Source: a virus
Lineage: Duplodnaviria; Heunggongvirae; Uroviricota; Caudoviricetes
IMG/VR virus record: IMGVR_UViG_3300028549_001428
DNA: 64,000 nt
Reading direction: 5' to 3' (one strand)
The translations under genes and the position numbers were made by a program. Under the pieces are notes generated by a model, which saw only the letters and a list, made by a program, of their open reading frames with translations, was not told the origin of the DNA and searched no databases. This document shows, one piece after another, positions 1 to 64,000 of this stretch (within the stretch, counting starts at the first letter, position 1; the number at the start of each line of letters is the position of its first letter).

Positions 1-542
1 GAACCCATCGTGGTGGTTTCACATCAACTAAAATGTTTGCTATTGAAATGATTATTTCTATGGGATCGGCATTGTCAAGAAAGTACCATGATACACATTC
101 CAAGTCATATGATTTACGGGATAAGTGTGAAGATATTAAGAAGTACCGTGAACGATTCTTGGCTAGTCAGATTGTAGAAAAGGCACTTGACTTGGGTTGT
201 AGTTTTGTTGTATGCGAGGATATTGGATTTTCTCAACAGTACAAATCGAAGAAATCTAACAAATTACTTGCTTCAGTTAGACCAGCTATGTTTATGACTG
301 TCTTGAAAAATATGTGTAAGAATGCTCGTATTATTTGTAACACTACCGAATGTGCGTATACTAGCAGGTATGATTTCATAACAGGTAAGGAATTTACCAG
401 AACAGGAAAATTCAATGAAGTGGTAGTTGCGGAAAATTCTGTATTGAATGGACGAAATGCTAACACTATTGCTGCATGTAACATTGCATTGAATGCATTA
501 TCACCCAAGCATAGACGATGCAAGGCATTGTTGGGTAAATAA
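1..542 (+). CDS. TnpB-like RuvC nuclease, C-terminal part (5' end lies outside window)
   Basis: Reading frame is open to the window edge. It has a RuvC-II-like VVCEDIGF and a RuvC-III-like NANTIAACNIA, where the usual catalytic D appears replaced by N. The CxxC zinc finger is degenerate. It resembles 36948..38270. Confidence 0.5.
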   Translation, partial: THRGGFTSTKMFAIEMIISMGSALSRKYHDTHSKSYDLRDKCEDIKKYRERFLASQIVEKALDLGCSFVVCEDIGFSQQYKSKKSNKLLASVRPAMFMTVLKNMCKNARIICNTTECAYTSRYDFITGKEFTRTGKFNEVVVAENSVLNGRNANTIAACNIALNALSPKHRRCKALLGK

Positions 543-548
543 TGTACT

Positions 549-577
549 AAAAAAGACCTCTAGTAAGAGGTCTTTTA
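549..577. terminator. hairpin aaaagacctctagtaagaggtctttt plus T-run
   Basis: Perfect stem flanked by A- and T-runs, directly after the stop of the + ORF. Confidence 0.6.
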
Positions 578-886
578 TTTATATATTTCCACTGCTAAAA
601 AGCGTGATATAGCATCTATTTGGTCTTGTGATAGTCCATTCAGATCGATAATATGTTCTGTTGTTACTTTATTTTCGGTTTGAATAGTTTTTATTAATTT
701 GTTAGCTTTTGTTTTTGAGTATATAAACGAAGCACCACCAACCGACTTGATATATTTACCAACTGGGATCAGTCCTTTTTTAGCAAGTGTTTCTCTACTC
801 AGTGTTTTATTGAGTTTTTTATTGATGTAGCAACATATCGCTATCATCATCCAGGATAACATATTTAACATCGTTGAAATAGCCAT
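575..886 (-). CDS. hypothetical protein
   Basis: ORF in a packed co-directional block; overlaps the next ORF, so the start is uncertain. Confidence 0.3.
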   Translation of the reverse strand: MAISTMLNMLSWMMIAICCYINKKLNKTLSRETLAKKGLIPVGKYIKSVGGASFIYSKTKANKLIKTIQTENKVTTEHIIDLNGLSQDQIDAISRFLAVEIYK

Positions 887-1259
887 AGTTAATATGGATA
901 TACTCAGCTATTTCACAACCACGAGGTGTAGATATATTTGTACGTTGTTTGGTAGCAAGGTCATACATAGCAATGTTAGGAGTTTTCCCTGCTATATCCT
1001 CATTGAGTCCAACCGACTTAAATAGTTCGTTAATTTCTTCAACTGTTCTATTATTTCGCCAACAGGAAGATATAACTACTTTTGCACCAGTTTGTTTAAC
1101 TACTGAATTTATTAGTTCAATAGTTTTGGGATCGAATTCGGATTGAGGGTAGCCGATTTCGTCTGCTCTTTGTTGCTGATCTTTTTCTGTGTAATATAGT
1201 TCATGATTGAGAACACCATCAACATCCAAGAATATCAGTTTGTCTTTATGATTTTCCAT
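819..1259 (-). CDS. HAD-superfamily phosphatase-like protein
   Basis: HAD motif I FLDVDGVLN at residues 9-17. The gene is leaderless behind a TTTGCTATATT promoter. Confidence 0.55.
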   Translation of the reverse strand: MENHKDKLIFLDVDGVLNHELYYTEKDQQQRADEIGYPQSEFDPKTIELINSVVKQTGAKVVISSCWRNNRTVEEINELFKSVGLNEDIAGKTPNIAMYDLATKQRTNISTPRGCEIAEYIHINYGYFNDVKYVILDDDSDMLLHQ

Positions 1260-1270
1260 TGTTGCTCTAA

Positions 1271-1280
1271 ATATAGCAAA
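1271..1280 (-). promoter_or_regulatory. extended -10 promoter TTTGCTATATT (no -35)
   Basis: rc of atatagcaaa; about 9 nt to the ATG at 1259, preceded by a terminator hairpin. Confidence 0.55.
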
Positions 1281-1310
1281 AAGACCTTTTATTACAAGGT
1301 CTTTTTTATT
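1279..1310 (-). terminator. rho-independent terminator
   Basis: aaagacctt...aaggtcttttttatt hairpin plus T-run, read on the minus strand after gene 1316..1879. Confidence 0.6.
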
Positions 1311-1315
1311 TTAAA

Positions 1316-1879
1316 TTAGATTTTCTTTTTCATTAGTCCAAGACCATCACCATACGGTTCGATATAGATATATCGTAAGTATCCATCAACAGCATCATAG
1401 AATCGTAGACTAGATCCATATGTATTTACATCATTAACAATTAAAATTCTAAGTGATTCGTTTAGTTCAAGATCATTTATCATCCAATCATTCAATACTG
1501 ATGCTAGTCTTGGTTGGGTTCCTGTTGTCATAGTAGCTCGATCACCGCAGATGTTATACATAGCCATGTAGCCTTCAGTCGCCTTATAGCTACTGACCGC
1601 ATCGGTATTGAATCCATTACAAACAAACCCAATCTCACCTACATACAATGCGAGAGTTGTTTGTGTAGATGCTGATGAATATGTTACAATAGGGGTTGAT
1701 GCACTGTATTGAATTGCTTGACTACTAGAATATGTTATAATAGGGGTCGATGTACTGGATTGAGTTAGTTGACTGCTAGAACTTGTTGGTTCATTATAGT
1801 CAGGTGCGGTTGATGATTCATTACATCCTATCAATAGTGATGCGAGTAGGATTGTGATTATTGTCAAATACTTTTTCAT
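1316..1879 (-). CDS. lipoprotein with S/T-rich tandem repeats
   Basis: Signal peptide and lipobox LLASLLIGC, repeated STPI(I/V)TYSS units, SD aggaga upstream. Confidence 0.7.
   Translation of the reverse strand: MKKYLTIITILLASLLIGCNESSTAPDYNEPTSSSSQLTQSSTSTPIITYSSSQAIQYSASTPIVTYSSASTQTTLALYVGEIGFVCNGFNTDAVSSYKATEGYMAMYNICGDRATMTTGTQPRLASVLNDWMINDLELNESLRILIVNDVNTYGSSLRFYDAVDGYLRYIYIEPYGDGLGLMKKKI
1676..1790. repeat. ~48-bp tandem repeat (about 2.3 copies) inside the lipoprotein gene
   Basis: atatgttacaataggggttgatgcactg... is repeated as atatgttataataggggtcgatgtactg... Confidence 0.6.
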
Positions 1880-1918
1880 TATTATCTCCTGATAATGGTT
1901 TATTGGTTAACTGGGTTC

Positions 1919-1947
1919 AATATAGTAATGTATAATGAGTTTGTCAA
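1919..1947 (-). promoter_or_regulatory. sigma70-type promoter TTGACA-N17-TATATT
   Basis: rc of aatata-N17-tgtcaa; drives 1316..1879 via a 40-nt leader with an SD. Confidence 0.6.
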
Positions 1948-1963
1948 TTAATATTTTACTATT

Positions 1964-2416
1964 TTATCCACCCATTAAGGAATAACTACAATTTCTTTTT
2001 CCACCTTTGTAGTACCATTCTTTATCATGTGGGTGTTGCCAGTTGGTACACCTTACAGCTACGCCGCTAGTACATTCCAGATCGGAGCCACATTCTGGAC
2101 ATCCATTTGGTACAATAAATTTATCACCCAGTAATGATTTCCATTTCATTTTATAGCGCAGTTTACCACCATACTTATGATCCATCTTATCCAACCATTC
2201 AAATAGTTTTAGGTGTTTAATAGTCCAATAGACTTTATCACATAATTGTAAATATTTAAACTTAGGATCTTTGGGATGTAATGCCATCTTTCCTTTAGTT
2301 ATAACCCACCAATATGAGTTATGCGACCATTGAAATATAGCGTAGAATGGGTTAATTGATTTGTATTTGAACATACCAATTAGAAAGATCAAGCAGATTA
2401 TTAATAAAGTTATCAT
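1964..2416 (-). CDS. membrane-anchored Cys-rich protein
   Basis: N-terminal TM helix and a C-terminal CPECG...C..C cluster. Confidence 0.5.
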   Translation of the reverse strand: MITLLIICLIFLIGMFKYKSINPFYAIFQWSHNSYWWVITKGKMALHPKDPKFKYLQLCDKVYWTIKHLKLFEWLDKMDHKYGGKLRYKMKWKSLLGDKFIVPNGCPECGSDLECTSGVAVRCTNWQHPHDKEWYYKGGKRNCSYSLMGG

Positions 2417-2431
2417 TATTTTATTTTTCCA

Positions 2432-2818
2432 TTAAAGTGCAAGGTAGCATAAATCACATTCGATATATGAATCATCTTCAATGAATGTGAATGCTAGTTT
2501 TTGTGTATTTGGACTGATAATCACGTCCTTTACTGTATTGTATCTGTATGTGCTTTTAAAGGGTTTAGGAGCACGTTTGCCATCACCTGAACACTTCACT
2601 ACACGTTTACCGATCATTGCTTTAAGGTCATCTTCTGTGCGTTCATGATCTACACTGAATGTAGTTCCATGTTCAACGCAAGAGCCATCATCTAGAAATG
2701 TCAATTGAAATGGTAGTGGAATATCCTTTGATTCCCAAGCTGCTTTTCCCATTCCTCTGAAACGAATTTGCAATCCATTTTCGAGGACATACCAAATATC
2801 TTTTTTAATTGTAATCAT
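2432..2818 (-). CDS. hypothetical protein
   Basis: ORF in a packed co-directional block. Confidence 0.5.
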   Translation of the reverse strand: MITIKKDIWYVLENGLQIRFRGMGKAAWESKDIPLPFQLTFLDDGSCVEHGTTFSVDHERTEDDLKAMIGKRVVKCSGDGKRAPKPFKSTYRYNTVKDVIISPNTQKLAFTFIEDDSYIECDLCYLAL

Positions 2819-2908
2819 TAGTTAATCGCATGGTGGTTTTGGAGCCGTTGTCAAATGTCTCGCTGTATAACAGCAACGAGATAGACAAGGCTGTGAAGGT
2901 CGAAGCCC

Positions 2909-3187
2909 CTATCTCTTTATGATAGAGAGGTCGTTCACGAACATATTGACAGCGGTTTCGATATTATGTGCATCAATTTCACCACCATATTGTATATTTA
3001 TGTTATTCATATCATGAGCATGTACAACATATGTTTTATCACCGAATTCATCTAGTGAATCTTCTTGTTCATATACATGGATATGAATATTGTTATATTC
3101 ACATTCCAGACAGTCTCTGGTGTTTTGATATAGTTGAGAATGTTCTTTGAGTGATTTGTAGTCAGTTACTTTCATTTTAATATCCAA
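2909..3187 (-). CDS. hypothetical protein
   Basis: ORF in a packed co-directional block. Confidence 0.45.
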   Translation of the reverse strand: MDIKMKVTDYKSLKEHSQLYQNTRDCLECEYNNIHIHVYEQEDSLDEFGDKTYVVHAHDMNNINIQYGGEIDAHNIETAVNMFVNDLSIIKR

Positions 3188-3325
3188 TATAAATTATTGC
3201 ATTGTTTAGGTTATCATCCATCCAATATGCACCACACCGTAATCCGATAGCAACACAATTAGGATTCCACATCTCGTAGGTCATATCATATTCGGGGGAG
3301 TCATCGTACCACATTGCATGTATAA

Positions 3326-4156
3326 TCATTGTTTGTTATATAATTCTTTGTTAAACATACCACAAGAGGAACCCACATCACGACCAGGTGGGTTATAGAA
3401 TTCAACTGTGTTTGATGGGAATAATGTTCTGATATATTCTTCAGATAACTTTGTATTTGTATATCCATTGGTTTCACTTAGCGTAAGGAATTTAACTGTA
3501 CTTCCATCAGCTTTTATCTTGGATTCAAATACTTTTAATTCTTTTACACTGTCATTCACACCATTTACTAATGTGTAATGATATTCGATTGGATTTCCAG
3601 TTGATGTATGGAATTCTTGTAATAATTTAATTGATGTGCGTATACCTATTCCACTCGGCACTATTTTATCACGATTGGATATACCATGTACCGACAAGTG
3701 AACTTTGATGTTAAAGTTCATGTGGTTTAATGTCCACTTAGTTAGATATTCCATTGCATTCATATTTGGCATCATAGTGGAGATACCGAATCGTATACGA
3801 TCATACTTAGCCTGTAGGAGTTCCATAGAGGCTGTTAATTCATTCAGATTAAGCAGAGGTTCACCCACACCCATAAAGCTGATAAGCAATGCTTTATCGG
3901 CTTTGTATTCAATTTGTGCAAGGTAATCAACTACTGATACTATCCAATCTGCTGATAGATTTTTGGATGGTCTATTAGTTCCTGTAAGGTGACAGAATGT
4001 GCATCCCATTTTACAATTTGTTTGAGTAGGTAGGCAAAAAATAAGTTTTGTATCTTTGCGAATGATTGATACTTCATTCTTACCAAATGTTTCATCACTA
4101 ACTATGTATTTGGTTACATCATCTATAGTTGAATCTATTTTTTCAGTTATCCACAT
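3326..4156 (-). CDS. radical SAM enzyme
   Basis: CKMGCTFC (CxxxCxxC) near residue 48, followed by a GVGEPLL glycine-rich SAM motif. Confidence 0.75.
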   Translation of the reverse strand: MWITEKIDSTIDDVTKYIVSDETFGKNEVSIIRKDTKLIFCLPTQTNCKMGCTFCHLTGTNRPSKNLSADWIVSVVDYLAQIEYKADKALLISFMGVGEPLLNLNELTASMELLQAKYDRIRFGISTMMPNMNAMEYLTKWTLNHMNFNIKVHLSVHGISNRDKIVPSGIGIRTSIKLLQEFHTSTGNPIEYHYTLVNGVNDSVKELKVFESKIKADGSTVKFLTLSETNGYTNTKLSEEYIRTLFPSNTVEFYNPPGRDVGSSCGMFNKELYNKQ

Positions 4157-4159
4157 AAA

Positions 4160-4546
4160 TTATTCCTTATTCTTTACAACGAAATATCTAAGACGATTTA
4201 CATATGTAAAATGAACAGTATCACCAATATTATGACCATACACCCAAGCATCATTCAAATTTACATTATGACATCCACCACTACAATCTATATAACTACC
4301 GTCAGAATCAGTTAAGTGATTCCCACATGCTGTAAATGTGAAATGCATATTATTTGCTGTATTTTTGAACAATGCAGTATTACACAACGCAGGTGATGTT
4401 GTTTTTCCTGATTGAATCATAGCATCTTCATTTTGATTAATTTTAACGATGACTGCGGTTACATTGACATCAGTAGATGTACCAATGGTTGTATTTCCAC
4501 ATGCCATGAACATTAATGATAGTATTGTAATTATTAAGTATTTCAT
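4160..4546 (-). CDS. lipoprotein (paralog of 41864..42280 C-terminal module)
   Basis: Lipobox LMFMACG; the C-terminal NDAWVYGHNIGDTVHF module is shared with 41864..42280. Confidence 0.6.
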   Translation of the reverse strand: MKYLIITILSLMFMACGNTTIGTSTDVNVTAVIVKINQNEDAMIQSGKTTSPALCNTALFKNTANNMHFTFTACGNHLTDSDGSYIDCSGGCHNVNLNDAWVYGHNIGDTVHFTYVNRLRYFVVKNKE

Positions 4547-4718
4547 ATTGACTCTTTTTTATTAGGCGGTGAAATTGTGTATAATTGGTTTTAGCCAATG
4601 CCATAGTTTAGGTAGTAACCAAACAGTAGCACCACCAACAGACATTGCAACTACTATTACAAATATAAAAAAATACAACTAATTGTTGTCCGAAATCATC
4701 AAACATAATATATCCTTC

Positions 4719-5102
4719 TTAATTTGTTTCATCTTTTTCATCTGCGATTAATCCATGTTTGCGCAGCTCAGTTCCCCACTCGCTAACCCATCTCTCAATC
4801 TGTCTAAAATCACAGATATGAAATCTGATCCAGTTTTCAGGCAAGGCGTGAGGAAATTCACCATCACTATGAATTACCCATTCAAGGCATCCATTTGGTT
4901 GTGAATTGTTACCTTCAAAATGCATGTGAGTATAATACCCACCTATTTGAAATCCACGATTCATAGCATAGCTAGGACATGTAGTACAGTCTTGCAATCC
5001 TTCATTAGCAATACCTAACTTACAAGGATAATACCATCTAGTATTTTCGGCTGATACACCTTCACCGTGATTTAAACAATCAAAACATTTATTATTTTTC
5101 AT
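4719..5102 (-). CDS. hypothetical Cys-rich protein
   Basis: ORF; no promoter of its own. It begins 1-2 nt after the right-end hairpin of the IsrB element. Confidence 0.5.
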   Translation of the reverse strand: MKNNKCFDCLNHGEGVSAENTRWYYPCKLGIANEGLQDCTTCPSYAMNRGFQIGGYYTHMHFEGNNSQPNGCLEWVIHSDGEFPHALPENWIRFHICDFRQIERWVSEWGTELRKHGLIADEKDETN

Positions 5103-5128
5103 ATGAACCCCATGAAACCCCTGAATCT

Positions 5129-6148
5129 TCAGTTCAGGGGAGACAAAATAATATAATTGTTGTAGGATTTAAAGGTTATGTCGGAATGCGAAGCGTTCTG
5201 ACATAACCTTTTTCCTGTTTTTAAGTTATGTAGACTTATTCTATTATTGGAAGTTCCACCAATCGTACACGTTCCATATTTAGGATGTGCTACAATTGAT
5301 CCTCTTCTGAAACCTATGGATCTCGTTGACCCATAGGGTCTACGGATTCCACCCTTTGCAGGTTGAAATGCATGTAACTGTCTACGATGAAACTGCATTG
5401 GTTTAATCAATAACATAGACCTGTCAATACTTGGTAAAGATTTCATCTGCGATGACGCAAGCACCCATGAATCGACACAATGCGCATCCCATGTATTAGA
5501 AAGTTTGTTAGAATTCTTTGAAAAGTCATGTTGCTTACGCAACGTTGCTGTTTCAAACCCCTGTAACAAAATTACGTTTAACCCAAGTGATTCTAATTGT
5601 GAATAGAACCATTTTTTCCCCACTTCGAGTGGAGAAAATGAAACATTCCATTTCTTTTTATCAGGCTTCGTTACAGCTTTTATATCTTCTATCACAGCAG
5701 TTGAAATAGGAAATATTTGTTTCATTGACATAATCAGATTTAGTTTTGCTTGCCATCTAGCTTTAGTGCTCGGTGGCAACCATTCTTTATCAGAACAATT
5801 CAAATACTTGTTTTTCCTACATGGCGTATTACGTTGCCTTCTCGATCTACGAGCATTTCTGCGTGATTCTAATGCGTCCTTAACCCAAGTGACAGCATCC
5901 AACTGTATATTCAATACAGTTTTCTTTTCTGTTGTTATTGATAAGCCTTCTTTCTTTGATCCGGGGTCTACCCCGATAGTTATTGGTTGAATCTTATTGT
6001 CGGAAGGTGCTCTGTTCAACCTGATACAGAACACACCTTTATGGATGAAAGGAGTCGCTTGTCTGGATGCAATGAGCCGTCTTGCCCTTGTGGGACAAGT
6101 CGGCATCAATACCATTCCATTATATATAACTCCTACTGACATCATCAT
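5129..6148 (-). CDS. isrB: IsrB (HNH-less IscB-family RNA-guided RuvC nickase)
   Basis: PLMP domain VLMPTCPTRARRLIASRQATPF, RuvC-I IGVDPGSKKEG, Arg-rich bridge helix ESRRNARRSRRQR, RuvC-II AVIEDIKA, RuvC-III TWDAHCVDSWVLA. Only about 70 aa separate RuvC-II and RuvC-III, so there is no HNH. Length 339 aa. Confidence 0.8.
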   Translation of the reverse strand: MMMSVGVIYNGMVLMPTCPTRARRLIASRQATPFIHKGVFCIRLNRAPSDNKIQPITIGVDPGSKKEGLSITTEKKTVLNIQLDAVTWVKDALESRRNARRSRRQRNTPCRKNKYLNCSDKEWLPPSTKARWQAKLNLIMSMKQIFPISTAVIEDIKAVTKPDKKKWNVSFSPLEVGKKWFYSQLESLGLNVILLQGFETATLRKQHDFSKNSNKLSNTWDAHCVDSWVLASSQMKSLPSIDRSMLLIKPMQFHRRQLHAFQPAKGGIRRPYGSTRSIGFRRGSIVAHPKYGTCTIGGTSNNRISLHNLKTGKRLCQNASHSDITFKSYNNYIILSPLN

Positions 6149-6415
6149 TCCTTATAAAATTTGGTCTTACGACCACTCCCTTTCGGGGTATATATTCATC
6201 TTCGTCACTGACCGACCCATAGCCTCCAACTAGACGAGTATCAGAGGGTGTATTTCGTACTGTCACGTACATTCAGTTCAGTTTGATATACCATTGCCTC
6301 TTGCGAGACAAGGCTCTCATAGACTAGTTCAATCATTCAATATATCCCATGAACTCTCACGAAGTTGACAAACCTTCCAAATTCACAAGCCCCTTGGTCT
6401 TTAACCGAGGGGTGA
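6149..6415 (-). ncRNA. putative IsrB omega-RNA scaffold
   Basis: A ~270 nt non-coding stretch immediately 5' of isrB, markedly GC-richer than its surroundings and containing many hairpins. Its position matches where IscB/IsrB omega-RNAs are encoded, and a promoter lies just upstream. Confidence 0.55.
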
Positions 6416-6428
6416 TTGACATACTACA

Positions 6429-6438
6429 ATATAGCAAA
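6429..6438 (-). promoter_or_regulatory. extended -10 promoter TTTGCTATATT feeding the omega-RNA/isrB
   Basis: rc of atatagcaaa, abutting the left end of the IsrB element. Confidence 0.5.
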
Positions 6439-6466
6439 ACGTGTCTTAAATTGAAACATTTTTATT

Positions 6467-6802
6467 TTAACTAGTAAATGGAGGGTCGTTGTATCTACCT
6501 TTGGCAGATTCTTCCTCTAGATTGTCTTGATACATAGCATTCACCAGTTCGATTAGTGCCTTTCTAGTTCTAGGTGATCTACCACCACCAGAACCGATTG
6601 TGCAGAATTGCACAGTATACCCAAATATACTTGATTGCATAGGATCATCTAGATCAGGAGTAACTGCCACAATTATATCACCATCGGGTTCTATAATTAC
6701 TTTTAAAGTGCCTACAGGAGACATGTCTTCATGTCGTTCTACGCATCTAGAGTTCAATTCATACCCATTTTTTAGTAAATCTACCACATTTTGTACACAC
6801 AA
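6467..6802 (-). CDS. hypothetical protein
   Basis: ORF in a packed block. Confidence 0.5.
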   Translation of the reverse strand: MCVQNVVDLLKNGYELNSRCVERHEDMSPVGTLKVIIEPDGDIIVAVTPDLDDPMQSSIFGYTVQFCTIGSGGGRSPRTRKALIELVNAMYQDNLEEESAKGRYNDPPFTS

Positions 6803-7121
6803 ATAGATATCGTGTACCAGTTGGGTATTCGTTGTTTCTTATTTGTTTCCACTCATGAAGACAAGTATCACCATATATTAGTCGTATTAACCATTTTTAA
6901 ATCCTATATTATTTAAATTTTGTTAATTGAATCATTTCGTATCCATCGAATTCATCATCTATTAATTCGATTTGTACGTTTGAATTTAACTGTTTTAGTT
7001 CTGCTGATATTGATTTAATTGTATTAATAATATCACATGATCCACTGTATATAAATTTTAATTTTGTTTGTACTTCTATTTCATTCATTGTATTATCCTC
7101 CTATGTATGGATACTCTCTAT

Positions 7122-7319
7122 TTAACGTTTTAGCTCTATAAGAGTCGTTTCTTTAGCGATAGGACTGTGAGCATCCCAGAATATTTTATCAAGCTCAGAA
7201 CAATCCATAACGGGTTCTAATGATGATCCATAATATTGATACCAACAATCGGTGTCGAATCTTATGTATTCTTGATCTTTATATGTCACTGAATGGTGAG
7301 TTGATTTTTCAATTTTCAT
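7122..7319 (-). CDS. hypothetical protein
   Basis: ORF; an ATGA overlap with an upstream 46-aa ORF (7318..7456) suggests translational coupling. Confidence 0.45.
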   Translation of the reverse strand: MKIEKSTHHSVTYKDQEYIRFDTDCWYQYYGSSLEPVMDCSELDKIFWDAHSPIAKETTLIELKR

Positions 7320-7452
7320 TTATTACCTGTGTATGGAACTTGTATGAAATGGAAATTTCCATTAGCTAGTTTAAACCCAACGAATGCTTGATTTCCTTTT
7401 ATAGCAAATACTTCAAATGAATGCGCATCAATTGGTAACTTAGTTTCATTTT

Positions 7453-7776
7453 TCATATTGAACTCGTTGCCAGTGGTATTTCTGGATTATTTTTAATTTC
7501 ATATAACTCATTTATGTTATTCCAATTAGATTTATCGCATGACTGATTGAGAATTTCCTGATTATACTTCAATTGATTTAATATTAATTCCATGTCATCA
7601 GAAATGGGTATTTCATTTGAACACTCTGCATAATTTCTATGTATGATCTTTTTGCTTTCCACTATTTGCCTTTGTAATGCTCCCATTTGAATTCTTTCAT
7701 CTTGTGTAATGGTTCCATTATTAAATCTAACTTTTAATCTGTAGTATGCGTCTTTGAGTTCTCTATGTGTATTCAT
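7453..7776 (-). CDS. hypothetical protein
   Basis: ORF; leaderless, 6-7 nt after the -10. Confidence 0.5.
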   Translation of the reverse strand: MNTHRELKDAYYRLKVRFNNGTITQDERIQMGALQRQIVESKKIIHRNYAECSNEIPISDDMELILNQLKYNQEILNQSCDKSNWNNINELYEIKNNPEIPLATSSI

Positions 7777-7783
7777 ATGACAA

Positions 7784-7793
7784 ATATAGCAAA
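7784..7793 (-). promoter_or_regulatory. extended -10 promoter TTTGCTATATT
   Basis: rc of atatagcaaa; 7 nt to the ATG at 7776. Confidence 0.55.
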
Positions 7794-7794
7794 A

Positions 7795-8184
7795 TTAATA
7801 AAATTTAACCCAATAATTTGGAAATATAGGTGCAACAATCACACGATTTTCTCTATTTAATTTATAATCCCAACAAGTTATTTTGATCCAAAATGGTGTT
7901 GATGGATATTTCTTTTCTATATGCATCATCAACTGCGATTTATAATGATTACTTTCTTCGTATGTTATTATTTGCATACATATTATATCACCCATTGGAT
8001 GTTTATCATCTTTTACAAATAAGTGAGCCACATTGCTGTATTCTCTTACTAATCTATAATAATCTTTAGATGTTAATTGATGAAAATATACTACATCAGT
8101 TTGATGAATAGATTCAATCCATTTATCAAATACATTATTTATAGCAAATTCAAATACTTTATGCTTTATCCAAGTTCGAATCAT
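7795..8184 (-). CDS. hypothetical protein
   Basis: ORF in a packed block. Confidence 0.5.
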   Translation of the reverse strand: MIRTWIKHKVFEFAINNVFDKWIESIHQTDVVYFHQLTSKDYYRLVREYSNVAHLFVKDDKHPMGDIICMQIITYEESNHYKSQLMMHIEKKYPSTPFWIKITCWDYKLNRENRVIVAPIFPNYWVKFY

Positions 8185-8190
8185 ATTAAT

Positions 8191-8670
8191 TCAAAGTATT
8201 GTTTGCACACCGAAATATTTATCTAGATCTATAACAGCTTGTCTTATAACATCAGGGGTTTCATGAATGCATTTGGTATCTTTGCTATATCGTAAATTAA
8301 TATATAACTCCTCCCTGCCTTGTGTATAATAGGCAACAATATCACCCACATCTACTCTAATACTACCAATTTTTACGAATGATCTGTGTTTGGTTTCTTC
8401 GGCAGCCGTTGGTATATTACGCATTTCATCTTCTGGATTTTTCATATAGTTTACAAATATCAAATCAACAGGTTTAAAAAACACTGTGATCATATTTTGT
8501 AAAACTAATTTTCCATTAATTGGTTTCCATGATTCACTTACACATAGACTTTTCCATATTTCTGGGACATAGGCTACATTTCCTGTATGTAGTCCTGTCA
8601 TCATAGCATAATCGTTACACTTTTTATATATCATTTGAATTAATTGTTGTTCTGTCATATAATTCCACAA
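8191..8670 (-). CDS. hypothetical protein
   Basis: ORF in a packed block. Confidence 0.5.
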   Translation of the reverse strand: MWNYMTEQQLIQMIYKKCNDYAMMTGLHTGNVAYVPEIWKSLCVSESWKPINGKLVLQNMITVFFKPVDLIFVNYMKNPEDEMRNIPTAAEETKHRSFVKIGSIRVDVGDIVAYYTQGREELYINLRYSKDTKCIHETPDVIRQAVIDLDKYFGVQTIL

Positions 8671-8671
8671 A

Positions 8672-9157
8672 TTATAATGATGTTATATGTTGCAATGGTT
8701 CTATGCCGTTATTCTTATTGAACTCACCATAATCTCTATTGTTTGCATCAATAGAATCATTTACTGCTTTCACTAGTAAATCATGTAGATACTCATCAAT
8801 GCTCTGTTTAATTGCATCAATGTTATTTTCGATATCTTCAAACGAATTTATCTCTACCTTATTATCCAACATACTACGCATTGGTCTATGATTATTTACA
8901 ATCATGTTTACTGGACCAAACATAATTTGTCGTTCAGCAGGTGCGCTTCTCACATTTGGATATTCCGCATACTTACCACAACGGAACATAGCATAACTAA
9001 TGTCAGCAATTTCACCATCTGGATTATTATCTGTGTGATTTGTTGGTGTTGACCAGTTAAAATAATATGGATATCCGAATATATCACTCAATTTTGAGCA
9101 ATACTTCATCATCTTTTCAATATCCGAAATTCTTCCGTTTTTATCAATAATTGGCAT
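8672..9157 (-). CDS. hypothetical protein
   Basis: Start trimmed to the internal Met (MPIIDKNG), which is preceded by SD aggag. The longer track ORF overlaps the promoter motif. Confidence 0.5.
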   Translation of the reverse strand: MPIIDKNGRISDIEKMMKYCSKLSDIFGYPYYFNWSTPTNHTDNNPDGEIADISYAMFRCGKYAEYPNVRSAPAERQIMFGPVNMIVNNHRPMRSMLDNKVEINSFEDIENNIDAIKQSIDEYLHDLLVKAVNDSIDANNRDYGEFNKNNGIEPLQHITSL

Positions 9158-9178
9158 AATATCTCCTATGTTACTTAA

Positions 9179-9188
9179 ATATAGCAAA
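9179..9188 (-). promoter_or_regulatory. extended -10 promoter TTTGCTATATT
   Basis: rc of atatagcaaa, upstream of the SD and ATG at 9157. Confidence 0.5.
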
Positions 9189-9211
9189 ATATTTAAGACT
9201 AAATGTACTTT

Positions 9212-9514
9212 TCATTCTTCTATTTCAATTTTAAAATGCTCAGTCTCTGACATATCTGGCTTTGGACCTCTGCTTCCTTTTCGCCTGTTGTTTTTATGAC
9301 CTTGCACGGGTTTAGGTCTTGTATCTACTACAGGTGGTTCCGATGTCTTAATCACTTTCCCTTTAAAGGATATGTTAATTTGTTGTGCATTGTATTTCTT
9401 CAATGCATCCATTAAATTCCAATATGCTCGTATGAATTGATTGTCATGTTGTAAACAATCAATCATTTCATTCGTTGCATAGAGTCTGTGATTTTTTAAT
9501 TCGGTATGTATCAT
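9212..9514 (-). CDS. hypothetical protein with basic C-terminus
   Basis: ORF with a K/R-rich tail. Confidence 0.45.
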   Translation of the reverse strand: MIHTELKNHRLYATNEMIDCLQHDNQFIRAYWNLMDALKKYNAQQINISFKGKVIKTSEPPVVDTRPKPVQGHKNNRRKGSRGPKPDMSETEHFKIEIEE

Positions 9515-9518
9515 AATT

Positions 9519-9827
9519 TTATATGCGTTTGAGATTAAACTGTTTCTTTAATTTAGCAAAATTTTCTTCACTTACAGGTTCGGTAAATATAGTTACTTTC
9601 CCATCATCTGACAATTCTATATCATCTTCGGTAACTTCTGCCCAATAATAGAAATCAAATTCTCTACTCATGACATCTTTGCCATCTTTGTATAGAATTG
9701 CTTTTTGCTTATTGTTACGCCAATCAATTACGGTAACTACATAAATTTCATCATCTTCATAATGAATTTCAGATACTGGATAAAGATCTTTATCCTTACC
9801 TCTCGAATCGTAAATTACAATATTCAT
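9519..9827 (-). CDS. hypothetical protein
   Basis: ORF in a packed block. Confidence 0.5.
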   Translation of the reverse strand: MNIVIYDSRGKDKDLYPVSEIHYEDDEIYVVTVIDWRNNKQKAILYKDGKDVMSREFDFYYWAEVTEDDIELSDDGKVTIFTEPVSEENFAKLKKQFNLKRI

Positions 9828-9828
9828 A

Positions 9829-10122
9829 TTAACCCTTTTTCTTACCTAAGAATATATTTATATCACCTTTTAACAATCTACCATGTATAAATATTATAAG
9901 TAGTGCATAAGTTCCCATAATATTAACTAACGGTATAATACCGTGGAATATTATTACAGGTTCTGGATTTTTTAACATTCCCAATTTCCATGCTAATACA
10001 TAATATAATGGCGAGAATATGAATACAGCTATTAATCCACCGCCAAGAATTTTACCCAGTAACGCAAATGGAATTATAACAGCGATTCCTAGAAATAATG
10101 ATGCTACTGCTTTAACCATCAT
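9829..10122 (-). CDS. small membrane protein
   Basis: Three predicted TM helices. Confidence 0.5.
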   Translation of the reverse strand: MMVKAVASLFLGIAVIIPFALLGKILGGGLIAVFIFSPLYYVLAWKLGMLKNPEPVIIFHGIIPLVNIMGTYALLIIFIHGRLLKGDINIFLGKKKG

Positions 10123-10315
10123 ATCGTCCTATAGTGATTTCATCATCTACGAATTCTTCTATGTGTTTAGAAGGATCAAAAAATACTTCTGATGCCCATC
10201 CACCCTGATCGTAATATCCTCTACCACTAGTATGTTCTACTACCCTAACAAAAGCATCTTGATTCTTTGTTTTCATTATTTCAATGAATTCTCTTACGGT
10301 TATTTTTTCACTCAT
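10112..10315 (-). CDS. hypothetical protein
   Basis: ORF in a packed block. Confidence 0.45.
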   Translation of the reverse strand: MSEKITVREFIEIMKTKNQDAFVRVVEHTSGRGYYDQGGWASEVFFDPSKHIEEFVDDEITIGRYDG

Positions 10316-10676
10316 AATTATTTATTTCTGCTCATATGTTTAATTATTTGTAAAGGCCAAACCCACGGACCAATCAAGCCACCTAGTCCATCACTTGGTT
10401 TAGGAGGTGTATTTGTTTTCGGTGACATTCTGTAGTAGTGTATATTGTACAGAGACACTATTACGCCTATTAAATAATATATAACTAAATATAGCATATT
10501 AATCCTTTATTAAATCAGTTTGTTTAGTTCGTTAATCAATATACTGGCTTGTTCTTTAGTTAAATGAGCCAGGGTTCTTGAGTTTCCTATTTCTATCTTG
10601 AGCAGAATTTTATTTTCTCTCCACTCCGAACATGATACCTTTGTGCCTAACATAGTAATAATTGGTGTGTTCATAA

Positions 10677-10964
10677 TTATTTATTTCGATTATTATTCTG
10701 AAGTATTTGTAATTGACGATTAAATTCTTTTCTTGCTGTCGTAATTGTCAATACACCTTGACTACCAATATTTATTATACTACGAGGATCTTGTTTATCA
10801 TATGCCATTATTAGATCAGCATCTCTATCTAATATAATATGGTATATATCATGTACTAAATTAACTGATATAGACGGCAACGACATTACATGTAATGATG
10901 GATCACCTGCACACCTACCATCACGATCAGTACGATTTATGTTAAATTTTATTTGTGTAATCAT
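10677..10964 (-). CDS. hypothetical protein
   Basis: ORF in a packed block. Confidence 0.45.
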   Translation of the reverse strand: MITQIKFNINRTDRDGRCAGDPSLHVMSLPSISVNLVHDIYHIILDRDADLIMAYDKQDPRSIINIGSQGVLTITTARKEFNRQLQILQNNNRNK

Positions 10965-11146
10965 ATATCAAATCGTTTTTGCATCAATTGTGGTGTGGGA
11001 ATAAATTGTTTATGTAACTCTCTACTCTTATCTTGTTCACTTGCAATAGTAGCATTAACCGTATCCCAATATTCATCAGAGTGAGGTTCAGTCACCGACT
11101 TGTAATATGCGTCTACTGCTTCGTTTAATGTTGAAGGTTCTATCAT
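10961..11146 (-). CDS. hypothetical protein
   Basis: Short ORF, ATGA-coupled to the previous gene. Confidence 0.4.
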   Translation of the reverse strand: MIEPSTLNEAVDAYYKSVTEPHSDEYWDTVNATIASEQDKSRELHKQFIPTPQLMQKRFDI

Positions 11147-11147
11147 A

Positions 11148-11645
11148 CTATAAATATTTTATTGTTGCTTTCTCTTTGGATTTTTTAGTTGTCCATTCTT
11201 TTCTATTTTTTGCGCACTCGATTTTATGCTTTTCTATTTCTTTAATAGCATCATCTTCGGATGTAAAATACTCAGCACTATCGTAATAGTTAGTAAAAGT
11301 AGCACCGAATACATTTTGAGTTTCGTATGTTTGTATTTTATATTTTACTGGTTTCCATACAGGGATAAATAACGCATTCAATGTTAGATAGTCAGCTTCG
11401 TGTATATGTCTGTATTTTGGATCTTTTACTATTCTATATTTTATATTGACTAGATCACGTAACTCAAGTCCTATATCAAGCATATAGAAAGCAGCAAACA
11501 TTATTAGTATTGTTCGTGACACTAGTATCAATAAAAAGTGCATATGAGCTGGTTTGGGTATTCCCCATAAACTGAATTGGAATGATATTATGAGTGCTAT
11601 GGCAATAGCTATTCCAGTCAATATATATTTAGTCAATTTATTCAT
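11148..11645 (-). CDS. membrane protein
   Basis: Two N-terminal TM helices; leaderless behind TTTGCTATATT. Confidence 0.55.
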   Translation of the reverse strand: MNKLTKYILTGIAIAIALIISFQFSLWGIPKPAHMHFLLILVSRTILIMFAAFYMLDIGLELRDLVNIKYRIVKDPKYRHIHEADYLTLNALFIPVWKPVKYKIQTYETQNVFGATFTNYYDSAEYFTSEDDAIKEIEKHKIECAKNRKEWTTKKSKEKATIKYL

Positions 11646-11652
11646 TCCATAA

Positions 11653-11662
11653 ATATAGCAAA
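11653..11662 (-). promoter_or_regulatory. extended -10 promoter TTTGCTATATT
   Basis: 7 nt to the ATG at 11645, preceded by the terminator at 11663-11690. Confidence 0.55.
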
Positions 11663-11690
11663 AAAGACCTCATTTTGAGGTCTTTTCATT
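11663..11690 (-). terminator. rho-independent terminator
   Basis: aaagacctcattttgaggtctttt hairpin. Confidence 0.6.
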
Positions 11691-11816
11691 TATTTTTGGA
11701 TGTTCGAATTCAAACCTCAATACCGACAACGCCAATTCAGGAGTTTGTAAGTTGTTTTTATCTAAAAAATATGTAATTTCTTTTGGTAGTTGTGACATGA
11801 TATTATCTCTTGTAGA

Positions 11817-13105
11817 TATTCGTGAACTACCCCTGAACTAAAGACTCAGGGGCTTCAAATGACATCGCTGACATTCTTTCTGCACTGGTTGCTAACGCAA
11901 TCCCATGTTTTGCAGACTTGGATTTCTGGGTGTTCCTATCTGACCCAGTATTTTTATTATCAATTGTGACAAACGAGAAATCTCGTATATTGATAGCAGC
12001 ATTAACATCCCTATCGTGGCATTCACCACAATTTGGACATGTCCATGTTCTATCAGACAACTTCAAATCGTGTTTTATGTAACCACATTTAGAACAGGTT
12101 TTTGAGCTTGGTTCAAATCTACCAATAGTTAGTATGTTACTTCCATACCATTCGCTTTTGTAGCGAAATTGTTGGAACAACATTCCCCAACCTGCATCTT
12201 GTATGTGTTTAGATAACTTACGATTTTTCATCATTTCTTTAACATTCAGGTCTTCAATGCAGATAGTTTGGTTCTCACGTATCAGTCGTGTTGAGACTTT
12301 ATGAATGAAATCTTTTCTTTGATTAGCTACACGTTCGTGTAGCAACTGTAATTTTAATTTTTGTTTCTCTGCGTTCTTAGATAATACATCACCTTTATTT
12401 TTCGATTTGATTTTTCTCGAAAATGAACGCTGAATACTAGCTAGTCTACGCTGACATGTAACAAAATGTCTTGGATTCTTTATTTCTTCACCATCACTTG
12501 TAACAATGAATGACTTTATACCTACATCAATACCAATAGCAGTTTCTTTATTGATCTCTGGCTTACTTGGTAACTCCGTTCCATCTTCTACGAGAATGGT
12601 TACGAAGTAACGACCAGCATTAGAACGCTTGATATGGCAAGTACGAATTTCACCTATGAATTGACGATGAAATACAGTCTTTATCGGTTCATTGAACTTC
12701 GGTAATTCGATGATACCTATATCGAAATTAACCGTTAGGTTTTTGGGAACCTCAAATGATTGTTTGGACTTACGATTCTTGAACTTAGGGAATCCACCCG
12801 ACTTAGCGAAGAACTTATTGTATGCGGTATCTAAGTGGATAAGCACAGCCTGTAGTGATTGTGAATTTACTTCTTTCAACCACTCAGTAGATTCCTGTTT
12901 CTTCAACTTCGGTAGATCGGCTTGTATATCATATCTAGATAATGTACCACTTGTCTGTTTGTAATGTGAAATCTTACGAGAAAGAGCATAGTTGTACATC
13001 CATCGACAATGACCAAAGTGCTTTGATAAAAGCGACTTCTGTTCATCGGTTGGATATATTCTGTATTCGTATGTCTTTTTCATCTCTACTATACAATATA
13101 GATTA
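11817..13105 (-). mobile_element. IS200/IS605-family tnpB-only element (family A, copy 1)
   Basis: TnpB ORF plus a right-end hairpin cccctgagtctttagttcagggg inside the last codons, followed by the conserved GGGTAGTTCAC end. The CCCCT-hairpin left end is not recognisable in this copy. Confidence 0.6.
11827..13083 (-). CDS. tnpB: TnpB (IS605 OrfB) RNA-guided nuclease, family A
   Basis: Has the YEYRIYPT N-terminus, RuvC-I GIDVGIKSF, RuvC-II CIEDLNV, zinc finger CSKCG...CPNCG, and RuvC-III HDRDVNAAINI. Length 418 aa. Confidence 0.9.
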   Translation of the reverse strand: MKKTYEYRIYPTDEQKSLLSKHFGHCRWMYNYALSRKISHYKQTSGTLSRYDIQADLPKLKKQESTEWLKEVNSQSLQAVLIHLDTAYNKFFAKSGGFPKFKNRKSKQSFEVPKNLTVNFDIGIIELPKFNEPIKTVFHRQFIGEIRTCHIKRSNAGRYFVTILVEDGTELPSKPEINKETAIGIDVGIKSFIVTSDGEEIKNPRHFVTCQRRLASIQRSFSRKIKSKNKGDVLSKNAEKQKLKLQLLHERVANQRKDFIHKVSTRLIRENQTICIEDLNVKEMMKNRKLSKHIQDAGWGMLFQQFRYKSEWYGSNILTIGRFEPSSKTCSKCGYIKHDLKLSDRTWTCPNCGECHDRDVNAAINIRDFSFVTIDNKNTGSDRNTQKSKSAKHGIALATSAERMSAMSFEAPESLVQG

Positions 13106-13194
13106 TATTTTGATTATTATATGAGAAAAATCAAAATATTTTCATGATAGTCATTCTAATCACCTATTTCTTCACTCATAATAATTAACTCCTA

Positions 13195-13590
13195 TTAATA
13201 ATAACATTTACTGGTCTGGCATTCTGTGATGTCATATACCTTATCAAATCCATTTCGATCAGTAAGTTGTAACGATAAGTTATCTGAATAATATCCATTA
13301 TTTTCAGCATAACCAGGAACTGAAACAGGATGTCCGTTGATAGGAATCAAACGGATACCATAATCTTCTACTCGTTCAAAAAAGTTATCATTGCTCAAAT
13401 CAAACGACAACCCATCAAAATCTGCTAGGCTTAAATCAGCAAATGAAAGATAATGGTTTTCACAACATGATTGATTATGATCCGAAAATAGAACCACACC
13501 ATTATCAAATTCAATTTCGTATGATTCTACTTTAACTACTTTAACATTGTTCATATGATCCTCAAACTTATTTAAATATTTTCTGCACAT
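13195..13590 (-). CDS. hypothetical protein
   Basis: ORF in a packed block. Confidence 0.5.
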   Translation of the reverse strand: MCRKYLNKFEDHMNNVKVVKVESYEIEFDNGVVLFSDHNQSCCENHYLSFADLSLADFDGLSFDLSNDNFFERVEDYGIRLIPINGHPVSVPGYAENNGYYSDNLSLQLTDRNGFDKVYDITECQTSKCYY

Positions 13591-13805
13591 GCACTTTTAC
13601 AGGAATTGCAACAATAACATAATGCAGTATTTTCCTTTATTTCTACTTGATATGCGCATGGACTCGGTTTTCCTATTGTATTTACACCACATACTGGACA
13701 TAGTTCGTCTTTGATATGCTTCCACTTCTTTCCGTTAAGATGTGGAAGTCCTTTGTCATGGTTACAATCGTGTTCACACATATTAGTAACAAACTTCGTA
13801 ATCAA
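13572..13805 (-). CDS. Cys-rich zinc-ribbon protein
   Basis: Multiple CxxC pairs. Confidence 0.45.
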   Translation of the reverse strand: MITKFVTNMCEHDCNHDKGLPHLNGKKWKHIKDELCPVCGVNTIGKPSPCAYQVEIKENTALCYCCNSCKSACAENI

Positions 13806-14013
13806 TGTCTTGCATTCCCATTTCCCTTAGACGATCCATCAGAGGACAGAGGAAATAATTGCGTGTTTTATCATCATATCGACCATGTACAGCAAAGATT
13901 GCTTTATACATAGAATTAGCAGTATCACACAATTCATCAGATGCTACCAAAATTTCTTGAATCACTTTCCACTCTTTCGGAGTGAATTGAATATGGTAGT
14001 TTTTGATATACAT
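13783..14013 (-). CDS. hypothetical protein
   Basis: ORF with a canonical promoter upstream. Confidence 0.45.
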   Translation of the reverse strand: MYIKNYHIQFTPKEWKVIQEILVASDELCDTANSMYKAIFAVHGRYDDKTRNYFLCPLMDRLREMGMQDIDYEVCY

Positions 14014-14038
14014 GTAAACTCCTTGCTTGATTTCTAAT

Positions 14039-14067
14039 AATATAGAAACTTACAAGTGGTTTGTCAA
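14039..14067 (-). promoter_or_regulatory. sigma70-type promoter TTGACA-N17-TATATT
   Basis: rc of aatata-N17-tgtcaa; SD aaggag before the ATG at 14013. Confidence 0.6.
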
Positions 14068-14083
14068 TGGGTATTTTCTAATA

Positions 14084-14317
14084 CTACTCGCTAAACCAAT
14101 GCTTACAATCCCACTTGTCTTTAGGTGGGACATAACCAACCAATTGGTTTGATTCCATGCATCGAAGAGAACTAGATACCGCAACTTGTGATACCTTTGC
14201 TATTACTGCTATCACTCTAGCATCCATCACATGATACTTTGTATAATTATGCAATATATGTAAAATTTTTAATTGAAATGCATTCATATTATCAATATTT
14301 TTGTATACGCTTAACAA
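14084..14317 (-). CDS. putative winged-helix DNA-binding protein
   Basis: Helix-turn-wing pattern ...ARVIAVIAKVSQVAVSSSLRCMESNQLVGYV; weak support. Confidence 0.35.
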   Translation of the reverse strand: MLSVYKNIDNMNAFQLKILHILHNYTKYHVMDARVIAVIAKVSQVAVSSSLRCMESNQLVGYVPPKDKWDCKHWFSE

Positions 14318-14369
14318 AACCGTAATATCTATCGGAAATTACAGGAACAAGATCGCCTGTAATTTCTGT

Positions 14370-14660
14370 TCATTTGTTACTAACAACATTGCACGTTAAT
14401 AGTTTTTTGAATACTATTGTTCTATTATCAACCTTAACTTCACTTACAGTTCCACCATATACACAACTTGGATTATCATCATATTTATCAACAGCTACTA
14501 TGGTGTCGCCTACTTGAATATCATCAAAATCTATATGAATAAAATCATATTTAGTTGATGGAAAATTTTCAATCAACTTATCAAATAATATGTTAATTCC
14601 TAATGTATAAAGGAAGTGTTTCAATACTACGTTAATAAATGTCATGATGTTTCCACCCAC
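14370..14660 (-). CDS. hypothetical protein
   Basis: ORF in a packed block. Confidence 0.45.
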   Translation of the reverse strand: MGGNIMTFINVVLKHFLYTLGINILFDKLIENFPSTKYDFIHIDFDDIQVGDTIVAVDKYDDNPSCVYGGTVSEVKVDNRTIVFKKLLTCNVVSNK

Positions 14661-15051
14661 CTAACCCTTTGATTCTGCTTTTTACAATTCGATCAGCAAA
14701 TCGTCTATGTGGAGCATCTTCATCCTCAACACATTCAAGGGTGTATACTTTGTCTGTCTTTAGTGGCTTTCCGTTGAATATTGGTGGCTTATCTAAGTCT
14801 AATGTTCCATCAACTTTTAAAAAGTCTGCATGAATTTCATCATTTTCCCACCATTTATTTTCTTCATACCACCTGTGAGTTCTACCATCAGGATACACAA
14901 ATTCAATACCCCATATTGCTTCGATATCTTCAATTGCAAAGAACCGATCCCCAATAGGATCTTCACCTACATCATACTCACCAATAGATTTTAAATATGA
15001 AACATACTTTTCGTATGGAAAGCTAATATAATAAGTATAGGTGTTTTTCAT
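14632..15051 (-). CDS. hypothetical protein
   Basis: ORF in a packed block. Confidence 0.5.
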   Translation of the reverse strand: MKNTYTYYISFPYEKYVSYLKSIGEYDVGEDPIGDRFFAIEDIEAIWGIEFVYPDGRTHRWYEENKWWENDEIHADFLKVDGTLDLDKPPIFNGKPLKTDKVYTLECVEDEDAPHRRFADRIVKSRIKGLGGWKHHDIY

Positions 15052-15067
15052 TAAATGACTCCGTTAT

Positions 15068-16472
15068 GTGTATCAATTACCTTTTTAACTGATTTCGTGA
15101 GAGAAATCCCCTAAATCTTTAGTTTAGGGGATGAATCGAACAATACAAATATACAAAAATCTAAGAAAAAATAAAAATATTTCTTAGATTATATAAACTA
15201 ATACTATGAAACGGACTTATGAGTATAGGATATATCCACGTTCTGACCAGAAAGTGCTTCTATCGAAGCATTTTGGTAGTGTTCGTTGGATGTATAATTA
15301 TGCATTGGGACGTAAGATAGAACATTACAAACAGACAAGTAAGACACTTTCTAGATATGAAATACAGGCAGAAATACCAGCAATGAAGAAAACTGAATCA
15401 ACGGCTTGGTTGAAAGAAGTGAATTCCCAGTCATTACAGGCTGTTTTGTTGAACATAGAAACTGCATATACAAAGTTCTTCAGTAAATCGGGAGGATTCC
15501 CGAAATTTAAGAACAAGAAATCAAAACAGTCATTTGAAATACCTACTAATCTAGAAGTTGATTTCGATAGTGGAACTATCGAAATCCCGAAGTTCAAGGA
15601 ACCAATCAGGACTGTATTTCATCGCAAGTTTGTAGGTGAAATACGAACCTGTCATATCAAGCGTTCCGCTTCTGGTAAATATTATGTCACTATTCTAGTG
15701 GATGATGGTAAGGAATTACCAGTAAAACCAGAGATAACAAAAGAAACTGCTATTGGTATTGATGTAGGTATCAAGTCATTTATCGTCACCAGTGAAGGTG
15801 AAGAAATATCTAATCCAAGACACTTTGTTACATGCCAGCGTAGGCTGGTATCTGTTCAACGTTCATTTTCGAGAAAAATCAAATCGAAGAAGAAAGGTGA
15901 TCCTTTATCACTAAACGCTGAAAAAGTAAAATTGAAACTGCAATTGCTCCATGAGCAAGTTGCTAACCAACGTAAAGATTTCATTCATAAAGTCTCAACT
16001 CGACTGATACGTGAGAACCAAACTATCTGTATTGAAGACCTGAATGTTAAAGGAATGCTCAAGAACCGTAAGTTATCTAAACACATCCAAGATGCTGGAT
16101 GGGGAATGTTATTCCAACAACTTCGCTATAAAAGCGAATGGTATGGAACTAATATCCTAACCATAGGCAGGTTCGAGCCTAGCTCGAAAACCTGCTCTAA
16201 ATGTGGTTACATAAAACACGATCTTATATTGAAAGATAGAACCTGGACTTGTCCGATTTGTGGTGAATGCCACGATAGAGATGTCAACGCTTCTATCAAC
16301 ATTAGAGATTTCTCTTTTGTCACTATTGATAATAAAAATACTGGGTCAATTAGGAACACCCAGAAATTAAAGCCTGTAAAATATGGGACTTCGTTAGAAG
16401 CCAGTGCAGGAAAAGCATCCGTGAGGACGCTTGAAGCCCTTGAGTCTTTAGCTCAAGGGTAGTTCACTAATA
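15068..16472 (+). mobile_element. IS200/IS605-family tnpB-only element (family A, copy 2)
   Basis: Left-end block atttcgtgagagaaatcccctaaatctttagtttagggg (about 15085-15133) is shared with copy 7. The right-end hairpin cccttgagtctttagctcaaggg lies inside the last codons, followed by GGGTAGTTCAC. Confidence 0.7.
15206..16462 (+). CDS. tnpB: TnpB (IS605 OrfB) RNA-guided nuclease, family A
   Basis: About 75% aa identity to 11827..13083, with the same motifs; in inverted orientation relative to copy 1. Confidence 0.9.
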   Translation: MKRTYEYRIYPRSDQKVLLSKHFGSVRWMYNYALGRKIEHYKQTSKTLSRYEIQAEIPAMKKTESTAWLKEVNSQSLQAVLLNIETAYTKFFSKSGGFPKFKNKKSKQSFEIPTNLEVDFDSGTIEIPKFKEPIRTVFHRKFVGEIRTCHIKRSASGKYYVTILVDDGKELPVKPEITKETAIGIDVGIKSFIVTSEGEEISNPRHFVTCQRRLVSVQRSFSRKIKSKKKGDPLSLNAEKVKLKLQLLHEQVANQRKDFIHKVSTRLIRENQTICIEDLNVKGMLKNRKLSKHIQDAGWGMLFQQLRYKSEWYGTNILTIGRFEPSSKTCSKCGYIKHDLILKDRTWTCPICGECHDRDVNASINIRDFSFVTIDNKNTGSIRNTQKLKPVKYGTSLEASAGKASVRTLEALESLAQG

Positions 16473-16735
16473 GACTCATTATACACAAATCCATCGGGAT
16501 GCTCGATGTGAAAGTCTCGTGCTTCTTTTGGTGTGCTAAATCTAACATCTTCCCAATACCATTGATCGTAGCCAGTTGTACACGAATCATGCTTAAATAC
16601 CAAGTACGCATTCCAACAGTAGTCAGAATGTATAAGTTTTTTAAGAAACCCTTTGATTCCTTTTTGTGGTGGAAGTCTAAAATATGGTGTAAAGCAACTC
16701 CCATTCATATCAACTTTATATTCTATATTTGACAT
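16448..16735 (-). CDS. hypothetical protein
   Basis: ORF overlapping the TnpB right end; weak. Confidence 0.3.
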   Translation of the reverse strand: MSNIEYKVDMNGSCFTPYFRLPPQKGIKGFLKKLIHSDYCWNAYLVFKHDSCTTGYDQWYWEDVRFSTPKEARDFHIEHPDGFVYNESISELPLS

Positions 16736-17685
16736 TACTTAATTCCAAAATATACATTCAATTTATTTCTTACATCATGTGAGTTACATGAGTCTATCAG
16801 TTTCTTAGTCAATTCCGTTTTTGATCGTTGTTCGATATTTATTCTATACATTACTGCTGGAATAAGAGCAAAATAACCATCTCTAAATAGAACATTATCA
16901 ATTCGGTAACTGCCTGTGACATCTTGTTCAGGTGGATTTAGCGAATACATTGATTCATGTGTATGCCCATCATGTATAGTAATCAAATAATAATGATCTG
17001 GAAATTGATTAATAATTTTCTCAAATTCAGTCTTTATTTTATTGTATTGATACTCAATGTAAGCAGCTTTCATTGGTCTAATTTGGCTTAATTTATCAGC
17101 CAAAACATTCTCATCATACTTAGCTAGTGATATTTCAATGCTTCGATTTGGTGCATTCGTATCTTGTGAAAAATCAAATTTGGTTGACTTAAATGTACTT
17201 CCATCACAAAAATTATTAACCTTATAAAACCATTCACTATATGTAGTAGATACATAATCACATACAGGTATATGTACTAGTGATTTACTGTATTGAATAT
17301 CAAACCTAGCTTTACCTGTCAGGTATTTTAAGTTTTTGCATATATTTATATAGTATTGAGCAGTTTCCCTACTTAAATCAATCGATTGTGAGTTATTACT
17401 GCTATAATCATAAATAGGTCCAACATATGTCAATGATCCCACTTTGAAACTATTCCCATTAATGGTAGAATAATTAGTTGGGATGGAAGATATATTAATG
17501 CGCACTGTGCTATCATTTAATGAATTTAGTTCATTAATAAATGATTCAAATTCTTCTTTTGTATAATTGCGCACAGGCGTTCTAAAATATACAGTATCAA
17601 CTGGTTTAACTTCTGTGTTAGATAAATTAACAGTTGGTTTAATTGATGGATGATTGTCTATAATCTGTTGTAACCATTTAAACAT
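16735..17685 (-). CDS. hypothetical protein (possible metallophosphoesterase-like HDGHTHE)
   Basis: 316-aa ORF. The ITIHDGHTHES motif is suggestive only. Confidence 0.45.
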   Translation of the reverse strand: MFKWLQQIIDNHPSIKPTVNLSNTEVKPVDTVYFRTPVRNYTKEEFESFINELNSLNDSTVRINISSIPTNYSTINGNSFKVGSLTYVGPIYDYSSNNSQSIDLSRETAQYYINICKNLKYLTGKARFDIQYSKSLVHIPVCDYVSTTYSEWFYKVNNFCDGSTFKSTKFDFSQDTNAPNRSIEISLAKYDENVLADKLSQIRPMKAAYIEYQYNKIKTEFEKIINQFPDHYYLITIHDGHTHESMYSLNPPEQDVTGSYRIDNVLFRDGYFALIPAVMYRINIEQRSKTELTKKLIDSCNSHDVRNKLNVYFGIK

Positions 17686-17706
17686 AACATTTCCTTGATA
17701 TATAAT

Positions 17707-17973
17707 TTACAGCGTGTATCCGCACTCATCCATCTTATTTCCGAATTCATCCTCAATATCAAATCCTCTCATTGGTGTTACACCAGTGACTTTGACTTTG
17801 GTTCCTTTTTCAAACGTACCTGCGCATGATTTATGTTCTGTAGTTAAAATTACCCAGTCACCAACGTTGGGGGCTATGTTTTTAATAGAAGCATCTGCCC
17901 ATGTTTCCAGACCCATTTTATCAAACAATGCCTTTTTATGTTTCAATAATGATATCAAAGTTAGCTGCGCCAC
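17707..17973 (-). CDS. hypothetical protein
   Basis: ORF in a packed block. Confidence 0.4.
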   Translation of the reverse strand: MAQLTLISLLKHKKALFDKMGLETWADASIKNIAPNVGDWVILTTEHKSCAGTFEKGTKVKVTGVTPMRGFDIEDEFGNKMDECGYTL

Positions 17974-18032
17974 CGCCTAGAACCCACATGTATGAGATGC
18001 GTGTATTCAGGTGGTGTCAGCTACACCGTCTG

Positions 18033-18506
18033 TTAGACTGTTGGTTTAGTCTTGATTCTCTTGTACAGTGCTTCCAGCTCCGTTAAGGGGAGGTGAAATA
18101 GTTCTACCCAGTCCCAAGCCCAAGAGGGGTTCGATGAAGTTAATTGGGCTAACTTCCGGTGCTCCATTTCTTGAGCAATTGCAATAGTGGGGAATCCTAC
18201 CCCTTTGATGGCATCCACAAGAAGGTGCCGTTGTTGCACCTGTTCAGGTGTTGGGTCTGCCTCATCCTCATGGATTTCAACGTAACCCACATCTACGCCA
18301 GAGCTTGCACTCTGTAACCGTTCCAGTTCTGTAGTACCTACACCTAACCTGTTACCGATCAGGGAGTCAACCTCCGAGTCGGTAGGCGATATATCATGTG
18401 AGTGTAACTCGGCTTTTACCGCAAATCTAAGGCTGTCTAGATTCAGTGCAAATGCTAGATAAACGTCCACTACTGGATCAGTAATTAGTTCTTCTTTGGT
18501 TTTCAT
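18033..18506 (-). CDS. hypothetical protein in GC-rich island
   Basis: 157-aa ORF. The local G+C is far above the window background, and it has its own canonical promoter. Confidence 0.5.
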   Translation of the reverse strand: MKTKEELITDPVVDVYLAFALNLDSLRFAVKAELHSHDISPTDSEVDSLIGNRLGVGTTELERLQSASSGVDVGYVEIHEDEADPTPEQVQQRHLLVDAIKGVGFPTIAIAQEMEHRKLAQLTSSNPSWAWDWVELFHLPLTELEALYKRIKTKPTV

Positions 18507-18596
18507 GTTATTCCTTGGTTTAGTGTCCTTGATCAGTCTAACTATTCAATATTGCGATTAAAATCCTCATATTGAGGAAATAACCATATAATGAGT

Positions 18597-18625
18597 AATA
18601 TAGAAATTCAACTAACATTTGTCAA
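18597..18625 (-). promoter_or_regulatory. sigma70-type promoter TTGACA-N17-TATATT
   Basis: rc of aatata-N17-tgtcaa, upstream of 18033..18506. Confidence 0.55.
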
Positions 18626-18644
18626 TTGAATTCGTAAATATTAT

Positions 18645-18902
18645 TTAAAGGCTATTTTCAATCAATTGTTCAGTCATATTGGATTTAGAGCCAACATCAT
18701 CAACAGGAGCGAAGTATTCGGAGTTATAACCACCCCTAAAAGCCAATTCAGCTAGGATTAGAGAGTGAAGTCCCATACCATCAAACCGTTCATCTATGCA
18801 TGTATAGATAGCATCTTTCACAGGCAATGGAACATTCATATTTATAGAACCATTGGACTTCATACCAACAAATTCTCGGATACACACTACTTTATAAGCC
18901 AC
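18645..18902 (-). CDS. hypothetical protein
   Basis: ORF in a packed block. Confidence 0.45.
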   Translation of the reverse strand: MAYKVVCIREFVGMKSNGSINMNVPLPVKDAIYTCIDERFDGMGLHSLILAELAFRGGYNSEYFAPVDDVGSKSNMTEQLIENSL

Positions 18903-18903
18903 A

Positions 18904-19158
18904 CTAATCCTTCCTTTCTATTTTGTCAGTTATAATATATCCACATACATTATACGCAACCGTTTTGTGGCCAATATATAATTCAGGAACAGCTACACCA
19001 CCATTACGAATACCAACAAAGTCATTGTTAGTACCAGATGCTTGTATTACTGCGCTTTGTCCATTACAATAGTTTACTACCATTGTGTAATCATATGTGG
19101 TGCATGACACTAACATCATGATTAATGATAAAATAATTAACCGAATTTTATATGACAT
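18904..19158 (-). CDS. putative lipoprotein
   Basis: Signal peptide with LVSC lipobox. Confidence 0.5.
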   Translation of the reverse strand: MSYKIRLIILSLIMMLVSCTTYDYTMVVNYCNGQSAVIQASGTNNDFVGIRNGGVAVPELYIGHKTVAYNVCGYIITDKIERKD

Positions 19159-19166
19159 AATATCCT

Positions 19167-19562
19167 TTAAATACCTGTCTTTGATGGCACAAATGTTGAT
19201 GTTCTATGTATAACGCATGAAGCAGCCCCTTGATTGCTATACGTCTCATGTAAATAAATCCAACCCATAGGAACACGTTGCACTAATATAGTTGGTGCAA
19301 TTCTTACAGTATGATTCATAGGAATATCTAGCATATTGTCAAATACACGATTACGATCATCGGATATTGCGTTTTCAATGTCTTTTGCTCGTTCATCATA
19401 TAATTTTATACAAGCAACGTCTTGCTTATTTATCGAATTGCCTGTATCTGGATCAAACCCATTTCTTGATAACTTTGATATTGTCTTAAATTCATCTTTA
19501 AATAACTCAGCCAACAAATCCTGTTGTGGTCTGCATTTGTATATATACTGATCTTCTATCAT
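19167..19562 (-). CDS. hypothetical protein
   Basis: ORF in a packed block. Confidence 0.5.
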   Translation of the reverse strand: MIEDQYIYKCRPQQDLLAELFKDEFKTISKLSRNGFDPDTGNSINKQDVACIKLYDERAKDIENAISDDRNRVFDNMLDIPMNHTVRIAPTILVQRVPMGWIYLHETYSNQGAASCVIHRTSTFVPSKTGI

Positions 19563-20362
19563 ATCATTTCTCCAGCGTTATATCCATACTTAGCTTTGTA
19601 TTCCGTTTCTAGGCGTTCTAGTTCCTCATCTGAATGTGGAACAGGTAAAGTTATGCCATACTTCTTACAACACATATTAAACCCAGTTAAAAGGCTTTCA
19701 CGAATCTCGATAAATTCTTTATTAGTAAGATCAACTGTAGGGAATGATTCCCAATCTCTTGTACAATTGGTTGCTATATATGCTTGTAGTTCATCCTTAA
19801 TAACGGAATCAGCATACCCCCAATCCTTCAATACTTTAATTATATCATCACGGAAAGGAACCACACCACAATTAACATCGGCATGATATTTATAATCTTC
19901 ATCCAATGAATAAAGAGCATGAGCAATTTCATGTTCAATCACACTTGCTTGTCTTGGGCAATCCTTATATGATCCAATGATATAAAACTTATCACAATTA
20001 AAAGACGCACCAAAAACAGTATTCAATTGGTTCTGTATATGAAAGTTTAATATTTTTTCTTTCTTAATTAATTTTCTAAAAAATATCCGATTGAATTCGT
20101 GATATACCTTACTAGGAATATTGAATCCAGACCAATCCATAGTGTAAGAGAATCCACCATTCTTTTTGGCATATTCATCCATATAGGTATCTATGGTGAA
20201 ATACCTACCCTTGATACAATCAATATCCGATTCATAGAATTCTTGCATTCGCATAAACGAAGAACACAATTCATATCTGGTATTGTATTGAACATTAATG
20301 ATAGCTGTATCGTATGCTATCTTGTATACGTTAACTTCTGGTATATTTGTAATATTAAACAT
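19559..20362 (-). CDS. putative zinc metallopeptidase (HExxH)
   Basis: VIEHEIAHALY zincin motif. Confidence 0.45.
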   Translation of the reverse strand: MFNITNIPEVNVYKIAYDTAIINVQYNTRYELCSSFMRMQEFYESDIDCIKGRYFTIDTYMDEYAKKNGGFSYTMDWSGFNIPSKVYHEFNRIFFRKLIKKEKILNFHIQNQLNTVFGASFNCDKFYIIGSYKDCPRQASVIEHEIAHALYSLDEDYKYHADVNCGVVPFRDDIIKVLKDWGYADSVIKDELQAYIATNCTRDWESFPTVDLTNKEFIEIRESLLTGFNMCCKKYGITLPVPHSDEELERLETEYKAKYGYNAGEMI

Positions 20363-20365
20363 TTT

Positions 20366-20743
20366 TTACCAATTAAATATAAAACCCTTTTCAAAGCTAC
20401 TCATTGCGTATTTCATAATAGCAGTTACAAATTCATTTTTATCAGGAACAATGTCTGTGAGATCGCCTTCATCATTGTACTCAAAATAATCTTCAACCAG
20501 TTCGGTATATGTATATGTAGCATACTTATCAAAGTTTTCCATCATATCACTATTTTCAAGAGCTTTTATACTAGGCATATAATTACTAATATGACCTAAA
20601 TCACTGTCAACAAACAACTGCCATCTTTCTAATATAGGAATTGAATCATCCTTGATATATGATATGAGAGCTTTTTTTAAATTCTTTGTTTCTGCTTTGT
20701 AGTTATCTAGTTTACTTTTGAGTTCAATACTTTTTGTGTTCAT
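20366..20743 (-). CDS. hypothetical protein
   Basis: ORF in a packed block. Confidence 0.5.
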   Translation of the reverse strand: MNTKSIELKSKLDNYKAETKNLKKALISYIKDDSIPILERWQLFVDSDLGHISNYMPSIKALENSDMMENFDKYATYTYTELVEDYFEYNDEGDLTDIVPDKNEFVTAIMKYAMSSFEKGFIFNW

Positions 20744-20765
20744 AATATTACCTGCTATTTATTTT

Positions 20766-21167
20766 TCAAATATCTGATTGATTATTTGCAATAAAATAAC
20801 TACAATGTTTAAATCCTTCTAATTCCAATTGGTCATTAATTGATTTATTAATTGATGCTTCAAGATATTGCTCTTCTGTTAAACTTATGGTTAATAACGG
20901 AGTGTATTTCGGATATAATTTACAAATCCAAATTACATTGTCAGCAAGATCACCACAACATGTTGTCACTGTTCTTGTATTATATTTACCGTTAGTATCC
21001 CATGTAATCATCCAATACTGTCGATTTTTGTTTTTTGCTTTGTATACATTCAAGTGAAATTCAATATTTTCAGTCATTTTACGTTTGATTCTAAAAAAAT
21101 CATCACTAGTAGGTAATTTATTTCTTTTAGCAATTGAATTCCATATTTTAGATATTGAATCTGGCAT
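20766..21167 (-). CDS. hypothetical protein
   Basis: ORF; SD aagagga downstream of a TTTGCTATATT promoter. Confidence 0.5.
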   Translation of the reverse strand: MPDSISKIWNSIAKRNKLPTSDDFFRIKRKMTENIEFHLNVYKAKNKNRQYWMITWDTNGKYNTRTVTTCCGDLADNVIWICKLYPKYTPLLTISLTEEQYLEASINKSINDQLELEGFKHCSYFIANNQSDI

Positions 21168-21186
21168 AAATCCTCTTTTTTATTAA

Positions 21187-21196
21187 ATATAGCAAA
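21187..21196 (-). promoter_or_regulatory. extended -10 promoter TTTGCTATATT
   Basis: rc of atatagcaaa, preceded by the terminator at 21198-21222. Confidence 0.55.
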
Positions 21197-21197
21197 A

Positions 21198-21222
21198 AAG
21201 ACTCATTTCTAATGAGTCTTTC
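21198..21222 (-). terminator. rho-independent terminator
   Basis: aagactcatttctaatgagtcttt hairpin. Confidence 0.6.
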
Positions 21223-21227
21223 TAAAT

Positions 21228-21638
21228 TTATTTATTATGTTCTTTAAATAACCATACCTGGCTATATCTATCTTTCCACTCACTTATTACATCATAATCA
21301 TCTTCTAAATACGGATAGCCATGTCCACCATCAGCATACTCTATAACAAATTCATCAGGAAAATAACAAGATGGATCATCGTCACATATGAATGGTGTCA
21401 TGTACCAATCATAATGTTTTTGATCTTCGGGTATCTTCTCGATAGCTTGTTTCTGGCTATCGGTCAACTTCACACAATATTTGTTAATATCTTCTGGTTT
21501 AGAATTAGGGTCATATGCTGTTTTATAACCGTAATCTTCACCATACTTATTAGTCAGTGTGTAGTATTCCAATGCCTTGTCACGAATGATAAAGGAACTT
21601 GATGAACTATTTGATACAAATCCATTTCTTACTTTCAT
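21228..21638 (-). CDS. paralog family protein A (MKVRNGFVSNSSSSSFI N-terminal module)
   Basis: Shares its first 17 aa with 23038..23493, 23501..23986 and 23983..24441. Confidence 0.55.
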   Translation of the reverse strand: MKVRNGFVSNSSSSSFIIRDKALEYYTLTNKYGEDYGYKTAYDPNSKPEDINKYCVKLTDSQKQAIEKIPEDQKHYDWYMTPFICDDDPSCYFPDEFVIEYADGGHGYPYLEDDYDVISEWKDRYSQVWLFKEHNK

Positions 21639-21672
21639 TATCCATTTCTGCCTTATAAAAATACTACAATAA

Positions 21673-21682
21673 ATATAGCAAA
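21673..21682 (-). promoter_or_regulatory. extended -10 promoter TTTGCTATATT abutting the tnpB stop codon
   Basis: rc of atatagcaaa, starting 1 nt after the TnpB stop (21683-21685). Confidence 0.5.
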
Positions 21683-22969
21683 TTATAGTTGAAATGCCAA
21701 AGACAATTCAACTTTATTTCTCAGCGAGGCTACAAGAGCCTCGCTGTTCCATCGACCATCAGATGATCTAAGGAACGCTTCATCGACCGAAGTTATGTCA
21801 GAAATTGCTTTCTGACACAGAGCTACAATCTTCACGGACGTAAATTTCCCAGAGGCACTGGGTATTAATTCAAATAAGCCATAGGCTAATATGTTGATTG
21901 ATGCGTTGTGATCTCTATCAATTACACATCCACATTCTTCACATATATACTCTCTTTCATCAAGTCCAATGTGGTGCTTTAACGCACCACATTGAGAACA
22001 TAATTTGGATGAAGGAAAGAACCTATCAGCTTTAAGAACTATAGAACCTGATCGTTTGGATTTATAATCGGTCATTCTGACCAATTCACTCCACGAAGAA
22101 TCAGATATTGAACGAGCCAGCTTGTGGTTTTTAAGCATTCCTCGTATATTCAAATCTTCGAATACAATGATTGCATTTTCATTCACGATTTTTCGTGAAT
22201 ATTTATGTAAATGATCTTTTCGAATATTCGATATTCTAGCATGTTGTTTTGCTAGTTTCATTTTTGTTTTATTTCGTCTGATGCTTCCTTTGGAAGCACG
22301 AGATAATTTCTTTTGTAAGCGTACCAGCTTTTGTTGGTGCTTCTTCAATGGTCTAGGTGACTGCTCCTCATGACCATTACTCTCTACGGCAAATGTCTTT
22401 AATCCTAAATCAATACCTATAATCCCTGATTCGCTTTGGGTTATACCCAACGCATCAGGAATTTCATAATTAACAGAAACATAATATTTACCAGCAGTTC
22501 TAGAAATAGTATATGATAAAATCCTAACATGTTTCTTCTTGAATCTCAAGCCTTCGACTAACTTCACTCGTCCAACCAATGGAAGTTTTATATGATTGTT
22601 AGTGACATGAGCCTTATCATTACTCACATAAAATGAATCCCTACATTTACCTTTCTTCTTCTTTCTTGGAAACTTAAAGTGCGTATTTCCTGTCTTTTTC
22701 CCATTGAAATAATTTTTGAGAGCAATGGATAGATTAGCAAACGGTTGTTGATTTGCGTCCTTTGGACAATCATAAACCCATTTTGGCTTGCATTTATTCC
22801 ATTCTTTCTTCAAATCATTCATTGTCACTTTGGCTACGTCAAGTGACTTCTGTTCTTTCCATTTATTTAATGCCCAATTATAGGCATATCGAGATACACC
22901 AAAAGACTTGTTAAAAACCAACACCTGTTCAGGTGATGGATATAACAATATCTTTTGTCCCATTATCAT
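21683..22969 (-). CDS. tnpB: TnpB RNA-guided nuclease, family B
   Basis: RuvC-I GIDLGLKTF, RuvC-II VFEDLNI, zinc finger CSQCG...CEECG, RuvC-III DRDHNASINI. The GC-rich 3' region contains a cgaggctcttgtagcctcg hairpin. Length 428 aa. Confidence 0.9.
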   Translation of the reverse strand: MIMGQKILLYPSPEQVLVFNKSFGVSRYAYNWALNKWKEQKSLDVAKVTMNDLKKEWNKCKPKWVYDCPKDANQQPFANLSIALKNYFNGKKTGNTHFKFPRKKKKGKCRDSFYVSNDKAHVTNNHIKLPLVGRVKLVEGLRFKKKHVRILSYTISRTAGKYYVSVNYEIPDALGITQSESGIIGIDLGLKTFAVESNGHEEQSPRPLKKHQQKLVRLQKKLSRASKGSIRRNKTKMKLAKQHARISNIRKDHLHKYSRKIVNENAIIVFEDLNIRGMLKNHKLARSISDSSWSELVRMTDYKSKRSGSIVLKADRFFPSSKLCSQCGALKHHIGLDEREYICEECGCVIDRDHNASINILAYGLFELIPSASGKFTSVKIVALCQKAISDITSVDEAFLRSSDGRWNSEALVASLRNKVELSLAFQL

Positions 22970-22999
22970 CGTTATTTCAATACCACTTTAATAATGACA

Positions 23000-23037
23000 T
23001 ATTATAAAGTATTCATATTTATGTATACTTTATAAAG
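23000..23037 (-). terminator. hairpin ctttataaagtat...atactttataa
   Basis: 11-nt perfect inverted repeat after the stop of 23038..23493. Confidence 0.4.
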
Positions 23038-23493
23038 TTACCCGTTTCTCCCTGCATAATACGTTTGTTCAATTACTTCAATTCCATTGTATTCAACTGA
23101 TGATTGGTACAATTCAATATCATCTGAATTGAATCTATCTAGATCAATATCATAATTAAGATCCCAATCATCTTCACTGTTCATGAAATCTGAATCACAA
23201 TCTGGTCCAATGCCTGTCTTGAAAATAAACAAATCATCTGGATTGGTTTTTGCCGCATGTATAACTTCATTTTCAGAAATCATACAATCCATGAAGCCAC
23301 TAGTGATAGGTTTATTCCAACCACCATTCTCTTGCATTTCAAGTAGACTAGTTCCATTCATTATCTTGTATCTACTCGCATGTGGGAATGTAGCCATCCA
23401 CTTTTCAAACTTTTTGACATCTACAATTTTTCCATAGGTAGCAATGAAGCTACTGCTAGAACTATTTGATACAAATCCATTTCTAATTTTCAT
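23038..23493 (-). CDS. paralog family protein B (MKIRNGFVSNSSSSSFI)
   Basis: Conserved 17-aa N-terminus, divergent body. Confidence 0.55.
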   Translation of the reverse strand: MKIRNGFVSNSSSSSFIATYGKIVDVKKFEKWMATFPHASRYKIMNGTSLLEMQENGGWNKPITSGFMDCMISENEVIHAAKTNPDDLFIFKTGIGPDCDSDFMNSEDDWDLNYDIDLDRFNSDDIELYQSSVEYNGIEVIEQTYYAGRNG

Positions 23494-23500
23494 ATTTTCC

Positions 23501-23986
23501 TCAGTGGTGGCTTATGCGTTCATGTGATACATTTTCAAATATATCACTATGTTCCATAAAGTTTCCCCATGATCCATCGTTGTCACAATATTTTACAGTA
23601 AATACAAATTTACCTTTATACTTACTGATTACATCTTTCGCATATTGCTCTTGGTATTTATCAGATTCAACTTGATATCGATCCCAATCAATCATACCAT
23701 CAGCTTTTCGGAAATCATCGCAATCAGGAGCACCTTGAATCGAACCATTAAAAGCATCAGCAATCTTAGCAGTATCACTTGATAGATCATTGAATACAGC
23801 TTCGCTGATTTCTTTTATTGTATGATATTCAGTTCTATCCCATAAATCATACTCATGCAATGAATCTTCACTCATGTCTGGAAACAATATTGCCATAAGA
23901 TCATTAACATCAACTGGCTTATGATCTATTGCTACGATAAAGCTACTAGAGCTACTGTTTGATACAAATCCATGTCTTAATTTCAT
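23501..23986 (-). CDS. paralog family protein C (MKLRHGFVSNSSSSSFI)
   Basis: Conserved 17-aa N-terminus, divergent body. Confidence 0.55.
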   Translation of the reverse strand: MKLRHGFVSNSSSSSFIVAIDHKPVDVNDLMAILFPDMSEDSLHEYDLWDRTEYHTIKEISEAVFNDLSSDTAKIADAFNGSIQGAPDCDDFRKADGMIDWDRYQVESDKYQEQYAKDVISKYKGKFVFTVKYCDNDGSWGNFMEHSDIFENVSHERISHH

Positions 23987-24441
23987 AGTGTTCTCAAGTA
24001 AGTTAAGAAATCAGTGTATAGTGGGAATTTTGTTTTTAATTCCTGTAATAGCTGATCTGCTGTAATTGATAATGTTTTCAATACATATTCAACATATTCA
24101 TTATCATATACTTTCTTTCTGCGTTTGTTGACCTTTTTAATTTCTTCCATTACTTCTTCTAAAGTAAATGGAGTAGTTGCTAAAAAGAATCGCTTGATTT
24201 CAGGATATGATAAATCTTCATAACTACATATTGGGCATGATGTTTCAGGAACTTCATAACTTGATGTATTTGAATCATTATTAATCATGTGACTAGTACA
24301 AAATGTATGATCATTTACACAACGCACCATGTCATAGTCGGTAACGCTATTACCATCCCAACCTATTTCGGTACGATTGCATATTTCACATATGAAACTA
24401 CTGCTAGAACTATTGCTTACAAATCCGTTTCTAATCTTCAT
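23983..24441 (-). CDS. paralog family protein D (MKIRNGFVSNSSSSSFI) with Cys-rich region
   Basis: Conserved 17-aa N-terminus; CEIC...C..C cluster; SD gagg behind a TTTGCTATATT promoter. Confidence 0.55.
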   Translation of the reverse strand: MKIRNGFVSNSSSSSFICEICNRTEIGWDGNSVTDYDMVRCVNDHTFCTSHMINNDSNTSSYEVPETSCPICSYEDLSYPEIKRFFLATTPFTLEEVMEEIKKVNKRRKKVYDNEYVEYVLKTLSITADQLLQELKTKFPLYTDFLTYLRTL

Positions 24442-24460
24442 AAAATCAACCTCGATACAA

Positions 24461-24470
24461 ATATAGCAAA
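24461..24470 (-). promoter_or_regulatory. extended -10 promoter TTTGCTATATT
   Basis: rc of atatagcaaa, 20 nt upstream of the ATG at 24441. Confidence 0.55.
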
Positions 24471-24480
24471 TTATTTGGAT

Positions 24481-25302
24481 TTATATGGTATAAAGTGGAC
24501 AATTTCTATGTCCCTTCAATAAATTTTCACGGAATTGTTTTGTTCGTTCATGGTTCCAGATATCCTTAATAAAATCTTCACATGACAAAACATCCAATCC
24601 TTCTTTACCCCAAGCATCAGTATTAGGACTGAATGAGCATGGATGGAACACACCGAACACATCGATATATGTAGAGAACAGACTGGATTCACATGGTTCA
24701 GCCGACATTTCAAGAACTTTTCTGCGAATAGTGTCAACACCACCCAATGACTTGAGAAACTTCTGTGCACCACAAGAATCAAAGCCAAATGGAATGTTGG
24801 AATTAAGGCATAGGTTAGTTAATTCAGCAAACTCTTCATGAGAAAGCTGTGTAAACCCACGCTTACCTCTTCCCTTTGTCTTTAAAGATAAGAACACAAT
24901 TGCATTTAAATTTTTTAATCTAGGATCAGACTTAATATCAGCAATTGTTTCTAATGCTTGATTAAGAGTTTCTTTTGATATAAGCTGATGTAAATTTATT
25001 TGAGTCATTCCACGATCAGTCAATTTCTTAACTGAATCATAACAAATATCTTTATCTGAGTAACGTGAAATTGCTACTGCTCCACAATACTTAGCTAAGT
25101 TATCGGCAACCTCATCGGAAACATCAGCAACAGTAATGTTTGGGACAATACCTTTTTCACGAGTTGCTTCCATGATCTTCCAGATATCTGGATTCATTGT
25201 ACATGTGCTATCGGCACCTAATGCCACTTGTGTTAATTGGGTTATTTGAGTTTTCGTAATAGTTTTGATTTTCATAATTATTTTCCTTTTGTATAATCGC
25301 AA
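24481..25302 (-). CDS. radical-SAM/SPASM-like protein, C-terminal portion (lacks the Cys triad)
   Basis: Has a TIM-barrel-like stretch (IVPNITVADVSD...AIVFLSLKTKG) and a C-terminal Cys cluster (CGAQ...C.SS...HPCSF...C..C). The true start is probably the internal MKIKT, 2 nt after the HNH gene stop. Confidence 0.4.
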   Translation of the reverse strand: MRLYKRKIIMKIKTITKTQITQLTQVALGADSTCTMNPDIWKIMEATREKGIVPNITVADVSDEVADNLAKYCGAVAISRYSDKDICYDSVKKLTDRGMTQINLHQLISKETLNQALETIADIKSDPRLKNLNAIVFLSLKTKGRGKRGFTQLSHEEFAELTNLCLNSNIPFGFDSCGAQKFLKSLGGVDTIRRKVLEMSAEPCESSLFSTYIDVFGVFHPCSFSPNTDAWGKEGLDVLSCEDFIKDIWNHERTKQFRENLLKGHRNCPLYTI

Positions 25303-26402
25303 ATAAGTTTACACCAATATTTAAGTTCATTCTCGGTCAATGTCTGTTTTAATTTAGTGTTAATGTCACTATGTACCCATTGTATATTATCAATTGTATA
25401 TCCTGTTGATGAATCAATTCTATTTAATGATGCAGTATCTGCTTTATATTTAAATTCTATTGGAAGACCTGTAAGAGCACAGTATCCATTTTGTTCAATA
25501 TATTTATCCCACATATCATTTATAGTGATGTCAAAATTTAAATTTCTCTCACGAGCACCTCGTTGTATTGATTTAAATTTTGTGTTATTTATATTTTTAT
25601 ATCCCTTGAATGCATGATTTTGTTGAAATATATTTGTAGCATTATTTGGGACATTATTGTGAATAGGATTTACTAAGAGATTACATAAATATACAAATCT
25701 TTCTATAGACAAATCCATTTTCATTTTATTTATTGTTTTATGTATCCAGTGAACGTTGCCTTTTGTATATCCTCTAGTTGGATCAATTCTATCTAATGAG
25801 GCAGTTTTAGTGATTCTATCCAAGTGATTTGTATTGAATTCTAATTTAAGTCCACTTAATGTGCATGTGCTATTTTGTAAAATATACTGTTCCCATACAT
25901 CATTTATTGTTACATCAAATTCGAGTCCTCGTTTATTTGCATTACTTTTTATAGAATGAAATATATGAGCCGATAATTCACCACATCCTTTCCACATATA
26001 ATTCTTATTACCTGAATCATATTGATATTTTAAACACCCACATGAACCAGTATGGTTTTTAAGATTCATTATAGAACACGTAAATATATTACCACAAAAA
26101 CATTTAACAGTAACCATACAACTATAACACCCACGCCATTCATGTGGTTTGCTTATTATATCCAAATTCTTTGTTTCTTTTAATGTCTGAATAATGGCTG
26201 ACATTTTGTTATTTCGCTTTATACATCCACATGGGTTGGTATTTGGTAATATCTTACGAAGTGATTTTGTAAATATATTACCACAATAACATTCACATGT
26301 TATTTTATCTCTTTCATTACCGTTCCAATCAGATAATAATTTTATATTTTTAGTTTCATTCAACAGAATACGTAATGAATCTACAGTGGGTATTGATCGC
26401 AT
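25278..26402 (-). CDS. HNH homing-endonuclease-like protein with duplicated zinc-finger + HNH modules
   Basis: Two CxCxC...CGC zinc-finger units and two HNH-like units (SLDRIDPTRGYTKGNVHWIH...N and SLNRIDSSTGYTIDNIQWVH...N). Confidence 0.7.
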   Translation of the reverse strand: MRSIPTVDSLRILLNETKNIKLLSDWNGNERDKITCECYCGNIFTKSLRKILPNTNPCGCIKRNNKMSAIIQTLKETKNLDIISKPHEWRGCYSCMVTVKCFCGNIFTCSIMNLKNHTGSCGCLKYQYDSGNKNYMWKGCGELSAHIFHSIKSNANKRGLEFDVTINDVWEQYILQNSTCTLSGLKLEFNTNHLDRITKTASLDRIDPTRGYTKGNVHWIHKTINKMKMDLSIERFVYLCNLLVNPIHNNVPNNATNIFQQNHAFKGYKNINNTKFKSIQRGARERNLNFDITINDMWDKYIEQNGYCALTGLPIEFKYKADTASLNRIDSSTGYTIDNIQWVHSDINTKLKQTLTENELKYWCKLICDYTKGK

Positions 26403-26404
26403 AA

Positions 26405-26845
26405 TTATATAATCTCATCGGTATCTACCAAATATTTAGCTTTGATTATCCCTCTATTTGTATTTACATCGTCATTTTCATTATATGAAATTTTACTACC
26501 GTTATCTAATTCTATTATAATATAAGTTTGATGTAACTTATCCAAAATTTTTCTATAGGTTTCAATACTCATATTATCACCATTAGGAGAATTTGCTTTA
26601 TAGCACATGGGGCATAATTTTCCTCTAATCCCACTGCACTTGGTAGTGATTTCAATATCAGCAATTTCAGGAAGACCTGCTTGTGGATCATCCTCTTTAG
26701 TTCTTCCCCAACGAGCAAAGAATCCAGACTTCTTATCAAAATCAAAATTGTATGTTTCTGAACGAAGATGCTTCGAGGTTTTTGTTTCGGTCAATGTGAT
26801 TTTTGTCATAATTAAATTCCACTTAGTTTTTGATGTTCTTTGCAA
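26405..26845 (-). CDS. radical-SAM-like N-terminal fragment (Cys cluster CSGIRGKLCPMC)
   Basis: IEITTKCSGIRGKLCPMCY...NMSIETYRKILDKL resembles the radical SAM beta1-loop-alpha1 region, but with Cx7CxxC spacing. Its stop is 2 nt from the HNH start. Confidence 0.35.
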   Translation of the reverse strand: MQRTSKTKWNLIMTKITLTETKTSKHLRSETYNFDFDKKSGFFARWGRTKEDDPQAGLPEIADIEITTKCSGIRGKLCPMCYKANSPNGDNMSIETYRKILDKLHQTYIIIELDNGSKISYNENDDVNTNRGIIKAKYLVDTDEII

Positions 26846-27060
26846 TGATTAAACAAGGCACAATCTTTATTACCGAAGTCTAAAGAATTGCCAAACATAC
26901 AACTATTGTTTGGTTTGTGTAGTTGATGATTTGTTATAGAAAAATCAGGGGAAAAGATCTCAACTACGGGTTGGTCGTGCCATATAAGAACATGAGCATG
27001 AGCATCATATTCATCAAATAATGTCTCTAGTTTTTGTTTAAATTCTTCTCTTTTATCCAC
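26812..27060 (-). CDS. hypothetical protein
   Basis: ORF in a packed block. Confidence 0.35.
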   Translation of the reverse strand: MDKREEFKQKLETLFDEYDAHAHVLIWHDQPVVEIFSPDFSITNHQLHKPNNSCMFGNSLDFGNKDCALFNHCKEHQKLSGI

Positions 27061-27144
27061 TTGACACGTCCTTTAATTGCTGTGTAAATATTTACGAGTG
27101 TTATTACAATACCTATTCCTAACCATATTGGAGCAATGAATATA

Positions 27145-27420
27145 CTATCCATTTACATTCTCGGTTGCTACGTATCTATTTACATGATATGCTTCATAGT
27201 CGTATAGATTAGGTCCATAGTGAGAGTATTTTTCATTTACTGCATAGTTAATGATGTTACCACCATTTACATTCTTGCTCTGCCACTGCCATAAACCATC
27301 ATCACTTCTGACAGGCAATGAGATAACTTCAGATTTAATACCAACACCGTATTCATATTCATAATGAATATCACCGATCTTGATTTTCTCAACAATTACA
27401 CTTCCCTTAGTATACGTCAT
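27145..27420 (-). CDS. hypothetical protein
   Basis: ORF in a packed block. Confidence 0.4.
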   Translation of the reverse strand: MTYTKGSVIVEKIKIGDIHYEYEYGVGIKSEVISLPVRSDDGLWQWQSKNVNGGNIINYAVNEKYSHYGPNLYDYEAYHVNRYVATENVNG

Positions 27421-27421
27421 A

Positions 27422-28123
27422 TTATTCCTTCATCAATGAATGTAATTTATTTTCCAAACTAACTGTTGAATCGACTTTGCTTTCAATGTCAATGGTTTCG
27501 ATATATGAATCCACCTTATCCCACAACTTAGTAATGGTTGCTTTACTGCGTTCAGGGATATCAGTTTCCTTATCAATATTTTGTCCTTTGATCATTCCTA
27601 CTTTGTGAAATTCATTACAAACATCCAATACAATATTTTTAGAATCAGCAAATACAGTCACCTCAGTTTGGCGATAAGTATTTATGCATACATGAATTCT
27701 ATTACCAGATGCATGAGCAACATCATCGCCATCTTCGTCATCAGCGTTTTCTTTACGAAATACAATTCTAGCACCATGCAACGTAGCAAAATAATCTGTC
27801 CAAGTGTATGTGGAATATTCCTTTTCAGTTCCATCATTTTCTTTGAACATGATATGATTTTCCCAATCACCAGTACCATAACCATACGTTGCTTTAGCAA
27901 CAAACCAAGGTTTATCCTTGATTTGCTTCAATAATTCATCTTCTTTTTTCTTCATCATACAAGAGACATATCCATTTCGACTGGAATATGCTTTGTAGTG
28001 TTCTTTCATTCGTTGCAAGTTCTCTTTAGCTATATCCAAAGTCCATTTGTACTCAAGTTCTCGTTCAGTTCTTTCAGATCTGAAAGAATCTCCATGTGTG
28101 TAATCAATTTCAATTGTGTACAT
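27422..28123 (-). CDS. hypothetical protein sharing C-terminal module with 28392..28889
   Basis: C-terminus KLWDKVDSYIETIDIESKVDSTVS is identical to that of 28392..28889. Confidence 0.5.
   Translation of the reverse strand: MYTIEIDYTHGDSFRSERTERELEYKWTLDIAKENLQRMKEHYKAYSSRNGYVSCMMKKKEDELLKQIKDKPWFVAKATYGYGTGDWENHIMFKENDGTEKEYSTYTWTDYFATLHGARIVFRKENADDEDGDDVAHASGNRIHVCINTYRQTEVTVFADSKNIVLDVCNEFHKVGMIKGQNIDKETDIPERSKATITKLWDKVDSYIETIDIESKVDSTVSLENKLHSLMKE
27446..27548. repeat. ~100-bp direct repeat, copy 1 (copy 2 at 28416..28518)
   Basis: actgttgaatcgactttgctttcaatgtcaatggtttcgatatatgaatccaccttatcccacaactta is near-identical in both copies. Confidence 0.7.
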
Positions 28124-28395
28124 TAGATAGTCTCGCTTACATCGTCGATATTTTTTATCTTTTCAATATTCACTTTGATCTGGTTTGCACATCTTTCTTT
28201 AAGGTCTTTATCAGCACCTTGAAGCTCCATTTCAGCAAGAGTGAGCATAGGCTGTAGATAATTCCTTATCTTGGCTTCAGCGGCACGTAAACCCTCTTTG
28301 TAGGCAAATACAACAAAGTCTTCTGTGTTCATATCTGTGTATGATCTCACCTTGTTGTACTTTTCTCTCAATTCATCAAGAATTACTTCACTCAT
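28123..28395 (-). CDS. hypothetical protein
   Basis: ORF in a packed block. Confidence 0.45.
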   Translation of the reverse strand: MSEVILDELREKYNKVRSYTDMNTEDFVVFAYKEGLRAAEAKIRNYLQPMLTLAEMELQGADKDLKERCANQIKVNIEKIKNIDDVSETI

Positions 28396-28889
28396 TTACT
28401 TACCTTACTAACTGTTGAATCGACTTTGCTTTCAATGTCAATGGTTTCGATATATGAATCCACCTTATCCCACAACTTAGCAACGGTTGCCTTGAACTGA
28501 TTTTTAATACTGTTTTCAGAAGTAAGCGAATCTGAAATTTCAGGAACTGCTACTAGATTACCATCAGTAACATAGCGAATTGTACATGGAGTTCCACTAC
28601 CATTGCTTACAGACGCAATCATATGAGCATATTGAGCATGACTCAATTCAAGTTCAATGATACGTTTTTTACCGAATACCCATTCGGTTCCATATTTTCG
28701 TTCAACTTCAGCAGTTTCTACTGTAATACTGATAGTATCGCTGTGCTTGATACTAGAACCGCACAATCGACGAGAACCACCCTTTGGGGAACTGATGACA
28801 ATCTTACCATAGGCTGGGTGGGTTTCACGTGTATGACCACTACCATTACCATTATCAACAATCTTAGGTGCTTCGCTTGTCCGTGCCAT
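28392..28889 (-). CDS. hypothetical protein sharing C-terminal module with 27422..28123
   Basis: Start trimmed to MARTSEAPK, after SD aaggag downstream of a canonical promoter. The shared C-terminal 24 aa are identical. Confidence 0.5.
   Translation of the reverse strand: MARTSEAPKIVDNGNGSGHTRETHPAYGKIVISSPKGGSRRLCGSSIKHSDTISITVETAEVERKYGTEWVFGKKRIIELELSHAQYAHMIASVSNGSGTPCTIRYVTDGNLVAVPEISDSLTSENSIKNQFKATVAKLWDKVDSYIETIDIESKVDSTVSKVSK
28416..28518. repeat. ~100-bp direct repeat, copy 2
   Basis: See 27446..27548. Confidence 0.7.
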
Positions 28890-28910
28890 GTGTGTATCTC
28901 CTTTTTCAGT

Positions 28911-28939
28911 AATATAGAAATACACCAATTATTTGTCAA
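28911..28939 (-). promoter_or_regulatory. sigma70-type promoter TTGACA-N17-TATATT
   Basis: rc of aatata-N17-tgtcaa. Confidence 0.6.
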
Positions 28940-28948
28940 TAAAATAAT

Positions 28949-29176
28949 CTACTTCATGTATTTACTGATGAAATACCTCAAAAACCTAACTTCATCAAAC
29001 CAACCTTGATGTATAGCAAATGAACGATCCATCCACAAATGAGGCACATACATAGGATTTTCTGGAAATTTACCATCCAGATATCCACTTATGTCAATAT
29101 CTTCTTCGATTACTTCTGGTAATCCAAGATCCTGATATACTTCTTCTTTATGAAATGGATGTATTTGAGTAATCAT
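28949..29176 (-). CDS. hypothetical protein
   Basis: ORF in a packed block. Confidence 0.4.
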   Translation of the reverse strand: MITQIHPFHKEEVYQDLGLPEVIEEDIDISGYLDGKFPENPMYVPHLWMDRSFAIHQGWFDEVRFLRYFISKYMK

Positions 29177-29496
29177 AGCTTAACAACACCAAGGAATTCA
29201 TCTAATTTTACTACCATAGATTTCAATACTTCTATATCACGTTCATTAATAATTATATAGTTATTTGGTTCCATGCTATATAGATGTACACGTAATTCTG
29301 ATGCTGTTAATATATAATATTTTATATCACGCAATTGAATTCTACACATTCCTAAATGCACAAATTTTGGAATTTCAGTAACTCCTACATATTCCTTACT
29401 GCTTTCGCCATTCGGTCTATATTCACTTAAATGTGAATTTAACTTATATAAGTCACAATTAATAATACCAGGTGTTGTTTCTTTATTATCTTCCAT
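29173..29496 (-). CDS. hypothetical protein
   Basis: ORF in a packed block. Confidence 0.45.
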   Translation of the reverse strand: MEDNKETTPGIINCDLYKLNSHLSEYRPNGESSKEYVGVTEIPKFVHLGMCRIQLRDIKYYILTASELRVHLYSMEPNNYIIINERDIEVLKSMVVKLDEFLGVVKL

Positions 29497-29505
29497 ATTA
29501 ATCCT

Positions 29506-29736
29506 TTATCTTTTTTTATCCGATAAGATTTGATGAATTTCATTAATTCTCATATTAGTTTCATCATAGCGTTTTGTCAACCGTATCTTCTCATTCTCAT
29601 AGTCTACAACAGGATTTAATAGGTTTTCCAGTTTGGCTATTCGACTCATGGGTAATCCAACCCGTATTACAATAAGTAACAGAATTCCCAAAATTATTGT
29701 TATCCACCAGTCATTATTACATTTAATATGATTCAT
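29506..29736 (-). CDS. small membrane protein
   Basis: One TM helix followed by a coiled-coil-like tail. Confidence 0.45.
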   Translation of the reverse strand: MNHIKCNNDWWITIILGILLLIVIRVGLPMSRIAKLENLLNPVVDYENEKIRLTKRYDETNMRINEIHQILSDKKR

Positions 29737-29737
29737 G

Positions 29738-30859
29738 TTAATCCTTTATATTTGATAGTATATGTGCAATTACATCGACTGTCCAACCATTTCCACACAT
29801 TCGATATCTCTGGGTATTACTTACAACACTTGAATAATTATCAGGTATTGTTTGTAGACGTTCACATTCTAATGGGGTAATATATCTGAAACAGAATTCA
29901 TCTACAGGTATTCTATCGGGTTTAGTAAATGGAACCACAACATTATCTTTACCAACAGTAGTCAAGCAATTAGTTTTCCCATCATATCTAAATTCGATAA
30001 ATTGTGTTGTATTACCAGCCGTTTTCATTTTACCGTCCATACGCTTACCATCAACAATATATCTGCCTCTCATAGCAGCTACTGCCTGTGTATCGGTAGG
30101 AATATCAACAATCCCAAAGAATCTTTGATTTGAATATTTTTTAGAATGTGATGCTTCTATCATTTGCATCTTATCAGAATCTTTGTGTACAGTAAGAACT
30201 TTATTTTTCAAGCGTGAATTTTCTGCTAACCAATGTAATGCAGCTTCTGTATAATAATATGATTCACCATTGACACCAGATTCCTTCACATCACCCCATA
30301 CGATGCCTCTGTCCTCTGGTTGAGTCACATTTGGTATGTTGGTCCAATACAATCTTTTTCTATTCTGTGCGGAAAGGAGCGCACTATTTATCATGATAGG
30401 TTCAACACCTAATGTTTTTGTAATAACAGCTTCCCACTTCTTATGCATCACTACATTTTCTAACAGGAAATATTTAGGTTTCGTTTCTGATAATAGTCTA
30501 ACATATTCCCAGAATAAATATGACTGCCCTTCAAATTGGAATCCCTCATTTTTCAATTCTAAATATCGTTCTAATGTAATAACTTCTTCGCCACATTTAG
30601 TAGACATTCCCTTTTGTAGTCCAGCGAACGAAAAGGATTGACATGGCGACCCACCAATAAGCAAATCAATATTAGGTAACTTATCAGCAGTTACATCTAC
30701 AACACTACCCAACTGAATTGTATTTGGGTAATTATGCATAGTAACTTTAATTGCGTGCTTATCTATTTCACTAGCATAATAGTTATCAACGTTGATACCT
30801 GCTCGGTTCAACGCAATATGACCACAACTCATTCCATCAAATAATGACAATACATTCAT
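29738..30859 (-). CDS. DNA (cytosine-5)-methyltransferase
   Basis: Motif I LSLFDGMSCG, motif IV GSPCQSFSFAG, ENV motif; 373 aa. Confidence 0.9.
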   Translation of the reverse strand: MNVLSLFDGMSCGHIALNRAGINVDNYYASEIDKHAIKVTMHNYPNTIQLGSVVDVTADKLPNIDLLIGGSPCQSFSFAGLQKGMSTKCGEEVITLERYLELKNEGFQFEGQSYLFWEYVRLLSETKPKYFLLENVVMHKKWEAVITKTLGVEPIMINSALLSAQNRKRLYWTNIPNVTQPEDRGIVWGDVKESGVNGESYYYTEAALHWLAENSRLKNKVLTVHKDSDKMQMIEASHSKKYSNQRFFGIVDIPTDTQAVAAMRGRYIVDGKRMDGKMKTAGNTTQFIEFRYDGKTNCLTTVGKDNVVVPFTKPDRIPVDEFCFRYITPLECERLQTIPDNYSSVVSNTQRYRMCGNGWTVDVIAHILSNIKD

Positions 30860-30888
30860 CTAAAATATTCCTTAATATCAAAATACAA

Positions 30889-30898
30889 ATATAGCAAA
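30889..30898 (-). promoter_or_regulatory. extended -10 promoter TTTGCTATATT
   Basis: rc of atatagcaaa; 29-nt leader with SD aagga before the methyltransferase ATG. Confidence 0.55.
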
Positions 30899-31328
30899 AA
30901 TATCGAATTATTTATACTTGCATACCATATCATCTACTTTAGATATAACATCATCTATCTGATCATGAAATGACTCTAGTTGTGTATAGAATTCTGATAT
31001 ATCACAAATCGTTTCATTTGGTGGTAATTCTAGTTTGCCAAATCCACCAACCGCAGTATGTTGTTCTGCATATAGAATCCATGCTGAATCATATGATAAA
31101 TTGTATTTAGATAAGGACACAATTTGATGATATTGATATGGCTGTGAGTAGAACTTCCATTATGTGCATAGTTATAACTATTTACTGCACTGGAATAGGT
31201 ATAATTAAATTTCTCACAGTCAAAATACGCTGCATATTTAAATATATCTCGTTCTCTAGGATTTAATCCAACTTTCTTATCAATCTTAATAAATTCTCTG
31301 CTCATAATTATCCTTTTAAATATATAAA

Positions 31329-31511
31329 TTACAAATCGAATGGAGTATGTCTTGCTTTATAAGACATACGCATTGATTTTTCCAATTCATCAAATTTTTT
31401 ATCGTTATCAATCATCATCTGTCTTACAGATTCCCAGAACGATTCGGTAAGTTTACTATAATCAATAGTAGCATCAGCCGTTTCTAAATCTCTAAAATCT
31501 TCTAGTTTCAT
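31329..31511 (-). CDS. hypothetical protein
   Basis: 60-aa ORF, leaderless behind a promoter. Confidence 0.4.
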   Translation of the reverse strand: MKLEDFRDLETADATIDYSKLTESFWESVRQMMIDNDKKFDELEKSMRMSYKARHTPFDL

Positions 31512-31518
31512 ATAACAA

Positions 31519-31528
31519 ATATAGCAAA
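31519..31528 (-). promoter_or_regulatory. extended -10 promoter TTTGCTATATT
   Basis: 7 nt to the ATG at 31511, preceded by the terminator at 31529-31552. Confidence 0.55.
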
Positions 31529-31552
31529 AAAGCCTCCGATTGGAGGCTTTTA
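31529..31552 (-). terminator. rho-independent terminator
   Basis: aaagcctccgattggaggcttt hairpin after the SPFH gene. Confidence 0.6.
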
Positions 31553-31555
31553 TAT

Positions 31556-32404
31556 TTATCGTAGATCAACTATTGTACCAGCACCACCAGCTACTTTAGG
31601 TAGCTGTCCATCCCACTTCTTAATCTTCTCGTATTCGACAAGTTCTCGTGTGATAGAAGCTGCTAGAATTTTGTTAGCCTTCGATTGTGCTTCTGCTCGT
31701 AGTAGAATAGAACGTGCTTCACCGTCAGCAGTTGCGATTGTCTTTTCAGCATCAGCTTTTGCAGATCGCAATTCATTTTCTTTCATTTGAGCAGTTTGAA
31801 CAGCCTGAATTTTAGCATTCAATGAATTTATAACTTCATTTGGCAATCTCATTGATCCGATATATGAAACCTTATCAACGGTAATTCCACTTAATAGTGC
31901 AGTTCTCTTTACATATGCATCAACAGAATCCTTTAGTTCAGCCTTCTTTGTGCTATATGCTTCTTCAGCAGAGTACTTAGACGCATAAGTTACAAACGCA
32001 TCTCTAACCATGCTTCTCAATACACCATCAGTTAAATCATCAATTCCCTTTCGATATGTTTGGAATACTTTTCCAACATTTGATGACTCGATTCTAAATT
32101 GAATACCAATGTCAGCATTAATACTTAGACCATCAGCAGTCTGGAATGTAATTGATTCATCATTAGGAGAGCCTTCTGTCGAATCTTTAGTCCATACATA
32201 ATTCTGCTGGAATGTAGGGAATATATGTAGTTCCTCGTTCATACCGATCCAGTAACGACCTGTACCAAGTACTTCATGGTCTACACCTTTATTACCGCCT
32301 ACTAAGTACACCTTTACACCAGCTTCACCAGGACCCACACGGGAACATCCGAAGCTCGTTAGCGCAATAAATGCTAGAGCAATTGTTAATAGTACTTTTT
32401 TCAT
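31556..32404 (-). CDS. SPFH/band-7 (prohibitin/HflKC-like) lipoprotein
   Basis: Lipobox LTSFGCS, an SPFH core, and a C-terminal coiled coil (AQMKENELRSAKADAEKTIA...). Confidence 0.8.
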   Translation of the reverse strand: MKKVLLTIALAFIALTSFGCSRVGPGEAGVKVYLVGGNKGVDHEVLGTGRYWIGMNEELHIFPTFQQNYVWTKDSTEGSPNDESITFQTADGLSINADIGIQFRIESSNVGKVFQTYRKGIDDLTDGVLRSMVRDAFVTYASKYSAEEAYSTKKAELKDSVDAYVKRTALLSGITVDKVSYIGSMRLPNEVINSLNAKIQAVQTAQMKENELRSAKADAEKTIATADGEARSILLRAEAQSKANKILAASITRELVEYEKIKKWDGQLPKVAGGAGTIVDLR

Positions 32405-32417
32405 CTGTATCTTCTCC

Positions 32418-32618
32418 TTATTGGATTGTTTTGTTAAGTTTAGTTATCAGAGATTTAATTATCTTGACATTAGCAAATATTGCCAATGGAATGGATAATA
32501 ATCCCACTATCGGGGTTATATCACTATTAAGTGATATCATAAATGGCATGAACATACCCATATATAATATATCACAAATGATCAAACCTAATATTGTATA
32601 CATTGTAGTTATCTTCAT
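32418..32618 (-). CDS. small two-TM membrane protein upstream of SPFH gene
   Basis: 66 aa, two hydrophobic helices, in the same operon as the SPFH gene. Confidence 0.45.
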   Translation of the reverse strand: MKITTMYTILGLIICDILYMGMFMPFMISLNSDITPIVGLLSIPLAIFANVKIIKSLITKLNKTIQ

Positions 32619-32646
32619 ATTTAGTCCTAATTTTGTTATAATTGAA

Positions 32647-32656
32647 ATATAGCAAA
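32647..32656 (-). promoter_or_regulatory. extended -10 promoter TTTGCTATATT
   Basis: rc of atatagcaaa, upstream of 32418..32618. Confidence 0.5.
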
Positions 32657-32983
32657 TTATGGTGATGTTTGTGCGATTGGTGGATAATAAATAGCAAGCG
32701 GAAACTTTTTAAGTAATTGATGTTCGATTGCTCTTTTCACAGTTACATTTTCAAGTTCATTTACACCAAAAATATCTAATAATGGACCCCATTTTTCAAT
32801 TAGACTTTTTTTAGAGTTTGTATATTTAACATATCTATATATTTTCTTTACTTTATCAACAACTGAATACTCAACGTAATTAGTTATACGCATTGACCGA
32901 TCTAAATTTCGCTCAACTGTGCTAATATCATCTTGTTTAATAGCAGTTATCATAATGTAAATCTTCGTTGCATATCTTCCCAT
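32657..32983 (-). CDS. hypothetical protein
   Basis: ORF in a packed block. Confidence 0.45.
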   Translation of the reverse strand: MGRYATKIYIMITAIKQDDISTVERNLDRSMRITNYVEYSVVDKVKKIYRYVKYTNSKKSLIEKWGPLLDIFGVNELENVTVKRAIEHQLLKKFPLAIYYPPIAQTSP

Positions 32984-33183
32984 GTTGGGGTCAATGCTTT
33001 TTCTTCAGCTTCAAATCTATCGCTGTTTCTTTTTAAAATTTTTGCAAATTCAGCCCAATGCAAATCAGGAATCTTTGCGTTTCGATTTTCTTCTAAAACT
33101 TTCGCAAGATGTTCAAAATCTTTTAATGTTAATTTCTTTGTCATATAATATCCATTTTTATGAGTGTACCTGCAACAACTCAA
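32950..33183 (-). CDS. hypothetical protein
   Basis: ORF in a packed block. Confidence 0.4.
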   Translation of the reverse strand: MSCCRYTHKNGYYMTKKLTLKDFEHLAKVLEENRNAKIPDLHWAEFAKILKRNSDRFEAEEKALTPTWEDMQRRFTL

Positions 33184-33382
33184 TCCATACCAATAGTTCA
33201 GTATTTATATCATACAGACTAAAATCATTTTCGGTGAAATCATACACTAATTTTAATGGTCGATAGTACCTATCTTCATTTATATATAGTTCATATGTTT
33301 TTAACGGATTGCCATGTTCAACATAACCTGCACCGTTATAAAAATGTACAATACACTCACCTTTATTATCAACTAACTTCAT
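33158..33382 (-). CDS. hypothetical protein
   Basis: ORF in a packed block. Confidence 0.4.
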   Translation of the reverse strand: MKLVDNKGECIVHFYNGAGYVEHGNPLKTYELYINEDRYYRPLKLVYDFTENDFSLYDINTELLVWIELLQVHS

Positions 33383-33385
33383 TAT

Positions 33386-33574
33386 TTAATCACCTATAAG
33401 TGGACCGAATACTTTATCTTTATTCTTAATTACTTCTAATCTAGCATTACGTTCTTCTGTTTCATATTTTATACGATCTTCTTTTGCTTGGTTATTACAA
33501 TGGTCCCAAAATTGTTTTGAGTACTCTGCGTTACCAAATATTGCTAGTATTTCATCTAGACTTGACTTATCCAT
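33386..33574 (-). CDS. hypothetical protein
   Basis: ORF in a packed block. Confidence 0.4.
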   Translation of the reverse strand: MDKSSLDEILAIFGNAEYSKQFWDHCNNQAKEDRIKYETEERNARLEVIKNKDKVFGPLIGD

Positions 33575-34083
33575 CAGTCCTCCACCATATTTTGAATCTT
33601 TTTAATTTTGTCATAGTAAACTTCTACATACGATGGTTGTGAAAATATATATCGATGATCTAATTGACCTTTCACATTACTAATTTCACTTGCTGGATGA
33701 ACCGAATAGAAATAATATCCTTTCTTATCATCACATTTACCAGATGAGCTACTACCCCACCCAGCCAATAGTCTATACCCAAGTCGTTTGCATAATGTTG
33801 TAGCATTCTTCTCAAACTCTTTAAACTTAGCACTTCTCTCATAATAGCTAACACCTACACTGAATCGAATATAACTACCATATGAGGTATTAAACAATTC
33901 AGGATATTTCCTAAATGCCATTGAAAGATAAGAATTCAATATACGTTCTTTTTCAGCAATATCACATGCAACGGTAAATCGAACCAACCGACTTCTGCAT
34001 TTCAAGTATCGAATAAATTTAGGTAGTTTCATAATATTAATCTTTAAGTTTCTTTTTTGGTGTTGGTGTATAGTATTCATCAC
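33574..34083 (-). CDS. hypothetical protein
   Basis: ORF; the start may be the internal MKLPKF. Confidence 0.45.
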   Translation of the reverse strand: MMNTIHQHQKRNLKINIMKLPKFIRYLKCRSRLVRFTVACDIAEKERILNSYLSMAFRKYPELFNTSYGSYIRFSVGVSYYERSAKFKEFEKNATTLCKRLGYRLLAGWGSSSSGKCDDKKGYYFYSVHPASEISNVKGQLDHRYIFSQPSYVEVYYDKIKKIQNMVED

Positions 34084-34155
34084 CGGTAGATATAAATAAT
34101 CTAACTATACCGATCATTAAAGCGGCTGGTATCAAAATCATAAGTAGTTCAAGCA

Positions 34156-34353
34156 TTAGAAGTCATCCACACATACAATTTTAACCCAATCATCGTCAGG
34201 TAATACATCAGATACACTGTAATTTCTAAAATAACTTTCATCAAATACTAAAAGTATTTCAGCTAAATATTCATTTGATAGATTATCTAACCGCAATTTA
34301 ATTACCTCAATTGCAGTTTCTCTATCGATATTGTATGTTGTTTTAATCCCCAT
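34156..34353 (-). CDS. hypothetical protein
   Basis: ORF in a packed block. Confidence 0.4.
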   Translation of the reverse strand: MGIKTTYNIDRETAIEVIKLRLDNLSNEYLAEILLVFDESYFRNYSVSDVLPDDDWVKIVCVDDF

Positions 34354-34530
34354 TTATTTATCACCATCCCAATTGTAAAAAGGCCATGTTAATGCAACAA
34401 ACATTAACAAACCAACACACGAAGCAATTAAAAATGGATATGCCAAAAGTATAACTGGCCATTGTAATAATCTTATGTACCAATGATCGGTTGATTTCAG
34501 TATGCTTTTTAGTTTTTGTATTTTAGTCAT
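34354..34530 (-). CDS. small membrane protein
   Basis: ATG start MTKIQ, 7 nt after the -10; two TM helices. Confidence 0.4.
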   Translation of the reverse strand: MTKIQKLKSILKSTDHWYIRLLQWPVILLAYPFLIASCVGLLMFVALTWPFYNWDGDK

Positions 34531-34537
34531 ACACAAA

Positions 34538-34547
34538 ATATAGCAAA
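34538..34547 (-). promoter_or_regulatory. extended -10 promoter TTTGCTATATT
   Basis: Precedes a leaderless start at about 34530. Confidence 0.5.
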
Positions 34548-34548
34548 G

Positions 34549-34827
34549 TTAATCAAACTTCGGATTTAAATGTTGAGTTTCTTTTAAATATACATCCGAT
34601 ATCATTTTATTGAATATATCCATATCAATCTCATGTTCAATTTCTTTTGATCGTAGTTTATCACCACATTCCATGTAAATTTTATTAATTTCATGGTGAT
34701 GATATGTAATAGCAGCTTTGATTGCCCTTCCTACCATTCGTCTAGCTTCTTCTGGCGGTACTGATTCGATACTAAATAGCTTTTTAGCAATTATTTCAGC
34801 TAATGGATGTGTTTTTACTGTTGTCAT
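34549..34827 (-). CDS. hypothetical protein
   Basis: ORF in a packed block. Confidence 0.45.
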   Translation of the reverse strand: MTTVKTHPLAEIIAKKLFSIESVPPEEARRMVGRAIKAAITYHHHEINKIYMECGDKLRSKEIEHEIDMDIFNKMISDVYLKETQHLNPKFD

Positions 34828-35060
34828 TTTGATTTCCTATTTCTCTTTTCGGGATAATATTCAATGAAATTATCCTTTCTATATTTATTCCAATCATCTA
34901 TAGATTTATTAACTAACTTATCTACCATATCAGGCAATACGTTTTTATCAGAATCCAAATATTGCCATCCACGATTATGACAACAACCACATGGAATATC
35001 CATAGAATACATTATCGCATGTTTCGTTTTTATATGACAATTGCATTTACATATATCCAT
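34824..35060 (-). CDS. Cys-rich small protein
   Basis: CKCNCH...CGCCH motifs. Confidence 0.4.
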   Translation of the reverse strand: MDICKCNCHIKTKHAIMYSMDIPCGCCHNRGWQYLDSDKNVLPDMVDKLVNKSIDDWNKYRKDNFIEYYPEKRNRKSK

Positions 35061-35329
35061 TATATTATCTTCTTTCGGATGATTTCATTGAGAAATTTTA
35101 TGGGTGTTTTTGTTTTAACAAAATTACCTGATCTAAATTCAACCGAATAAACTTTAAATTCGTTTTTATCGAAATCACCTATAAATATAATCTCTTCTTT
35201 TCCACGCACTCGATATTCAAGTACTAGCTCATATCGTTTCCCATTCATGTCAAATTCCACAATACCATCATAAACACTCATAAAGAGCGCATTTTTTGTT
35301 TCATCATCTATAAATATACCTTCGTTCAT
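35060..35329 (-). CDS. hypothetical protein
   Basis: ORF in a packed block. Confidence 0.45.
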   Translation of the reverse strand: MNEGIFIDDETKNALFMSVYDGIVEFDMNGKRYELVLEYRVRGKEEIIFIGDFDKNEFKVYSVEFRSGNFVKTKTPIKFLNEIIRKKII

Positions 35330-35341
35330 ATCATCTCCGTT

Positions 35342-35707
35342 TTATTTTAACATTGCTGTACATTCTTCCACAAAAGGTAATACAATAGCTGGAGAATAAT
35401 TAAAATCAGTCTTCATTCTAAATACCACCCAATAACTAGCTTGTGTATTTTCTCTCATAAAATGACTAACTTGACTCTCAGGTACTATCTGCATGTTTAC
35501 TATTATATGTCCATAAAGCCATTCAGATCCTTCTTTGTATACTTTGATACCATCATCAAACACATCTATGTATTTATATAGATGTGATTTATTTAAATCA
35601 TATGATGTTATATATTTAGAAATAACAAATTCATCTGCATATTTATTAAAAATATGAGATAACGCAAAATCAAATATATAATGTTGAAGTGTTGTTTTTA
35701 TCACCAA
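35342..35707 (-). CDS. hypothetical protein
   Basis: ORF in a packed block. Confidence 0.45.
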   Translation of the reverse strand: MVIKTTLQHYIFDFALSHIFNKYADEFVISKYITSYDLNKSHLYKYIDVFDDGIKVYKEGSEWLYGHIIVNMQIVPESQVSHFMRENTQASYWVVFRMKTDFNYSPAIVLPFVEECTAMLK

Positions 35708-35904
35708 TTATTCTCAGTCAGATCAATTGTGTATTCATCCATGTATGTAGCTGTGACTATATCACCCAATCCAGTTGGTCTAAAAATGAAAGCATCACCA
35801 CCACCAATAGCACCAGTATTTTCTTTCGATAATGTAGCCTTCCATTCAATCCATTTCTTATATTGTTCTTCGGATAACTCAAATGATCGCATAACTACTC
35901 CCAT
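35701..35904 (-). CDS. hypothetical protein
   Basis: ORF in a packed block. Confidence 0.4.
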   Translation of the reverse strand: MGVVMRSFELSEEQYKKWIEWKATLSKENTGAIGGGDAFIFRPTGLGDIVTATYMDEYTIDLTENNW

Positions 35905-36176
35905 TTAAGTTCAAGATATCCACGACCAACACAACGTGAACATACATTACGTATATATCCAGCACTTACATGTCCAACATCATAATTATCATATGCCTCA
36001 CGATAAGCACCTTGTGTATATCCTTTACCATCACAGTCAGGGCAATTCTTTCGTGTACCGTTCTTTCTATCTTCATAATTTTTACATGCAGATTCACTGG
36101 AAAATTCAGTTCCATCAGATGCCGTATAATAAATTTCCTCAACTTCCCGAATAACTTTTCTAGTGTGTCTATTCAT
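35895..36176 (-). CDS. DnaJ-type zinc-finger (CxxCxGxG) small protein
   Basis: CPDCDGKGY and CSRCVGRGY repeats. Confidence 0.45.
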   Translation of the reverse strand: MNRHTRKVIREVEEIYYTASDGTEFSSESACKNYEDRKNGTRKNCPDCDGKGYTQGAYREAYDNYDVGHVSAGYIRNVCSRCVGRGYLELKWE

Positions 36177-36183
36177 ATTTGTC

Positions 36184-36459
36184 TCATATTTCGTCTGTTA
36201 AATACGTAACTAATTTAAAGTCATCAGAAATTTCCCAATGTCCATCAGGTTCTGATTCTGGGTGATTATTAGTATCATCCACCCAAATTAGATTACCTTT
36301 ATATACACCCATTGCATAATCTTCACCTTCACAAAATATACCATATTCAAGTTCATCAATATCTTCTTTTAAAACATCTATGTATGTTTCATCGGATGCG
36401 TCAATTTTGATAACTTTAACGTGATTATGTTCATCAACTGCAAATAATATTCTTGGCAT
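36184..36459 (-). CDS. hypothetical acidic protein
   Basis: ORF in a packed block. Confidence 0.45.
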   Translation of the reverse strand: MPRILFAVDEHNHVKVIKIDASDETYIDVLKEDIDELEYGIFCEGEDYAMGVYKGNLIWVDDTNNHPESEPDGHWEISDDFKLVTYLTDEI

Positions 36460-36472
36460 ATCAATACCGCAT

Positions 36473-36838
36473 TTAATGTATAATGTTACCTTGTGTATTT
36501 TCCAGCAATCTAGTCATTTTCTTTTTATGCAAATCCTCTAAATGCATTTCATTAAATATGTCACACAATTCAATTACTTTATCTTTGGTCATATCTTTAT
36601 ACTCAGAATAATCAAGAACTAGATTCCAACTATATTGATTTGGATAATAAAACTGATAATTCTTAACTACATGGTATGGCTTACCATCAATATCTATGCA
36701 GAATACTTTATATATTCTATTATCAGCAGGTTTAGCCGCTAATGCTTCTCTTTTCAATTTATTAGAATGTAGAATATCAACTGTGGCATATATGACCAAA
36801 ATACTTATTATTAAAATAACCGCTAAAGTTCCACTCAT
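36473..36838 (-). CDS. membrane-anchored protein
   Basis: N-terminal TM helix; TAATG-coupled to an upstream 21-aa micro-ORF. Confidence 0.45.
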   Translation of the reverse strand: MSGTLAVILIISILVIYATVDILHSNKLKREALAAKPADNRIYKVFCIDIDGKPYHVVKNYQFYYPNQYSWNLVLDYSEYKDMTKDKVIELCDIFNEMHLEDLHKKKMTRLLENTQGNIIH

Positions 36839-36929
36839 TATACTATATCCTTTACCAGCACCGAGCCAGCATAAAAATTAACACATGTAGTTTTCGTTTC
36901 CATATTACCAATCCTAAAGATTAACCTAA

Positions 36930-36939
36930 ATATAGCAAA
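36930..36939 (-). promoter_or_regulatory. extended -10 promoter TTTGCTATATT abutting the stop of the TnpB-like gene
   Basis: rc of atatagcaaa, 10 nt after the stop at 36948-36950. Confidence 0.5.
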
Positions 36940-36947
36940 TTATACAG

Positions 36948-38270
36948 TTACTGGATACAAGAAATAATATATCGTTTGGATAAATTATTCCGTGAGAAAA
37001 GATTAAAGAACTTTTCACCATTGGGTGAGAAGAGAAATCTATAACTGGATTTAGATTTCTTTGTCCATTCAAATAGAGATTTCCACGAATTAATATTGTT
37101 TGGAATATCAGATAACCTATCCTTCCATTGGAAGGAAATCTGATCAATATTAAATTCAGGGAACACTATAGGTTTGGATGCCATTGATGTATCAATGAAT
37201 ATTTTGTGGAACAGATACGCTCGTCGGCTGAGTTCAATCGAAGCAGCCACAGAATCATAATCATCTGGATTCATTATCTGCCCAATGAAGGAACTATATT
37301 GAGGTACGATTTCCTGAAAGGAAATCGCACTCAAATTACAACGTTTCTTTATGTTACTAACTAGGGCATTTCTAATCCAATAGTTATTAGTTAGCTTATT
37401 GAATTGTTTTCCTTTACGCTTATCAGCAGAAGGTATTGATAGCTTCTCAAATACAACAATCTGACATTGGTAGTGTTTAGCTAGATTAACTATATATTTA
37501 GATGCATTCAAGGTTTCATGCTTTCTTTTATTAGTCTGATATTTGGTATGAGATAGTGCATTGATATCCTTGAAAGAAATTATTTCTTTATGTATAACAG
37601 TTTTATCGCTTTCGGATTTCCAGTCTATGACCGATAATCCAATAAAATTTGGATTCATATCAAATGATAAAATCCTATCTCTAATAACTGTTGGTTGTGC
37701 TATGCACAATACATTTTCATCAAATATAATTGATATCGAATTTAAACTTACATCAAGTGAGAAACAAGCCTTCCCTTCTTCACATAATAGTTGTAATATA
37801 CTCAATTGTGTTTTATGTTTCTTCGATAATCTAGGAAGCTGAATATTAATATGAGTTTCTCTGCTTAACTTCAATATTATAGAATTTGACTCTATAATAT
37901 TTAAGTTAGCTTTCCTATTTCCGTTAGGATCAGATGAAGATCCACGCAGAAACAATGGAATATCCCTATTGGATTTCCACTCATCATGTGTTATCTTTCG
38001 TTTTATACGCTTGATGAAGTTAGCTTTACCTCCAAATATTACATTTGAGTCAACAATACCTTTAGCTTTGTTGACTCCCATATTCATCAAAGATGCATCC
38101 AATAAATCGATGCCTTGCATTCGACTCTTGACTATATGGTACACTTCGCTTAATGTCAAATTAGGATCATCTTGAAACCTGTTATAAGCAAACCTAACAA
38201 CACTGTTAAATTGACGAATATATCCGTCAATTCCAACAATTTTATCCAATCTATACTTATAACTTATCAT
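36948..38270 (-). CDS. TnpB-like RuvC nuclease lacking the CxxC zinc finger
   Basis: YKYRL N-terminus, RuvC-I SFDMNPNFIGLSV, RuvC-II VVFEKLSI, RuvC-III-like DDYDSVAASIE; there are no cysteine pairs between RuvC-II and RuvC-III. Length 440 aa. Confidence 0.65.
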   Translation of the reverse strand: MISYKYRLDKIVGIDGYIRQFNSVVRFAYNRFQDDPNLTLSEVYHIVKSRMQGIDLLDASLMNMGVNKAKGIVDSNVIFGGKANFIKRIKRKITHDEWKSNRDIPLFLRGSSSDPNGNRKANLNIIESNSIILKLSRETHINIQLPRLSKKHKTQLSILQLLCEEGKACFSLDVSLNSISIIFDENVLCIAQPTVIRDRILSFDMNPNFIGLSVIDWKSESDKTVIHKEIISFKDINALSHTKYQTNKRKHETLNASKYIVNLAKHYQCQIVVFEKLSIPSADKRKGKQFNKLTNNYWIRNALVSNIKKRCNLSAISFQEIVPQYSSFIGQIMNPDDYDSVAASIELSRRAYLFHKIFIDTSMASKPIVFPEFNIDQISFQWKDRLSDIPNNINSWKSLFEWTKKSKSSYRFLFSPNGEKFFNLFSRNNLSKRYIISCIQ

Positions 38271-38433
38271 ATTATTTATAAATATACATTATTACAACAT
38301 TTTTTAGTCATATTGCAAATATTTGTATCTAAATTTTTCTACATTTCCATTCTAAATATGGTTTGATAATAAATATTTATCTTCATTCCATGCAACCTTA
38401 TATAACCAGTTAAACAATATATAAACATATTAC

Positions 38434-38949
38434 ATGAGATTTAAAAAAGCAATCACAAAAAAGATATTAACCACTGCTGAAATGGAACTATGTTTAGTCA
38501 ATCCAAAGAAAGGTGTATTCCCATTTACCAGATATATGGTACTACCACGAGCAAGATGGGGAATGCCTAAGATTAATCACGAATGCGATATGCTTGCATT
38601 ATCCAAAAATAATGTTTTGTCAGAAGTGGAAATTAAAATATCCAAATCTGATTTAATAGCTGATAAAAGAAAACGACACACTCATAAGTCTGTCGTTATA
38701 TCTAGATTATTTTATGCGGTTCCTGAACACCTAGTAGAATTTGCACTGACATTCATACCAGAATATGCTGGATTGATTAAATGCCATAATGGATATTCTA
38801 CAATCATCAAACGGCCAACATATAAAAAATCAGACAAGCTATCAGAATCAGATATCAAACACATGTATGAATTATTACAAATGCGATATTGGTCAGAAAA
38901 AACTAGAGAACATAATAGAATTGAAAAGAAATCTAAAAAGTTAAAATGA
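38434..38949 (+). CDS. putative PD-(D/E)XK-family nuclease
   Basis: CDMLAL...EVEIKIS (D...E.K) core; divergent from the TnpB-like gene. Confidence 0.4.
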   Translation: MRFKKAITKKILTTAEMELCLVNPKKGVFPFTRYMVLPRARWGMPKINHECDMLALSKNNVLSEVEIKISKSDLIADKRKRHTHKSVVISRLFYAVPEHLVEFALTFIPEYAGLIKCHNGYSTIIKRPTYKKSDKLSESDIKHMYELLQMRYWSEKTREHNRIEKKSKKLK

Positions 38950-39207
38950 TCGCAAATGCTTTTTAAGCATATACGCATAGATCTTTTCTAGATTAAATAG
39001 CTGAATAAACATTGTACCATCTTCAGTATCAAGATTAATATCATTCATCTTCAATTGAATTTCTAGATCGTTTTCTTTTATTTGCCTTGGATTTTTTTTC
39101 TTTAAAAATTATGTAAAAATCACTAAATGATAAAAAAGGTTCTGGATAGGTATCACAGTCAATAGTAGGAATCCATGTTTGATAATCAGTAATATGAATT
39201 TGTGTGA

Positions 39208-39441
39208 TCACTTAGAAGTCCATTTAAGTATTGTAGTTGACCATAAACAAAGCCAATTGGTTAATATTAGTCGTCTAAACATAAATCCTGTTACTAACCA
39301 CATCAACAATCCTTGGATTAACCAAATAACAACACCCATAAATATAGCAGCCGTTATTGAATGTGATAACCCCAATAAAATTGAGAATATTAATAATCCA
39401 GCCATTAATGCTGTAAAAGGAATTCGCCATAAATCTTGCAT
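39208..39441 (-). CDS. small membrane protein
   Basis: Three TM helices. Confidence 0.4.
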   Translation of the reverse strand: MQDLWRIPFTALMAGLLIFSILLGLSHSITAAIFMGVVIWLIQGLLMWLVTGFMFRRLILTNWLCLWSTTILKWTSK

Positions 39442-39444
39442 AAT

Positions 39445-39717
39445 TTATCCTATATCTATAATTTTTACTTTTGGATTATCATACCATTTACCATCAACTA
39501 ATTCATATGATGTTCCACACTCACACTGTAATTCTTTTTCATCATACAAATCAGTATATTGATCGGTATCGGCATAGTGATCTTCACATAATGGACAGTT
39601 GATATGATTGTGAATTATGTCCCCACATTCATCACAACAGATTTCGCCATATACTTCTAAGTCGATTATATCACCAATTTGTAAGTTGTCTTTATTTATA
39701 ACTTTATTCGTTTTCAT
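39445..39717 (-). CDS. zinc-ribbon protein
   Basis: CCDECG...CPLCEDH...CECG; leaderless behind a TGCTATATT promoter. Confidence 0.45.
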   Translation of the reverse strand: MKTNKVINKDNLQIGDIIDLEVYGEICCDECGDIIHNHINCPLCEDHYADTDQYTDLYDEKELQCECGTSYELVDGKWYDNPKVKIIDIG

Positions 39718-39723
39718 GTTACC

Positions 39724-39733
39724 TAATATAGCA
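39724..39733 (-). promoter_or_regulatory. extended -10 promoter variant TGCTATATT
   Basis: 7 nt to the ATG at 39717. Confidence 0.45.
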
Positions 39734-39902
39734 TTTTTTGATTACTTGTTCGACTTCATTTTGTACTATTTTAACCAGGAAATCTACACGTGGTTTTTTT
39801 AATGTATCTAGTATTTTATCATATGAATCCATATCAATTTGGGTAGCTATGCTGTGTTGCATACTCATGTTATATGTATCAATTGTAATGTTAGTAATCA
39901 TA

Positions 39903-40415
39903 TCAATTAAACCGCACTAAATTACCTTCATCATCTATATCAAATAATGGAGCAATTTGTATTAATGATTTATCATGGTTGAAATACTCTGCCATCTCAT
40001 CTCTACCATCCAAAAAATCAGCTTTCAGAATAGAGTAAATAAAATTCACGCCATGCGGATCAATGTTTTTAACCCACTTTATAGATGAATCATTTGATAG
40101 ACTTTTTGCCCAATTTACATTTAATTTGACATCACGCCTTAATATAGGCAGTGAATATTGTAATACAACGTTAGCACGTCTTACCCATGATGGAATTTCA
40201 ATAGGATATAATTTATTCATTCTACGTTCAAAATCTGAACGCACTTCCTTTTGTTGTTCCAACATTAATCCAATGCTTATTTTAGCAATATCACTGGGTA
40301 TTGGTTTACCAATATCAGATTCCAATACAGGATTCCACTTTTTTGTGAAATCCTTTCCGTAAGGTTTTACCCATGATAGGAATTTATTTCCTGTTAATTG
40401 GTTAACTTCGATCAT
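39903..40415 (-). CDS. hypothetical protein
   Basis: ORF in a packed block. Confidence 0.5.
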   Translation of the reverse strand: MIEVNQLTGNKFLSWVKPYGKDFTKKWNPVLESDIGKPIPSDIAKISIGLMLEQQKEVRSDFERRMNKLYPIEIPSWVRRANVVLQYSLPILRRDVKLNVNWAKSLSNDSSIKWVKNIDPHGVNFIYSILKADFLDGRDEMAEYFNHDKSLIQIAPLFDIDDEGNLVRFN

Positions 40416-40810
40416 ATTGATTCTGATTTTTCCTTATAATGCTCATCGCATAAAGTACTATACCATCCTCTAATATTTCTAAGAGAGGCGTGTTTACCAC
40501 AGCGTTCGCATGATATACTTGACATTTCTTCAAATTCAGAAATCAAAGTTCTTGCTTCCATGAATTCAATTGAGTTGTCTAGAAAATCTACATATACACA
40601 GAGAATACCCCATTTTTTCTTTATCTGGGCATATTCAATACCATCACCATACTTATTGATAAGCGCATCACTTAACATATCAATAATCTGATACCATCCC
40701 TTACCACATTCTATTCCCCATGCCATACAGGATTCAGATGCAGGTAATCCTACCTGTCTAAATAATTTAGGGTATTTATTAATTAATTCGGTTTGATCTT
40801 CATTATTCAT
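40412..40810 (-). CDS. hypothetical protein with C-terminal CxxC...CxxH
   Basis: ORF in a packed block. Confidence 0.5.
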   Translation of the reverse strand: MNNEDQTELINKYPKLFRQVGLPASESCMAWGIECGKGWYQIIDMLSDALINKYGDGIEYAQIKKKWGILCVYVDFLDNSIEFMEARTLISEFEEMSSISCERCGKHASLRNIRGWYSTLCDEHYKEKSESI

Positions 40811-41054
40811 TGTATTATTCCTTATTTACTGAATCTGCACATATTGGATCATGTTCTAATACAAACATGTTACTTATCCTCATCAAGTGATTTGATTTCT
40901 TTTCGAATGATGTTTTTCTTTTCCATCCGTTCCTTTTCATGGGTAAATCGCTTTAGTATTTTACCCCATCCAGAAGCAAATCTCAAACGAGGGGACCAGT
41001 ATTCCCGTCCCCAATGTTTATTTGCGTTTTCACCATGTGCCATATTAATCCTTT

Positions 41055-41849
41055 TTACAAAAATACTACATTGCCTTCTTTATGCACTACCAACCCATCA
41101 GAAAGCATTTCAATCCATGCTTCTTTAGTTGTTTTGAAATCAGCAAATGTTGTTGCATTATCTGCACACCATTCACACAATGCATCTAATGTTTCGAATA
41201 CAGGAGATCTTGGAGATCCTTCGCTAGTGGTTTCCCATAGTTGATAGCCTTCTCCTGTAGGTGGTTCTATCTGTACCCAATTATCATGTAGATATTGATA
41301 TCCAGTACTCTCCCATACCTTACCGTCACCTTTACAATGCTCACACATACCAAACACACCTAAATGTTCAGCACGAGCCTTTACACAAATCCATCGGTTA
41401 CATGAATCATGTCCCATTCCTGTGCGGTTCCAGTTGTTTACTTCTTCTGGTGTAGGAATATAACCATTATCAAATGGAAGCCAACTATTTTCACCACTGG
41501 CAACCTTGTCAGCAACAATCTGTCTTTGTTCATCGTTGATAGGTACTCTGGTGAAATCCATCAATCTACCAGCTTCTAGTAGTGCTTTGATTTCAACTTC
41601 TGTTATGTGATTACTCCATGCGTTATTGTTATAACGACGATTCATCTTGTCATCTATATATACATAATCAGAAGGTAGATTGTAACCATACCAAGCATCA
41701 TCAATTTCTTTTGTTTTTTCATTTAGACCACTGCCATCACAATGCTCACATTCGATGTTATGCTTGTAGTAAGGATTACGATAACCTTCCCAAACCTTTT
41801 TTTCATTCCATGTAAAATCCAAGGGAACTCGCATCAATTTTCTACCCAT
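41055..41849 (-). CDS. hypothetical protein with two CxxCxGxG fingers
   Basis: CEHCDGSG and CEHCKGDG. Confidence 0.5.
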   Translation of the reverse strand: MGRKLMRVPLDFTWNEKKVWEGYRNPYYKHNIECEHCDGSGLNEKTKEIDDAWYGYNLPSDYVYIDDKMNRRYNNNAWSNHITEVEIKALLEAGRLMDFTRVPINDEQRQIVADKVASGENSWLPFDNGYIPTPEEVNNWNRTGMGHDSCNRWICVKARAEHLGVFGMCEHCKGDGKVWESTGYQYLHDNWVQIEPPTGEGYQLWETTSEGSPRSPVFETLDALCEWCADNATTFADFKTTKEAWIEMLSDGLVVHKEGNVVFL

Positions 41850-41863
41850 AATATCTCCGTGTA

Positions 41864-42280
41864 TTACTTAACTTGTGGAACGTACTTATCAGCAATTTTA
41901 AAGAACCTATGCTTTTTAATTGCATCAAAATGAACGGTATCACCAACTCTGTGATTGTATATCCATTGATCATTTAACAAAATATCATCACCACTATAAT
42001 TATTACATGTGGTATGTGATACATATAGCGGTTCATCAATCTTTTTGAATAGAACCTTGTTGCACAGCATAGGAGTATGGAATTTGTCTTGTGAAAACCC
42101 TTCGGTGTTGGCATTGATCGAAACAATGATAGCATCAATGTTTTCGTAAATTGATAGCCTGTTTTCTTCACGATGTTCATGAACCAGGTAGAAAAACCCT
42201 ACAACTGACATAATAGGAACCAAAATTCTGATACCTAGCCAAATAGCCTTCAATGGATTTACATGAGATTCAGCGTACAT
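41864..42280 (-). CDS. membrane protein (C-terminal GDTVHF module paralog of 4160..4546)
   Basis: Start trimmed to MYAES, after SD cggag downstream of a canonical promoter; TM helix. Confidence 0.5.
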   Translation of the reverse strand: MYAESHVNPLKAIWLGIRILVPIMSVVGFFYLVHEHREENRLSIYENIDAIIVSINANTEGFSQDKFHTPMLCNKVLFKKIDEPLYVSHTTCNNYSGDDILLNDQWIYNHRVGDTVHFDAIKKHRFFKIADKYVPQVK

Positions 42281-42307
42281 TGGTAACTCCGTGTGTGAAT
42301 TTTCTAT

Positions 42308-42336
42308 AATATAGATATCCAACCAGAGTTTGTCAA
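42308..42336 (-). promoter_or_regulatory. sigma70-type promoter TTGACA-N17-TATATT
   Basis: rc of aatata-N17-tgtcaa. Confidence 0.6.
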
Positions 42337-42402
42337 TTAATTTCTAGCCAATACTATCGTTTTTCATAACATCTACAAGAATAAGGTGAAAACAGCATAG
42401 CT

Positions 42403-42687
42403 TCATGTTTTACTGCACAATATTGTACAGTAGTTATTAATACCACGCTTATAATCTACTGGTGTAGGATTGTATGTAGCAAATACTGACATTACAATAC
42501 AACCATCTTTGTATGTTATCTTATGTGGCATCAATTCCATTTTTACTAAATACTTCAATAAATCTAACCCAACAGTTCCTTGTATTGGGTCCGCCCCGTT
42601 GTCGTTGTATATATCAATAAAAGACTGTAAATAAGCCTTATATGAATCACATAACCAGGTCTTTATTGATCCTTTTGGACTCCACAT
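42403..42687 (-). CDS. hypothetical protein
   Basis: ORF in a packed block. Confidence 0.4.
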   Translation of the reverse strand: MWSPKGSIKTWLCDSYKAYLQSFIDIYNDNGADPIQGTVGLDLLKYLVKMELMPHKITYKDGCIVMSVFATYNPTPVDYKRGINNYCTILCSKT

Positions 42688-43003
42688 AATACAGCTCCTT
42701 TAATTTGTTTTCAATTGCTCCAATAACACTATTCAATATAAAAATTGATATATCTCTTCTCATTGCATTGGGTGCATTTCTACCATGCGCATCATCTTCA
42801 TATAAATATCTCAATGCGAATTGAATACCACGAGGTCTGCTAATTCTAAATGATCCATGCACAGGTACAAATAATTTCCTAAATCTTATATCAATATACA
42901 CAACAGCTACATCTTCATGCAATACAGGTTTTATACAACCTGTGTAGAACCCAGATTCCTGTAAATTTATCATGTCTTTTGTAAGATGTATTTGCGTTAT
43001 CAT
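42647..43003 (-). CDS. hypothetical protein
   Basis: ORF in a packed block. Confidence 0.45.
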   Translation of the reverse strand: MITQIHLTKDMINLQESGFYTGCIKPVLHEDVAVVYIDIRFRKLFVPVHGSFRISRPRGIQFALRYLYEDDAHGRNAPNAMRRDISIFILNSVIGAIENKLKELYYVESKRINKDLVM

Positions 43004-43004
43004 A

Positions 43005-43244
43005 TTATTCTTTAGGAATCTTTTTTACTCTATCATCCAAGTGAATAACAATTACATCAAATGGTGGTTCACTCATTACTAATGGATCTGCATCAATATC
43101 TTGCTGACATAACACGGTGCCAATGCTTGTAGGTTCAACCCAATGACATATGTATTCCATCGATTCGGTATCAACCACTACTCTACGATCACCATACTTT
43201 TCAAGTAATTCATTTGATTTTTTAGCTAATTCAGATAACATCAT
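43005..43244 (-). CDS. hypothetical protein
   Basis: ORF in a packed block. Confidence 0.4.
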   Translation of the reverse strand: MMLSELAKKSNELLEKYGDRRVVVDTESMEYICHWVEPTSIGTVLCQQDIDADPLVMSEPPFDVIVIHLDDRVKKIPKE

Positions 43245-43260
43245 AATTCAAACCCTTTTA

Positions 43261-43596
43261 TTAACACTTATCTTCTAATTCAATTTTTAACGCTGATGTA
43301 CTCAATGATATGTCAAACAATGCATTAACTAGTGATATGAATATCATAACTAACGATACAGCCATTGTATAATATGCTACACCGTTCAATGTAAGCATTA
43401 CTGAAAACATACTGATTACAGACAAAGCAAGTCCACAAACACCAAAGAATAACATTTTTTGCACATATCCAATTCTATCATAAAAAATTTGGATTTGATT
43501 ATTAACCTGACCGTCTTTTCTAACGAATTCTCTAATTCTATTAGATAGTGTAGTGAATCGGTTACTATATGTCAATGAAAACTTAAAAACAATCAT
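43261..43596 (-). CDS. membrane protein
   Basis: Two TM helices. Confidence 0.45.
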   Translation of the reverse strand: MIVFKFSLTYSNRFTTLSNRIREFVRKDGQVNNQIQIFYDRIGYVQKMLFFGVCGLALSVISMFSVMLTLNGVAYYTMAVSLVMIFISLVNALFDISLSTSALKIELEDKC

Positions 43597-43892
43597 ACAT
43601 TAGATTGTTTAGCTGTGTTAAGAAGGTCATTCATTACAGTTTTCACTGTTTCGGCATCTATTGGCAATCTAATTTGCTCAAAGTACACAGATTCCAATTT
43701 ACATACGTTATCACCGAACAAAAATCGAGCAATCGCACTTTTAATTGGTTTGTATTGAAGTATATGAATGTTATGATAATCACCAATACAATAATTATTA
43801 ATGATTACTTTGTAATTATATACTTGTAATTCAGATATCAATCGCTCGATATCTCGTGTAGCTTTTTCCATTTGTTTTATTTCTTCATTCAT
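43593..43892 (-). CDS. hypothetical protein
   Basis: Start trimmed to MNEEIKQ to remove the overlap with the upstream gene. Confidence 0.4.
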   Translation of the reverse strand: MNEEIKQMEKATRDIERLISELQVYNYKVIINNYCIGDYHNIHILQYKPIKSAIARFLFGDNVCKLESVYFEQIRLPIDAETVKTVMNDLLNTAKQSNV

Positions 43893-44307
43893 CGTTAGAT
43901 TCCTTTGATCCAAATGCATATAAAAATATAAATATAACAAACCCAATACATAATAGTATGTTAAACATACCTGCAACTAATGATAAAAATGTTATATATC
44001 CCGATGGACTCCATGAATATGCAGTACCACAAACACCAGTAAATGGAGTCCATGATAAAGAACCTACAAATCTATCACCAACTGAATAGCAATGATGTCC
44101 TGTGTTCACATGATCTCTATCGCCATTATCAAATGCAACAGTAGCAAAACAAGTGCTACTATTCTTACCACTACTCTCGTATGTATCAATCACAGTACCT
44201 GCTTGTGGTGCCGTATATTCTGATTTCTTCCAGAAAATAAAATATTCACCATATGCAATTGTACCAACTAAAATTGATATTAGTATAATCTGAACCACTA
44301 ATCGCAT
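43885..44307 (-). CDS. membrane protein
   Basis: N- and C-terminal TM helices. Confidence 0.45.
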   Translation of the reverse strand: MRLVVQIILISILVGTIAYGEYFIFWKKSEYTAPQAGTVIDTYESSGKNSSTCFATVAFDNGDRDHVNTGHHCYSVGDRFVGSLSWTPFTGVCGTAYSWSPSGYITFLSLVAGMFNILLCIGFVIFIFLYAFGSKESNDE

Positions 44308-44654
44308 TGTTTATTTTCCTTTTCTACATCTTCGATTATTGATTTAACTCTAACATAAGAAATAAGTTCTGCTAGTAATAATAATGTTCCTGTGACTACA
44401 AATGTATTCAATATCAAGGTAATACTTAATATACATGTAATTATAAGAGATTCTTTGATACCTCGATAGTAACCATTAGCATATGATAACTTTACTGCGT
44501 TTTCTCCATGATCAGACATAAACATAGCAGCACATAACATATAGAACACAGTAAACAATCTAATACATGTTATTGCCATGCCATTAGATTCGATTATAGA
44601 TAAATATACTAAAACCGAAAATAATACATAAAATATACACGCACTTATTTTCAT
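44298..44654 (-). CDS. membrane protein
   Basis: Three or four TM helices. Confidence 0.45.
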   Translation of the reverse strand: MKISACIFYVLFSVLVYLSIIESNGMAITCIRLFTVFYMLCAAMFMSDHGENAVKLSYANGYYRGIKESLIITCILSITLILNTFVVTGTLLLLAELISYVRVKSIIEDVEKENKQCD

Positions 44655-44663
44655 AAATACCCT

Positions 44664-44989
44664 TTAAGAAATCGAGCCAGTTTTAGCAAATCGTTTAAGG
44701 ATAGGTAGTAATTCCTTTACCTGACTCTGTGTAAGGTGCATACGATTATTGGCGACATAATGTTCTTCAATTGTATTCACCAATTCAACATCCTTCCAGC
44801 CTTCATATGCTTTGAAATGTTGTAACCCAATGTTCTTAGCACCTAACCAAATTAAACCTTCATCACGACAGGCAGAAGATTCCTGAACTGTACATTCAAC
44901 GCCATTGGCATCTTTGAATGTAATTATACCAAAGCCACGATCAGTTACTGACTGTTTCATAATTCCCCAAGAATTTAAACGTTGATTCA
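44664..44989 (-). CDS. hypothetical protein
   Basis: Start trimmed to MNQRLNS, leaderless behind TTTACTATATT. The longer ORF overlaps the tnpB start. Confidence 0.45.
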
Positions 44990-45026
44990 TATTGACAAAT
45001 ATAGTAAAATAAAGTATATTTGTCAA
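44982..45026. promoter_or_regulatory. palindromic divergent promoter region ttgacaaatata-N11-tatatttgtcaa
   Basis: Perfect 12-nt inverted repeat. Each arm supplies a TATATT -10 about 7 nt from a start codon on either strand. Confidence 0.45.
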
Positions 45027-45027
45027 T

Positions 45028-46149
45028 ATGATAATGATGAAGACATATAAATACAAGTTGTACAATCGAGATGCTTTGAAGCATCTTGATCGTATAGTTG
45101 ATTTGTCTTCATGGATATATAATCACTGTATAGCTTTACATCGTAGATATTATAGATTGTTCAAGAAACATTTAAATAAGTATCAGTTGCAGAAGCACCT
45201 GACGAAGCTGAAGCGAACTGAAAGGTTCGTTTCATGGAAGGAAGTACCCAGCCAAGCAATACAGGATATAACAGATAGAATAGATCGTTCCTATTTGATG
45301 TTCTATAAGAACATCAAATTGAAGAAGAAAAGCTCACCGCCTCACTTCCAGAAGAAAGTGAATTATCTGAGTTTCACTACGAAACAGGCAGGATTCAAGT
45401 TATTGGAAGGAGACAAGATCCGCATAGCGGATCATGTCTTCCCATACTGGAACTCACGTCCTGTCAATGGAACTATAAAGACTCTAACCGTTAAAAGAAC
45501 TACTCGTGGATATTATATTTATCTAGTGGTAGAGGAAGAAGCAAACATATCGAAGCCAGTTACATCAGGTAAAAGCGTGGGCTTTGATTTTGGTATGAAG
45601 AAATTCCTTGTTGCCTCAGATGGAAATGATGTCACTATGCCATTGTTCCTCAAGAAGTCACTGAAAAAGTTGCGCCTTTTGACGCAAAAGTTTAGTAAAT
45701 CTAGAGGAAAGTTTGGCTCACGTAAGTCACTGTCCAAACTACATGAAAAGGTTTCAAATCAACGAAATGATATGCATTGGAAGTTAGCCCATAGGCTGAC
45801 TTCCACCTATGATTTTATTATATTTGAAACTCTTGATCTTCTTGGTATGTATAAAGCTTGTCAGAAGAAAATCATGGACTTCGGATTCGCCTCATTCTTA
45901 TCCATTCTCGAATATGTTGCGAAACAAAAAGGAAAAATAGTCCACTACGTGGATAAATATTTCCCTTCTTCACAACTATGTTTCGATTGTGGATACCAAA
46001 ATGCAGAAATTAAAGATACTAAAATTCGTGAATGGATATGTCCTCAATGTGGTTCTGTTCATGATAGAGATCAGAACGCTGCTAATAACATTGAAAGAGA
46101 AGGGACTTCTTCTCTAAATACTTGCGCCACTGGCGTAATATGTATTTGA
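45028..46149 (+). CDS. tnpB: TnpB RNA-guided nuclease, family C
   Basis: YKYKLYN N-terminus, RuvC-I VGFDFGMKKF, RuvC-II IIFETLDL, zinc finger CFDCG...CPQCG, RuvC-III HDRDQNAANNI. Length 373 aa. Confidence 0.85.
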   Translation: MIMMKTYKYKLYNRDALKHLDRIVDLSSWIYNHCIALHRRYYRLFKKHLNKYQLQKHLTKLKRTERFVSWKEVPSQAIQDITDRIDRSYLMFYKNIKLKKKSSPPHFQKKVNYLSFTTKQAGFKLLEGDKIRIADHVFPYWNSRPVNGTIKTLTVKRTTRGYYIYLVVEEEANISKPVTSGKSVGFDFGMKKFLVASDGNDVTMPLFLKKSLKKLRLLTQKFSKSRGKFGSRKSLSKLHEKVSNQRNDMHWKLAHRLTSTYDFIIFETLDLLGMYKACQKKIMDFGFASFLSILEYVAKQKGKIVHYVDKYFPSSQLCFDCGYQNAEIKDTKIREWICPQCGSVHDRDQNAANNIEREGTSSLNTCATGVICI

Positions 46150-46177
46150 ATTTCACGAGTTTAACCGTGGGAGTAAG

Positions 46178-46606
46178 TCACCTCACCTCTGATTCAAAAT
46201 CTTTAACTGTTATACCAACACGATCCATATTGGATTTAATTTTATCTACAGATTCTGTAGATCGTTTCATATCTGATTCATAACGCTTGATAACGTCGGC
46301 TTCACAGATTGCCTTTAATTGCCTATATACAAAATCACGATCAATATCCTTCAACACATAATGTTCCTGAACAGTAACCATATCAAATGTAGCAATTCCC
46401 TTTAAGGTAACGGTTGCTCCGTCACGGGTTTTTACATTGATTGGATTGTATTTACCGAAGTTTGATGTAAAGTCAATAGTATTTTCCGATAGCGAGTCTT
46501 GCGTATTGCTAACATATAGACGATACAAAGTAATCGAGGAAATAAAGATAGCTAAAATACTGACGAAAATAGCCAATTTGGTTGCAAATCCAGTCTTTTC
46601 AGGCAT
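46178..46606 (-). CDS. membrane-anchored protein
   Basis: N-terminal TM helix. Confidence 0.5.
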   Translation of the reverse strand: MPEKTGFATKLAIFVSILAIFISSITLYRLYVSNTQDSLSENTIDFTSNFGKYNPINVKTRDGATVTLKGIATFDMVTVQEHYVLKDIDRDFVYRQLKAICEADVIKRYESDMKRSTESVDKIKSNMDRVGITVKDFESEVR

Positions 46607-46665
46607 TTAACATCCTTGTGTAATGGTTAAAGGTGTACTTTGCAGTAATATAGAAAAAACATTGA

Positions 46666-46917
46666 ATGATGTCAAGCTATTTAAAATATATTATATGCAT
46701 GGAAGTAACCAAAGTACAATCAAATAAACCAGCAGATTCCAAATCTAGTTTTTCTAGTTTGGAACTCGAAAAGGCAAAACAGGATTTGAAATCAAATCCT
46801 TGCCTTGGCGTTGATGTATTTGTATATAATGGTGTCCCTAATTATGTTAGAGAACGCAACGAAAAACTGAATGAGTTATATAACCAAGCTCAAAAAAGTC
46901 TAGATTTATACGCTTAA
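46666..46917 (+). CDS. hypothetical protein
   Basis: ORF in a packed block. Confidence 0.4.
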   Translation: MMSSYLKYIICMEVTKVQSNKPADSKSSFSSLELEKAKQDLKSNPCLGVDVFVYNGVPNYVRERNEKLNELYNQAQKSLDLYA

Positions 46918-47180
46918 CGTGGAAAATCTTTGTAATATACTTTAGCATATAATTTACCTCCATGTCGGCTAACAAATTCTCTCATATATCTAGATATGTA
47001 ATTACCTACTATAATTCCAAATGATGACTTGGTTATTGGTACAATTACATTGAATACTTTCTCATGCACCTTCATATTCAATGGAGTCAAGCATCTTTTT
47101 TTAGATGGCAATCCGTTATTAATATCATCAATGGTTCTACCTAAATTGTTTGCATTTGGCGTGCCGATAGGTGTAATCAT
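46914..47180 (-). CDS. hypothetical protein
   Basis: ORF with SD aaggacag downstream of a canonical promoter. Confidence 0.45.
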   Translation of the reverse strand: MITPIGTPNANNLGRTIDDINNGLPSKKRCLTPLNMKVHEKVFNVIVPITKSSFGIIVGNYISRYMREFVSRHGGKLYAKVYYKDFPR

Positions 47181-47202
47181 TTTACTGTCCTTAGTGATTC
47201 AT

Positions 47203-47231
47203 TCAAATTAGCAATATAGTAATTGCATTGC
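47203..47231 (-). promoter_or_regulatory. sigma70-type promoter TTGACA-N17-TATATT
   Basis: rc of aatata-N17-tgtcaa; the spacer contains the palindrome ttgcattgcaa. Confidence 0.55.
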
Positions 47232-47321
47232 AATTTGTCAATATCCTATTGACGAATTTAAAAATATTTTTCTGAGTCATTTTTATAAACTAATAATATA
47301 TCACTTTTATATCAGGATAAT

Positions 47322-47480
47322 ATGCCAAAAACAAAGATAGACACAATCGGAATTTATATACGAATGTCAGAAGTATTAGTAGAGAAAATGGATTCGGTAG
47401 CATTGGAACGAGGATTCAGTCGTTCTGAATATATCCGTTACTTGATCCAGAATGCAATAGAAAAGGAAGAGAGTAAGTAA
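47322..47480 (+). CDS. ribbon-helix-helix (CopG/Arc-like) DNA-binding protein immediately upstream of tnpB
   Basis: 52 aa. The beta-strand IGIYIRMSEVL and helices ...SRSEYIRYLIQNAIEKE are typical of the RHH fold. SD aggataat; the stop is 2 nt before the tnpB ATG. Confidence 0.55.
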   Translation: MPKTKIDTIGIYIRMSEVLVEKMDSVALERGFSRSEYIRYLIQNAIEKEESK

Positions 47481-47482
47481 TT

Positions 47483-48769
47483 ATGTTAATGGGTCAGAAG
47501 ATATTGTTGTATCTATCGCCTGAACAGGCGTTGGTTTTTAACAAGTCTTTTGGCGTATCCCGATATGCCTATAACTGGGCATTAAGTAAATGGAAAGAAC
47601 ATAAATCACTTGGCGTAGCCAAAGTGACAATGAATGATTTGAAGAAAGAATGGAATAAATGTAAGCCAGAATGGGTTTATGATTGTCCAAAGGACGCTAA
47701 TCAACAACCATTTGCTGATTTATCCACTGCATTAAAGAATTATTTTACATCAAAGAAAGCGGGGAATAAGCATTTTAAGTTTCCAAGAAAGAAGAAACGA
47801 GGAAAATGTAAAGATTCTTTCTATGTGAGTAACGATAAGGCTCATATAACTAACAATCATATTAAATTGCCTTTAATTGGTAAAGTGAAGTTAGCCGAAG
47901 GCTTGAGATTCAAGAAGAAACATGTTAGGATTTTATCATATACTATTTCTAGAACTGCTGGTAAATATTATGTTTCTGTTAATTATGAAATTCCTGATGC
48001 GTTGGGTGTAACCCAAAGCGGATCAGGAATAGTAGGAATAGATTTAGGATTAAAGACATTTGCCGTAGAGAGTAATGGACATGAGGAGCAATCACCTAGA
48101 CCATTGAAGAAGCACCAACAAAAGCTGGTACGCTTACAAAAGAAATTATCTCGTGCTTCCAAGGGAAGCATCAGACGAACTAAAACGAAAATGAAACTAG
48201 CAAAACAACATGCTAGGATTTCAAATATTCGAAAAGATCATTTGCATAAATATTCACGAAAGATCGTGAACGAAAATGCAATTATTGTTTTCGAAGATTT
48301 GAATATACGAGGAATGCTTAAAAACCACAAGCTGGCTCGTTCAATATCTGATTCTTCTTGGAGTGAATTGGTCAGAATGACCGATTACAAATCCAAACGA
48401 TCAGGTTCTATAGTCTTAAAAGCTGATAGGTTCTTTCCTTCATCTAAATTATGTTCACAATGTGGTGCGTTAAAGCACCACATTGGACTTGATGAAAGAG
48501 AGTATATATGTGAACAATGCGGATGTGTGATTGATCGAGATCACAATGCATCAATCAACATTCTAGCCTATGGCTTATTTCAATTAATACCCAGTGCCTC
48601 TGGGAAATTTACGTCCGTGAAGATTGTAGCTCTGTGTCAGAAAGCAATTTCTGACATAACTTCGGTCGATGAAGCGTTCCTTAGATCATCTGATGGTCGA
48701 TGGAACAGCGAGGCTCTTGTAGCCTCGTTGAGAAATCAAGTTGTTTTGTCATTGACAGAACTTCCATAA
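47483..48769 (+). CDS. tnpB: TnpB RNA-guided nuclease, family B
   Basis: About 93% aa identity to 21683..22969, in inverted orientation; all RuvC and zinc-finger motifs are intact. Confidence 0.9.
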   Translation: MLMGQKILLYLSPEQALVFNKSFGVSRYAYNWALSKWKEHKSLGVAKVTMNDLKKEWNKCKPEWVYDCPKDANQQPFADLSTALKNYFTSKKAGNKHFKFPRKKKRGKCKDSFYVSNDKAHITNNHIKLPLIGKVKLAEGLRFKKKHVRILSYTISRTAGKYYVSVNYEIPDALGVTQSGSGIVGIDLGLKTFAVESNGHEEQSPRPLKKHQQKLVRLQKKLSRASKGSIRRTKTKMKLAKQHARISNIRKDHLHKYSRKIVNENAIIVFEDLNIRGMLKNHKLARSISDSSWSELVRMTDYKSKRSGSIVLKADRFFPSSKLCSQCGALKHHIGLDEREYICEQCGCVIDRDHNASINILAYGLFQLIPSASGKFTSVKIVALCQKAISDITSVDEAFLRSSDGRWNSEALVASLRNQVVLSLTELP

Positions 48770-48809
48770 AATACTATATTAGTGTGATGAACACTTTTAT
48801 TCATATTTT

Positions 48810-49436
48810 ATGAGGCAGATTATGATGGCTAAATATAGTGAATTAGACCCTGAATTCATACGCAGATATTTTGATTTGCTTGCAAAGCATGGACGTGAAA
48901 CCGATAAGAAGTATTCTAACAACAGATGCGGAAAGGAAATGTTTGTTGCTAGAACCATGAGAAAATGGCTTAAAAATAAGTGTTTTGTAGTCATTCAGAA
49001 AGATCCCACTGGTGCATACGCAACAACCAACGTCAATGATGTGAGTGCGTATTATGAAGTGCGCATTCCTAAAAAACATTTTATCCAAATAACTGGATGT
49101 TCTTATCAATTAGGATATGGCGAAAAAATTGATATATATGTAGATGATGTATCTATTAGCAAAGCATTCAATTCTACTGGATTATCATATAATGATTTCC
49201 TACGTCTGCAATTCAGAGAAATTACAGAAGAAGAATTTGATTCAGTTCGTTCTTTATTTCTTGATGATCGTGATGAAAACGAATACACAATGCTTGCCTA
49301 CAACCGAGATAAGATAATCGGCAAAGGTAAGAAAGCAAAATATGAAGAAGTTCACGTCAAGGTAATGGGCAAGGATTACCGTGAAGCCAGAGAAAAGGCT
49401 GTTGAACAATATCCAAACATGGTAATCTACGGATAA
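48810..49436 (+). CDS. hypothetical protein
   Basis: 208-aa ORF. Confidence 0.5.
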   Translation: MRQIMMAKYSELDPEFIRRYFDLLAKHGRETDKKYSNNRCGKEMFVARTMRKWLKNKCFVVIQKDPTGAYATTNVNDVSAYYEVRIPKKHFIQITGCSYQLGYGEKIDIYVDDVSISKAFNSTGLSYNDFLRLQFREITEEEFDSVRSLFLDDRDENEYTMLAYNRDKIIGKGKKAKYEEVHVKVMGKDYREAREKAVEQYPNMVIYG

Positions 49437-49452
49437 TATCAAAGGTGATTTT

Positions 49453-49626
49453 ATGATTCATATAAGTGATTTAATAATTGGTTTAGTGTTTCTTATTTTT
49501 GTGTGGGGTGCAATACTACCTGAAGATTATAAATATGAATTAGGTGCTATGGCTGGGATTCTTATAATGATTGTATTAGGGATTGCGTGGGTTGTGAGCA
49601 GTAGCCATAAAACTACGCAAATCTGA
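49453..49626 (+). CDS. small membrane protein
   Basis: 57 aa, two TM helices, SD aaaggtga. The ORF is below the track threshold. Confidence 0.35.
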   Translation: MIHISDLIIGLVFLIFVWGAILPEDYKYELGAMAGILIMIVLGIAWVVSSSHKTTQI

Positions 49627-49627
49627 C

Positions 49628-49652
49628 TAAAAGTATGCAAAAGTATGCAAAT
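49628..49652. repeat. caaaagtatgcaaaagtatgcaaa tandem motif; inverted partner at about 53489-53505
   Basis: A 14-15 nt match with ttttgcatacttttg on the other side of the IS607. Confidence 0.5.
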
Positions 49653-49656
49653 TCCA

Positions 49657-49685
49657 TTGACAAACACTTGGTAGATTACTATATT
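49657..49685 (+). promoter_or_regulatory. sigma70 promoter TTGACA-N17-TATATT
   Basis: Perfect consensus spacing, upstream of 49718..50344. Confidence 0.65.
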
Positions 49686-49717
49686 TACAATATAATCAAC
49701 CTGAAACGGAGTTCAAT

Positions 49718-50344
49718 ATGAAACACATACTTGCTATCTTGGTTCTTATTGGAAGTACATTCGCACAGACTACATATAAGGATGGAACCGATTGTGTTTG
49801 TGATTACATCCAGACTGCCTATTGGGATAATGGTGTGGTTAAGACGGAAACCCCAATAACCAATGGAGATACATTAGGATGGATAGTTAGATATTTGCAT
49901 ACTGGCGAGATATATAGTAAGGAACTATTTACGACAATTGGTAGTATTGAATTTTACTATTACAGTATGATTGGAGTTAAGACTCGCCATTATTTTATAT
50001 CATCCGATTACCGTAGGCTTGATGATGGTACATGGGTATCGGACATAGATATTGATACCACTTGGTATGATAATGGGCAGGTATCATCAATATCTTATTC
50101 AGAACGTAATAGTAAAGATTATAAATGTGACACATGGAAAGCGGTGGTGTTCACACGTTACTATACAAATGGTAAGATTAAGTCAGTTAGAAGCCCATTA
50201 TCAAACAAATGTATCCAGACCGATTCTTATTATGATAGTCTCGGTAACTTAAAGGGTGTAACTAAATATAAAAATGCAGTGTTGGTTAGCAATACATGCA
50301 TCGATGGGCGATTTGGGAATGAATCGTTAAACTGTCTTAATTAA
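49718..50344 (+). CDS. secreted protein
   Basis: Signal peptide MKHILAILVLIGSTFAQT. Confidence 0.55.
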   Translation: MKHILAILVLIGSTFAQTTYKDGTDCVCDYIQTAYWDNGVVKTETPITNGDTLGWIVRYLHTGEIYSKELFTTIGSIEFYYYSMIGVKTRHYFISSDYRRLDDGTWVSDIDIDTTWYDNGQVSSISYSERNSKDYKCDTWKAVVFTRYYTNGKIKSVRSPLSNKCIQTDSYYDSLGNLKGVTKYKNAVLVSNTCIDGRFGNESLNCLN

Positions 50345-50363
50345 GTGTATTAATGAGGATCTT

Positions 50364-51224
50364 ATGATGTGCGATGCTACCTGTGTAAAGATATCTACAT
50401 ACACTAATATTATAGATACATCAGTAATTAAATGCTGGTTTAATAATGGTGATATTGCTTTCAGTGGTTGGGCGGTTGCAATTATAACCATAGTAATAAC
50501 CATAGTAATTACCGTTGGAATTGCTATATATACCATAAATGAAACTAGAAAGAATTCATATTGTAATATATTAAAATCAGTTCAGTTAAACCATTATAAA
50601 ATATGCAATAAATTTAAGGATATGTACACATACCGCAGTGGTGGTATAGGTAATATGTTAATCATATGGAATTCAATTAGACCCAATGTATTGTTATTAC
50701 TTGAAGAGGCTGAATCTAATATCATACTGTTAGATGAGTATTCATTTTATTTTTATAAATCAACCTACGTAAAAAATAAAATGACTAAAGTAAAATCAGA
50801 TCATGATAAGTTACTTAATGTAGTAAATTACTTTGCAAAATGGAGTCACACATGGGAACATGATTTAACTACCTATCATATCAATACTTATAAAAATGGA
50901 TTGATATCTGATAGATGGTACGTAGATGAACACGTTGTATTACCTGATTCTGAATATGACTACAATAATTATCAAAATAGAGAAGTAAGAATCTCGCTAA
51001 ATGAATATTTGTGTAACATTGATAAAAAATTGAACTTACTTAATTCTGTGCATGATAATAAATATAGAATCAATCAAGGACACTACAATTTTAATGATAT
51101 TCAATGTATGCATTGCATGGAATATAACCATGAAAATGCACACATATGTAAATACTGCGGTACAGTAACAGATTTAGGTAAATATTTTCCATACAAACTA
51201 AATACACAAAATCACACTTCGTAA
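50364..51224 (+). CDS. membrane protein
   Basis: TM segment AVAIITIVITIVITVGIAIY near the N-terminus; Cys cluster at the C-terminus. Confidence 0.5.
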   Translation: MMCDATCVKISTYTNIIDTSVIKCWFNNGDIAFSGWAVAIITIVITIVITVGIAIYTINETRKNSYCNILKSVQLNHYKICNKFKDMYTYRSGGIGNMLIIWNSIRPNVLLLLEEAESNIILLDEYSFYFYKSTYVKNKMTKVKSDHDKLLNVVNYFAKWSHTWEHDLTTYHINTYKNGLISDRWYVDEHVVLPDSEYDYNNYQNREVRISLNEYLCNIDKKLNLLNSVHDNKYRINQGHYNFNDIQCMHCMEYNHENAHICKYCGTVTDLGKYFPYKLNTQNHTS

Positions 51225-51321
51225 TATAAGAACTTGAAAATAAATATGCAAAAATACTGAAAAGTGTGTAAAAATATGCTATATTTATTTCTGTTTTATA
51301 TAAACTATAAGGAAAGAACCA

Positions 51322-51501
51322 GATGGAACGTATGAAAGTAGTTAGAGTAACAAAAGAAGAATATGAGTTGGATGACGGAACAATCATCACTCACGTAAGC
51401 AAGTTGGACGAAGTTCCAACCATTGAAGAATTCCAAGCCTATCTAGATGAATGGTACGACAAGATCGTTCCTCGCTACGAGGAACGCAATGAAGGATAAG
51501 T
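51322..51501 (+). CDS. small hypothetical protein overlapping the IS607 left end
   Basis: 59-aa ORF (MERMKVVRVTKEEYELDD...); below the track threshold. Confidence 0.3.
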
Positions 51502-52151
51502 TAATATCTATAACCGAAGCCTGTAAAATCCTCGATGTAAGCAAGGATACCATGAGACGTTGGGATAAAAATGAAACATTCAAACCAACGAAAACCGAAG
51601 GTAAGCATCGTAAGTATCTTCTGTCCGAAGTGTACAAGAAAGCTGGTATCGTTACTGATGTAGATGGTACTCCAATCAGCGTAGTAAGCGATACAGATGT
51701 TGCTGTGTATTGCAGAGTGTCATCACATGACCAGAAGCAGAAAGGCGACCTAGAGCGTCAGAAAGCCCGTGTAATGCAACACTGCGTTGATAAGGGATAT
51801 AAGATCATTGAAACATTTGATGAAACTGGGTCTGGTATGAATGATAACAGACCGAAGTTACATAAAATGATTCAACTCGCTATCAGCGGTAAAGTGAAGA
51901 AAATCATAGTTGAACACTCTGATCGTCTTACCAGATTCAATTATAAGTTGATTGAACTATTGTTCACCAGTCATGGTGTCAAGGTTGAATGCATAGAAGA
52001 AGTTCTTGGTAAAACATTCGAGGATGAACTGGTCAAGGACATGCTTACATTGATGGCATCATTCAGTGCCAAGATTTATGGTAAGCGCAGTCACCAGAAC
52101 AGAAAGAAGAAAGATGCGGAAGTTACACCAGAGGTCGTAGCAACCACATGA
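51489..52151 (+). CDS. tnpA: IS607-type serine recombinase with N-terminal MerR-like HTH
   Basis: HTH LISITEACKILDVSKDTMRRWDK; catalytic region VAVYCRVSSHDQKQKGDLERQ...DETGSG...DRLTRF. The likely start is MKDKL; the track ORF begins further upstream. Confidence 0.85.
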   Translation: MKDKLISITEACKILDVSKDTMRRWDKNETFKPTKTEGKHRKYLLSEVYKKAGIVTDVDGTPISVVSDTDVAVYCRVSSHDQKQKGDLERQKARVMQHCVDKGYKIIETFDETGSGMNDNRPKLHKMIQLAISGKVKKIIVEHSDRLTRFNYKLIELLFTSHGVKVECIEEVLGKTFEDELVKDMLTLMASFSAKIYGKRSHQNRKKKDAEVTPEVVATT

Positions 52152-53488
52152 TCCGTATGCGTAGTCACAGGATTGAGTTGAGACTTAATCAGGAACAGAG
52201 AAGCCTTTGCGCCAGAAGCGCAGGTACTTCTCGCTACGCATATAATTGGATGTTAGATAAATTAACTGGTGAGTACGAAGCCAATAAAGCACTCGCTACC
52301 ATGTATGGATTATCCAAGGTTCCATCTACGATGGGAACTGCTATGGACTGGCATAAGGAATGGAACAAGTTAAAGAAAGTTGATGGATTCAACTGGATCT
52401 ATGAAACCAGTAAATGTTGTGGTCAAGAAGCACTTCGTGACCTACAGGTTGCATACAATAAATTATTCAAGAAATTGGGTGGATACCCAAAGAAGAAAAA
52501 GAAAGGTGTGAATGATTCATTCCGTCTTACTGGTGCTATCAGAGTAGGTTATGACTGGGTTCAAATTCCCGGTATCGGTATAGTTAAACTGAAAGAAAAA
52601 GGATATGTAGTTTGTAAGGATGAACAGATTGATCTACCACAAATAACAGTATCTCGTCAGGCAGATCATTGGTTTGTGTCATTCTTATTGCGTGAAGAAG
52701 TAGCGGAAGTAACCAAGGCAACATGGGATGAAATCACCGATGATGAATATGATGTGATCGGTGTCGATCTTGGTATCAAGGATCTGGCTATCACCAGTTA
52801 CGGTGAAACATTTCATAACCCAAGAGCATACAAACAAAAGATTCAACGATTGAAACGCTATCAGCGTTCAGTTAGTAGAAAGAAGAAAGGATCAAATAAC
52901 AAGAAGAAGGCGATATTAAAACTCTCTCGTCTTCATAAGCAGGTTGCTGATATCCGCAATGACGCTACACATAAAATGACTACATCGGTGGTGAAAATCA
53001 AACCGAAGGTGTTAGTTATTGAGAGTTTGAAACCAAAGAACATGAGTAAGAATAGAAAGTTAGCTGGATCGATACTTGATGCTTCCTTCGGGAAGATCAA
53101 AGTACAGTTCCAGTATAAATCAGAATGGAATGGTATTAGATTGGTGATGGCACCAACATTCTATGCATCATCCAAGTTCTGTTCATCATGTGGATATAAG
53201 AAAGAAGATTTAAAACTAGAAGATAGATACTGGGTATGTCCTGTCTGCGGTGAACATCATGATCGTGATGTCAACGCATCCAGAAACCTACGTTTCTTCG
53301 GACTCTGGTTAATGGATTTATTGCCCGTGAGTTCCACGGGTATTGCCTGTTCGATTGATGAATGTCAGTCGAATGCTGTTGGTGACTTGTCACCGAAGTA
53401 TAGAGATGGGAGGTTACAGTTCTTCATTGAACAGTGCCTATCGATGAAGCAGGAATTCAAAAATGCGGAATTTGCACCATGTGCATAG
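52148..53488 (+). CDS. tnpB: TnpB RNA-guided nuclease (IS607-associated)
   Basis: RuvC-I GVDLGIKDLA, RuvC-II VIESLKP, zinc finger CSSCG...CPVCG, RuvC-III HDRDVNASRNL. The GC-rich 3' end contains ggtgacttgtcacc and tgcaccatgtgca hairpins. Length 446 aa. Confidence 0.9.
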   Translation: MIRMRSHRIELRLNQEQRSLCARSAGTSRYAYNWMLDKLTGEYEANKALATMYGLSKVPSTMGTAMDWHKEWNKLKKVDGFNWIYETSKCCGQEALRDLQVAYNKLFKKLGGYPKKKKKGVNDSFRLTGAIRVGYDWVQIPGIGIVKLKEKGYVVCKDEQIDLPQITVSRQADHWFVSFLLREEVAEVTKATWDEITDDEYDVIGVDLGIKDLAITSYGETFHNPRAYKQKIQRLKRYQRSVSRKKKGSNNKKKAILKLSRLHKQVADIRNDATHKMTTSVVKIKPKVLVIESLKPKNMSKNRKLAGSILDASFGKIKVQFQYKSEWNGIRLVMAPTFYASSKFCSSCGYKKEDLKLEDRYWVCPVCGEHHDRDVNASRNLRFFGLWLMDLLPVSSTGIACSIDECQSNAVGDLSPKYRDGRLQFFIEQCLSMKQEFKNAEFAPCA

Positions 53489-53738
53489 TTTTGCATACTT
53501 TTGTTAGAACGGTATATGAATAACAAACATCCACTCGAATACAAACTAGAAATAGGAACTATCGTACAAAAAAAATGATTATTTCTATATCAATGGTGAA
53601 AAAGAAGAAATACCAGATATTGGTAATGACTTTGTTGTTGACTCTGATGTAATTCCAATATATCGAGCCGTTAATTGCTTAACATGTAAGCATTCTACTC
53701 TTCGTAACAATAGAGCATACTGCACTAAAGCAGCAACA

Positions 53739-54044
53739 ATGGTATGTCATGGCGATGCTTATAGTGAGTTTGAATTGAAATTTCAAAAAATACCAACAGC
53801 AAAAAAACTTCAGCTATATGTATGGGAAGGTGTGCTATGTGATTATACAGATGGTATAATGTTTGCACTTGCGCATGATGTAGAAGAGGCTAAACTTGCT
53901 ATTGTTAAATCATATGATATTAGACAATATAATAAGATTATGAATGGTGAACCCATTAAGTGCGAAGATGTCATATATGATTTACGTAAACCATATACGA
54001 TACACGACACAACAATTGGATTTCATCTTCATAGTGGTGGATAA
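53739..54044 (+). CDS. hypothetical protein (possibly longer; upstream frame open without ATG)
   Basis: The ORF from an ATG. The same frame stays open for about 55 codons upstream and encodes a plausible CxxC...C segment. Confidence 0.4.
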   Translation: MVCHGDAYSEFELKFQKIPTAKKLQLYVWEGVLCDYTDGIMFALAHDVEEAKLAIVKSYDIRQYNKIMNGEPIKCEDVIYDLRKPYTIHDTTIGFHLHSGG

Positions 54045-54046
54045 TA

Positions 54047-54080
54047 AAAAAGAGCCAGTTAAACCTGGCTCTTTTTTTTT
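54047..54080. terminator. bidirectional rho-independent terminator
   Basis: gagccagttaaacctggctc stem between an A-run and a T9 run, where the convergent gene blocks meet. Confidence 0.7.
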
Positions 54081-54366
54081 ATGTTTCAAATGCATCACTA
54101 TCTTCGACATCGTAAGTATCTAAGAAAACAACTTCTCTGAATTTTTGTGTATATGTTTGCTCGGTTACTTTAATCTTACCGAACACCGTGATATATTCAT
54201 ACACCTGATCAATAGTTGTTTCATATGCCGTTGCAAATTCTTCTGTGAAGAAATCGGCAGATGAATGTAGACTGGTTAAACTCAACCAGTATTCACCTAA
54301 TTCATCATTTATCAATTGAGCATATTTCTCAATTACTGATATCTTTTCGTTTATATTCATTTTCAT
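54079..54366 (-). CDS. hypothetical acidic protein
   Basis: ORF in a packed block. Confidence 0.45.
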   Translation of the reverse strand: MKMNINEKISVIEKYAQLINDELGEYWLSLTSLHSSADFFTEEFATAYETTIDQVYEYITVFGKIKVTEQTYTQKFREVVFLDTYDVEDSDAFET

Positions 54367-54616
54367 GTCTCTCTTGTGTTTTTGTTATGTATTCATCTAT
54401 TGTATCGTTTTGATCAATTGCTAATCGTTCATAATCTTTAAAAAATACATCGTTGTGGATAGCAGTTAAGCCAGTAGTACCAACAGATTCAATCACTACG
54501 AATGGTTCAATTGGTATTACATCTGCATACATGCCATTAGCAAGTATAACGTTAGCATTGCTATGTCTAATAGCAAACGTTCTTTTTTCTTTATGTATCC
54601 ATATTTGTTTAGGCAT
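54329..54616 (-). CDS. hypothetical protein
   Basis: ORF in a packed block. Confidence 0.45.
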   Translation of the reverse strand: MPKQIWIHKEKRTFAIRHSNANVILANGMYADVIPIEPFVVIESVGTTGLTAIHNDVFFKDYERLAIDQNDTIDEYITKTQERHENEYKRKDISN

Positions 54617-54618
54617 TG

Positions 54619-54807
54619 TTACAGTCCACTCAAAATCGATGTCAGCAAATCTAATATAATTACACCAAGTTCCAGTACACTTTCAGAGTCAGGAAACCCA
54701 CACCCTTTTTTATTTGCTCTTGCGATAATAAATATAATAACGCCTATTACAAATAAACCACCTACGCATATTATCGCTGCTATTTCTTTATCCGTCATGT
54801 TGTGCAT
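54619..54807 (-). CDS. small membrane protein
   Basis: TM helix. Confidence 0.4.
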   Translation of the reverse strand: MHNMTDKEIAAIICVGGLFVIGVIIFIIARANKKGCGFPDSESVLELGVIILDLLTSILSGL

Positions 54808-55131
54808 TCCCTATATTTTCGTGTAAACAATACTGCTTTACGGCATTTTCTACAATAAGTGTATCTAAACTCTTCAGTTTTTGGGATTGCTAAATTAGTT
54901 TCATGCTTTTCATCATGCCAAAGCAAACATATTTCCCAATCACCATCAAGTTGTTCATTCGATGTCATTTTGCTTCTTTATACTCGCTTAATACTGAGAA
55001 TGGTACTTGTGTAGTGCATCTATGCAAATCCCTGTACTGAAACTCACATACATCGCTGTTATGCAAGCGTCTAGTAATTCGACCAATGAATCCATTCAGT
55101 ACATATAATTTTTCGGGTTGCATATTAGCTC

Positions 55132-55398
55132 CTATTTTGATTCGAAATCAGATTCATCTTCACTGTCGGATTCATGATGGTCATCGTGAATATCCCAAGG
55201 CAATTCTTTTCGATTGAATCCAATAAAATTATCCTCTTGACATGCTTCACAACGATATACACCATCGTTAGGACATTGCCCACATGGATTAATTATTTTT
55301 GATTTCAGTTCACACTCTTCCAGATAGTGGCGTTGTCGCATTTCGCTCAATTGTTTGCGAACTAATCGGTTTTGATCTGCTGTTTCTTGTGGTGTCAT
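55132..55398 (-). CDS. Cys-rich acidic protein
   Basis: CGQCPNDGVYRCEACQ. Confidence 0.45.
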   Translation of the reverse strand: MTPQETADQNRLVRKQLSEMRQRHYLEECELKSKIINPCGQCPNDGVYRCEACQEDNFIGFNRKELPWDIHDDHHESDSEDESDFESK

Positions 55399-55601
55399 TT
55401 TTCAACTCTCTTTAGAAACCCAGTTACGCCAGCAACAAACAACCCAACGCCTAGTACACCCAATAAGATTGGTAACAGTGTGCTCACCATAGCACCAACT
55501 ATACAAATACCCAAGCCGATAGTACCAACTACAGCAGATTCTTTCCAATTCTTTGTCTTTCCTAGCTTATATTCGTATTACATATTTACCTTTTTTTATC
55601 A

Positions 55602-55630
55602 AATATAGAAAAAGTATTGAACATTGTCAA
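55602..55630 (-). promoter_or_regulatory. sigma70-type promoter TTGACA-N17-TATATT
   Basis: rc of aatata-N17-tgtcaa, about 200 nt upstream of 55132..55398. Confidence 0.5.
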
Positions 55631-55747
55631 TGTTTTATCGTTTACATATTGATGAAACTGTTTTTTTGCAAATTCTATAAATCCCACATCAGTTGGCATT
55701 GTTTTTATTAAATCGTTTCTAATCATCTTCTGATCTGAAATAACTTA

Positions 55748-55880
55748 GTGAACTACCCATGGGTTAAATGCTCATAGGATTCTGACTTCATAGACAGTTG
55801 CGCATTGCTACGGCTAACACCATCTCCATCAGTGTACTCGCCAGTTCCTGACGAGAGAAGGCTTACACCTTCTGTTAATA
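55748..55880 (-). mobile_element. orphan family-A tnpB 3'-end / omega-RNA right-end remnant
   Basis: GC-rich 130 nt whose end, catgggtagttcac, and preceding sequence align with the last ~120 nt of tnpB 11827..13083 and 15206..16462 (gaagcccttgagtctttagctcaagggtagttcac). There is no ORF upstream. Confidence 0.55.
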
Positions 55881-55906
55881 TATTTTTACTATACATATTT
55901 AACACA

Positions 55907-56137
55907 TCAAGTTCGCTTTCTACGTTCTAGAATATACCATACAACGAATATAAGAACAATCATAAGAACTGTCATTCCGTTAAATATAGCAACTGCTGTT
56001 AGGATTGAAAAATTGCCACCATATACCGAGGCTATTACATATCCCAGAGTTGCAATCAATGGTGATCGAAGTACATCAATCCATTTTTTTGACAAGAATT
56101 TAAAAAACTCATTCATCATAAATCCTCCTGATTCCAT
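55907..56137 (-). CDS. small membrane protein
   Basis: Two TM helices. Confidence 0.4.
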   Translation of the reverse strand: MESGGFMMNEFFKFLSKKWIDVLRSPLIATLGYVIASVYGGNFSILTAVAIFNGMTVLMIVLIFVVWYILERRKRT

Positions 56138-56553
56138 TTAAATACTTTCATTGAGATATCATTGATTGGTGTGATATCTTTTTCATAAATCCCTGAAATG
56201 GTTGTTCTGTAAGTTGGAATTTTTCTAACTCCATACTTCTGCGGTGCCTTAATAAATTCTATTGCTATACCAGAATATAGCCATTGTTTGTTTCTGCAAT
56301 ATACATTTCGTAGATGAACTAATGAATATTGATTAAACCTTGTATCATGTACAATAACAATATCGCCAGGTTCATACGTTGTTGGTTTAGTAGGTAAATT
56401 ATCAGTCCCTACTATTCTAGTTACTTTACTAAATTGGGTTAGAATGGTTTCCTTCATATCCCTTATTGCAATCAATAAGTATACATATACCAATAAAACT
56501 ATAACAACCACTGATGAAGTTGCTATAACTAATTGTACTGTTGAAACGTTCAT
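56116..56553 (-). CDS. membrane-anchored protein
   Basis: N-terminal TM helix. Confidence 0.45.
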   Translation of the reverse strand: MNVSTVQLVIATSSVVVIVLLVYVYLLIAIRDMKETILTQFSKVTRIVGTDNLPTKPTTYEPGDIVIVHDTRFNQYSLVHLRNVYCRNKQWLYSGIAIEFIKAPQKYGVRKIPTYRTTISGIYEKDITPINDISMKVFKWNQEDL

Positions 56554-56642
56554 TCTATACCTCTAAGTTGGAATATAGAAATTTGTACAATTTATGTCAA
56601 TTTATTTTGCTTTTTTTCTATATTTATGACTTAGGAGACATT

Positions 56643-57011
56643 ATGACAAACGAAAGAACAAGCGAACTGAATAAATATATTGCCATAGCCGATATAGAAG
56701 AAAGAAAGGTAAATTCTAGAGAATTTGCGAGATTTGCTGGAAATGGTTGGTTCTCAGCACCCTTTGAAGACTTAGCTAAAATATACAAGGTTACAGCAAA
56801 AGCAATTTCTAAAAAAGAACGATCTGCTCACTGTCGTATATTCAATGGAAAAGAAATAAAACAATTCATCGATCCTATGTTCAATGGAATGATTACACTT
56901 TCATTTGATAATTATATACACGCAAATGCAACCATAACAATAAATATTGATTACACTGCATTGTCAGATACTGAATATAAAGATATGGTTAATAAACTAA
57001 AGAGACTTTAA
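56643..57011 (+). CDS. hypothetical protein
   Basis: ORF from MTNERTSELNKY. Confidence 0.45.
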   Translation: MTNERTSELNKYIAIADIEERKVNSREFARFAGNGWFSAPFEDLAKIYKVTAKAISKKERSAHCRIFNGKEIKQFIDPMFNGMITLSFDNYIHANATITINIDYTALSDTEYKDMVNKLKRL

Positions 57012-57162
57012 TATGCTACATATCCAGCAACTTGGGTGAAATGCAGAGCAGCAGAATGTGATCCAATTACAGTTCGATTTCTTGAAGAAAATGGAATCAA
57101 AGTAGATCCAAAGACAAAAGAAAATAGAGACGGTACATTAGAAGCAATATACGGACATCGTA

Positions 57163-57843
57163 ATGGTTGAAGATACTATCATATTTATTACAGGCGCAGG
57201 TATAAGCGCACTTAGTGGGATTCCAACATTCCGCAGTGAAAATGGTTTATGGAATCAGTATCCAATTAATAAAGTAGCTACAAAGGATGCTCTTGATAAA
57301 GATCCAAAATATGTAATTGATTTTTGGAACAAAATCAGAAGTCAAATGTTTGATGCTAATCCAAATGATGCCCATGTTGCTATAACCAGGCTTCAAGCAA
57401 AATATAATGTCATTGTCATTACACAGAACATAGATGATCTACATGAACGTGCAGGTAATACAAATGTCATACATTTGCATGGTGATATTAATTATGTACG
57501 TCCATTAGTTGAATCAGGTGAATGGTATGATGAACCAACCAATACATTCATAGGCAATGCTGATATACCCGAAGGTATGCGACCATCTATAGTTTTATTT
57601 GATGAAGATATTGAAAATTTCAAAGAATCTAAACTAGCACTTAAATCAGATGATGTGTGTAAAGTAGTTGTTATTGGAACTTCATTAGATGTATATCCAG
57701 CCAGTGGACTCGTTAAGTATCCACCATTCTCTTCTGATAAACATATCATAGATTTAAATCCAAAACACATATTTGGATATAAAAAACATTGTGGCAATGC
57801 TGAAATAATATTACCACGATTAGTAGATGAATGGATAAAATAA
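57163..57843 (+). CDS. Sir2-family (sirtuin) protein, zinc-ribbon-less
   Basis: GAGISALSGIPTFRSENGLW, TQNIDDLHERAG, catalytic LHG, GTSLDVYPA. There is no CxxC...CxxC zinc module. Length 226 aa. Confidence 0.8.
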   Translation: MVEDTIIFITGAGISALSGIPTFRSENGLWNQYPINKVATKDALDKDPKYVIDFWNKIRSQMFDANPNDAHVAITRLQAKYNVIVITQNIDDLHERAGNTNVIHLHGDINYVRPLVESGEWYDEPTNTFIGNADIPEGMRPSIVLFDEDIENFKESKLALKSDDVCKVVVIGTSLDVYPASGLVKYPPFSSDKHIIDLNPKHIFGYKKHCGNAEIILPRLVDEWIK

Positions 57844-57845
57844 AA

Positions 57846-57870
57846 GGAGAGTATTCACTCTCCTTTTTTT
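57846..57870. terminator. bidirectional rho-independent terminator
   Basis: ggagagtattcactctcc stem plus T7. Confidence 0.65.
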
Positions 57871-58195
57871 ATCGTTTGTATGATCCACATTTTTTACATG
57901 TAATAACATCATGATTATCATAATGTTCTGTTATATCAATCCAATTATGTTTACATGTCATTCTTAAATCAACTATTTTTTCATCAAGGTCATCAATACT
58001 TGTATTCAAATCACGCTTTCTTATTTTTAACAGAGTTAAAATATGATTTTGATCAGCATCCCAATCTTTATATGATTTTTTTATTGCTGTAATAGCATCA
58101 TCTACTGCATGATACATTTCCCATTCACTAGCTTTTTGCTTTTCAAGTGTAGCTATTTCAGGCATCAAATCTTTATATTTATAATCGTCCAACAT
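57869..58195 (-). CDS. hypothetical protein
   Basis: ORF; coiled-coil-like, with a C-terminal CxxC. Confidence 0.45.
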   Translation of the reverse strand: MLDDYKYKDLMPEIATLEKQKASEWEMYHAVDDAITAIKKSYKDWDADQNHILTLLKIRKRDLNTSIDDLDEKIVDLRMTCKHNWIDITEHYDNHDVITCKKCGSYKR

Positions 58196-58204
58196 ACTTA
58201 ATCC

Positions 58205-58741
58205 TTAATTACATTCGGATAACATAGTTTCAATAGAACCAGCTTCATCTTCTGTCATTGTAAGATTCCACTCAGCCTTAATCATTTTCCATTCTTTTAA
58301 ATATGTACATTTGAATGGATTAAATGATGGAAGCCATTCATCAGGTGATCTACTACCCTTTGATCTATTTGGTTTTGCAAGCACTGCGATTAAGTGAAAT
58401 GGTTCATTTAAATTATTAGCATATGCTTTTTTCTTAGCTTTTATCCAATCAGAACCACCTGATGCATTAGCATTCTCAAGGGGAACTAAATGATCTATGT
58501 CAAGTAGATCAGGGTCAGTGACTATTGTTCCAGTGTATAGGCATACCCAAAGACCTTCCAATACTTTACAGCCAGACGCATCTAAAACGACTGGTATTAT
58601 ACTTTCTTGAATCAATACTTCTTGTCTAGTGTTTTGACAATCTTTATCAGCGTCTATCCACGATCCCCAATCAGCTCTTTTGTATGTTTGAGCAAATGAT
58701 GCACAAATTAATAATGCAATTAATACAATTATTCGTTTCAT
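58205..58741 (-). CDS. secreted HNH/DUF1524-like nuclease
   Basis: Signal peptide MKRIIVLIALLICASFAQT; DIDHLVPL...N core resembling HNH-type nuclease folds. Confidence 0.45.
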   Translation of the reverse strand: MKRIIVLIALLICASFAQTYKRADWGSWIDADKDCQNTRQEVLIQESIIPVVLDASGCKVLEGLWVCLYTGTIVTDPDLLDIDHLVPLENANASGGSDWIKAKKKAYANNLNEPFHLIAVLAKPNRSKGSRSPDEWLPSFNPFKCTYLKEWKMIKAEWNLTMTEDEAGSIETMLSECN

Positions 58742-58890
58742 GTTCGACTCTTTATGTAATCTACTAATATCTGACCAACAGCAATACCAAGTCCCATAAA
58801 TATGGCTTGCTCTGTTGGCATCAGCAGAAGCATAATCGCTGATGAAAATATAAAGAAAAATCCAAATTTAATTAATCGTGTTTTCATATG

Positions 58891-59112
58891 TTACCTCAAT
58901 ATCGCAATAGGCATATCTTCTATTGTAAATATACTATTTGTTTTAAATGTATCTATTGAATCACCAAATGGAAATTGAATCGACCATTTAGATCGTTTAC
59001 GTTGGTGAAAACAAATAACCATTGCTCTAGTTTCGGCAATAAGTTTAATGAACAATAACATATTAGCGTTAGTTACTTTGAAATCTATCCAATATGAATT
59101 ATTGCTACTCAT
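58891..59112 (-). CDS. hypothetical protein
   Basis: ORF in a packed block. Confidence 0.35.
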   Translation of the reverse strand: MSSNNSYWIDFKVTNANMLLFIKLIAETRAMVICFHQRKRSKWSIQFPFGDSIDTFKTNSIFTIEDMPIAILR

Positions 59113-59324
59113 GATTGTTTGTTCTGTTTCATATCTTTCATTACTTCATTCAAATAATCAAATGCTTTATTTCTAATATGATTCGGCTCAACTTTCCAAG
59201 CTGAATCAGGAATTACAGATTTGTTAATCTCATCGAATACACCAACCATAAATCCCATACAACGCAAAGCAACTTCACGCACTTCATTTTCAGTATATGT
59301 TATATCCATGTTATTCTCCTTCAT
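59109..59324 (-). CDS. hypothetical protein
   Basis: Start trimmed to MKENNMD to avoid a long overlap. Confidence 0.35.
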   Translation of the reverse strand: MKENNMDITYTENEVREVALRCMGFMVGVFDEINKSVIPDSAWKVEPNHIRNKAFDYLNEVMKDMKQNKQS

Positions 59325-59556
59325 CGTCGCTAATTTCTTCCGAACCATCATCCATATCAATATATATGTGTGCATTACAATCAACACATCTATACAATTC
59401 ATATCGATCTGGATAATTAATAAATTCCACTTCTCTATGCATATGAAGACATTTTTTCTGTGCTGTCTTTTTTGATTGCTTTAATCTATATCGTACAATT
59501 TTCTCGATAATTATGATACCGAAAAATAATCCCATCAATATATACATGCAACTCAT
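59311..59556 (-). CDS. membrane-anchored zinc-ribbon protein
   Basis: TM helix then CLHMH...CVDCNAH. Confidence 0.35.
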   Translation of the reverse strand: MSCMYILMGLFFGIIIIEKIVRYRLKQSKKTAQKKCLHMHREVEFINYPDRYELYRCVDCNAHIYIDMDDGSEEISDDEGE

Positions 59557-59558
59557 AA

Positions 59559-59765
59559 TTATTTACTTCCAAAAAATTTTGAGAATAGATCATCAATACC
59601 AGCAAAATTACCAAATATAGGTTTCTTATGCAGTGTATATGCAGTCTTGTTTTCATCATTTGCTACATAAGGTGCCCACTTACATAGGATTGCTTTTAGT
59701 TCATCCATAGTAGCATATTCAGGAATTTCTAATTGTCTACTATTCTTTAATATTTTAATTTTCAT
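59559..59765 (-). CDS. hypothetical protein
   Basis: ORF in a packed block. Confidence 0.4.
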   Translation of the reverse strand: MKIKILKNSRQLEIPEYATMDELKAILCKWAPYVANDENKTAYTLHKKPIFGNFAGIDDLFSKFFGSK

Positions 59766-60105
59766 TAGTTATCAGTGTGTAATATTTGTTATACATCGCC
59801 AAATCTTTCTTAACTCGTTCATTGTATAATTCGGCTAATTTATGTGTGGATATTCTATCAATAGGAATTGGTATTTTTCCTTCACCATCACAATATTCAC
59901 ACGGAACTACATATTCATTGGTAGTCCACTGACTATTTTCATCTTTAAATGAATGTTCTAACGTAATAGAACATTCACCATTACATGATGGGCATTTGAT
60001 AGAATAATCAAATTCATCGTCATCTTCATTGGGATCTCTTAATTCCCAAGGCTCCCATAAGGAACTCCATTCAGCCAACGATAGTATGTCAGGTACTTTC
60101 TTCAT
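59755..60105 (-). CDS. zinc-ribbon protein
   Basis: CPSCNGEC and CEYCDGEGK; leaderless behind TTTGCTATATT. Confidence 0.45.
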   Translation of the reverse strand: MKKVPDILSLAEWSSLWEPWELRDPNEDDDEFDYSIKCPSCNGECSITLEHSFKDENSQWTTNEYVVPCEYCDGEGKIPIPIDRISTHKLAELYNERVKKDLAMYNKYYTLITNEN

Positions 60106-60112
60106 ATTGTAA

Positions 60113-60122
60113 ATATAGCAAA
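60113..60122 (-). promoter_or_regulatory. extended -10 promoter TTTGCTATATT
   Basis: 6-7 nt to the ATG at 60105. Confidence 0.5.
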
Positions 60123-60127
60123 AAAAA

Positions 60128-60496
60128 TTACTCGCAGTCTAGCATAACTGAAATAACCGCATATTGTTCTTTTACATCATTCAATTTTTCTTGCAGTTCT
60201 ACCATTTCACTTGCAATTGTTTTCTTTTTATATTCCAAACGTCTCTTAAACTCGGCACCACCCACAACTTCATCCCGATTAAAAGATAATTCAATTAGAT
60301 CAACACCTGCCTCGTAGGGACGCTGTGCAATAAATGAATTCATGCAGAAAAAATCGATATCAGATGCACTTGTTGTAGTCACACAAGAGCCAGTATCAAC
60401 TAATTTATTAACGATATTGAAAAATCCAGGGTATTTATCACTATCGTTACCACACATGTCACGCAGTATTGAATTTTCTACATTCTTAATTTGCAT
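60128..60496 (-). CDS. hypothetical protein
   Basis: ORF 12 nt downstream of the nucleotidyltransferase gene. Confidence 0.45.
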   Translation of the reverse strand: MQIKNVENSILRDMCGNDSDKYPGFFNIVNKLVDTGSCVTTTSASDIDFFCMNSFIAQRPYEAGVDLIELSFNRDEVVGGAEFKRRLEYKKKTIASEMVELQEKLNDVKEQYAVISVMLDCE

Positions 60497-60507
60497 AATT
60501 ATCTTCC

Positions 60508-61338
60508 TTACACATATTGATGTGTCATACCTTTTTCAGTGATTTGGTAATTCAAATCAGCAAAATCATACACCGCTGTTTGATTTATTGTGTTGTATAT
60601 TAATTCGATCTCTTTTAATTTTTCGATATCAAATCTACGTACAATACCACGATTATCCAACATCGTATTCAATTTAGTTTTCAGCGATTCGTATTCAACA
60701 AATAATTCATTAACAATATTGATAATTTCCGTATTAGTTGTAACACCTGCAATATTCTTATATGCCCATGCTCGTTGCCAACGCATATCAGAATTATGCC
60801 CATCACAGAAAATATATTCCTCATTATTCATGAGAATTTTTACTGTTTCGATACCACGATACATATGAGATAACTTATTGCAAATGTCCTTGGTTTGAAC
60901 AGTTGATTCAGTAAGTGTACTCAATATATATTTACCATCTTTCTTAACATATCCAAGATATGATTTAAGCAAGGCATATGATCTGTTGGTTCGTAATATT
61001 GTAAAAATTTCATCAACTTTATAAGCATCTGCAAATTTATTAAATTGACTGAATTTCCATCCACTCATCAATGCTTCAAAGTCTGCTGGACTGTCGCCCT
61101 TTATACAATTTCTAATAAATGTTCGAAGTGATTGATAATTGTAATCGCAGACATCTGATTTATACTGCCATCCATTATCTTCGGAAAACAATGTGGATTC
61201 TTTCTCTTGATAAATCCACAAAATATCAATGTCGCTAGTAGAGTTATTTAAAGCATGAGCATGAGAACCCATGAACATACTACATATGATGTTGTTTTCA
61301 AACCCTTCTCGAATTTTATCATCAATTTGTACGTACAT
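60508..61338 (-). CDS. Pol-beta-superfamily nucleotidyltransferase
   Basis: hGS-x10-DhDh signature FMGSHAHALNNSTSDIDILW; 276 aa. Confidence 0.55.
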   Translation of the reverse strand: MYVQIDDKIREGFENNIICSMFMGSHAHALNNSTSDIDILWIYQEKESTLFSEDNGWQYKSDVCDYNYQSLRTFIRNCIKGDSPADFEALMSGWKFSQFNKFADAYKVDEIFTILRTNRSYALLKSYLGYVKKDGKYILSTLTESTVQTKDICNKLSHMYRGIETVKILMNNEEYIFCDGHNSDMRWQRAWAYKNIAGVTTNTEIINIVNELFVEYESLKTKLNTMLDNRGIVRRFDIEKLKEIELIYNTINQTAVYDFADLNYQITEKGMTHQYV

Positions 61339-61341
61339 TTT

Positions 61342-61863
61342 TTAGTCCTCTAAAAGTATATCAATGATTCGATTGGTTTTATTTTCAATCTTGATCAATG
61401 CAGTTTTGATTTTTCGTGAATCTACTTGAATTGACATTGCCAAGTCAGCAACTGTAGTAGAATCAGTACGATTAAGTTTTCGTCCCTTTGCATTTACCTT
61501 TGATGAAGCAACATTTAAATCATTCCATTGCTCCATAGACACTTCGGTAACTTTATTTGATTCGACTACGGAAGTATAAGACATAAGTATTGTATTATCG
61601 GTAATGCTTATATTAGATATTCTGATTCCAATGTCAGAACAACTTGACTTAGTGTTTATTTCATCAGCTTTAAGTGTGTTGTTATGAGTTTTTGTCTGTG
61701 ACCATACAGAAATTCCGTTCTGTTCACAAATACTCTTCATTACATAAAGCCGACAACTTTCAATCTGTGGATTAACATCCTTATTAGTATCATATGGACA
61801 AACCATTTGATTTGCATAAACTGACATTGTTGCTAAAATGCTTATCAAAATCAACTTGAACAT
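61342..61863 (-). CDS. secreted protein
   Basis: Start at MFKLILISILATMSVYA (signal peptide), after SD aaggaga downstream of a canonical promoter. Confidence 0.5.
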   Translation of the reverse strand: MFKLILISILATMSVYANQMVCPYDTNKDVNPQIESCRLYVMKSICEQNGISVWSQTKTHNNTLKADEINTKSSCSDIGIRISNISITDNTILMSYTSVVESNKVTEVSMEQWNDLNVASSKVNAKGRKLNRTDSTTVADLAMSIQVDSRKIKTALIKIENKTNRIIDILLED

Positions 61864-61882
61864 ATGGTTCTCCTTTTCATAT

Positions 61883-61911
61883 AATATAGAAAGTGATGCA
61901 TCAGTTGTCAA
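61883..61911 (-). promoter_or_regulatory. sigma70-type promoter TTGACA-N17-TATATT
   Basis: rc of aatata-N17-tgtcaa. Confidence 0.6.
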
Positions 61912-61944
61912 TGGCTTTATTTATTTTCTACTTTTCCAGAGTGT

Positions 61945-63385
61945 TCATACCTCAACGGATTTCGTGAGAGGAATCCCCTGAATCTTTAGTTCGGGGAGTA
62001 ATCGAGAAAATTATTTCACCAAAATGAAAAAATAATTAATTAGTTGAACAAAAAATAGTATATATTATAGATATGAGAATACAGATAATCACATCGAAGC
62101 TGAAATTGCTTCATACAAAAGAGCAATCCGATAGACTTGCCTCTTTGTGTCGTGATTATAAGGATGCTTTGAATTTTGCCAGTCAGAAAGCCTTTGAATT
62201 GAAGAAGACGAGTAGTGCTTCTGTGATACAGAAAGCCACATATGAATTGATTCGAGAGAAGTGGAATGGCATTCCATCCACAATGGTTTGTGGAATTGCC
62301 AAACAAGTTGGATCAACTTACAAAACCCTGTGGACGAGAGCCAAACAACACAAATCTCATAGAGCAAAGGGATGGACTAAGAAGCGATATAAGGGACTGG
62401 ACAAAGCACCGAAATTCGGTGCTTTGACATCAACATTATATTATGGTAAAGATTTCTCATGGTCTAAAGACCAAACATTGTCCGTAGCCACTCTTGGTGG
62501 TAGAATCAAATTGGGTTATTCTGGATGGAATAAACATCTTGAATATATTAAATCAGGAGCACGATGTGGAGCATCCAAACTCTGGTATGATAAAACATCT
62601 AAGCAATGGTATCTTTTAGTTTCTATCGAGATAGAAAAACAAGATATAGATCCAAGTAAAATAGGTATCGTAAAGGGAGTTGATGTAGGTCAGCGAGAAC
62701 TCGCTGTTTCGTCATCAAACAACAATAAGAGAAAGTTTTTTCACGGTGGAATCGTGAAACAAAAATGCAGAGAGTTCAGTAAAGTAAGAAGTGGTTTACA
62801 AGAAAAAGGCACTCGTAGTGCAAGTAGAGTCTTAACGAGACTCGCAATGCGAGAGAGACGGTTTAGAACAGATGTAAATCACAAGATCAGTCATGGATTG
62901 ATGGAATCAAATATCATCATCGGTATGGAAGATTTGAAAGATATAAAAGTGAGAACCATGTCACGCAGAAAGCGTGGAAAGTTCGCATCAGATAAACAAC
63001 GACAAGCCAACAAAGAATCAAGCTCTTGGAGCTACGGTGAATTACAAGCATTCGTTGGGTATAAAGTGTTCTTTCATGATTCTCTGATGTTGAAAATTGA
63101 TCCTCATTATACATCCAAAATGTGTAATAAATGTGGACATGTCTCGGATAATAATAGACCCAATGGGTCATTGATTTTTCGATGCGAAGCATGTCATCAT
63201 ACTATCCATTCTGATCTGAATGCAGGTAATAATATAAAAGATAAAACAATTGTGATGCGACATGATCTCATCACAATGGGGCAATTGTCTTCTGTCCCTG
63301 AAGTGTCTAACGATGATCGCTGTGAAACAGCAGGAGTTATGATACAAATCCCCGAATCTTTGATTCAGGGGTAGTTGGCTTAGTG
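61945..63385 (+). mobile_element. IS200/IS605-family tnpB-only element (family A-like, copy 7)
   Basis: Left-end block atttcgtgagaggaatcccctgaatctttagttcgggga is shared with copy 2. The right-end hairpin ccccgaatctttgattcagggg lies in the last codons, followed by GTAGTT. Confidence 0.7.
62073..63374 (+). CDS. tnpB: TnpB RNA-guided nuclease, family A-like
   Basis: RuvC-I GVDVGQRELA, RuvC-II GMEDLKD, zinc finger CNKCG...CEACH, RuvC-III HSDLNAGNNI; C-terminal IPESLIQG as in family A. Length 433 aa. Confidence 0.9.
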   Translation: MRIQIITSKLKLLHTKEQSDRLASLCRDYKDALNFASQKAFELKKTSSASVIQKATYELIREKWNGIPSTMVCGIAKQVGSTYKTLWTRAKQHKSHRAKGWTKKRYKGLDKAPKFGALTSTLYYGKDFSWSKDQTLSVATLGGRIKLGYSGWNKHLEYIKSGARCGASKLWYDKTSKQWYLLVSIEIEKQDIDPSKIGIVKGVDVGQRELAVSSSNNNKRKFFHGGIVKQKCREFSKVRSGLQEKGTRSASRVLTRLAMRERRFRTDVNHKISHGLMESNIIIGMEDLKDIKVRTMSRRKRGKFASDKQRQANKESSSWSYGELQAFVGYKVFFHDSLMLKIDPHYTSKMCNKCGHVSDNNRPNGSLIFRCEACHHTIHSDLNAGNNIKDKTIVMRHDLITMGQLSSVPEVSNDDRCETAGVMIQIPESLIQG

Positions 63386-63409
63386 TCATATATACCTCTC
63401 TGTTATGCC

Positions 63410-63438
63410 AAAATAGAAAATATTGAAATGGTTGTCAA
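63410..63438 (-). promoter_or_regulatory. sigma70-like promoter TTGACA-N17-TATTTT oriented antisense into the tnpB 3' end
   Basis: rc of aaaata-N17-tgtcaa; followed on the minus strand by SD gagagg and an ATG opening a 73-aa antisense ORF. Confidence 0.35.
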
Positions 63439-63875
63439 TTAGAATTCCACAAATCATAACCCAACGCAAGCATAACGTCACGATTTAGATTATATCTAAA
63501 TGTACCACAAGAATATTTCCATTTTTCTGTTATTACATCGTATACTAATATAACAGAATCATCATCAGCCATAAGATCAGTAGTTGCATATAGGCGTAAT
63601 TTATTATCAACACCCAATGGAATATACCCAGAAACTACAGTTGGATAACTAGTAATTCGTATAACTGAATTTGTTTTATCGGCTCTAAGCCTATCAATCA
63701 TCCAAAATTCAAAATCTGCGTGTATCACTGATCCTAATTTATGGTCATTCTTAAATGCTTCTGGGTTGCTTGCCCACTTACCATACAGATTTGCATTGAA
63801 TGATTTTATTAAACCATCAAAAAACACTGATATACCAGCGTCATATATGATATGTTTTAATAACACCGTCAGCAT
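63435..63875 (-). CDS. hypothetical protein
   Basis: 146-aa ORF. Confidence 0.45.
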   Translation of the reverse strand: MLTVLLKHIIYDAGISVFFDGLIKSFNANLYGKWASNPEAFKNDHKLGSVIHADFEFWMIDRLRADKTNSVIRITSYPTVVSGYIPLGVDNKLRLYATTDLMADDDSVILVYDVITEKWKYSCGTFRYNLNRDVMLALGYDLWNSN

Positions 63876-64000
63876 TTTTTTGTTACTTTTCTATCAGCAC
63901 TGTCATACATTAGATCAACACCACCAAATAAAAATGGTCCACCACCCCATCCGAAATGGAATTTCCAAAACCATAACGAATGATTATATCCATCGTAATA

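Follow-up and report, generated by a model that had tools for sequence, protein, structure and literature searches.

Ribbon-helix-helix (RHH) proteins (CopG/Arc/MetJ; Pfam clan Met_repress) have a beta-strand and then two helices that meet at a G-x-S/T/N loop, and they pair as intertwined dimers. RHH repressors such as P22 Arc, CopG, and those of the NikR type autoregulate their own operons. Arc-like RHH genes have been described inside TnpB elements of the IS605 and IS607 families and in IStrons (Zedaveinyte et al., 2023; bioRxiv 10.1101/2023.11.20.567912), and it was in IStrons that such open reading frames (ORFs) were first seen. The Arc homologs of IS605-family elements bind the native transposon promoter, as determined by ChIP-seq, and Arc represses a tnpB-promoter reporter; mutations of the beta-strand or of the operator relieve the repression (Moon et al., bioRxiv 10.64898/2026.09.24.754181). 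Elements with arc and tnpB only are included in the published set (Moon et al., bioRxiv 10.64898/2026.09.24.754181). RHH/MazE genes are also paired with tnpB in an archaeal clade, the TnpBs of which have a rearranged RuvC-III motif (D to H), are non-mobile, and are read as members of toxin-antitoxin pairs (Altae-Tran et al., PNAS 2023; PMC10691335).

Here, an RHH-tnpB unit on an uncultured large phage was analyzed. The window is the whole stretch of viral DNA under analysis, 64 kb in length, and its features are listed in Table 1. RHH-TnpB pairing has already been published, and the unit is a further case of it, carried by a phage, and does not represent a new kind of system; it opens no new question because the repressor role of Arc has already been demonstrated in bacterial IS605-family elements. 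With it, the recently recognized class of transposon-encoded Arc-like TnpB regulators gains a sequence-orphan member from a phage. We consider it reasonably probable that the small gene upstream of tnpB is an accessory gene of the Arc/CopG RHH type within a TnpB element that is IS607-like and non-autonomous, its product being most likely an autorepressor of the RHH-tnpB operon.

In common with the published Arc-TnpB elements, the window element has a stand-alone RHH protein (~50 aa) whose gene lies beside tnpB inside the element, a canonical, apparently active TnpB with a predicted 3' omegaRNA, a conserved promoter-proximal leader, and a gene that is easily missed by annotation. The layout is that of Moon et al., i.e., a stand-alone RHH protein (<200 aa) in the element, adjoining tnpB; the likeness is one of gene layout and RHH fold. 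The window RHH gene is co-directional with tnpB and lies 2 nt upstream of it, whereas many published arc genes are divergent across a bidirectional promoter, and its host replicon is the phage rather than a Clostridial chromosome. With the archaeal RHH/MazE-TnpB pairs, the unit shares the small RHH gene directly upstream of tnpB and a long 3' region in which a guide RNA could be encoded. Unlike that clade, the window tnpB has a canonical triad without the Asp-to-His change in RuvC-III, occurs in many contexts, and persists without the RHH gene. CvkR, cited by Moon et al. (bioRxiv 10.64898/2026.09.24.754181), is also a small transposon-encoded repressor that controls a gene of the Cas12/TnpB family; it differs in its MerR fold and its Tn7-like element.

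Table 1. Positions of the features of the RHH-tnpB unit, its second tnpB copy, and neighboring genes in the window.
Feature	Position	Strand	Remarks
Leader / left end of RHH-tnpB unit	47261..47321	+	Homology with units in other contexts starts here
Palindrome right arm TCTGAGTCA	47271-47279	+	In leader; T-run also present
Conserved box TTATAAACTA	47283-47292	+	In leader
Shine-Dalgarno sequence AGGA	47314-47317	+	4 nt 5' of RHH ATG
RHH (Arc/CopG-like) gene, 52 aa	47322..47480	+	ATG start; fold matches and dN/dS
RHH loop motif	G31-F-S-R-S-E-Y-I-R39		In 52-aa protein
Putative DNA-facing strand residues of RHH	T8, G10, Y12, R14		In 52-aa protein
tnpB copy A, 428 aa	47483..48769	+	Pfam and NCBIfam matches
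OmegaRNA-like scaffold / right end, copy A	48585..48819	+	Alignment with relatives from other contexts
Predicted guide TTATGATGGCTAAATATAGT	48820..48839	+	First ~20 nt of 3' flank; placed from scaffold end
IS607-type TnpA of another family	51447..52151		2.7 kb downstream of RHH-tnpB unit
Complete IS607-type pair of another family	51447..53488		Same window
tnpB copy B, 428 aa	21683..22969	-	93% identical to copy A; without RHH gene and leader
OmegaRNA-like scaffold / right end, copy B	21647..21867	-	End motif TTTTATAAGGCAGA

The RHH gene ends with the stop codon TAA at 47478-47480, which is followed by TT and the tnpB ATG at 47483; the coordinates thus bear out the sequence-only reading, in which a 52-aa ORF ends 2 nt before tnpB. 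The dN/dS of the gene is 0.06-0.23 across five homologs, and the differences are mostly synonymous. Judged by this pattern, the ORF is a real gene under strong purifying selection and not a chance ORF.

In profile searches with the 52-aa protein, Pfam RHH_5 (E = 3.3e-4, 20.8 bits; cut-off 26) and RHH_1 (E = 3.2e-3, 17.8 bits; cut-off 20.5) matched below threshold, NCBIfam gave aCcr1 (E = 3e-6) as well as VapB and RelB-like families, and the PHROG match was a "transcriptional repressor" (E = 7e-6). The homolog L183 has a weak precomputed RHH_1 match. The PDB profile search gave 3h87_C (E = 3.5e-4), EndoAI, NikR, and a CopG-family regulator, with alignments spanning the G-x-S-R-S/T-E-Y-I-R loop and the helix. 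Chain C of 3h87, labeled "Putative uncharacterized protein" in the output, is a protein that we take to be the RHH antitoxin VapB5. An AlphaFold2 monomer model with a 5-sequence alignment as input had a pLDDT of 91, and its two helices and the loop G31-F-S-R-S-E (pLDDT >90) superpose on Arc, CopG, and MazE. The top Foldseek matches of the model were nearly all RHH proteins (MatP, Arc, CopG, MazE, NikA, and AmrZ; TM 0.55-0.70, rmsd 0.6-0.8 Å over ~31-33 residues); owing to the small size of the protein, they do not reach nominal significance. With P22 Arc, CopG, and the N-terminal domain of NikR, the protein shares the beta-alpha-alpha sequence pattern with a G-x-S/T-x-x-E loop, a length of ~45-55 aa, and its best structural matches (TM 0.55-0.70), with no significant pairwise sequence identity. 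The sequence-only reading had called an RHH fold and had proposed a comparison with CopG/Arc/MetJ profiles. The call stands in that the profile and Foldseek matches agree on RHH proteins, but none of them reaches a curated threshold, and residues 5-16 are drawn as a helix, not as a beta-strand, in the monomer model; the N-terminal strand is therefore taken from family alignments. These lines of evidence are each weak and all agree, and the 52-aa protein is most probably an RHH protein.

The RHH family is tiny, with nine homologous clusters among 5.8 billion proteins. Megablast of the region against cultured phages gave no match, tblastn of the RHH protein against phages gave only matches with E > 0.1 to RHH ORFs of archaeal viruses, and a single-protein scan of IMG/VR found no relatives. 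No similarity was detectable between this family and the other TnpB-linked RHH proteins L112 and L136.

The tnpB gene downstream of the RHH gene (copy A) matched three of three Pfam families above their cut-offs (HTH_OrfB_IS605, OrfB_IS605, and Cas12f1-like_TNB). Its RuvC residues D187/E271/D353 and C4 zinc finger (C324/C327/C343/C346) are canonical and invariant in 19 relatives, and its DRDHNAS motif is intact. The scaffold of the guide RNA extends into tnpB over its last ~63 codons; in the comparison of copies A and B, the dN/dS is 0.10 over codons 1-365 and ~1 over the scaffold-overlapping codons 366-428. Two hairpins of the copy A scaffold, at 48740-48761 and at 48781-48795, covary, and of the 65 pairs in the consensus scaffold fold, 23 show compensatory double changes. 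The copy A scaffold ends in GAGGCAGA (48819), with the terminal motif TTTTATGAGGCAGA at 48806-48819, after which the homology with all relatives ends; in the 64-kb window, the terminal motif is found only after copies A and B. The guide was placed directly downstream because the scaffold ends at this position and because of the established TnpB/omegaRNA architecture. A variable stretch of ~37 nt before the tnpB stop codon was rejected as the guide, as it forms a hairpin in which changes are compensatory and is followed by conserved sequence. The D-E-D triad, the zinc finger, and a predicted scaffold overlapping the 3' end of tnpB and reaching the element boundary place the window element in the TnpB/omegaRNA (OMEGA) type.

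A survey of tnpB relatives, suggested in the sequence-only reading, covered the RHH loci of five of the nine clusters found in public metagenomes. In all five, an RHH gene lies directly upstream of a same-clade tnpB (TnpB of 427-428 aa), the two genes being 1 or 4 nt apart or overlapping at ATGA. The RHH-tnpB units occur in at least eight unrelated flanking phage-genome contexts and have a leader of 30-80 nt in common. Because of this linkage across contexts and the shared leader, the RHH gene is considered to belong to the mobile unit and not to the neighboring phage genes, and the earlier proviso that it might be part of a neighboring phage module fails. The distribution supports the RHH protein as a dedicated partner of this tnpB lineage.

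The nearest autonomous relative, P0016 (TnpB 77% identical), has the tnpB gene and the omegaRNA at the right end in common with the window element, and its tnpB is preceded by a 201-aa MerR_1+Resolvase protein exactly in the RHH slot. Since P0016 carries a serine recombinase, the element is assigned to an IS607-like family. The serine-recombinase TnpA (MerR-like HTH and resolvase) is present only in P0016 and absent from the window element, which is thus at best a non-autonomous derivative. Unlike elements of the IS607 family, in which a serine-recombinase tnpA is followed by tnpB, the window element lacks a transposase, and its left boundary is ragged or truncated; it is therefore non-autonomous or immobilized. 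The sequence-only reading had described the layout as not standard for IS200/IS605. It is indeed non-canonical, but precedents have been published, and the element appears IS607-like rather than an IS200/IS605 element with a Y1 transposase. A group I intron or IStron context was rejected, as Rfam was empty at gathering thresholds window-wide and gave nothing meaningful at E ≤ 1 in 46900-49100.

The full leaders of L004, L005, L183, and L178 contain a 12-13 bp palindrome and a T-run (dG -14 to -18 kcal/mol, z -5 to -7), and the palindrome abuts the TTATAAACTA box. The left palindrome arm is absent from the window leader and from L176, and the window version fails to fold (dG -2.4). A single copy of the leader motif is found in the window. 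Neither this motif nor that of the right end occurs in the window outside these elements, and the interpretation of the two as generic phage intergenic signals was discarded. No sigma-70-type promoter passed a simple scan of the leader (47261-47321); it is the conserved box that suggests a promoter there. The outer arms of the palindrome vary with compensatory changes between homologs (TGACTCAGA in the window/L005 type, TGCCACAGA in L183), and L183 and the window/L005 type have identical predicted contact residues (Table 1). Because the outer arms covary between homologs with identical predicted contact residues, the palindrome is a doubtful operator, and its pattern is more in keeping with an RNA or single-stranded DNA hairpin, such as a terminator or insulator, than with a site recognized by a protein. 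TGASTCA was considered as a repeated operator half-site and found uninformative (5 in the window, 10 expected, once near the element). The left boundary is ragged: counted from the RHH ATG, homology sets in near -80, -57, -51, or -30, depending on the context. Across the elements, the right end is fixed and precise and the left ends are nested (full palindrome, half palindrome, -30, and no RHH gene).

In the proposed arrangement, the element would consist of the leader, the RHH gene, tnpB, and the omegaRNA scaffold with the right end, in this order from 5' to 3', the RHH gene filling the slot of the serine-recombinase tnpA of the closest autonomous relative. Given the distance of only 2 nt from the RHH stop codon to tnpB, a single message would yield both proteins; this gap also suggests translational coupling, and a purine-rich GAGAG lies 9 nt before the tnpB ATG. 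An RHH dimer would bind its own leader or promoter and repress transcription of the RHH-tnpB operon, so that a negative feedback loop would set the nuclease level. DNA binding, an operator, and repression are what we infer for this RHH protein by analogy with the known repressors, and autorepression of the operon would be its most likely role.

The second tnpB copy of the window (copy B) had been described as lacking the small ORF and as diverging from copy A at the start codon. Both descriptions proved accurate: the preceding gene ends 68 nt before the ATG of copy B with no RHH ORF in between, and the A/B similarity is lost within about 8 nt 5' of the tnpB ATG. The first ~160 nt of the copy B scaffold are identical to copy A, and the second hairpin is deleted. 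In the TnpB tree, the branches that split off deepest are among the RHH-bearing copies, and copy B, P0007, and P0010, all without the RHH gene, are nested among these; therefore, the lineage of copy B most likely lost the RHH gene. Of the two histories left open earlier, acquisition by copy A or loss from copy B, the tree favors the latter. Copy B and several relatives would have secondarily lost both leader and RHH gene and kept only tnpB and the omegaRNA, and the expression of such tnpB copies would have to depend on read-through from upstream phage genes.

The RHH protein might instead be an antitoxin-like direct inhibitor or partner of TnpB, so that the phage genome would carry the pair as a toxin-antitoxin or addiction module, but we regard this as unlikely. 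RHH antitoxins (VapB, RelB, ParD) grip their toxins with a C-terminal tail, and the 52-aa protein appears, in sequence and model, to be a bare RHH domain without such a tail. The tight operon does resemble the antitoxin-toxin gene order, and the best sequence matches are RHH antitoxins (3h87_C and EndoAI; VapB and RelB-like in NCBIfam). On the basis of AlphaFold co-folding, binding to the nuclease or its RNA-DNA duplex channel, as this reading would have it, was proposed for the archaeal RHH/MazE-TnpB pairs (Altae-Tran et al., 2023; PMC10691335); however, the RuvC-III rearrangement of that clade is absent here, with DRDHNAS intact and D353 invariant. RHH-less tnpB copies are common in the same clade, and since copy B stays under purifying selection (dN/dS 0.10), the nuclease would seem to need no antidote.

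A role in transposition is, in our estimation, improbable as well. The RHH protein would then have replaced TnpA and would either flag the left end to a serine recombinase acting in trans, e.g., the IS607-type TnpA 2.7 kb downstream, or control excision. The position of its gene in the tnpA slot, the nesting of P0016, with its tnpA, inside the RHH-bearing clade, the nearby recombinase gene, and the palindrome in the leader at the extreme left end of the element all suit such a factor. Against it, the tnpB paired with the in-window tnpA is only 34% identical, RHH-less copies have spread to different sites too, and the imprecise left boundary is unlike site-specific recombination at a defined end. 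That the small ORF is an ordinary phage regulator lying by chance beside a tnpB insertion, or a preferred insertion target, is very improbable, even though phages very commonly encode small RHH regulators (PHROG matches) and the RHH-less elements begin ~8 nt before the tnpB ATG, just 3' of the RHH-stop position. RHH gene and leader move together with tnpB between unrelated neighborhoods, and the leader motif is confined to a single place in the window. No RHH homolog without tnpB was found among the inspected loci; the solo RHH gene of the L184 contig is without an intact tnpB but keeps ~100 nt of the tnpB 5' end. Because of this remnant, L184 is read as a deletion derivative, and its interpretation as an empty site, with RHH as the target-site gene, was ruled out.

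Beyond autorepression of the operon, it is a long shot that, in this phage lineage, the RHH cassette replaced the serine recombinase and gave rise to a self-regulated, transposase-free "homing" TnpB. On entry into an RHH-free cell, the leader would fire a burst of TnpB against empty alleles in co-infecting phages, and the accumulating RHH protein would then shut the nuclease off. The fixed right end and the ragged, nested left ends hint that such elements could be copied from the right end in a break-primed manner instead of by canonical transposition; if true, this way of propagating would be new for OMEGA elements in viruses.

Close tnpB/omegaRNA units with an RHH gene, a serine recombinase, or nothing in the upstream slot form a natural comparison, which could test the effect of RHH regulation on nuclease expression and on element persistence in viral genomes. 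In genome editing, the putative 52-aa cognate repressor, together with its leader, would offer an off-switch ready for use with this TnpB, the predicted guide segment of which overlaps the start of the phage gene downstream.

The 52-aa ORF lies exactly where the sequence-only reading had placed it, with two bases between its TAA and the tnpB ATG at 47483. Its identity as a ribbon-helix-helix (RHH) protein is supported by separate tests that, at 52 residues, are each weak and all concordant. Pfam matches, both sub-threshold, were RHH_5 (E=3e-4) and RHH_1 (E=3e-3), NCBIfam matches were aCcr1, VapB, and NikR, and PHROG matches were 'transcriptional repressor' families. In a PDB search with a profile of seven homologues, the head of the list consisted of RHH proteins alone: 3h87_C (E=3.5e-4), which we take to be the VapB5 antitoxin, EndoAI, NikR, and a CopG-family regulator. 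These align across the diagnostic G-x-S-R-S/T-E-Y-I-R loop and helix. With the AlphaFold2 model (pLDDT 91), nearly all Foldseek matches were RHH proteins (MatP, Arc, CopG, MazE, NikA, and AmrZ among them; TM 0.55-0.70, rmsd 0.6-0.8 Å). Of the claimed beta-strand and two helices, the N-terminal strand is presumed. That the monomer model does not form it is no surprise, since strand pairing in RHH proteins needs the dimer. Differences among five homologues are chiefly synonymous (dN/dS 0.06-0.23, dS up to 1.3); therefore, the ORF is translated and constrained.

A search of 5.8 billion proteins found one cluster with the single RHH sequence and nine with the profile. In all five of the nine clusters inspected, the RHH gene lies 1-4 nt before, or overlaps (ATGA), the gene of a TnpB of 427-428 aa with 78-87% identity to that of the window. 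The RHH sequence was also recorded on a 365-kb contig. Flanking genes are unrelated between contexts (see the table), and the RHH gene is part of the TnpB element, not of a neighbouring phage module. Among the relatives, many contigs break inside tnpB, as a repeated element would lead one to expect. The sole contig on which the RHH gene is not followed by tnpB, L184, was considered as an empty site; this is ruled out by the remaining first ~100 nt of tnpB, which mark a deletion derivative instead. L184 (3001-3300) and L185 (3001-4447) agree in their upstream flank; downstream, the flank is not covered in L185. L185 carries the RHH gene and an intact tnpB, and in L184 the tnpB 5' end is fused to a 140-aa ORF; the difference reflects a natural deletion in tnpB or, alternatively, a chimeric assembly at a repeat.

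Coordinates and contexts of the features (window unless a contig, L, is named)
Feature	Location	Remark
RHH ORF	ATG 47322 to TAA 47478-47480	52 aa
tnpB copy A	47483..48769 (+)	428 aa
tnpB copy B	21683..22969 (-)	93% identical to copy A
Other tnpB genes	11827-13083 (-), 15206-16462 (+), 45028-46149 (+), 52148-53488 (+), 62073-63374 (+)	
IS607-type pair	51447-52151 (+), 52148-53488 (+)	serine-recombinase TnpA (PHROG transposase E=2e-51) + TnpB, complete
RRXRR-domain protein	5129-6148 (-)	339 aa; Pfam E=6e-35
HNH / endonuclease VII-like	25278-26402 (-)	also matches PHROG 'Srd anti-sigma factor', 'decoy of host sigma70'
C-5 cytosine DNA methyltransferase	29738-30859 (-)	Pfam E=5e-42
Tandem paralogues	21228-21638 (-), 23038-23493 (-), 23501-23986 (-), 23983-24441 (-)	all start MK(I/V/L)R(N/H)GFVSNSSSSSF
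Left ends, RHH-bearing	47261-47321; L002 ~430-467; L004 ~290-371; L005 ~7915-8000; L176 ~2280-2337; L183 ~735-818	
Left ends, RHH-less	22970-22980 (-); L172 ~2488-2500; L175 ~1700-1723	
Right ends examined for downstream ATG	48752-48825; 21640-21662 (-); L002, L172, L175, L176, L178, L180, L183	
55-aa ORF (MKRLNVYVTEQQDAFLKE...SELLRRIVDEY)	L112 1896-2063; L136 372-539	overlaps start of 39%-identical TnpB
Flank	window	divergent 88-aa gene
Flank	L005-L011	CmpB-like membrane protein
Flank	L002/L003	GC-rich repeat region
Flank	L004 + contig j15WzptE	92/174-aa gene
Flank	L176/L177	356-aa gene + NAD-ligase
Flank	L178/L179	DHFR + asparaginase
Flank	L183	203-aa gene
Flank	L185-L189	RNA-ligase cluster

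The 428-aa ORF is a TnpB. Pfam HTH_OrfB_IS605, OrfB_IS605, and Cas12f1-like_TNB are all over cut-off, NCBIfam 'guided_TnpB' matches at 284 bits, and the RuvC residues D187, E271, and D353 and four zinc-finger Cys are intact and invariant across 19 relatives. GAGAG lies 9 nt before its ATG, within conserved ...EKEESK codons. Copy B has, as claimed, no RHH ORF, in any frame; the nearest upstream gene stops 68 nt before its ATG. The divergence seen at its start codon also stands, as similarity between the copies begins within ~8 nt of the ATG. Copy B is inserted between two members of the tandem paralogue family. Over the first 365 tnpB codons, dN/dS between the copies is 0.10 (dS 0.35); this purifying selection on copy B implies that TnpB functions without the RHH protein.

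Acquisition by one copy and loss from the other had both been proposed. In a distance-based neighbour-joining tree of these closely related and possibly recombining sequences, RHH-bearing elements form the two deepest branches (the TnpBs P0015 and P0014) and are scattered throughout, with RHH-less copies (copy B with P0006, P0007, and P0010) nested among them. This favours loss over acquisition, and the parsimonious reading is that leader and RHH gene were lost at least twice. RHH and TnpB identities to the window's are imperfectly congruent (for P0011, TnpB 86%, RHH only 67%).

At the right end, ~235 nt (48585-48819) are common to all relatives, RHH-bearing or RHH-less. The consensus structure has 65 base pairs, with compensatory double substitutions in 23, and homology ends directly after TTTTATGAGGCAGA (48819), a motif found in the window only after copy A and after copy B. 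This segment is the expected omegaRNA scaffold and right end, with the following ~20 nt as the putative guide. The last 63 tnpB codons overlap it and have a dN/dS of ~1 (copy A vs B). Between 48583-48730 and 21722-21869 (-), there are zero differences over ~150 nt despite the coding-core dS of 0.35, which could reflect gene conversion within the genome or very strong constraint on the RNA; this stretch does vary in relatives from other genomes, via compensatory changes. The element's terminal part, which ends in TTTTATGAGGCAGA, contains a sigma-70-like promoter match that faces outward (TTGACA-17-TATATT, 11/12; region 48752-48825), and a phage-gene ATG follows ~4-12 nt past the right end in nearly every context examined, except L180 and L183. 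The gene behind an insertion thus appears to gain from the element a GAGG ribosome-binding site and maybe also a promoter.

In the leader common to contexts, a TTATAAACTA box (47283-47292) is conserved, and AGGA at 47314-47317 is the ribosome-binding site. Directly 5' of the box, four contexts have a 12-13 bp palindrome and after it a T-run (dG -14 to -18 kcal/mol). Only its right arm is present in the window copy (TCTGAGTCA, 47271-47279) and L176, and less still in L002; hence, the left boundary is ragged. The right end is precise, but the left ends are nested, from a full through a half palindrome and -30 to no RHH at all. Ends made by a transposase would not form such a series, which suggests progressive 5' erosion or copying that begins at the right end.

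The best-supported explanation, by analogy, is that the RHH protein may be an Arc-type autorepressor. On this view, the dimer would repress the RHH-tnpB operon by binding to the leader, with TnpB presumably translated from the same message across the 2-nt gap. Fold, linkage, selection, and leader are observed here. For the Arc homologues that IS605-family elements encode, those with arc+tnpB only included, binding to and repression of the native tnpB promoter were demonstrated with ChIP-seq, reporter assays, and mutagenesis (Moon et al., bioRxiv 10.64898/2026.09.24.754181). As the operator, the palindrome would be the first candidate. However, the outer arms of the palindrome covary freely, also where two homologues have the same predicted DNA-contact residues, and it is missing in the window copy; an insulating terminator hairpin fits this at least as well. 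The alternative of Altae-Tran et al. (PMC10691335), an antitoxin or direct inhibitor of TnpB, is weakened because RHH-less copies are viable, the 52-aa protein has no C-terminal tail, and the RuvC-III site of TnpB is canonical.

The pairing of a TnpB with a small DNA-binding protein, seen as a non-standard IS200/IS605 layout, has precedents: TnpB-associated ORFs for Arc-like RHH proteins were described in 2023 (bioRxiv 10.1101/2023.11.20.567912; PMC10691335) and characterised functionally in 2026. Modestly new are the phage setting, the orphan family of RHH sequences, the placement of the RHH gene, co-directional with tnpB and abutting it in the tnpA slot, and the occurrence in nature of variants with the RHH gene, with tnpA, or with neither. 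The TnpB P0016 (77% identical) is nested within the RHH-bearing clade, and 22 nt upstream of its gene lies that of a MerR_1+Resolvase protein of 201 aa, a serine-recombinase TnpA of the IS607 type; thus, the RHH gene sits where an IS607-like element has its tnpA. No transposase is encoded by the window unit itself, and the TnpA at 51447-52151 could in principle provide a recombinase in trans. That tnpA overlaps by 4 nt a tnpB whose 446-aa product belongs to another family (34% identity to the copy A TnpB).

Upstream of distant TnpB relatives (32-52% identity; 155 loci, IMG/VR and JGI metagenomes) are Y1 transposases, serine recombinases, and, in L112 and L136, an RHH_3-type ORF. The batch Pfam scan of these loci gave three RHH_3 matches in all, without member identities (best E=9e-18), for which these ORFs probably account. 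Similarity of the 55-aa ORF to the window RHH was not detectable, which suggests that RHH and TnpB were paired independently here. Since such unrelated ORFs occur in distant relatives, the pairing is sporadic; it probably arose more than once.

The window contains at least seven tnpB genes, with three distinct families among five compared (~33% identity between families), a load of RNA-guided-nuclease elements unusually dense for a phage genome. The tnpB genes at 15206 and 62073 are preceded (~15100-15205 (+) and 61970-62072 (+)) by a common motif, translated ...EKSPKSLV.G... and ...EESPESLVRG..., probably the common left end of another element family.

Follow-up and report, generated by a model that had tools for sequence, protein, structure and literature searches.

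The locus described here raises the question of what remains when a tnpB element has lost all but one end: whether such a piece is a decaying insertion or a stand-alone guide RNA, and from which TnpB lineage it comes. In the window, by which we mean the whole 64,000-nt stretch of phage DNA that was analyzed, a GC-rich block on the minus strand ends in the manner of a tnpB gene. An earlier note on this DNA had read the block as an ORF-less tnpB right end with an ωRNA scaffold, had derived it from the two family-A tnpB genes of the window, and had considered both decay and use in trans by the family-A TnpBs.

Extent and parentage of the right end

A structured, GC-rich minus-strand block is indeed present. 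Its GC content is 0.42-0.47, compared with 0.23-0.33 in the flanks, its 3' end reads ...CATGGGTAGTTCAC, and it lies, as the earlier note had it, directly downstream of gene 55907..56137, which shares its strand and stops 18 nt before it. The extent of 130 nt (55748-55880) given there was correct at the 55748 end only, and the true span is 141 nt, 55748..55888. The features of the locus and the two family-A genes are as follows:

55748..55888, minus strand: solo right end with the ωRNA scaffold, the 3'-terminal 141 nt of an E-lineage tnpB element (homology and covariance model)
55752-55748, minus strand: element tip TTCAC
55732..55747, minus strand: would-be guide TAAGTTATTTCAGATC, the 16 nt directly 3' of the right-end boundary (by position only)
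55889..55911, minus strand: left junction, 23 nt, CTTGATGTGTTAAATATGTATAG, between the phage homology (stops at 55912) and the E homology (starts at 55888)
55632..55731, minus strand: remainder of the 116-nt right flank, without counterpart in related phages (locus comparison)
55586..55726, minus strand: doubtful 46-aa ORF starting inside the right flank
55753..55905, minus strand: relic of the TnpB C-terminus, a 50-codon open frame, KNILTEGVSLLSSGTGEYTDGDGVSRSNAQLSMKSESYEHLTHG and stop
55907..56137, minus strand: 76-aa gene, last of the upstream operon, conserved in relatives up to 55912
56116..56553, minus strand: 145-aa gene, first of the upstream operon
56572..56600, minus strand: promoter-like TTGACA-17-TATATT (11/12) upstream of the operon (consensus match only)
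55602..55630, minus strand: conserved promoter-like TTGACA-17-TATATT, where homology to related phages resumes
11827..13083, minus strand: family-A tnpB A1
15206..16462, plus strand: family-A tnpB A2

Rfam yielded no family at the gathering threshold anywhere in the window and noise only near the remnant, a search of the window detected no tRNAs, and megablast of positions 54000-58000 against GenBank phages gave no match.

The 11-mer GGGTAGTTCAC occurs at exactly three sites in the window, namely the stops of the two family-A tnpB genes and the orphan block. Beyond this motif, co-linearity with family A over about 110 nt had been claimed. In the alignments the last ~45 nt of the orphan were significantly similar to family A, which reaches beyond the 11-mer (31-32 identities in 45-48 columns, z 6.4-6.8 in a shuffle test), while the 5' 96 nt were no better than shuffles (z 0.6-1.1) and blastn reported only 38 nt at 79% (E 0.008). 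The claim thus holds for the terminal part and fails for the rest.

The motif TGAGNNTTTANNNCANGGGTAGTTCAC was found in 57 stretches of viral contigs, mostly the ends of 390-435-codon tnpB genes. The best-ranked of these by similarity to the orphan was L065 (IMGVR_UViG_3300033562_000919), which carries an intact tnpB of 397 aa at 1319..2512. Its positions 2377-2517 agree with the orphan at 135 of 141 nt (95.7% identity) with zero indels, and blastn gave 93.5% over 155 columns (E 1.7e-61). Three other members of the same lineage, here called E (L018, L023, L054), are 84-86% identical. In all four E-type comparators the homology starts at exactly 55888, 140 nt before the element tip. This 5' breakpoint is sharp and falls just past the RuvC-III codons, between ..HDRDVNAA and KNILTEG.., and the left end, with all that follows it up to and including the last RuvC motif, is missing from the orphan. 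The E protein shares 47-49% of its amino acids with A1/A2 and 25-36% with the window TnpBs B1, B2, C, D, and F. None of the seven window TnpBs is E-type; a cognate tnpB in cis is absent, and upstream there is the conserved 76-aa phage gene. A search of the genome contigs with the E-core pattern returned nothing, and a 397-aa gene in the related phage L080, equal in size to the E TnpB, turned out to be unrelated.

Judged by these alignments, derivation from family A is refuted, and the proposal that the orphan is a family-A remnant, or a guide used by A1 and A2, appears highly improbable to us. The orphan has its terminal ~45 nt, with the hairpin and GGGTAGTTCAC, in common with A1 and A2, and the A-type is the window protein family closest to the cognate E-type. 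However, a great many lineages, archaea and Bacteroidota among them, have the terminal motif, which therefore does not link the remnant to family A in particular. A parent lineage at 95.7% identity exists, whereas family A shows no significant similarity outside the terminal hairpin. The family-A TnpBs are also unlikely users, being only 47-49% identical to the cognate protein and having right ends of their own that score 31-33 bits on the E model described below, on which the orphan scores 155. The orphan is almost certainly a solo right end of the E lineage with a near-intact ωRNA scaffold.

The right-end tip TGAGNNTTTANNNCANGGGTAGTTCAC was also seen (L100-L150) in Methanosarcinaceae, Methanogenium, Prevotella, Parabacteroides, Muribaculaceae, Chloroflexota, and one Chlamydiaceae MAG; ends of this type are thus present in archaea and bacteria as well as in phages. 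Perfect palindromes of the tip (GTGAACTACCCATGAG TCTTTAG CTCATGGGTAGTTCAC) with no other element sequence occur in L020/L030, L047, and L049. A complementary relic, with the 5' part retained and the 3' part gone, was observed in other samples (L151 97-618), where the N-terminal 173 aa of an E-type TnpB (P0122) are encoded as a fragment.

The RNA scaffold and the relic reading frame

The E fold was derived from a gap-free alignment of nine intact E-type 3' ends from which the orphan was left out. It consists of six helices with 41 pairs; 98% of the cells are paired, compared with 31-50% in slid-partner controls, and compensatory changes occur at 9 pairs, compared with 2.3 ± 1.3 in shuffles. MAFFT/RNAalifold over all subfamilies recovered the terminal hairpin only, and the remaining helices needed the subfamily alignment. 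On the orphan, the helices lie as follows:

55873-55856, minus strand: P1
55855-55837, minus strand: P2
55832-55828 with 55786-55782, minus strand: P3
55825-55819 with 55798-55792, minus strand: P4
55812-55801, minus strand: P5
55779-55755, minus strand: P6, the terminal right-end hairpin

A covariance model (R1) was built from nine intact E elements, and the window was searched with filters off and the related loci with default filters. The orphan scored 155.1 bits (E 8e-43) over the full length of the model (1-141), close to the 163.1 bits of the intact copy in L079; the ends of A1 and A2 reached 33 and 31 bits and that of D 20 bits. Since the orphan was excluded from the model, this bears out the reading of the block as an ORF-less tnpB right end with an ωRNA scaffold. 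The same searches revealed no second E-type copy in the 64-kb window and none in the related loci. Multiple dispersed copies, as in a PATE or MITE, were accordingly not seen, the window containing one E-type match.

The orphan retains 39 of the 41 scaffold pairs, and both failures are in P6. The hairpin P6 and the terminal motif are present, and the degeneracy ascribed to this hairpin is only mild: 8 of its 10 pairs are kept, with one U.U at the base and one A.C in mid-helix. The scaffold is retained in full, including P1 and a 15-nt leader, where miniature elements keep ~107-113 nt. When the six differences between the orphan and L065 were polarized against other E members, three to four fell on the orphan branch, among them A86G, which keeps its pair as a wobble, and G110U and U127C, which break P6 pairs. 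Drift would give such a substitution pattern, although the numbers are too few to separate neutrality from constraint.

The TnpB C-terminal frame had been described as broken after about nine codons, an error that came from alignment to the wrong family. Compared with L065, the frame (ORF 55753..55905) is open for 44 codons to the same TAG without indels, and its peptide differs from the C-terminus of L065/P0001 at 3 residues. It might accordingly be thought that the orphan is a small protein gene of 47-50 aa exapted from the TnpB C-terminal tail, since no stop interrupts the frame between 55905/55896 and the TAG at 55753 and the JGI gene caller predicts a 47-aa gene in L075. We regard this as scarcely credible. 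The open frame is inherited from tnpB, given zero indels over 141 nt, the peptide lies beyond the last RuvC motif, and three of the five altered codons carry non-synonymous changes. No convincing ribosome-binding site precedes the ATG at 55896, and no independent homologues of the peptide were seen.

The insertion site in related phages and the missing left end

An 18-kb contig (L075) from metagenome 3300033562, to which L065 with its intact E copy also belongs, is 100% identical to window positions 51116..61553. In related phages (L080-L085) the flanks are 83-96% identical to the window, and the genes follow in the order 145 aa, 71 aa, 97 aa, 62 aa (or 97, 66, and 61 aa), promoter, 62 aa, 88 aa. 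Homology ends on the left side at 55912 and resumes on the right side at 55631-55636, at the TTGACA-17-TATATT promoter. Between these points the relatives have ~508 nt with a 97-aa and a 62-aa gene (in L083/L084, which have a third small gene, about 685 nt), while the window has 280 nt, made up of the 23-nt junction, the 141-nt remnant, and 116 nt of right flank. No E-type scaffold was found in L080-L085. This break in synteny indicates that the site is variable and that an element once stood there, of which the left part was lost or replaced together with neighboring DNA. Searches of IMG/VR revealed neither relatives of the 145-aa neighbor nor a match to the back-translated pattern of the 46-aa flank ORF.

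A pattern scan detected no terminator-like site between gene 55907..56137 and the remnant. Read-through transcription of the remnant from the 56600-56572 promoter, via the 145-aa and 76-aa genes, is plausible from this arrangement. The 62-aa gene of the relatives (L080 4816..5004) has a homologue immediately after the conserved promoter at 55630-55602. It starts ATG TAA (window 55578-55583, minus strand), a nonsense mutation at codon 2, and JGI records no gene in this 188-nt stretch. A SIR2-family protein (57163-57843) and a GmrSD_C-like nuclease (58205-58741) adjoin the operon, and a C-5 methylase, a radical SAM protein, and a Band_7 protein are encoded elsewhere; these genes mark an accessory or defence-like region of the phage.

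In E elements the canonical left end consists of TTTAT, CTGATTTCGTGAGAG, and a hairpin, in intact and miniature relatives alike; in the intact elements L089, L097, and L023 and in miniatures it reads TTTAT, CTGATTTCGTGAGAGAAAACC, the hairpin CCGCTAGGTCTTTAGCCTAGCGG, and ATGAATCGAAC. Neither the left-end hairpin nor the TTTAT TAM was found in the 23-nt junction 55889..55911, and a covariance search of the window located LE-type hairpins only at places other than the orphan. Having no left end upstream, the orphan is not a PATE or MITE. A left-end remnant in the junction was considered and rejected, the weak match there being to the flank of the L065 element and not to its left end. This match of 55889-55911 to L065 1165-1187 covers 18 of 22 columns with one gap, and 0.6-1.5% of random 23-mers match as well (p about 0.01, post hoc); on the right, 55738-55747 matches L065 2521-2531 in 10 of 11 columns with one gap (p about 0.03, post hoc). 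Both flanks have diverged far more than the scaffold, which is 96% identical, and their likeness to the flanks of the tail-module element described below could be chance or could stem from an ectopic copy of that locus.

Shortened E-type copies take several forms, true PATE-like relatives of the lineage among them. Three of the PATE-like ones (L042, L043, L067) consist of the left-end hairpin and ~113 nt of right end, and in L025 and L072 the left end and the 5' part of the gene are fused to 133 nt of right end. Other RE-only, ORF-less fragments in viral contigs are cut at -112, -61, -51, and -36, and such scattered breakpoints point to random decay rather than to a preferred functional boundary. 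A PATE-like family from metagenome and viral loci (L028, L050/L099, L086-L088, L090, L092, L093, L095; also given as L028, L087-L095, L099) has the layout TTTAT, left-end hairpin, a conserved AATAATGTATATTTGAATTAAGTCAGTAAATAAGACTATAAAAC stretch, and the E scaffold from P2 with a ~23-nt insertion and no ORF; the AATAATGTATATTTGAATTAAGTCAGTAAATAAGACTATAAAAC stretch is possibly the family's own promoter. In L092 the left- and right-end hairpin sequences have changed in concert. In L055/L091 an E-type right end is joined, at -107, to the left end of another E-type element in inverted orientation; the arrangement is nested or head-to-head, with an ATAAAAC junction as in the PATE-like family.

A probable resident E-type nuclease and possible use in trans

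A JGI contig 365,647 nt long encodes an E-type TnpB that differs from the L065 protein at 2 residues (P0001, 99% identical). The genes flanking the tnpB of L079, of 332 aa and 892 aa (baseplate J-like), are recorded on a contig of this length, as are the window's proteins. We infer that an intact E element appears to reside in the tail/baseplate module of the same jumbo-phage genome as the window, which would give the orphan what trans-acting standalone ωRNAs have, a compatible effector (P0001) in the same genome. The Logan contig L076 covers exactly 30 nt of the remnant and stops there, as a k=31 assembly would if a second copy was present in the sample, which is consistent with co-occurrence of the two. 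Both L065 and P0001 carry the motifs GIDLG, LEDL, and HDRDVNAA, which correspond to the D-E-D catalytic triad of ISDra2 TnpB, and on this basis the proteins are predicted to be active.

In two relatives (L153, L154) the 332-aa and 892-aa genes stand 140 nt apart and represent the empty site of this element. The empty site reads TTTAT directly followed by GTATAATGTTATTTTTC (L153 3830-4040), and the occupied one GGGTAGTTCAC directly followed by GTATAATGTTATTTTTC (L079 5150-6660). The empty-site target, TTTAT and GTATAATGTTATTTTT, matches the guide of the intact element at 16 of 16 positions in L153 and at 15 of 16 in L154. For the intact E copy, the pair of empty and occupied sites thus confirms the right-end boundary, the TTTAT TAM, and the identity of guide and flank. 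For RNA-guided homing one expects just this arrangement of a TAM and a guide that equals the flank (PMC10055086; PMC13565253). The resident element itself (L065 1150-1320 / L079 5150-5330) has the TAM TTTAG instead of TTTAT and is without the canonical left-end hairpin CCGCTAGGTCTTTAGCCTAGCGG; this copy is therefore probably immobile for TnpA and would spread only by recombination. No Y1 TnpA was found among the 69 window ORFs of at least 100 aa. The natural pair of occupied and empty alleles makes RNA-guided homing between phage genomes directly testable.

The target of the orphan, by its position, would be TTTAT and TAAGTTATTTCAGATC. A second copy of TAAGTTATTTCAGATC at up to one mismatch was not found in the window, where near matches were at chance level only, and a site at 28065 with two mismatches was rejected because of its seed mismatches and lack of a TAM. 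The relatives L080-L085 contain neither an empty-site allele nor a counterpart of the right flank. A search of IMG/VR for TAM and guide returned one homologous contig pair with TTTAA and 15 of 16 nt, which we judged a chance match given AT-rich DNA and no wider homology.

On these data two readings have to be weighed. The orphan may be a functional stand-alone ωRNA gene, whose RNA would be processed from the read-through transcript and loaded in trans by the E-type TnpB of the tail module. Under this reading the second guide, TAAGTTATTTCAGATC..., would cut TTTAT-flanked alleles in co-infecting relatives, leading to non-restorative homing or to marker exclusion of the cassette, or it would have another target. 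The complete scaffold speaks for it (39 of 41 pairs, 155 vs 163 bits), as do the inferred presence of a cognate-type TnpB in the same 365,647-nt genome and the position of the orphan on the strand of the upstream operon with no terminator in between. The exactly predicted empty-site target of the intact E element in L153 and L154 makes RNA-guided homing between these phages plausible, and trans-acting standalone ωRNAs and ωRNA-bearing PATEs provide a precedent (PMC10691335; PMC10055086). However, no target of the orphan guide was found in L080-L085, the window, or IMG/VR, where the TTTAA pair is within chance. In addition, two orphan-specific substitutions weaken P6, the helix beside the guide, the orphan is single-copy and not mobilisable, and, unlike miniature elements, it has no promoter of its own. 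We therefore regard a functional stand-alone gene as possible but unlikely.

The reading that we prefer, with some reserve, is that the orphan is a recent and largely neutral relic. The two pair-breaking changes in P6, the scattered cuts in other copies, and the absence of a left end favor it; the full scaffold and the compatible TnpB apparently present in the same genome oppose it. We found no sign of selection to keep the relic and no known target of the form TTTAT and TAAGTTATTTCAGATC. According to this explanation, a full E element, of the IS200/IS605 family and tnpB-only (IS1341-type), would once have stood in a variable accessory region, and a deletion or recombinational replacement would have taken its left end, about 1,050 nt of tnpB, and neighboring DNA. 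Having one end only, the relic cannot transpose. It would be transcribed by read-through from the 56600-56572 promoter into an RNA that probably can still fold and that the resident E-type TnpB may bind.

Objects of this kind are already known as standalone ωRNAs and PATEs. Standalone ωRNAs without an effector, in genomes that encode effectors, work in trans, and their role is unknown, according to PMC10691335, which cites Altae-Tran 2021. The orphan resembles those described there in having a scaffold without effector or transposase in cis and a compatible effector in the genome. Theirs, however, are evidently mobilised and bounded by transposon ends, whereas the orphan is a right end only, is single-copy, and looks like a deletion product, and its use in trans is hypothetical. 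PATEs are ORF-less derivatives of IS200/IS605 elements that often encode ωRNAs needing TnpB in trans (Meers et al. 2023, PMC10055086). They share with the orphan the absence of an ORF, the origin from tnpB, and the retention of the right-end hairpin and ωRNA scaffold, but they keep both left- and right-end hairpins and can be mobilised by TnpA, while the orphan lacks the left end and the TAM.

As in ISDra2-type ωRNA, the scaffold overlaps the 3' end of tnpB and stops at the right-end boundary, the guide is the adjacent flank, and the E lineage likewise has a multi-helix fold with covariation; the orphan differs in belonging to another sequence family, in having no Rfam model, and in having no tnpB in cis. 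It also resembles solo or truncated IS ends, with one end, a sharp internal breakpoint, and neighboring genes replaced relative to related genomes. In contrast to ordinary solo IS ends, it retains a complete functional RNA module, which makes residual activity conceivable.

The seven tnpB genes of the window belong to five families (11827-13083, 15206-16462, 21683-22969, 45028-46149, 47483-48769, 52148-53488, and 62073-63374). TnpB C alone adjoins a transposase, a serine recombinase of the IS607 type (51447-52148). An IsrB/IscB-like element lies at 5113-6420 on the minus strand, with a 339-aa ORF (5132..6148) that has an RRXRR domain (E 6e-35) and no HNH match. A sub-threshold, full-length match to the Rfam family HEARO (28 bits, E 0.002) is located at 6190..6420, directly upstream of this ORF, and hairpins resembling TnpB end hairpins are found at 5113-5140 and 6387-6413 of this element. 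With at least seven TnpBs and an IsrB-like gene in 64 kb, and an eighth TnpB elsewhere in the genome, the phage is rich in RNA-guided nucleases.

Taken by itself, the orphan is an ordinary product of IS decay, and it illustrates clearly how a phage genome can contain an ωRNA scaffold without an ORF. Should the resident TnpB still load the relic RNA, a transposon fragment could supply a nuclease with an additional guide without gene duplication. Accounts of how CRISPR-like arrays arose often invoke this step. It is conceivable, though we consider it improbable, that the jumbo phage keeps a non-mobile ωRNA gene without a left end as a second guide for the TnpB of its tail module. If this were true, the nuclease would cut TTTAT-TAAGTTATTTCAGATC alleles in co-infecting relatives, and the cassette would be driven in or the relatives would be excluded. 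Such a system would be an RNA-guided analogue of marker exclusion by free-standing homing endonucleases, with guide and nuclease encoded at separate sites of the genome.
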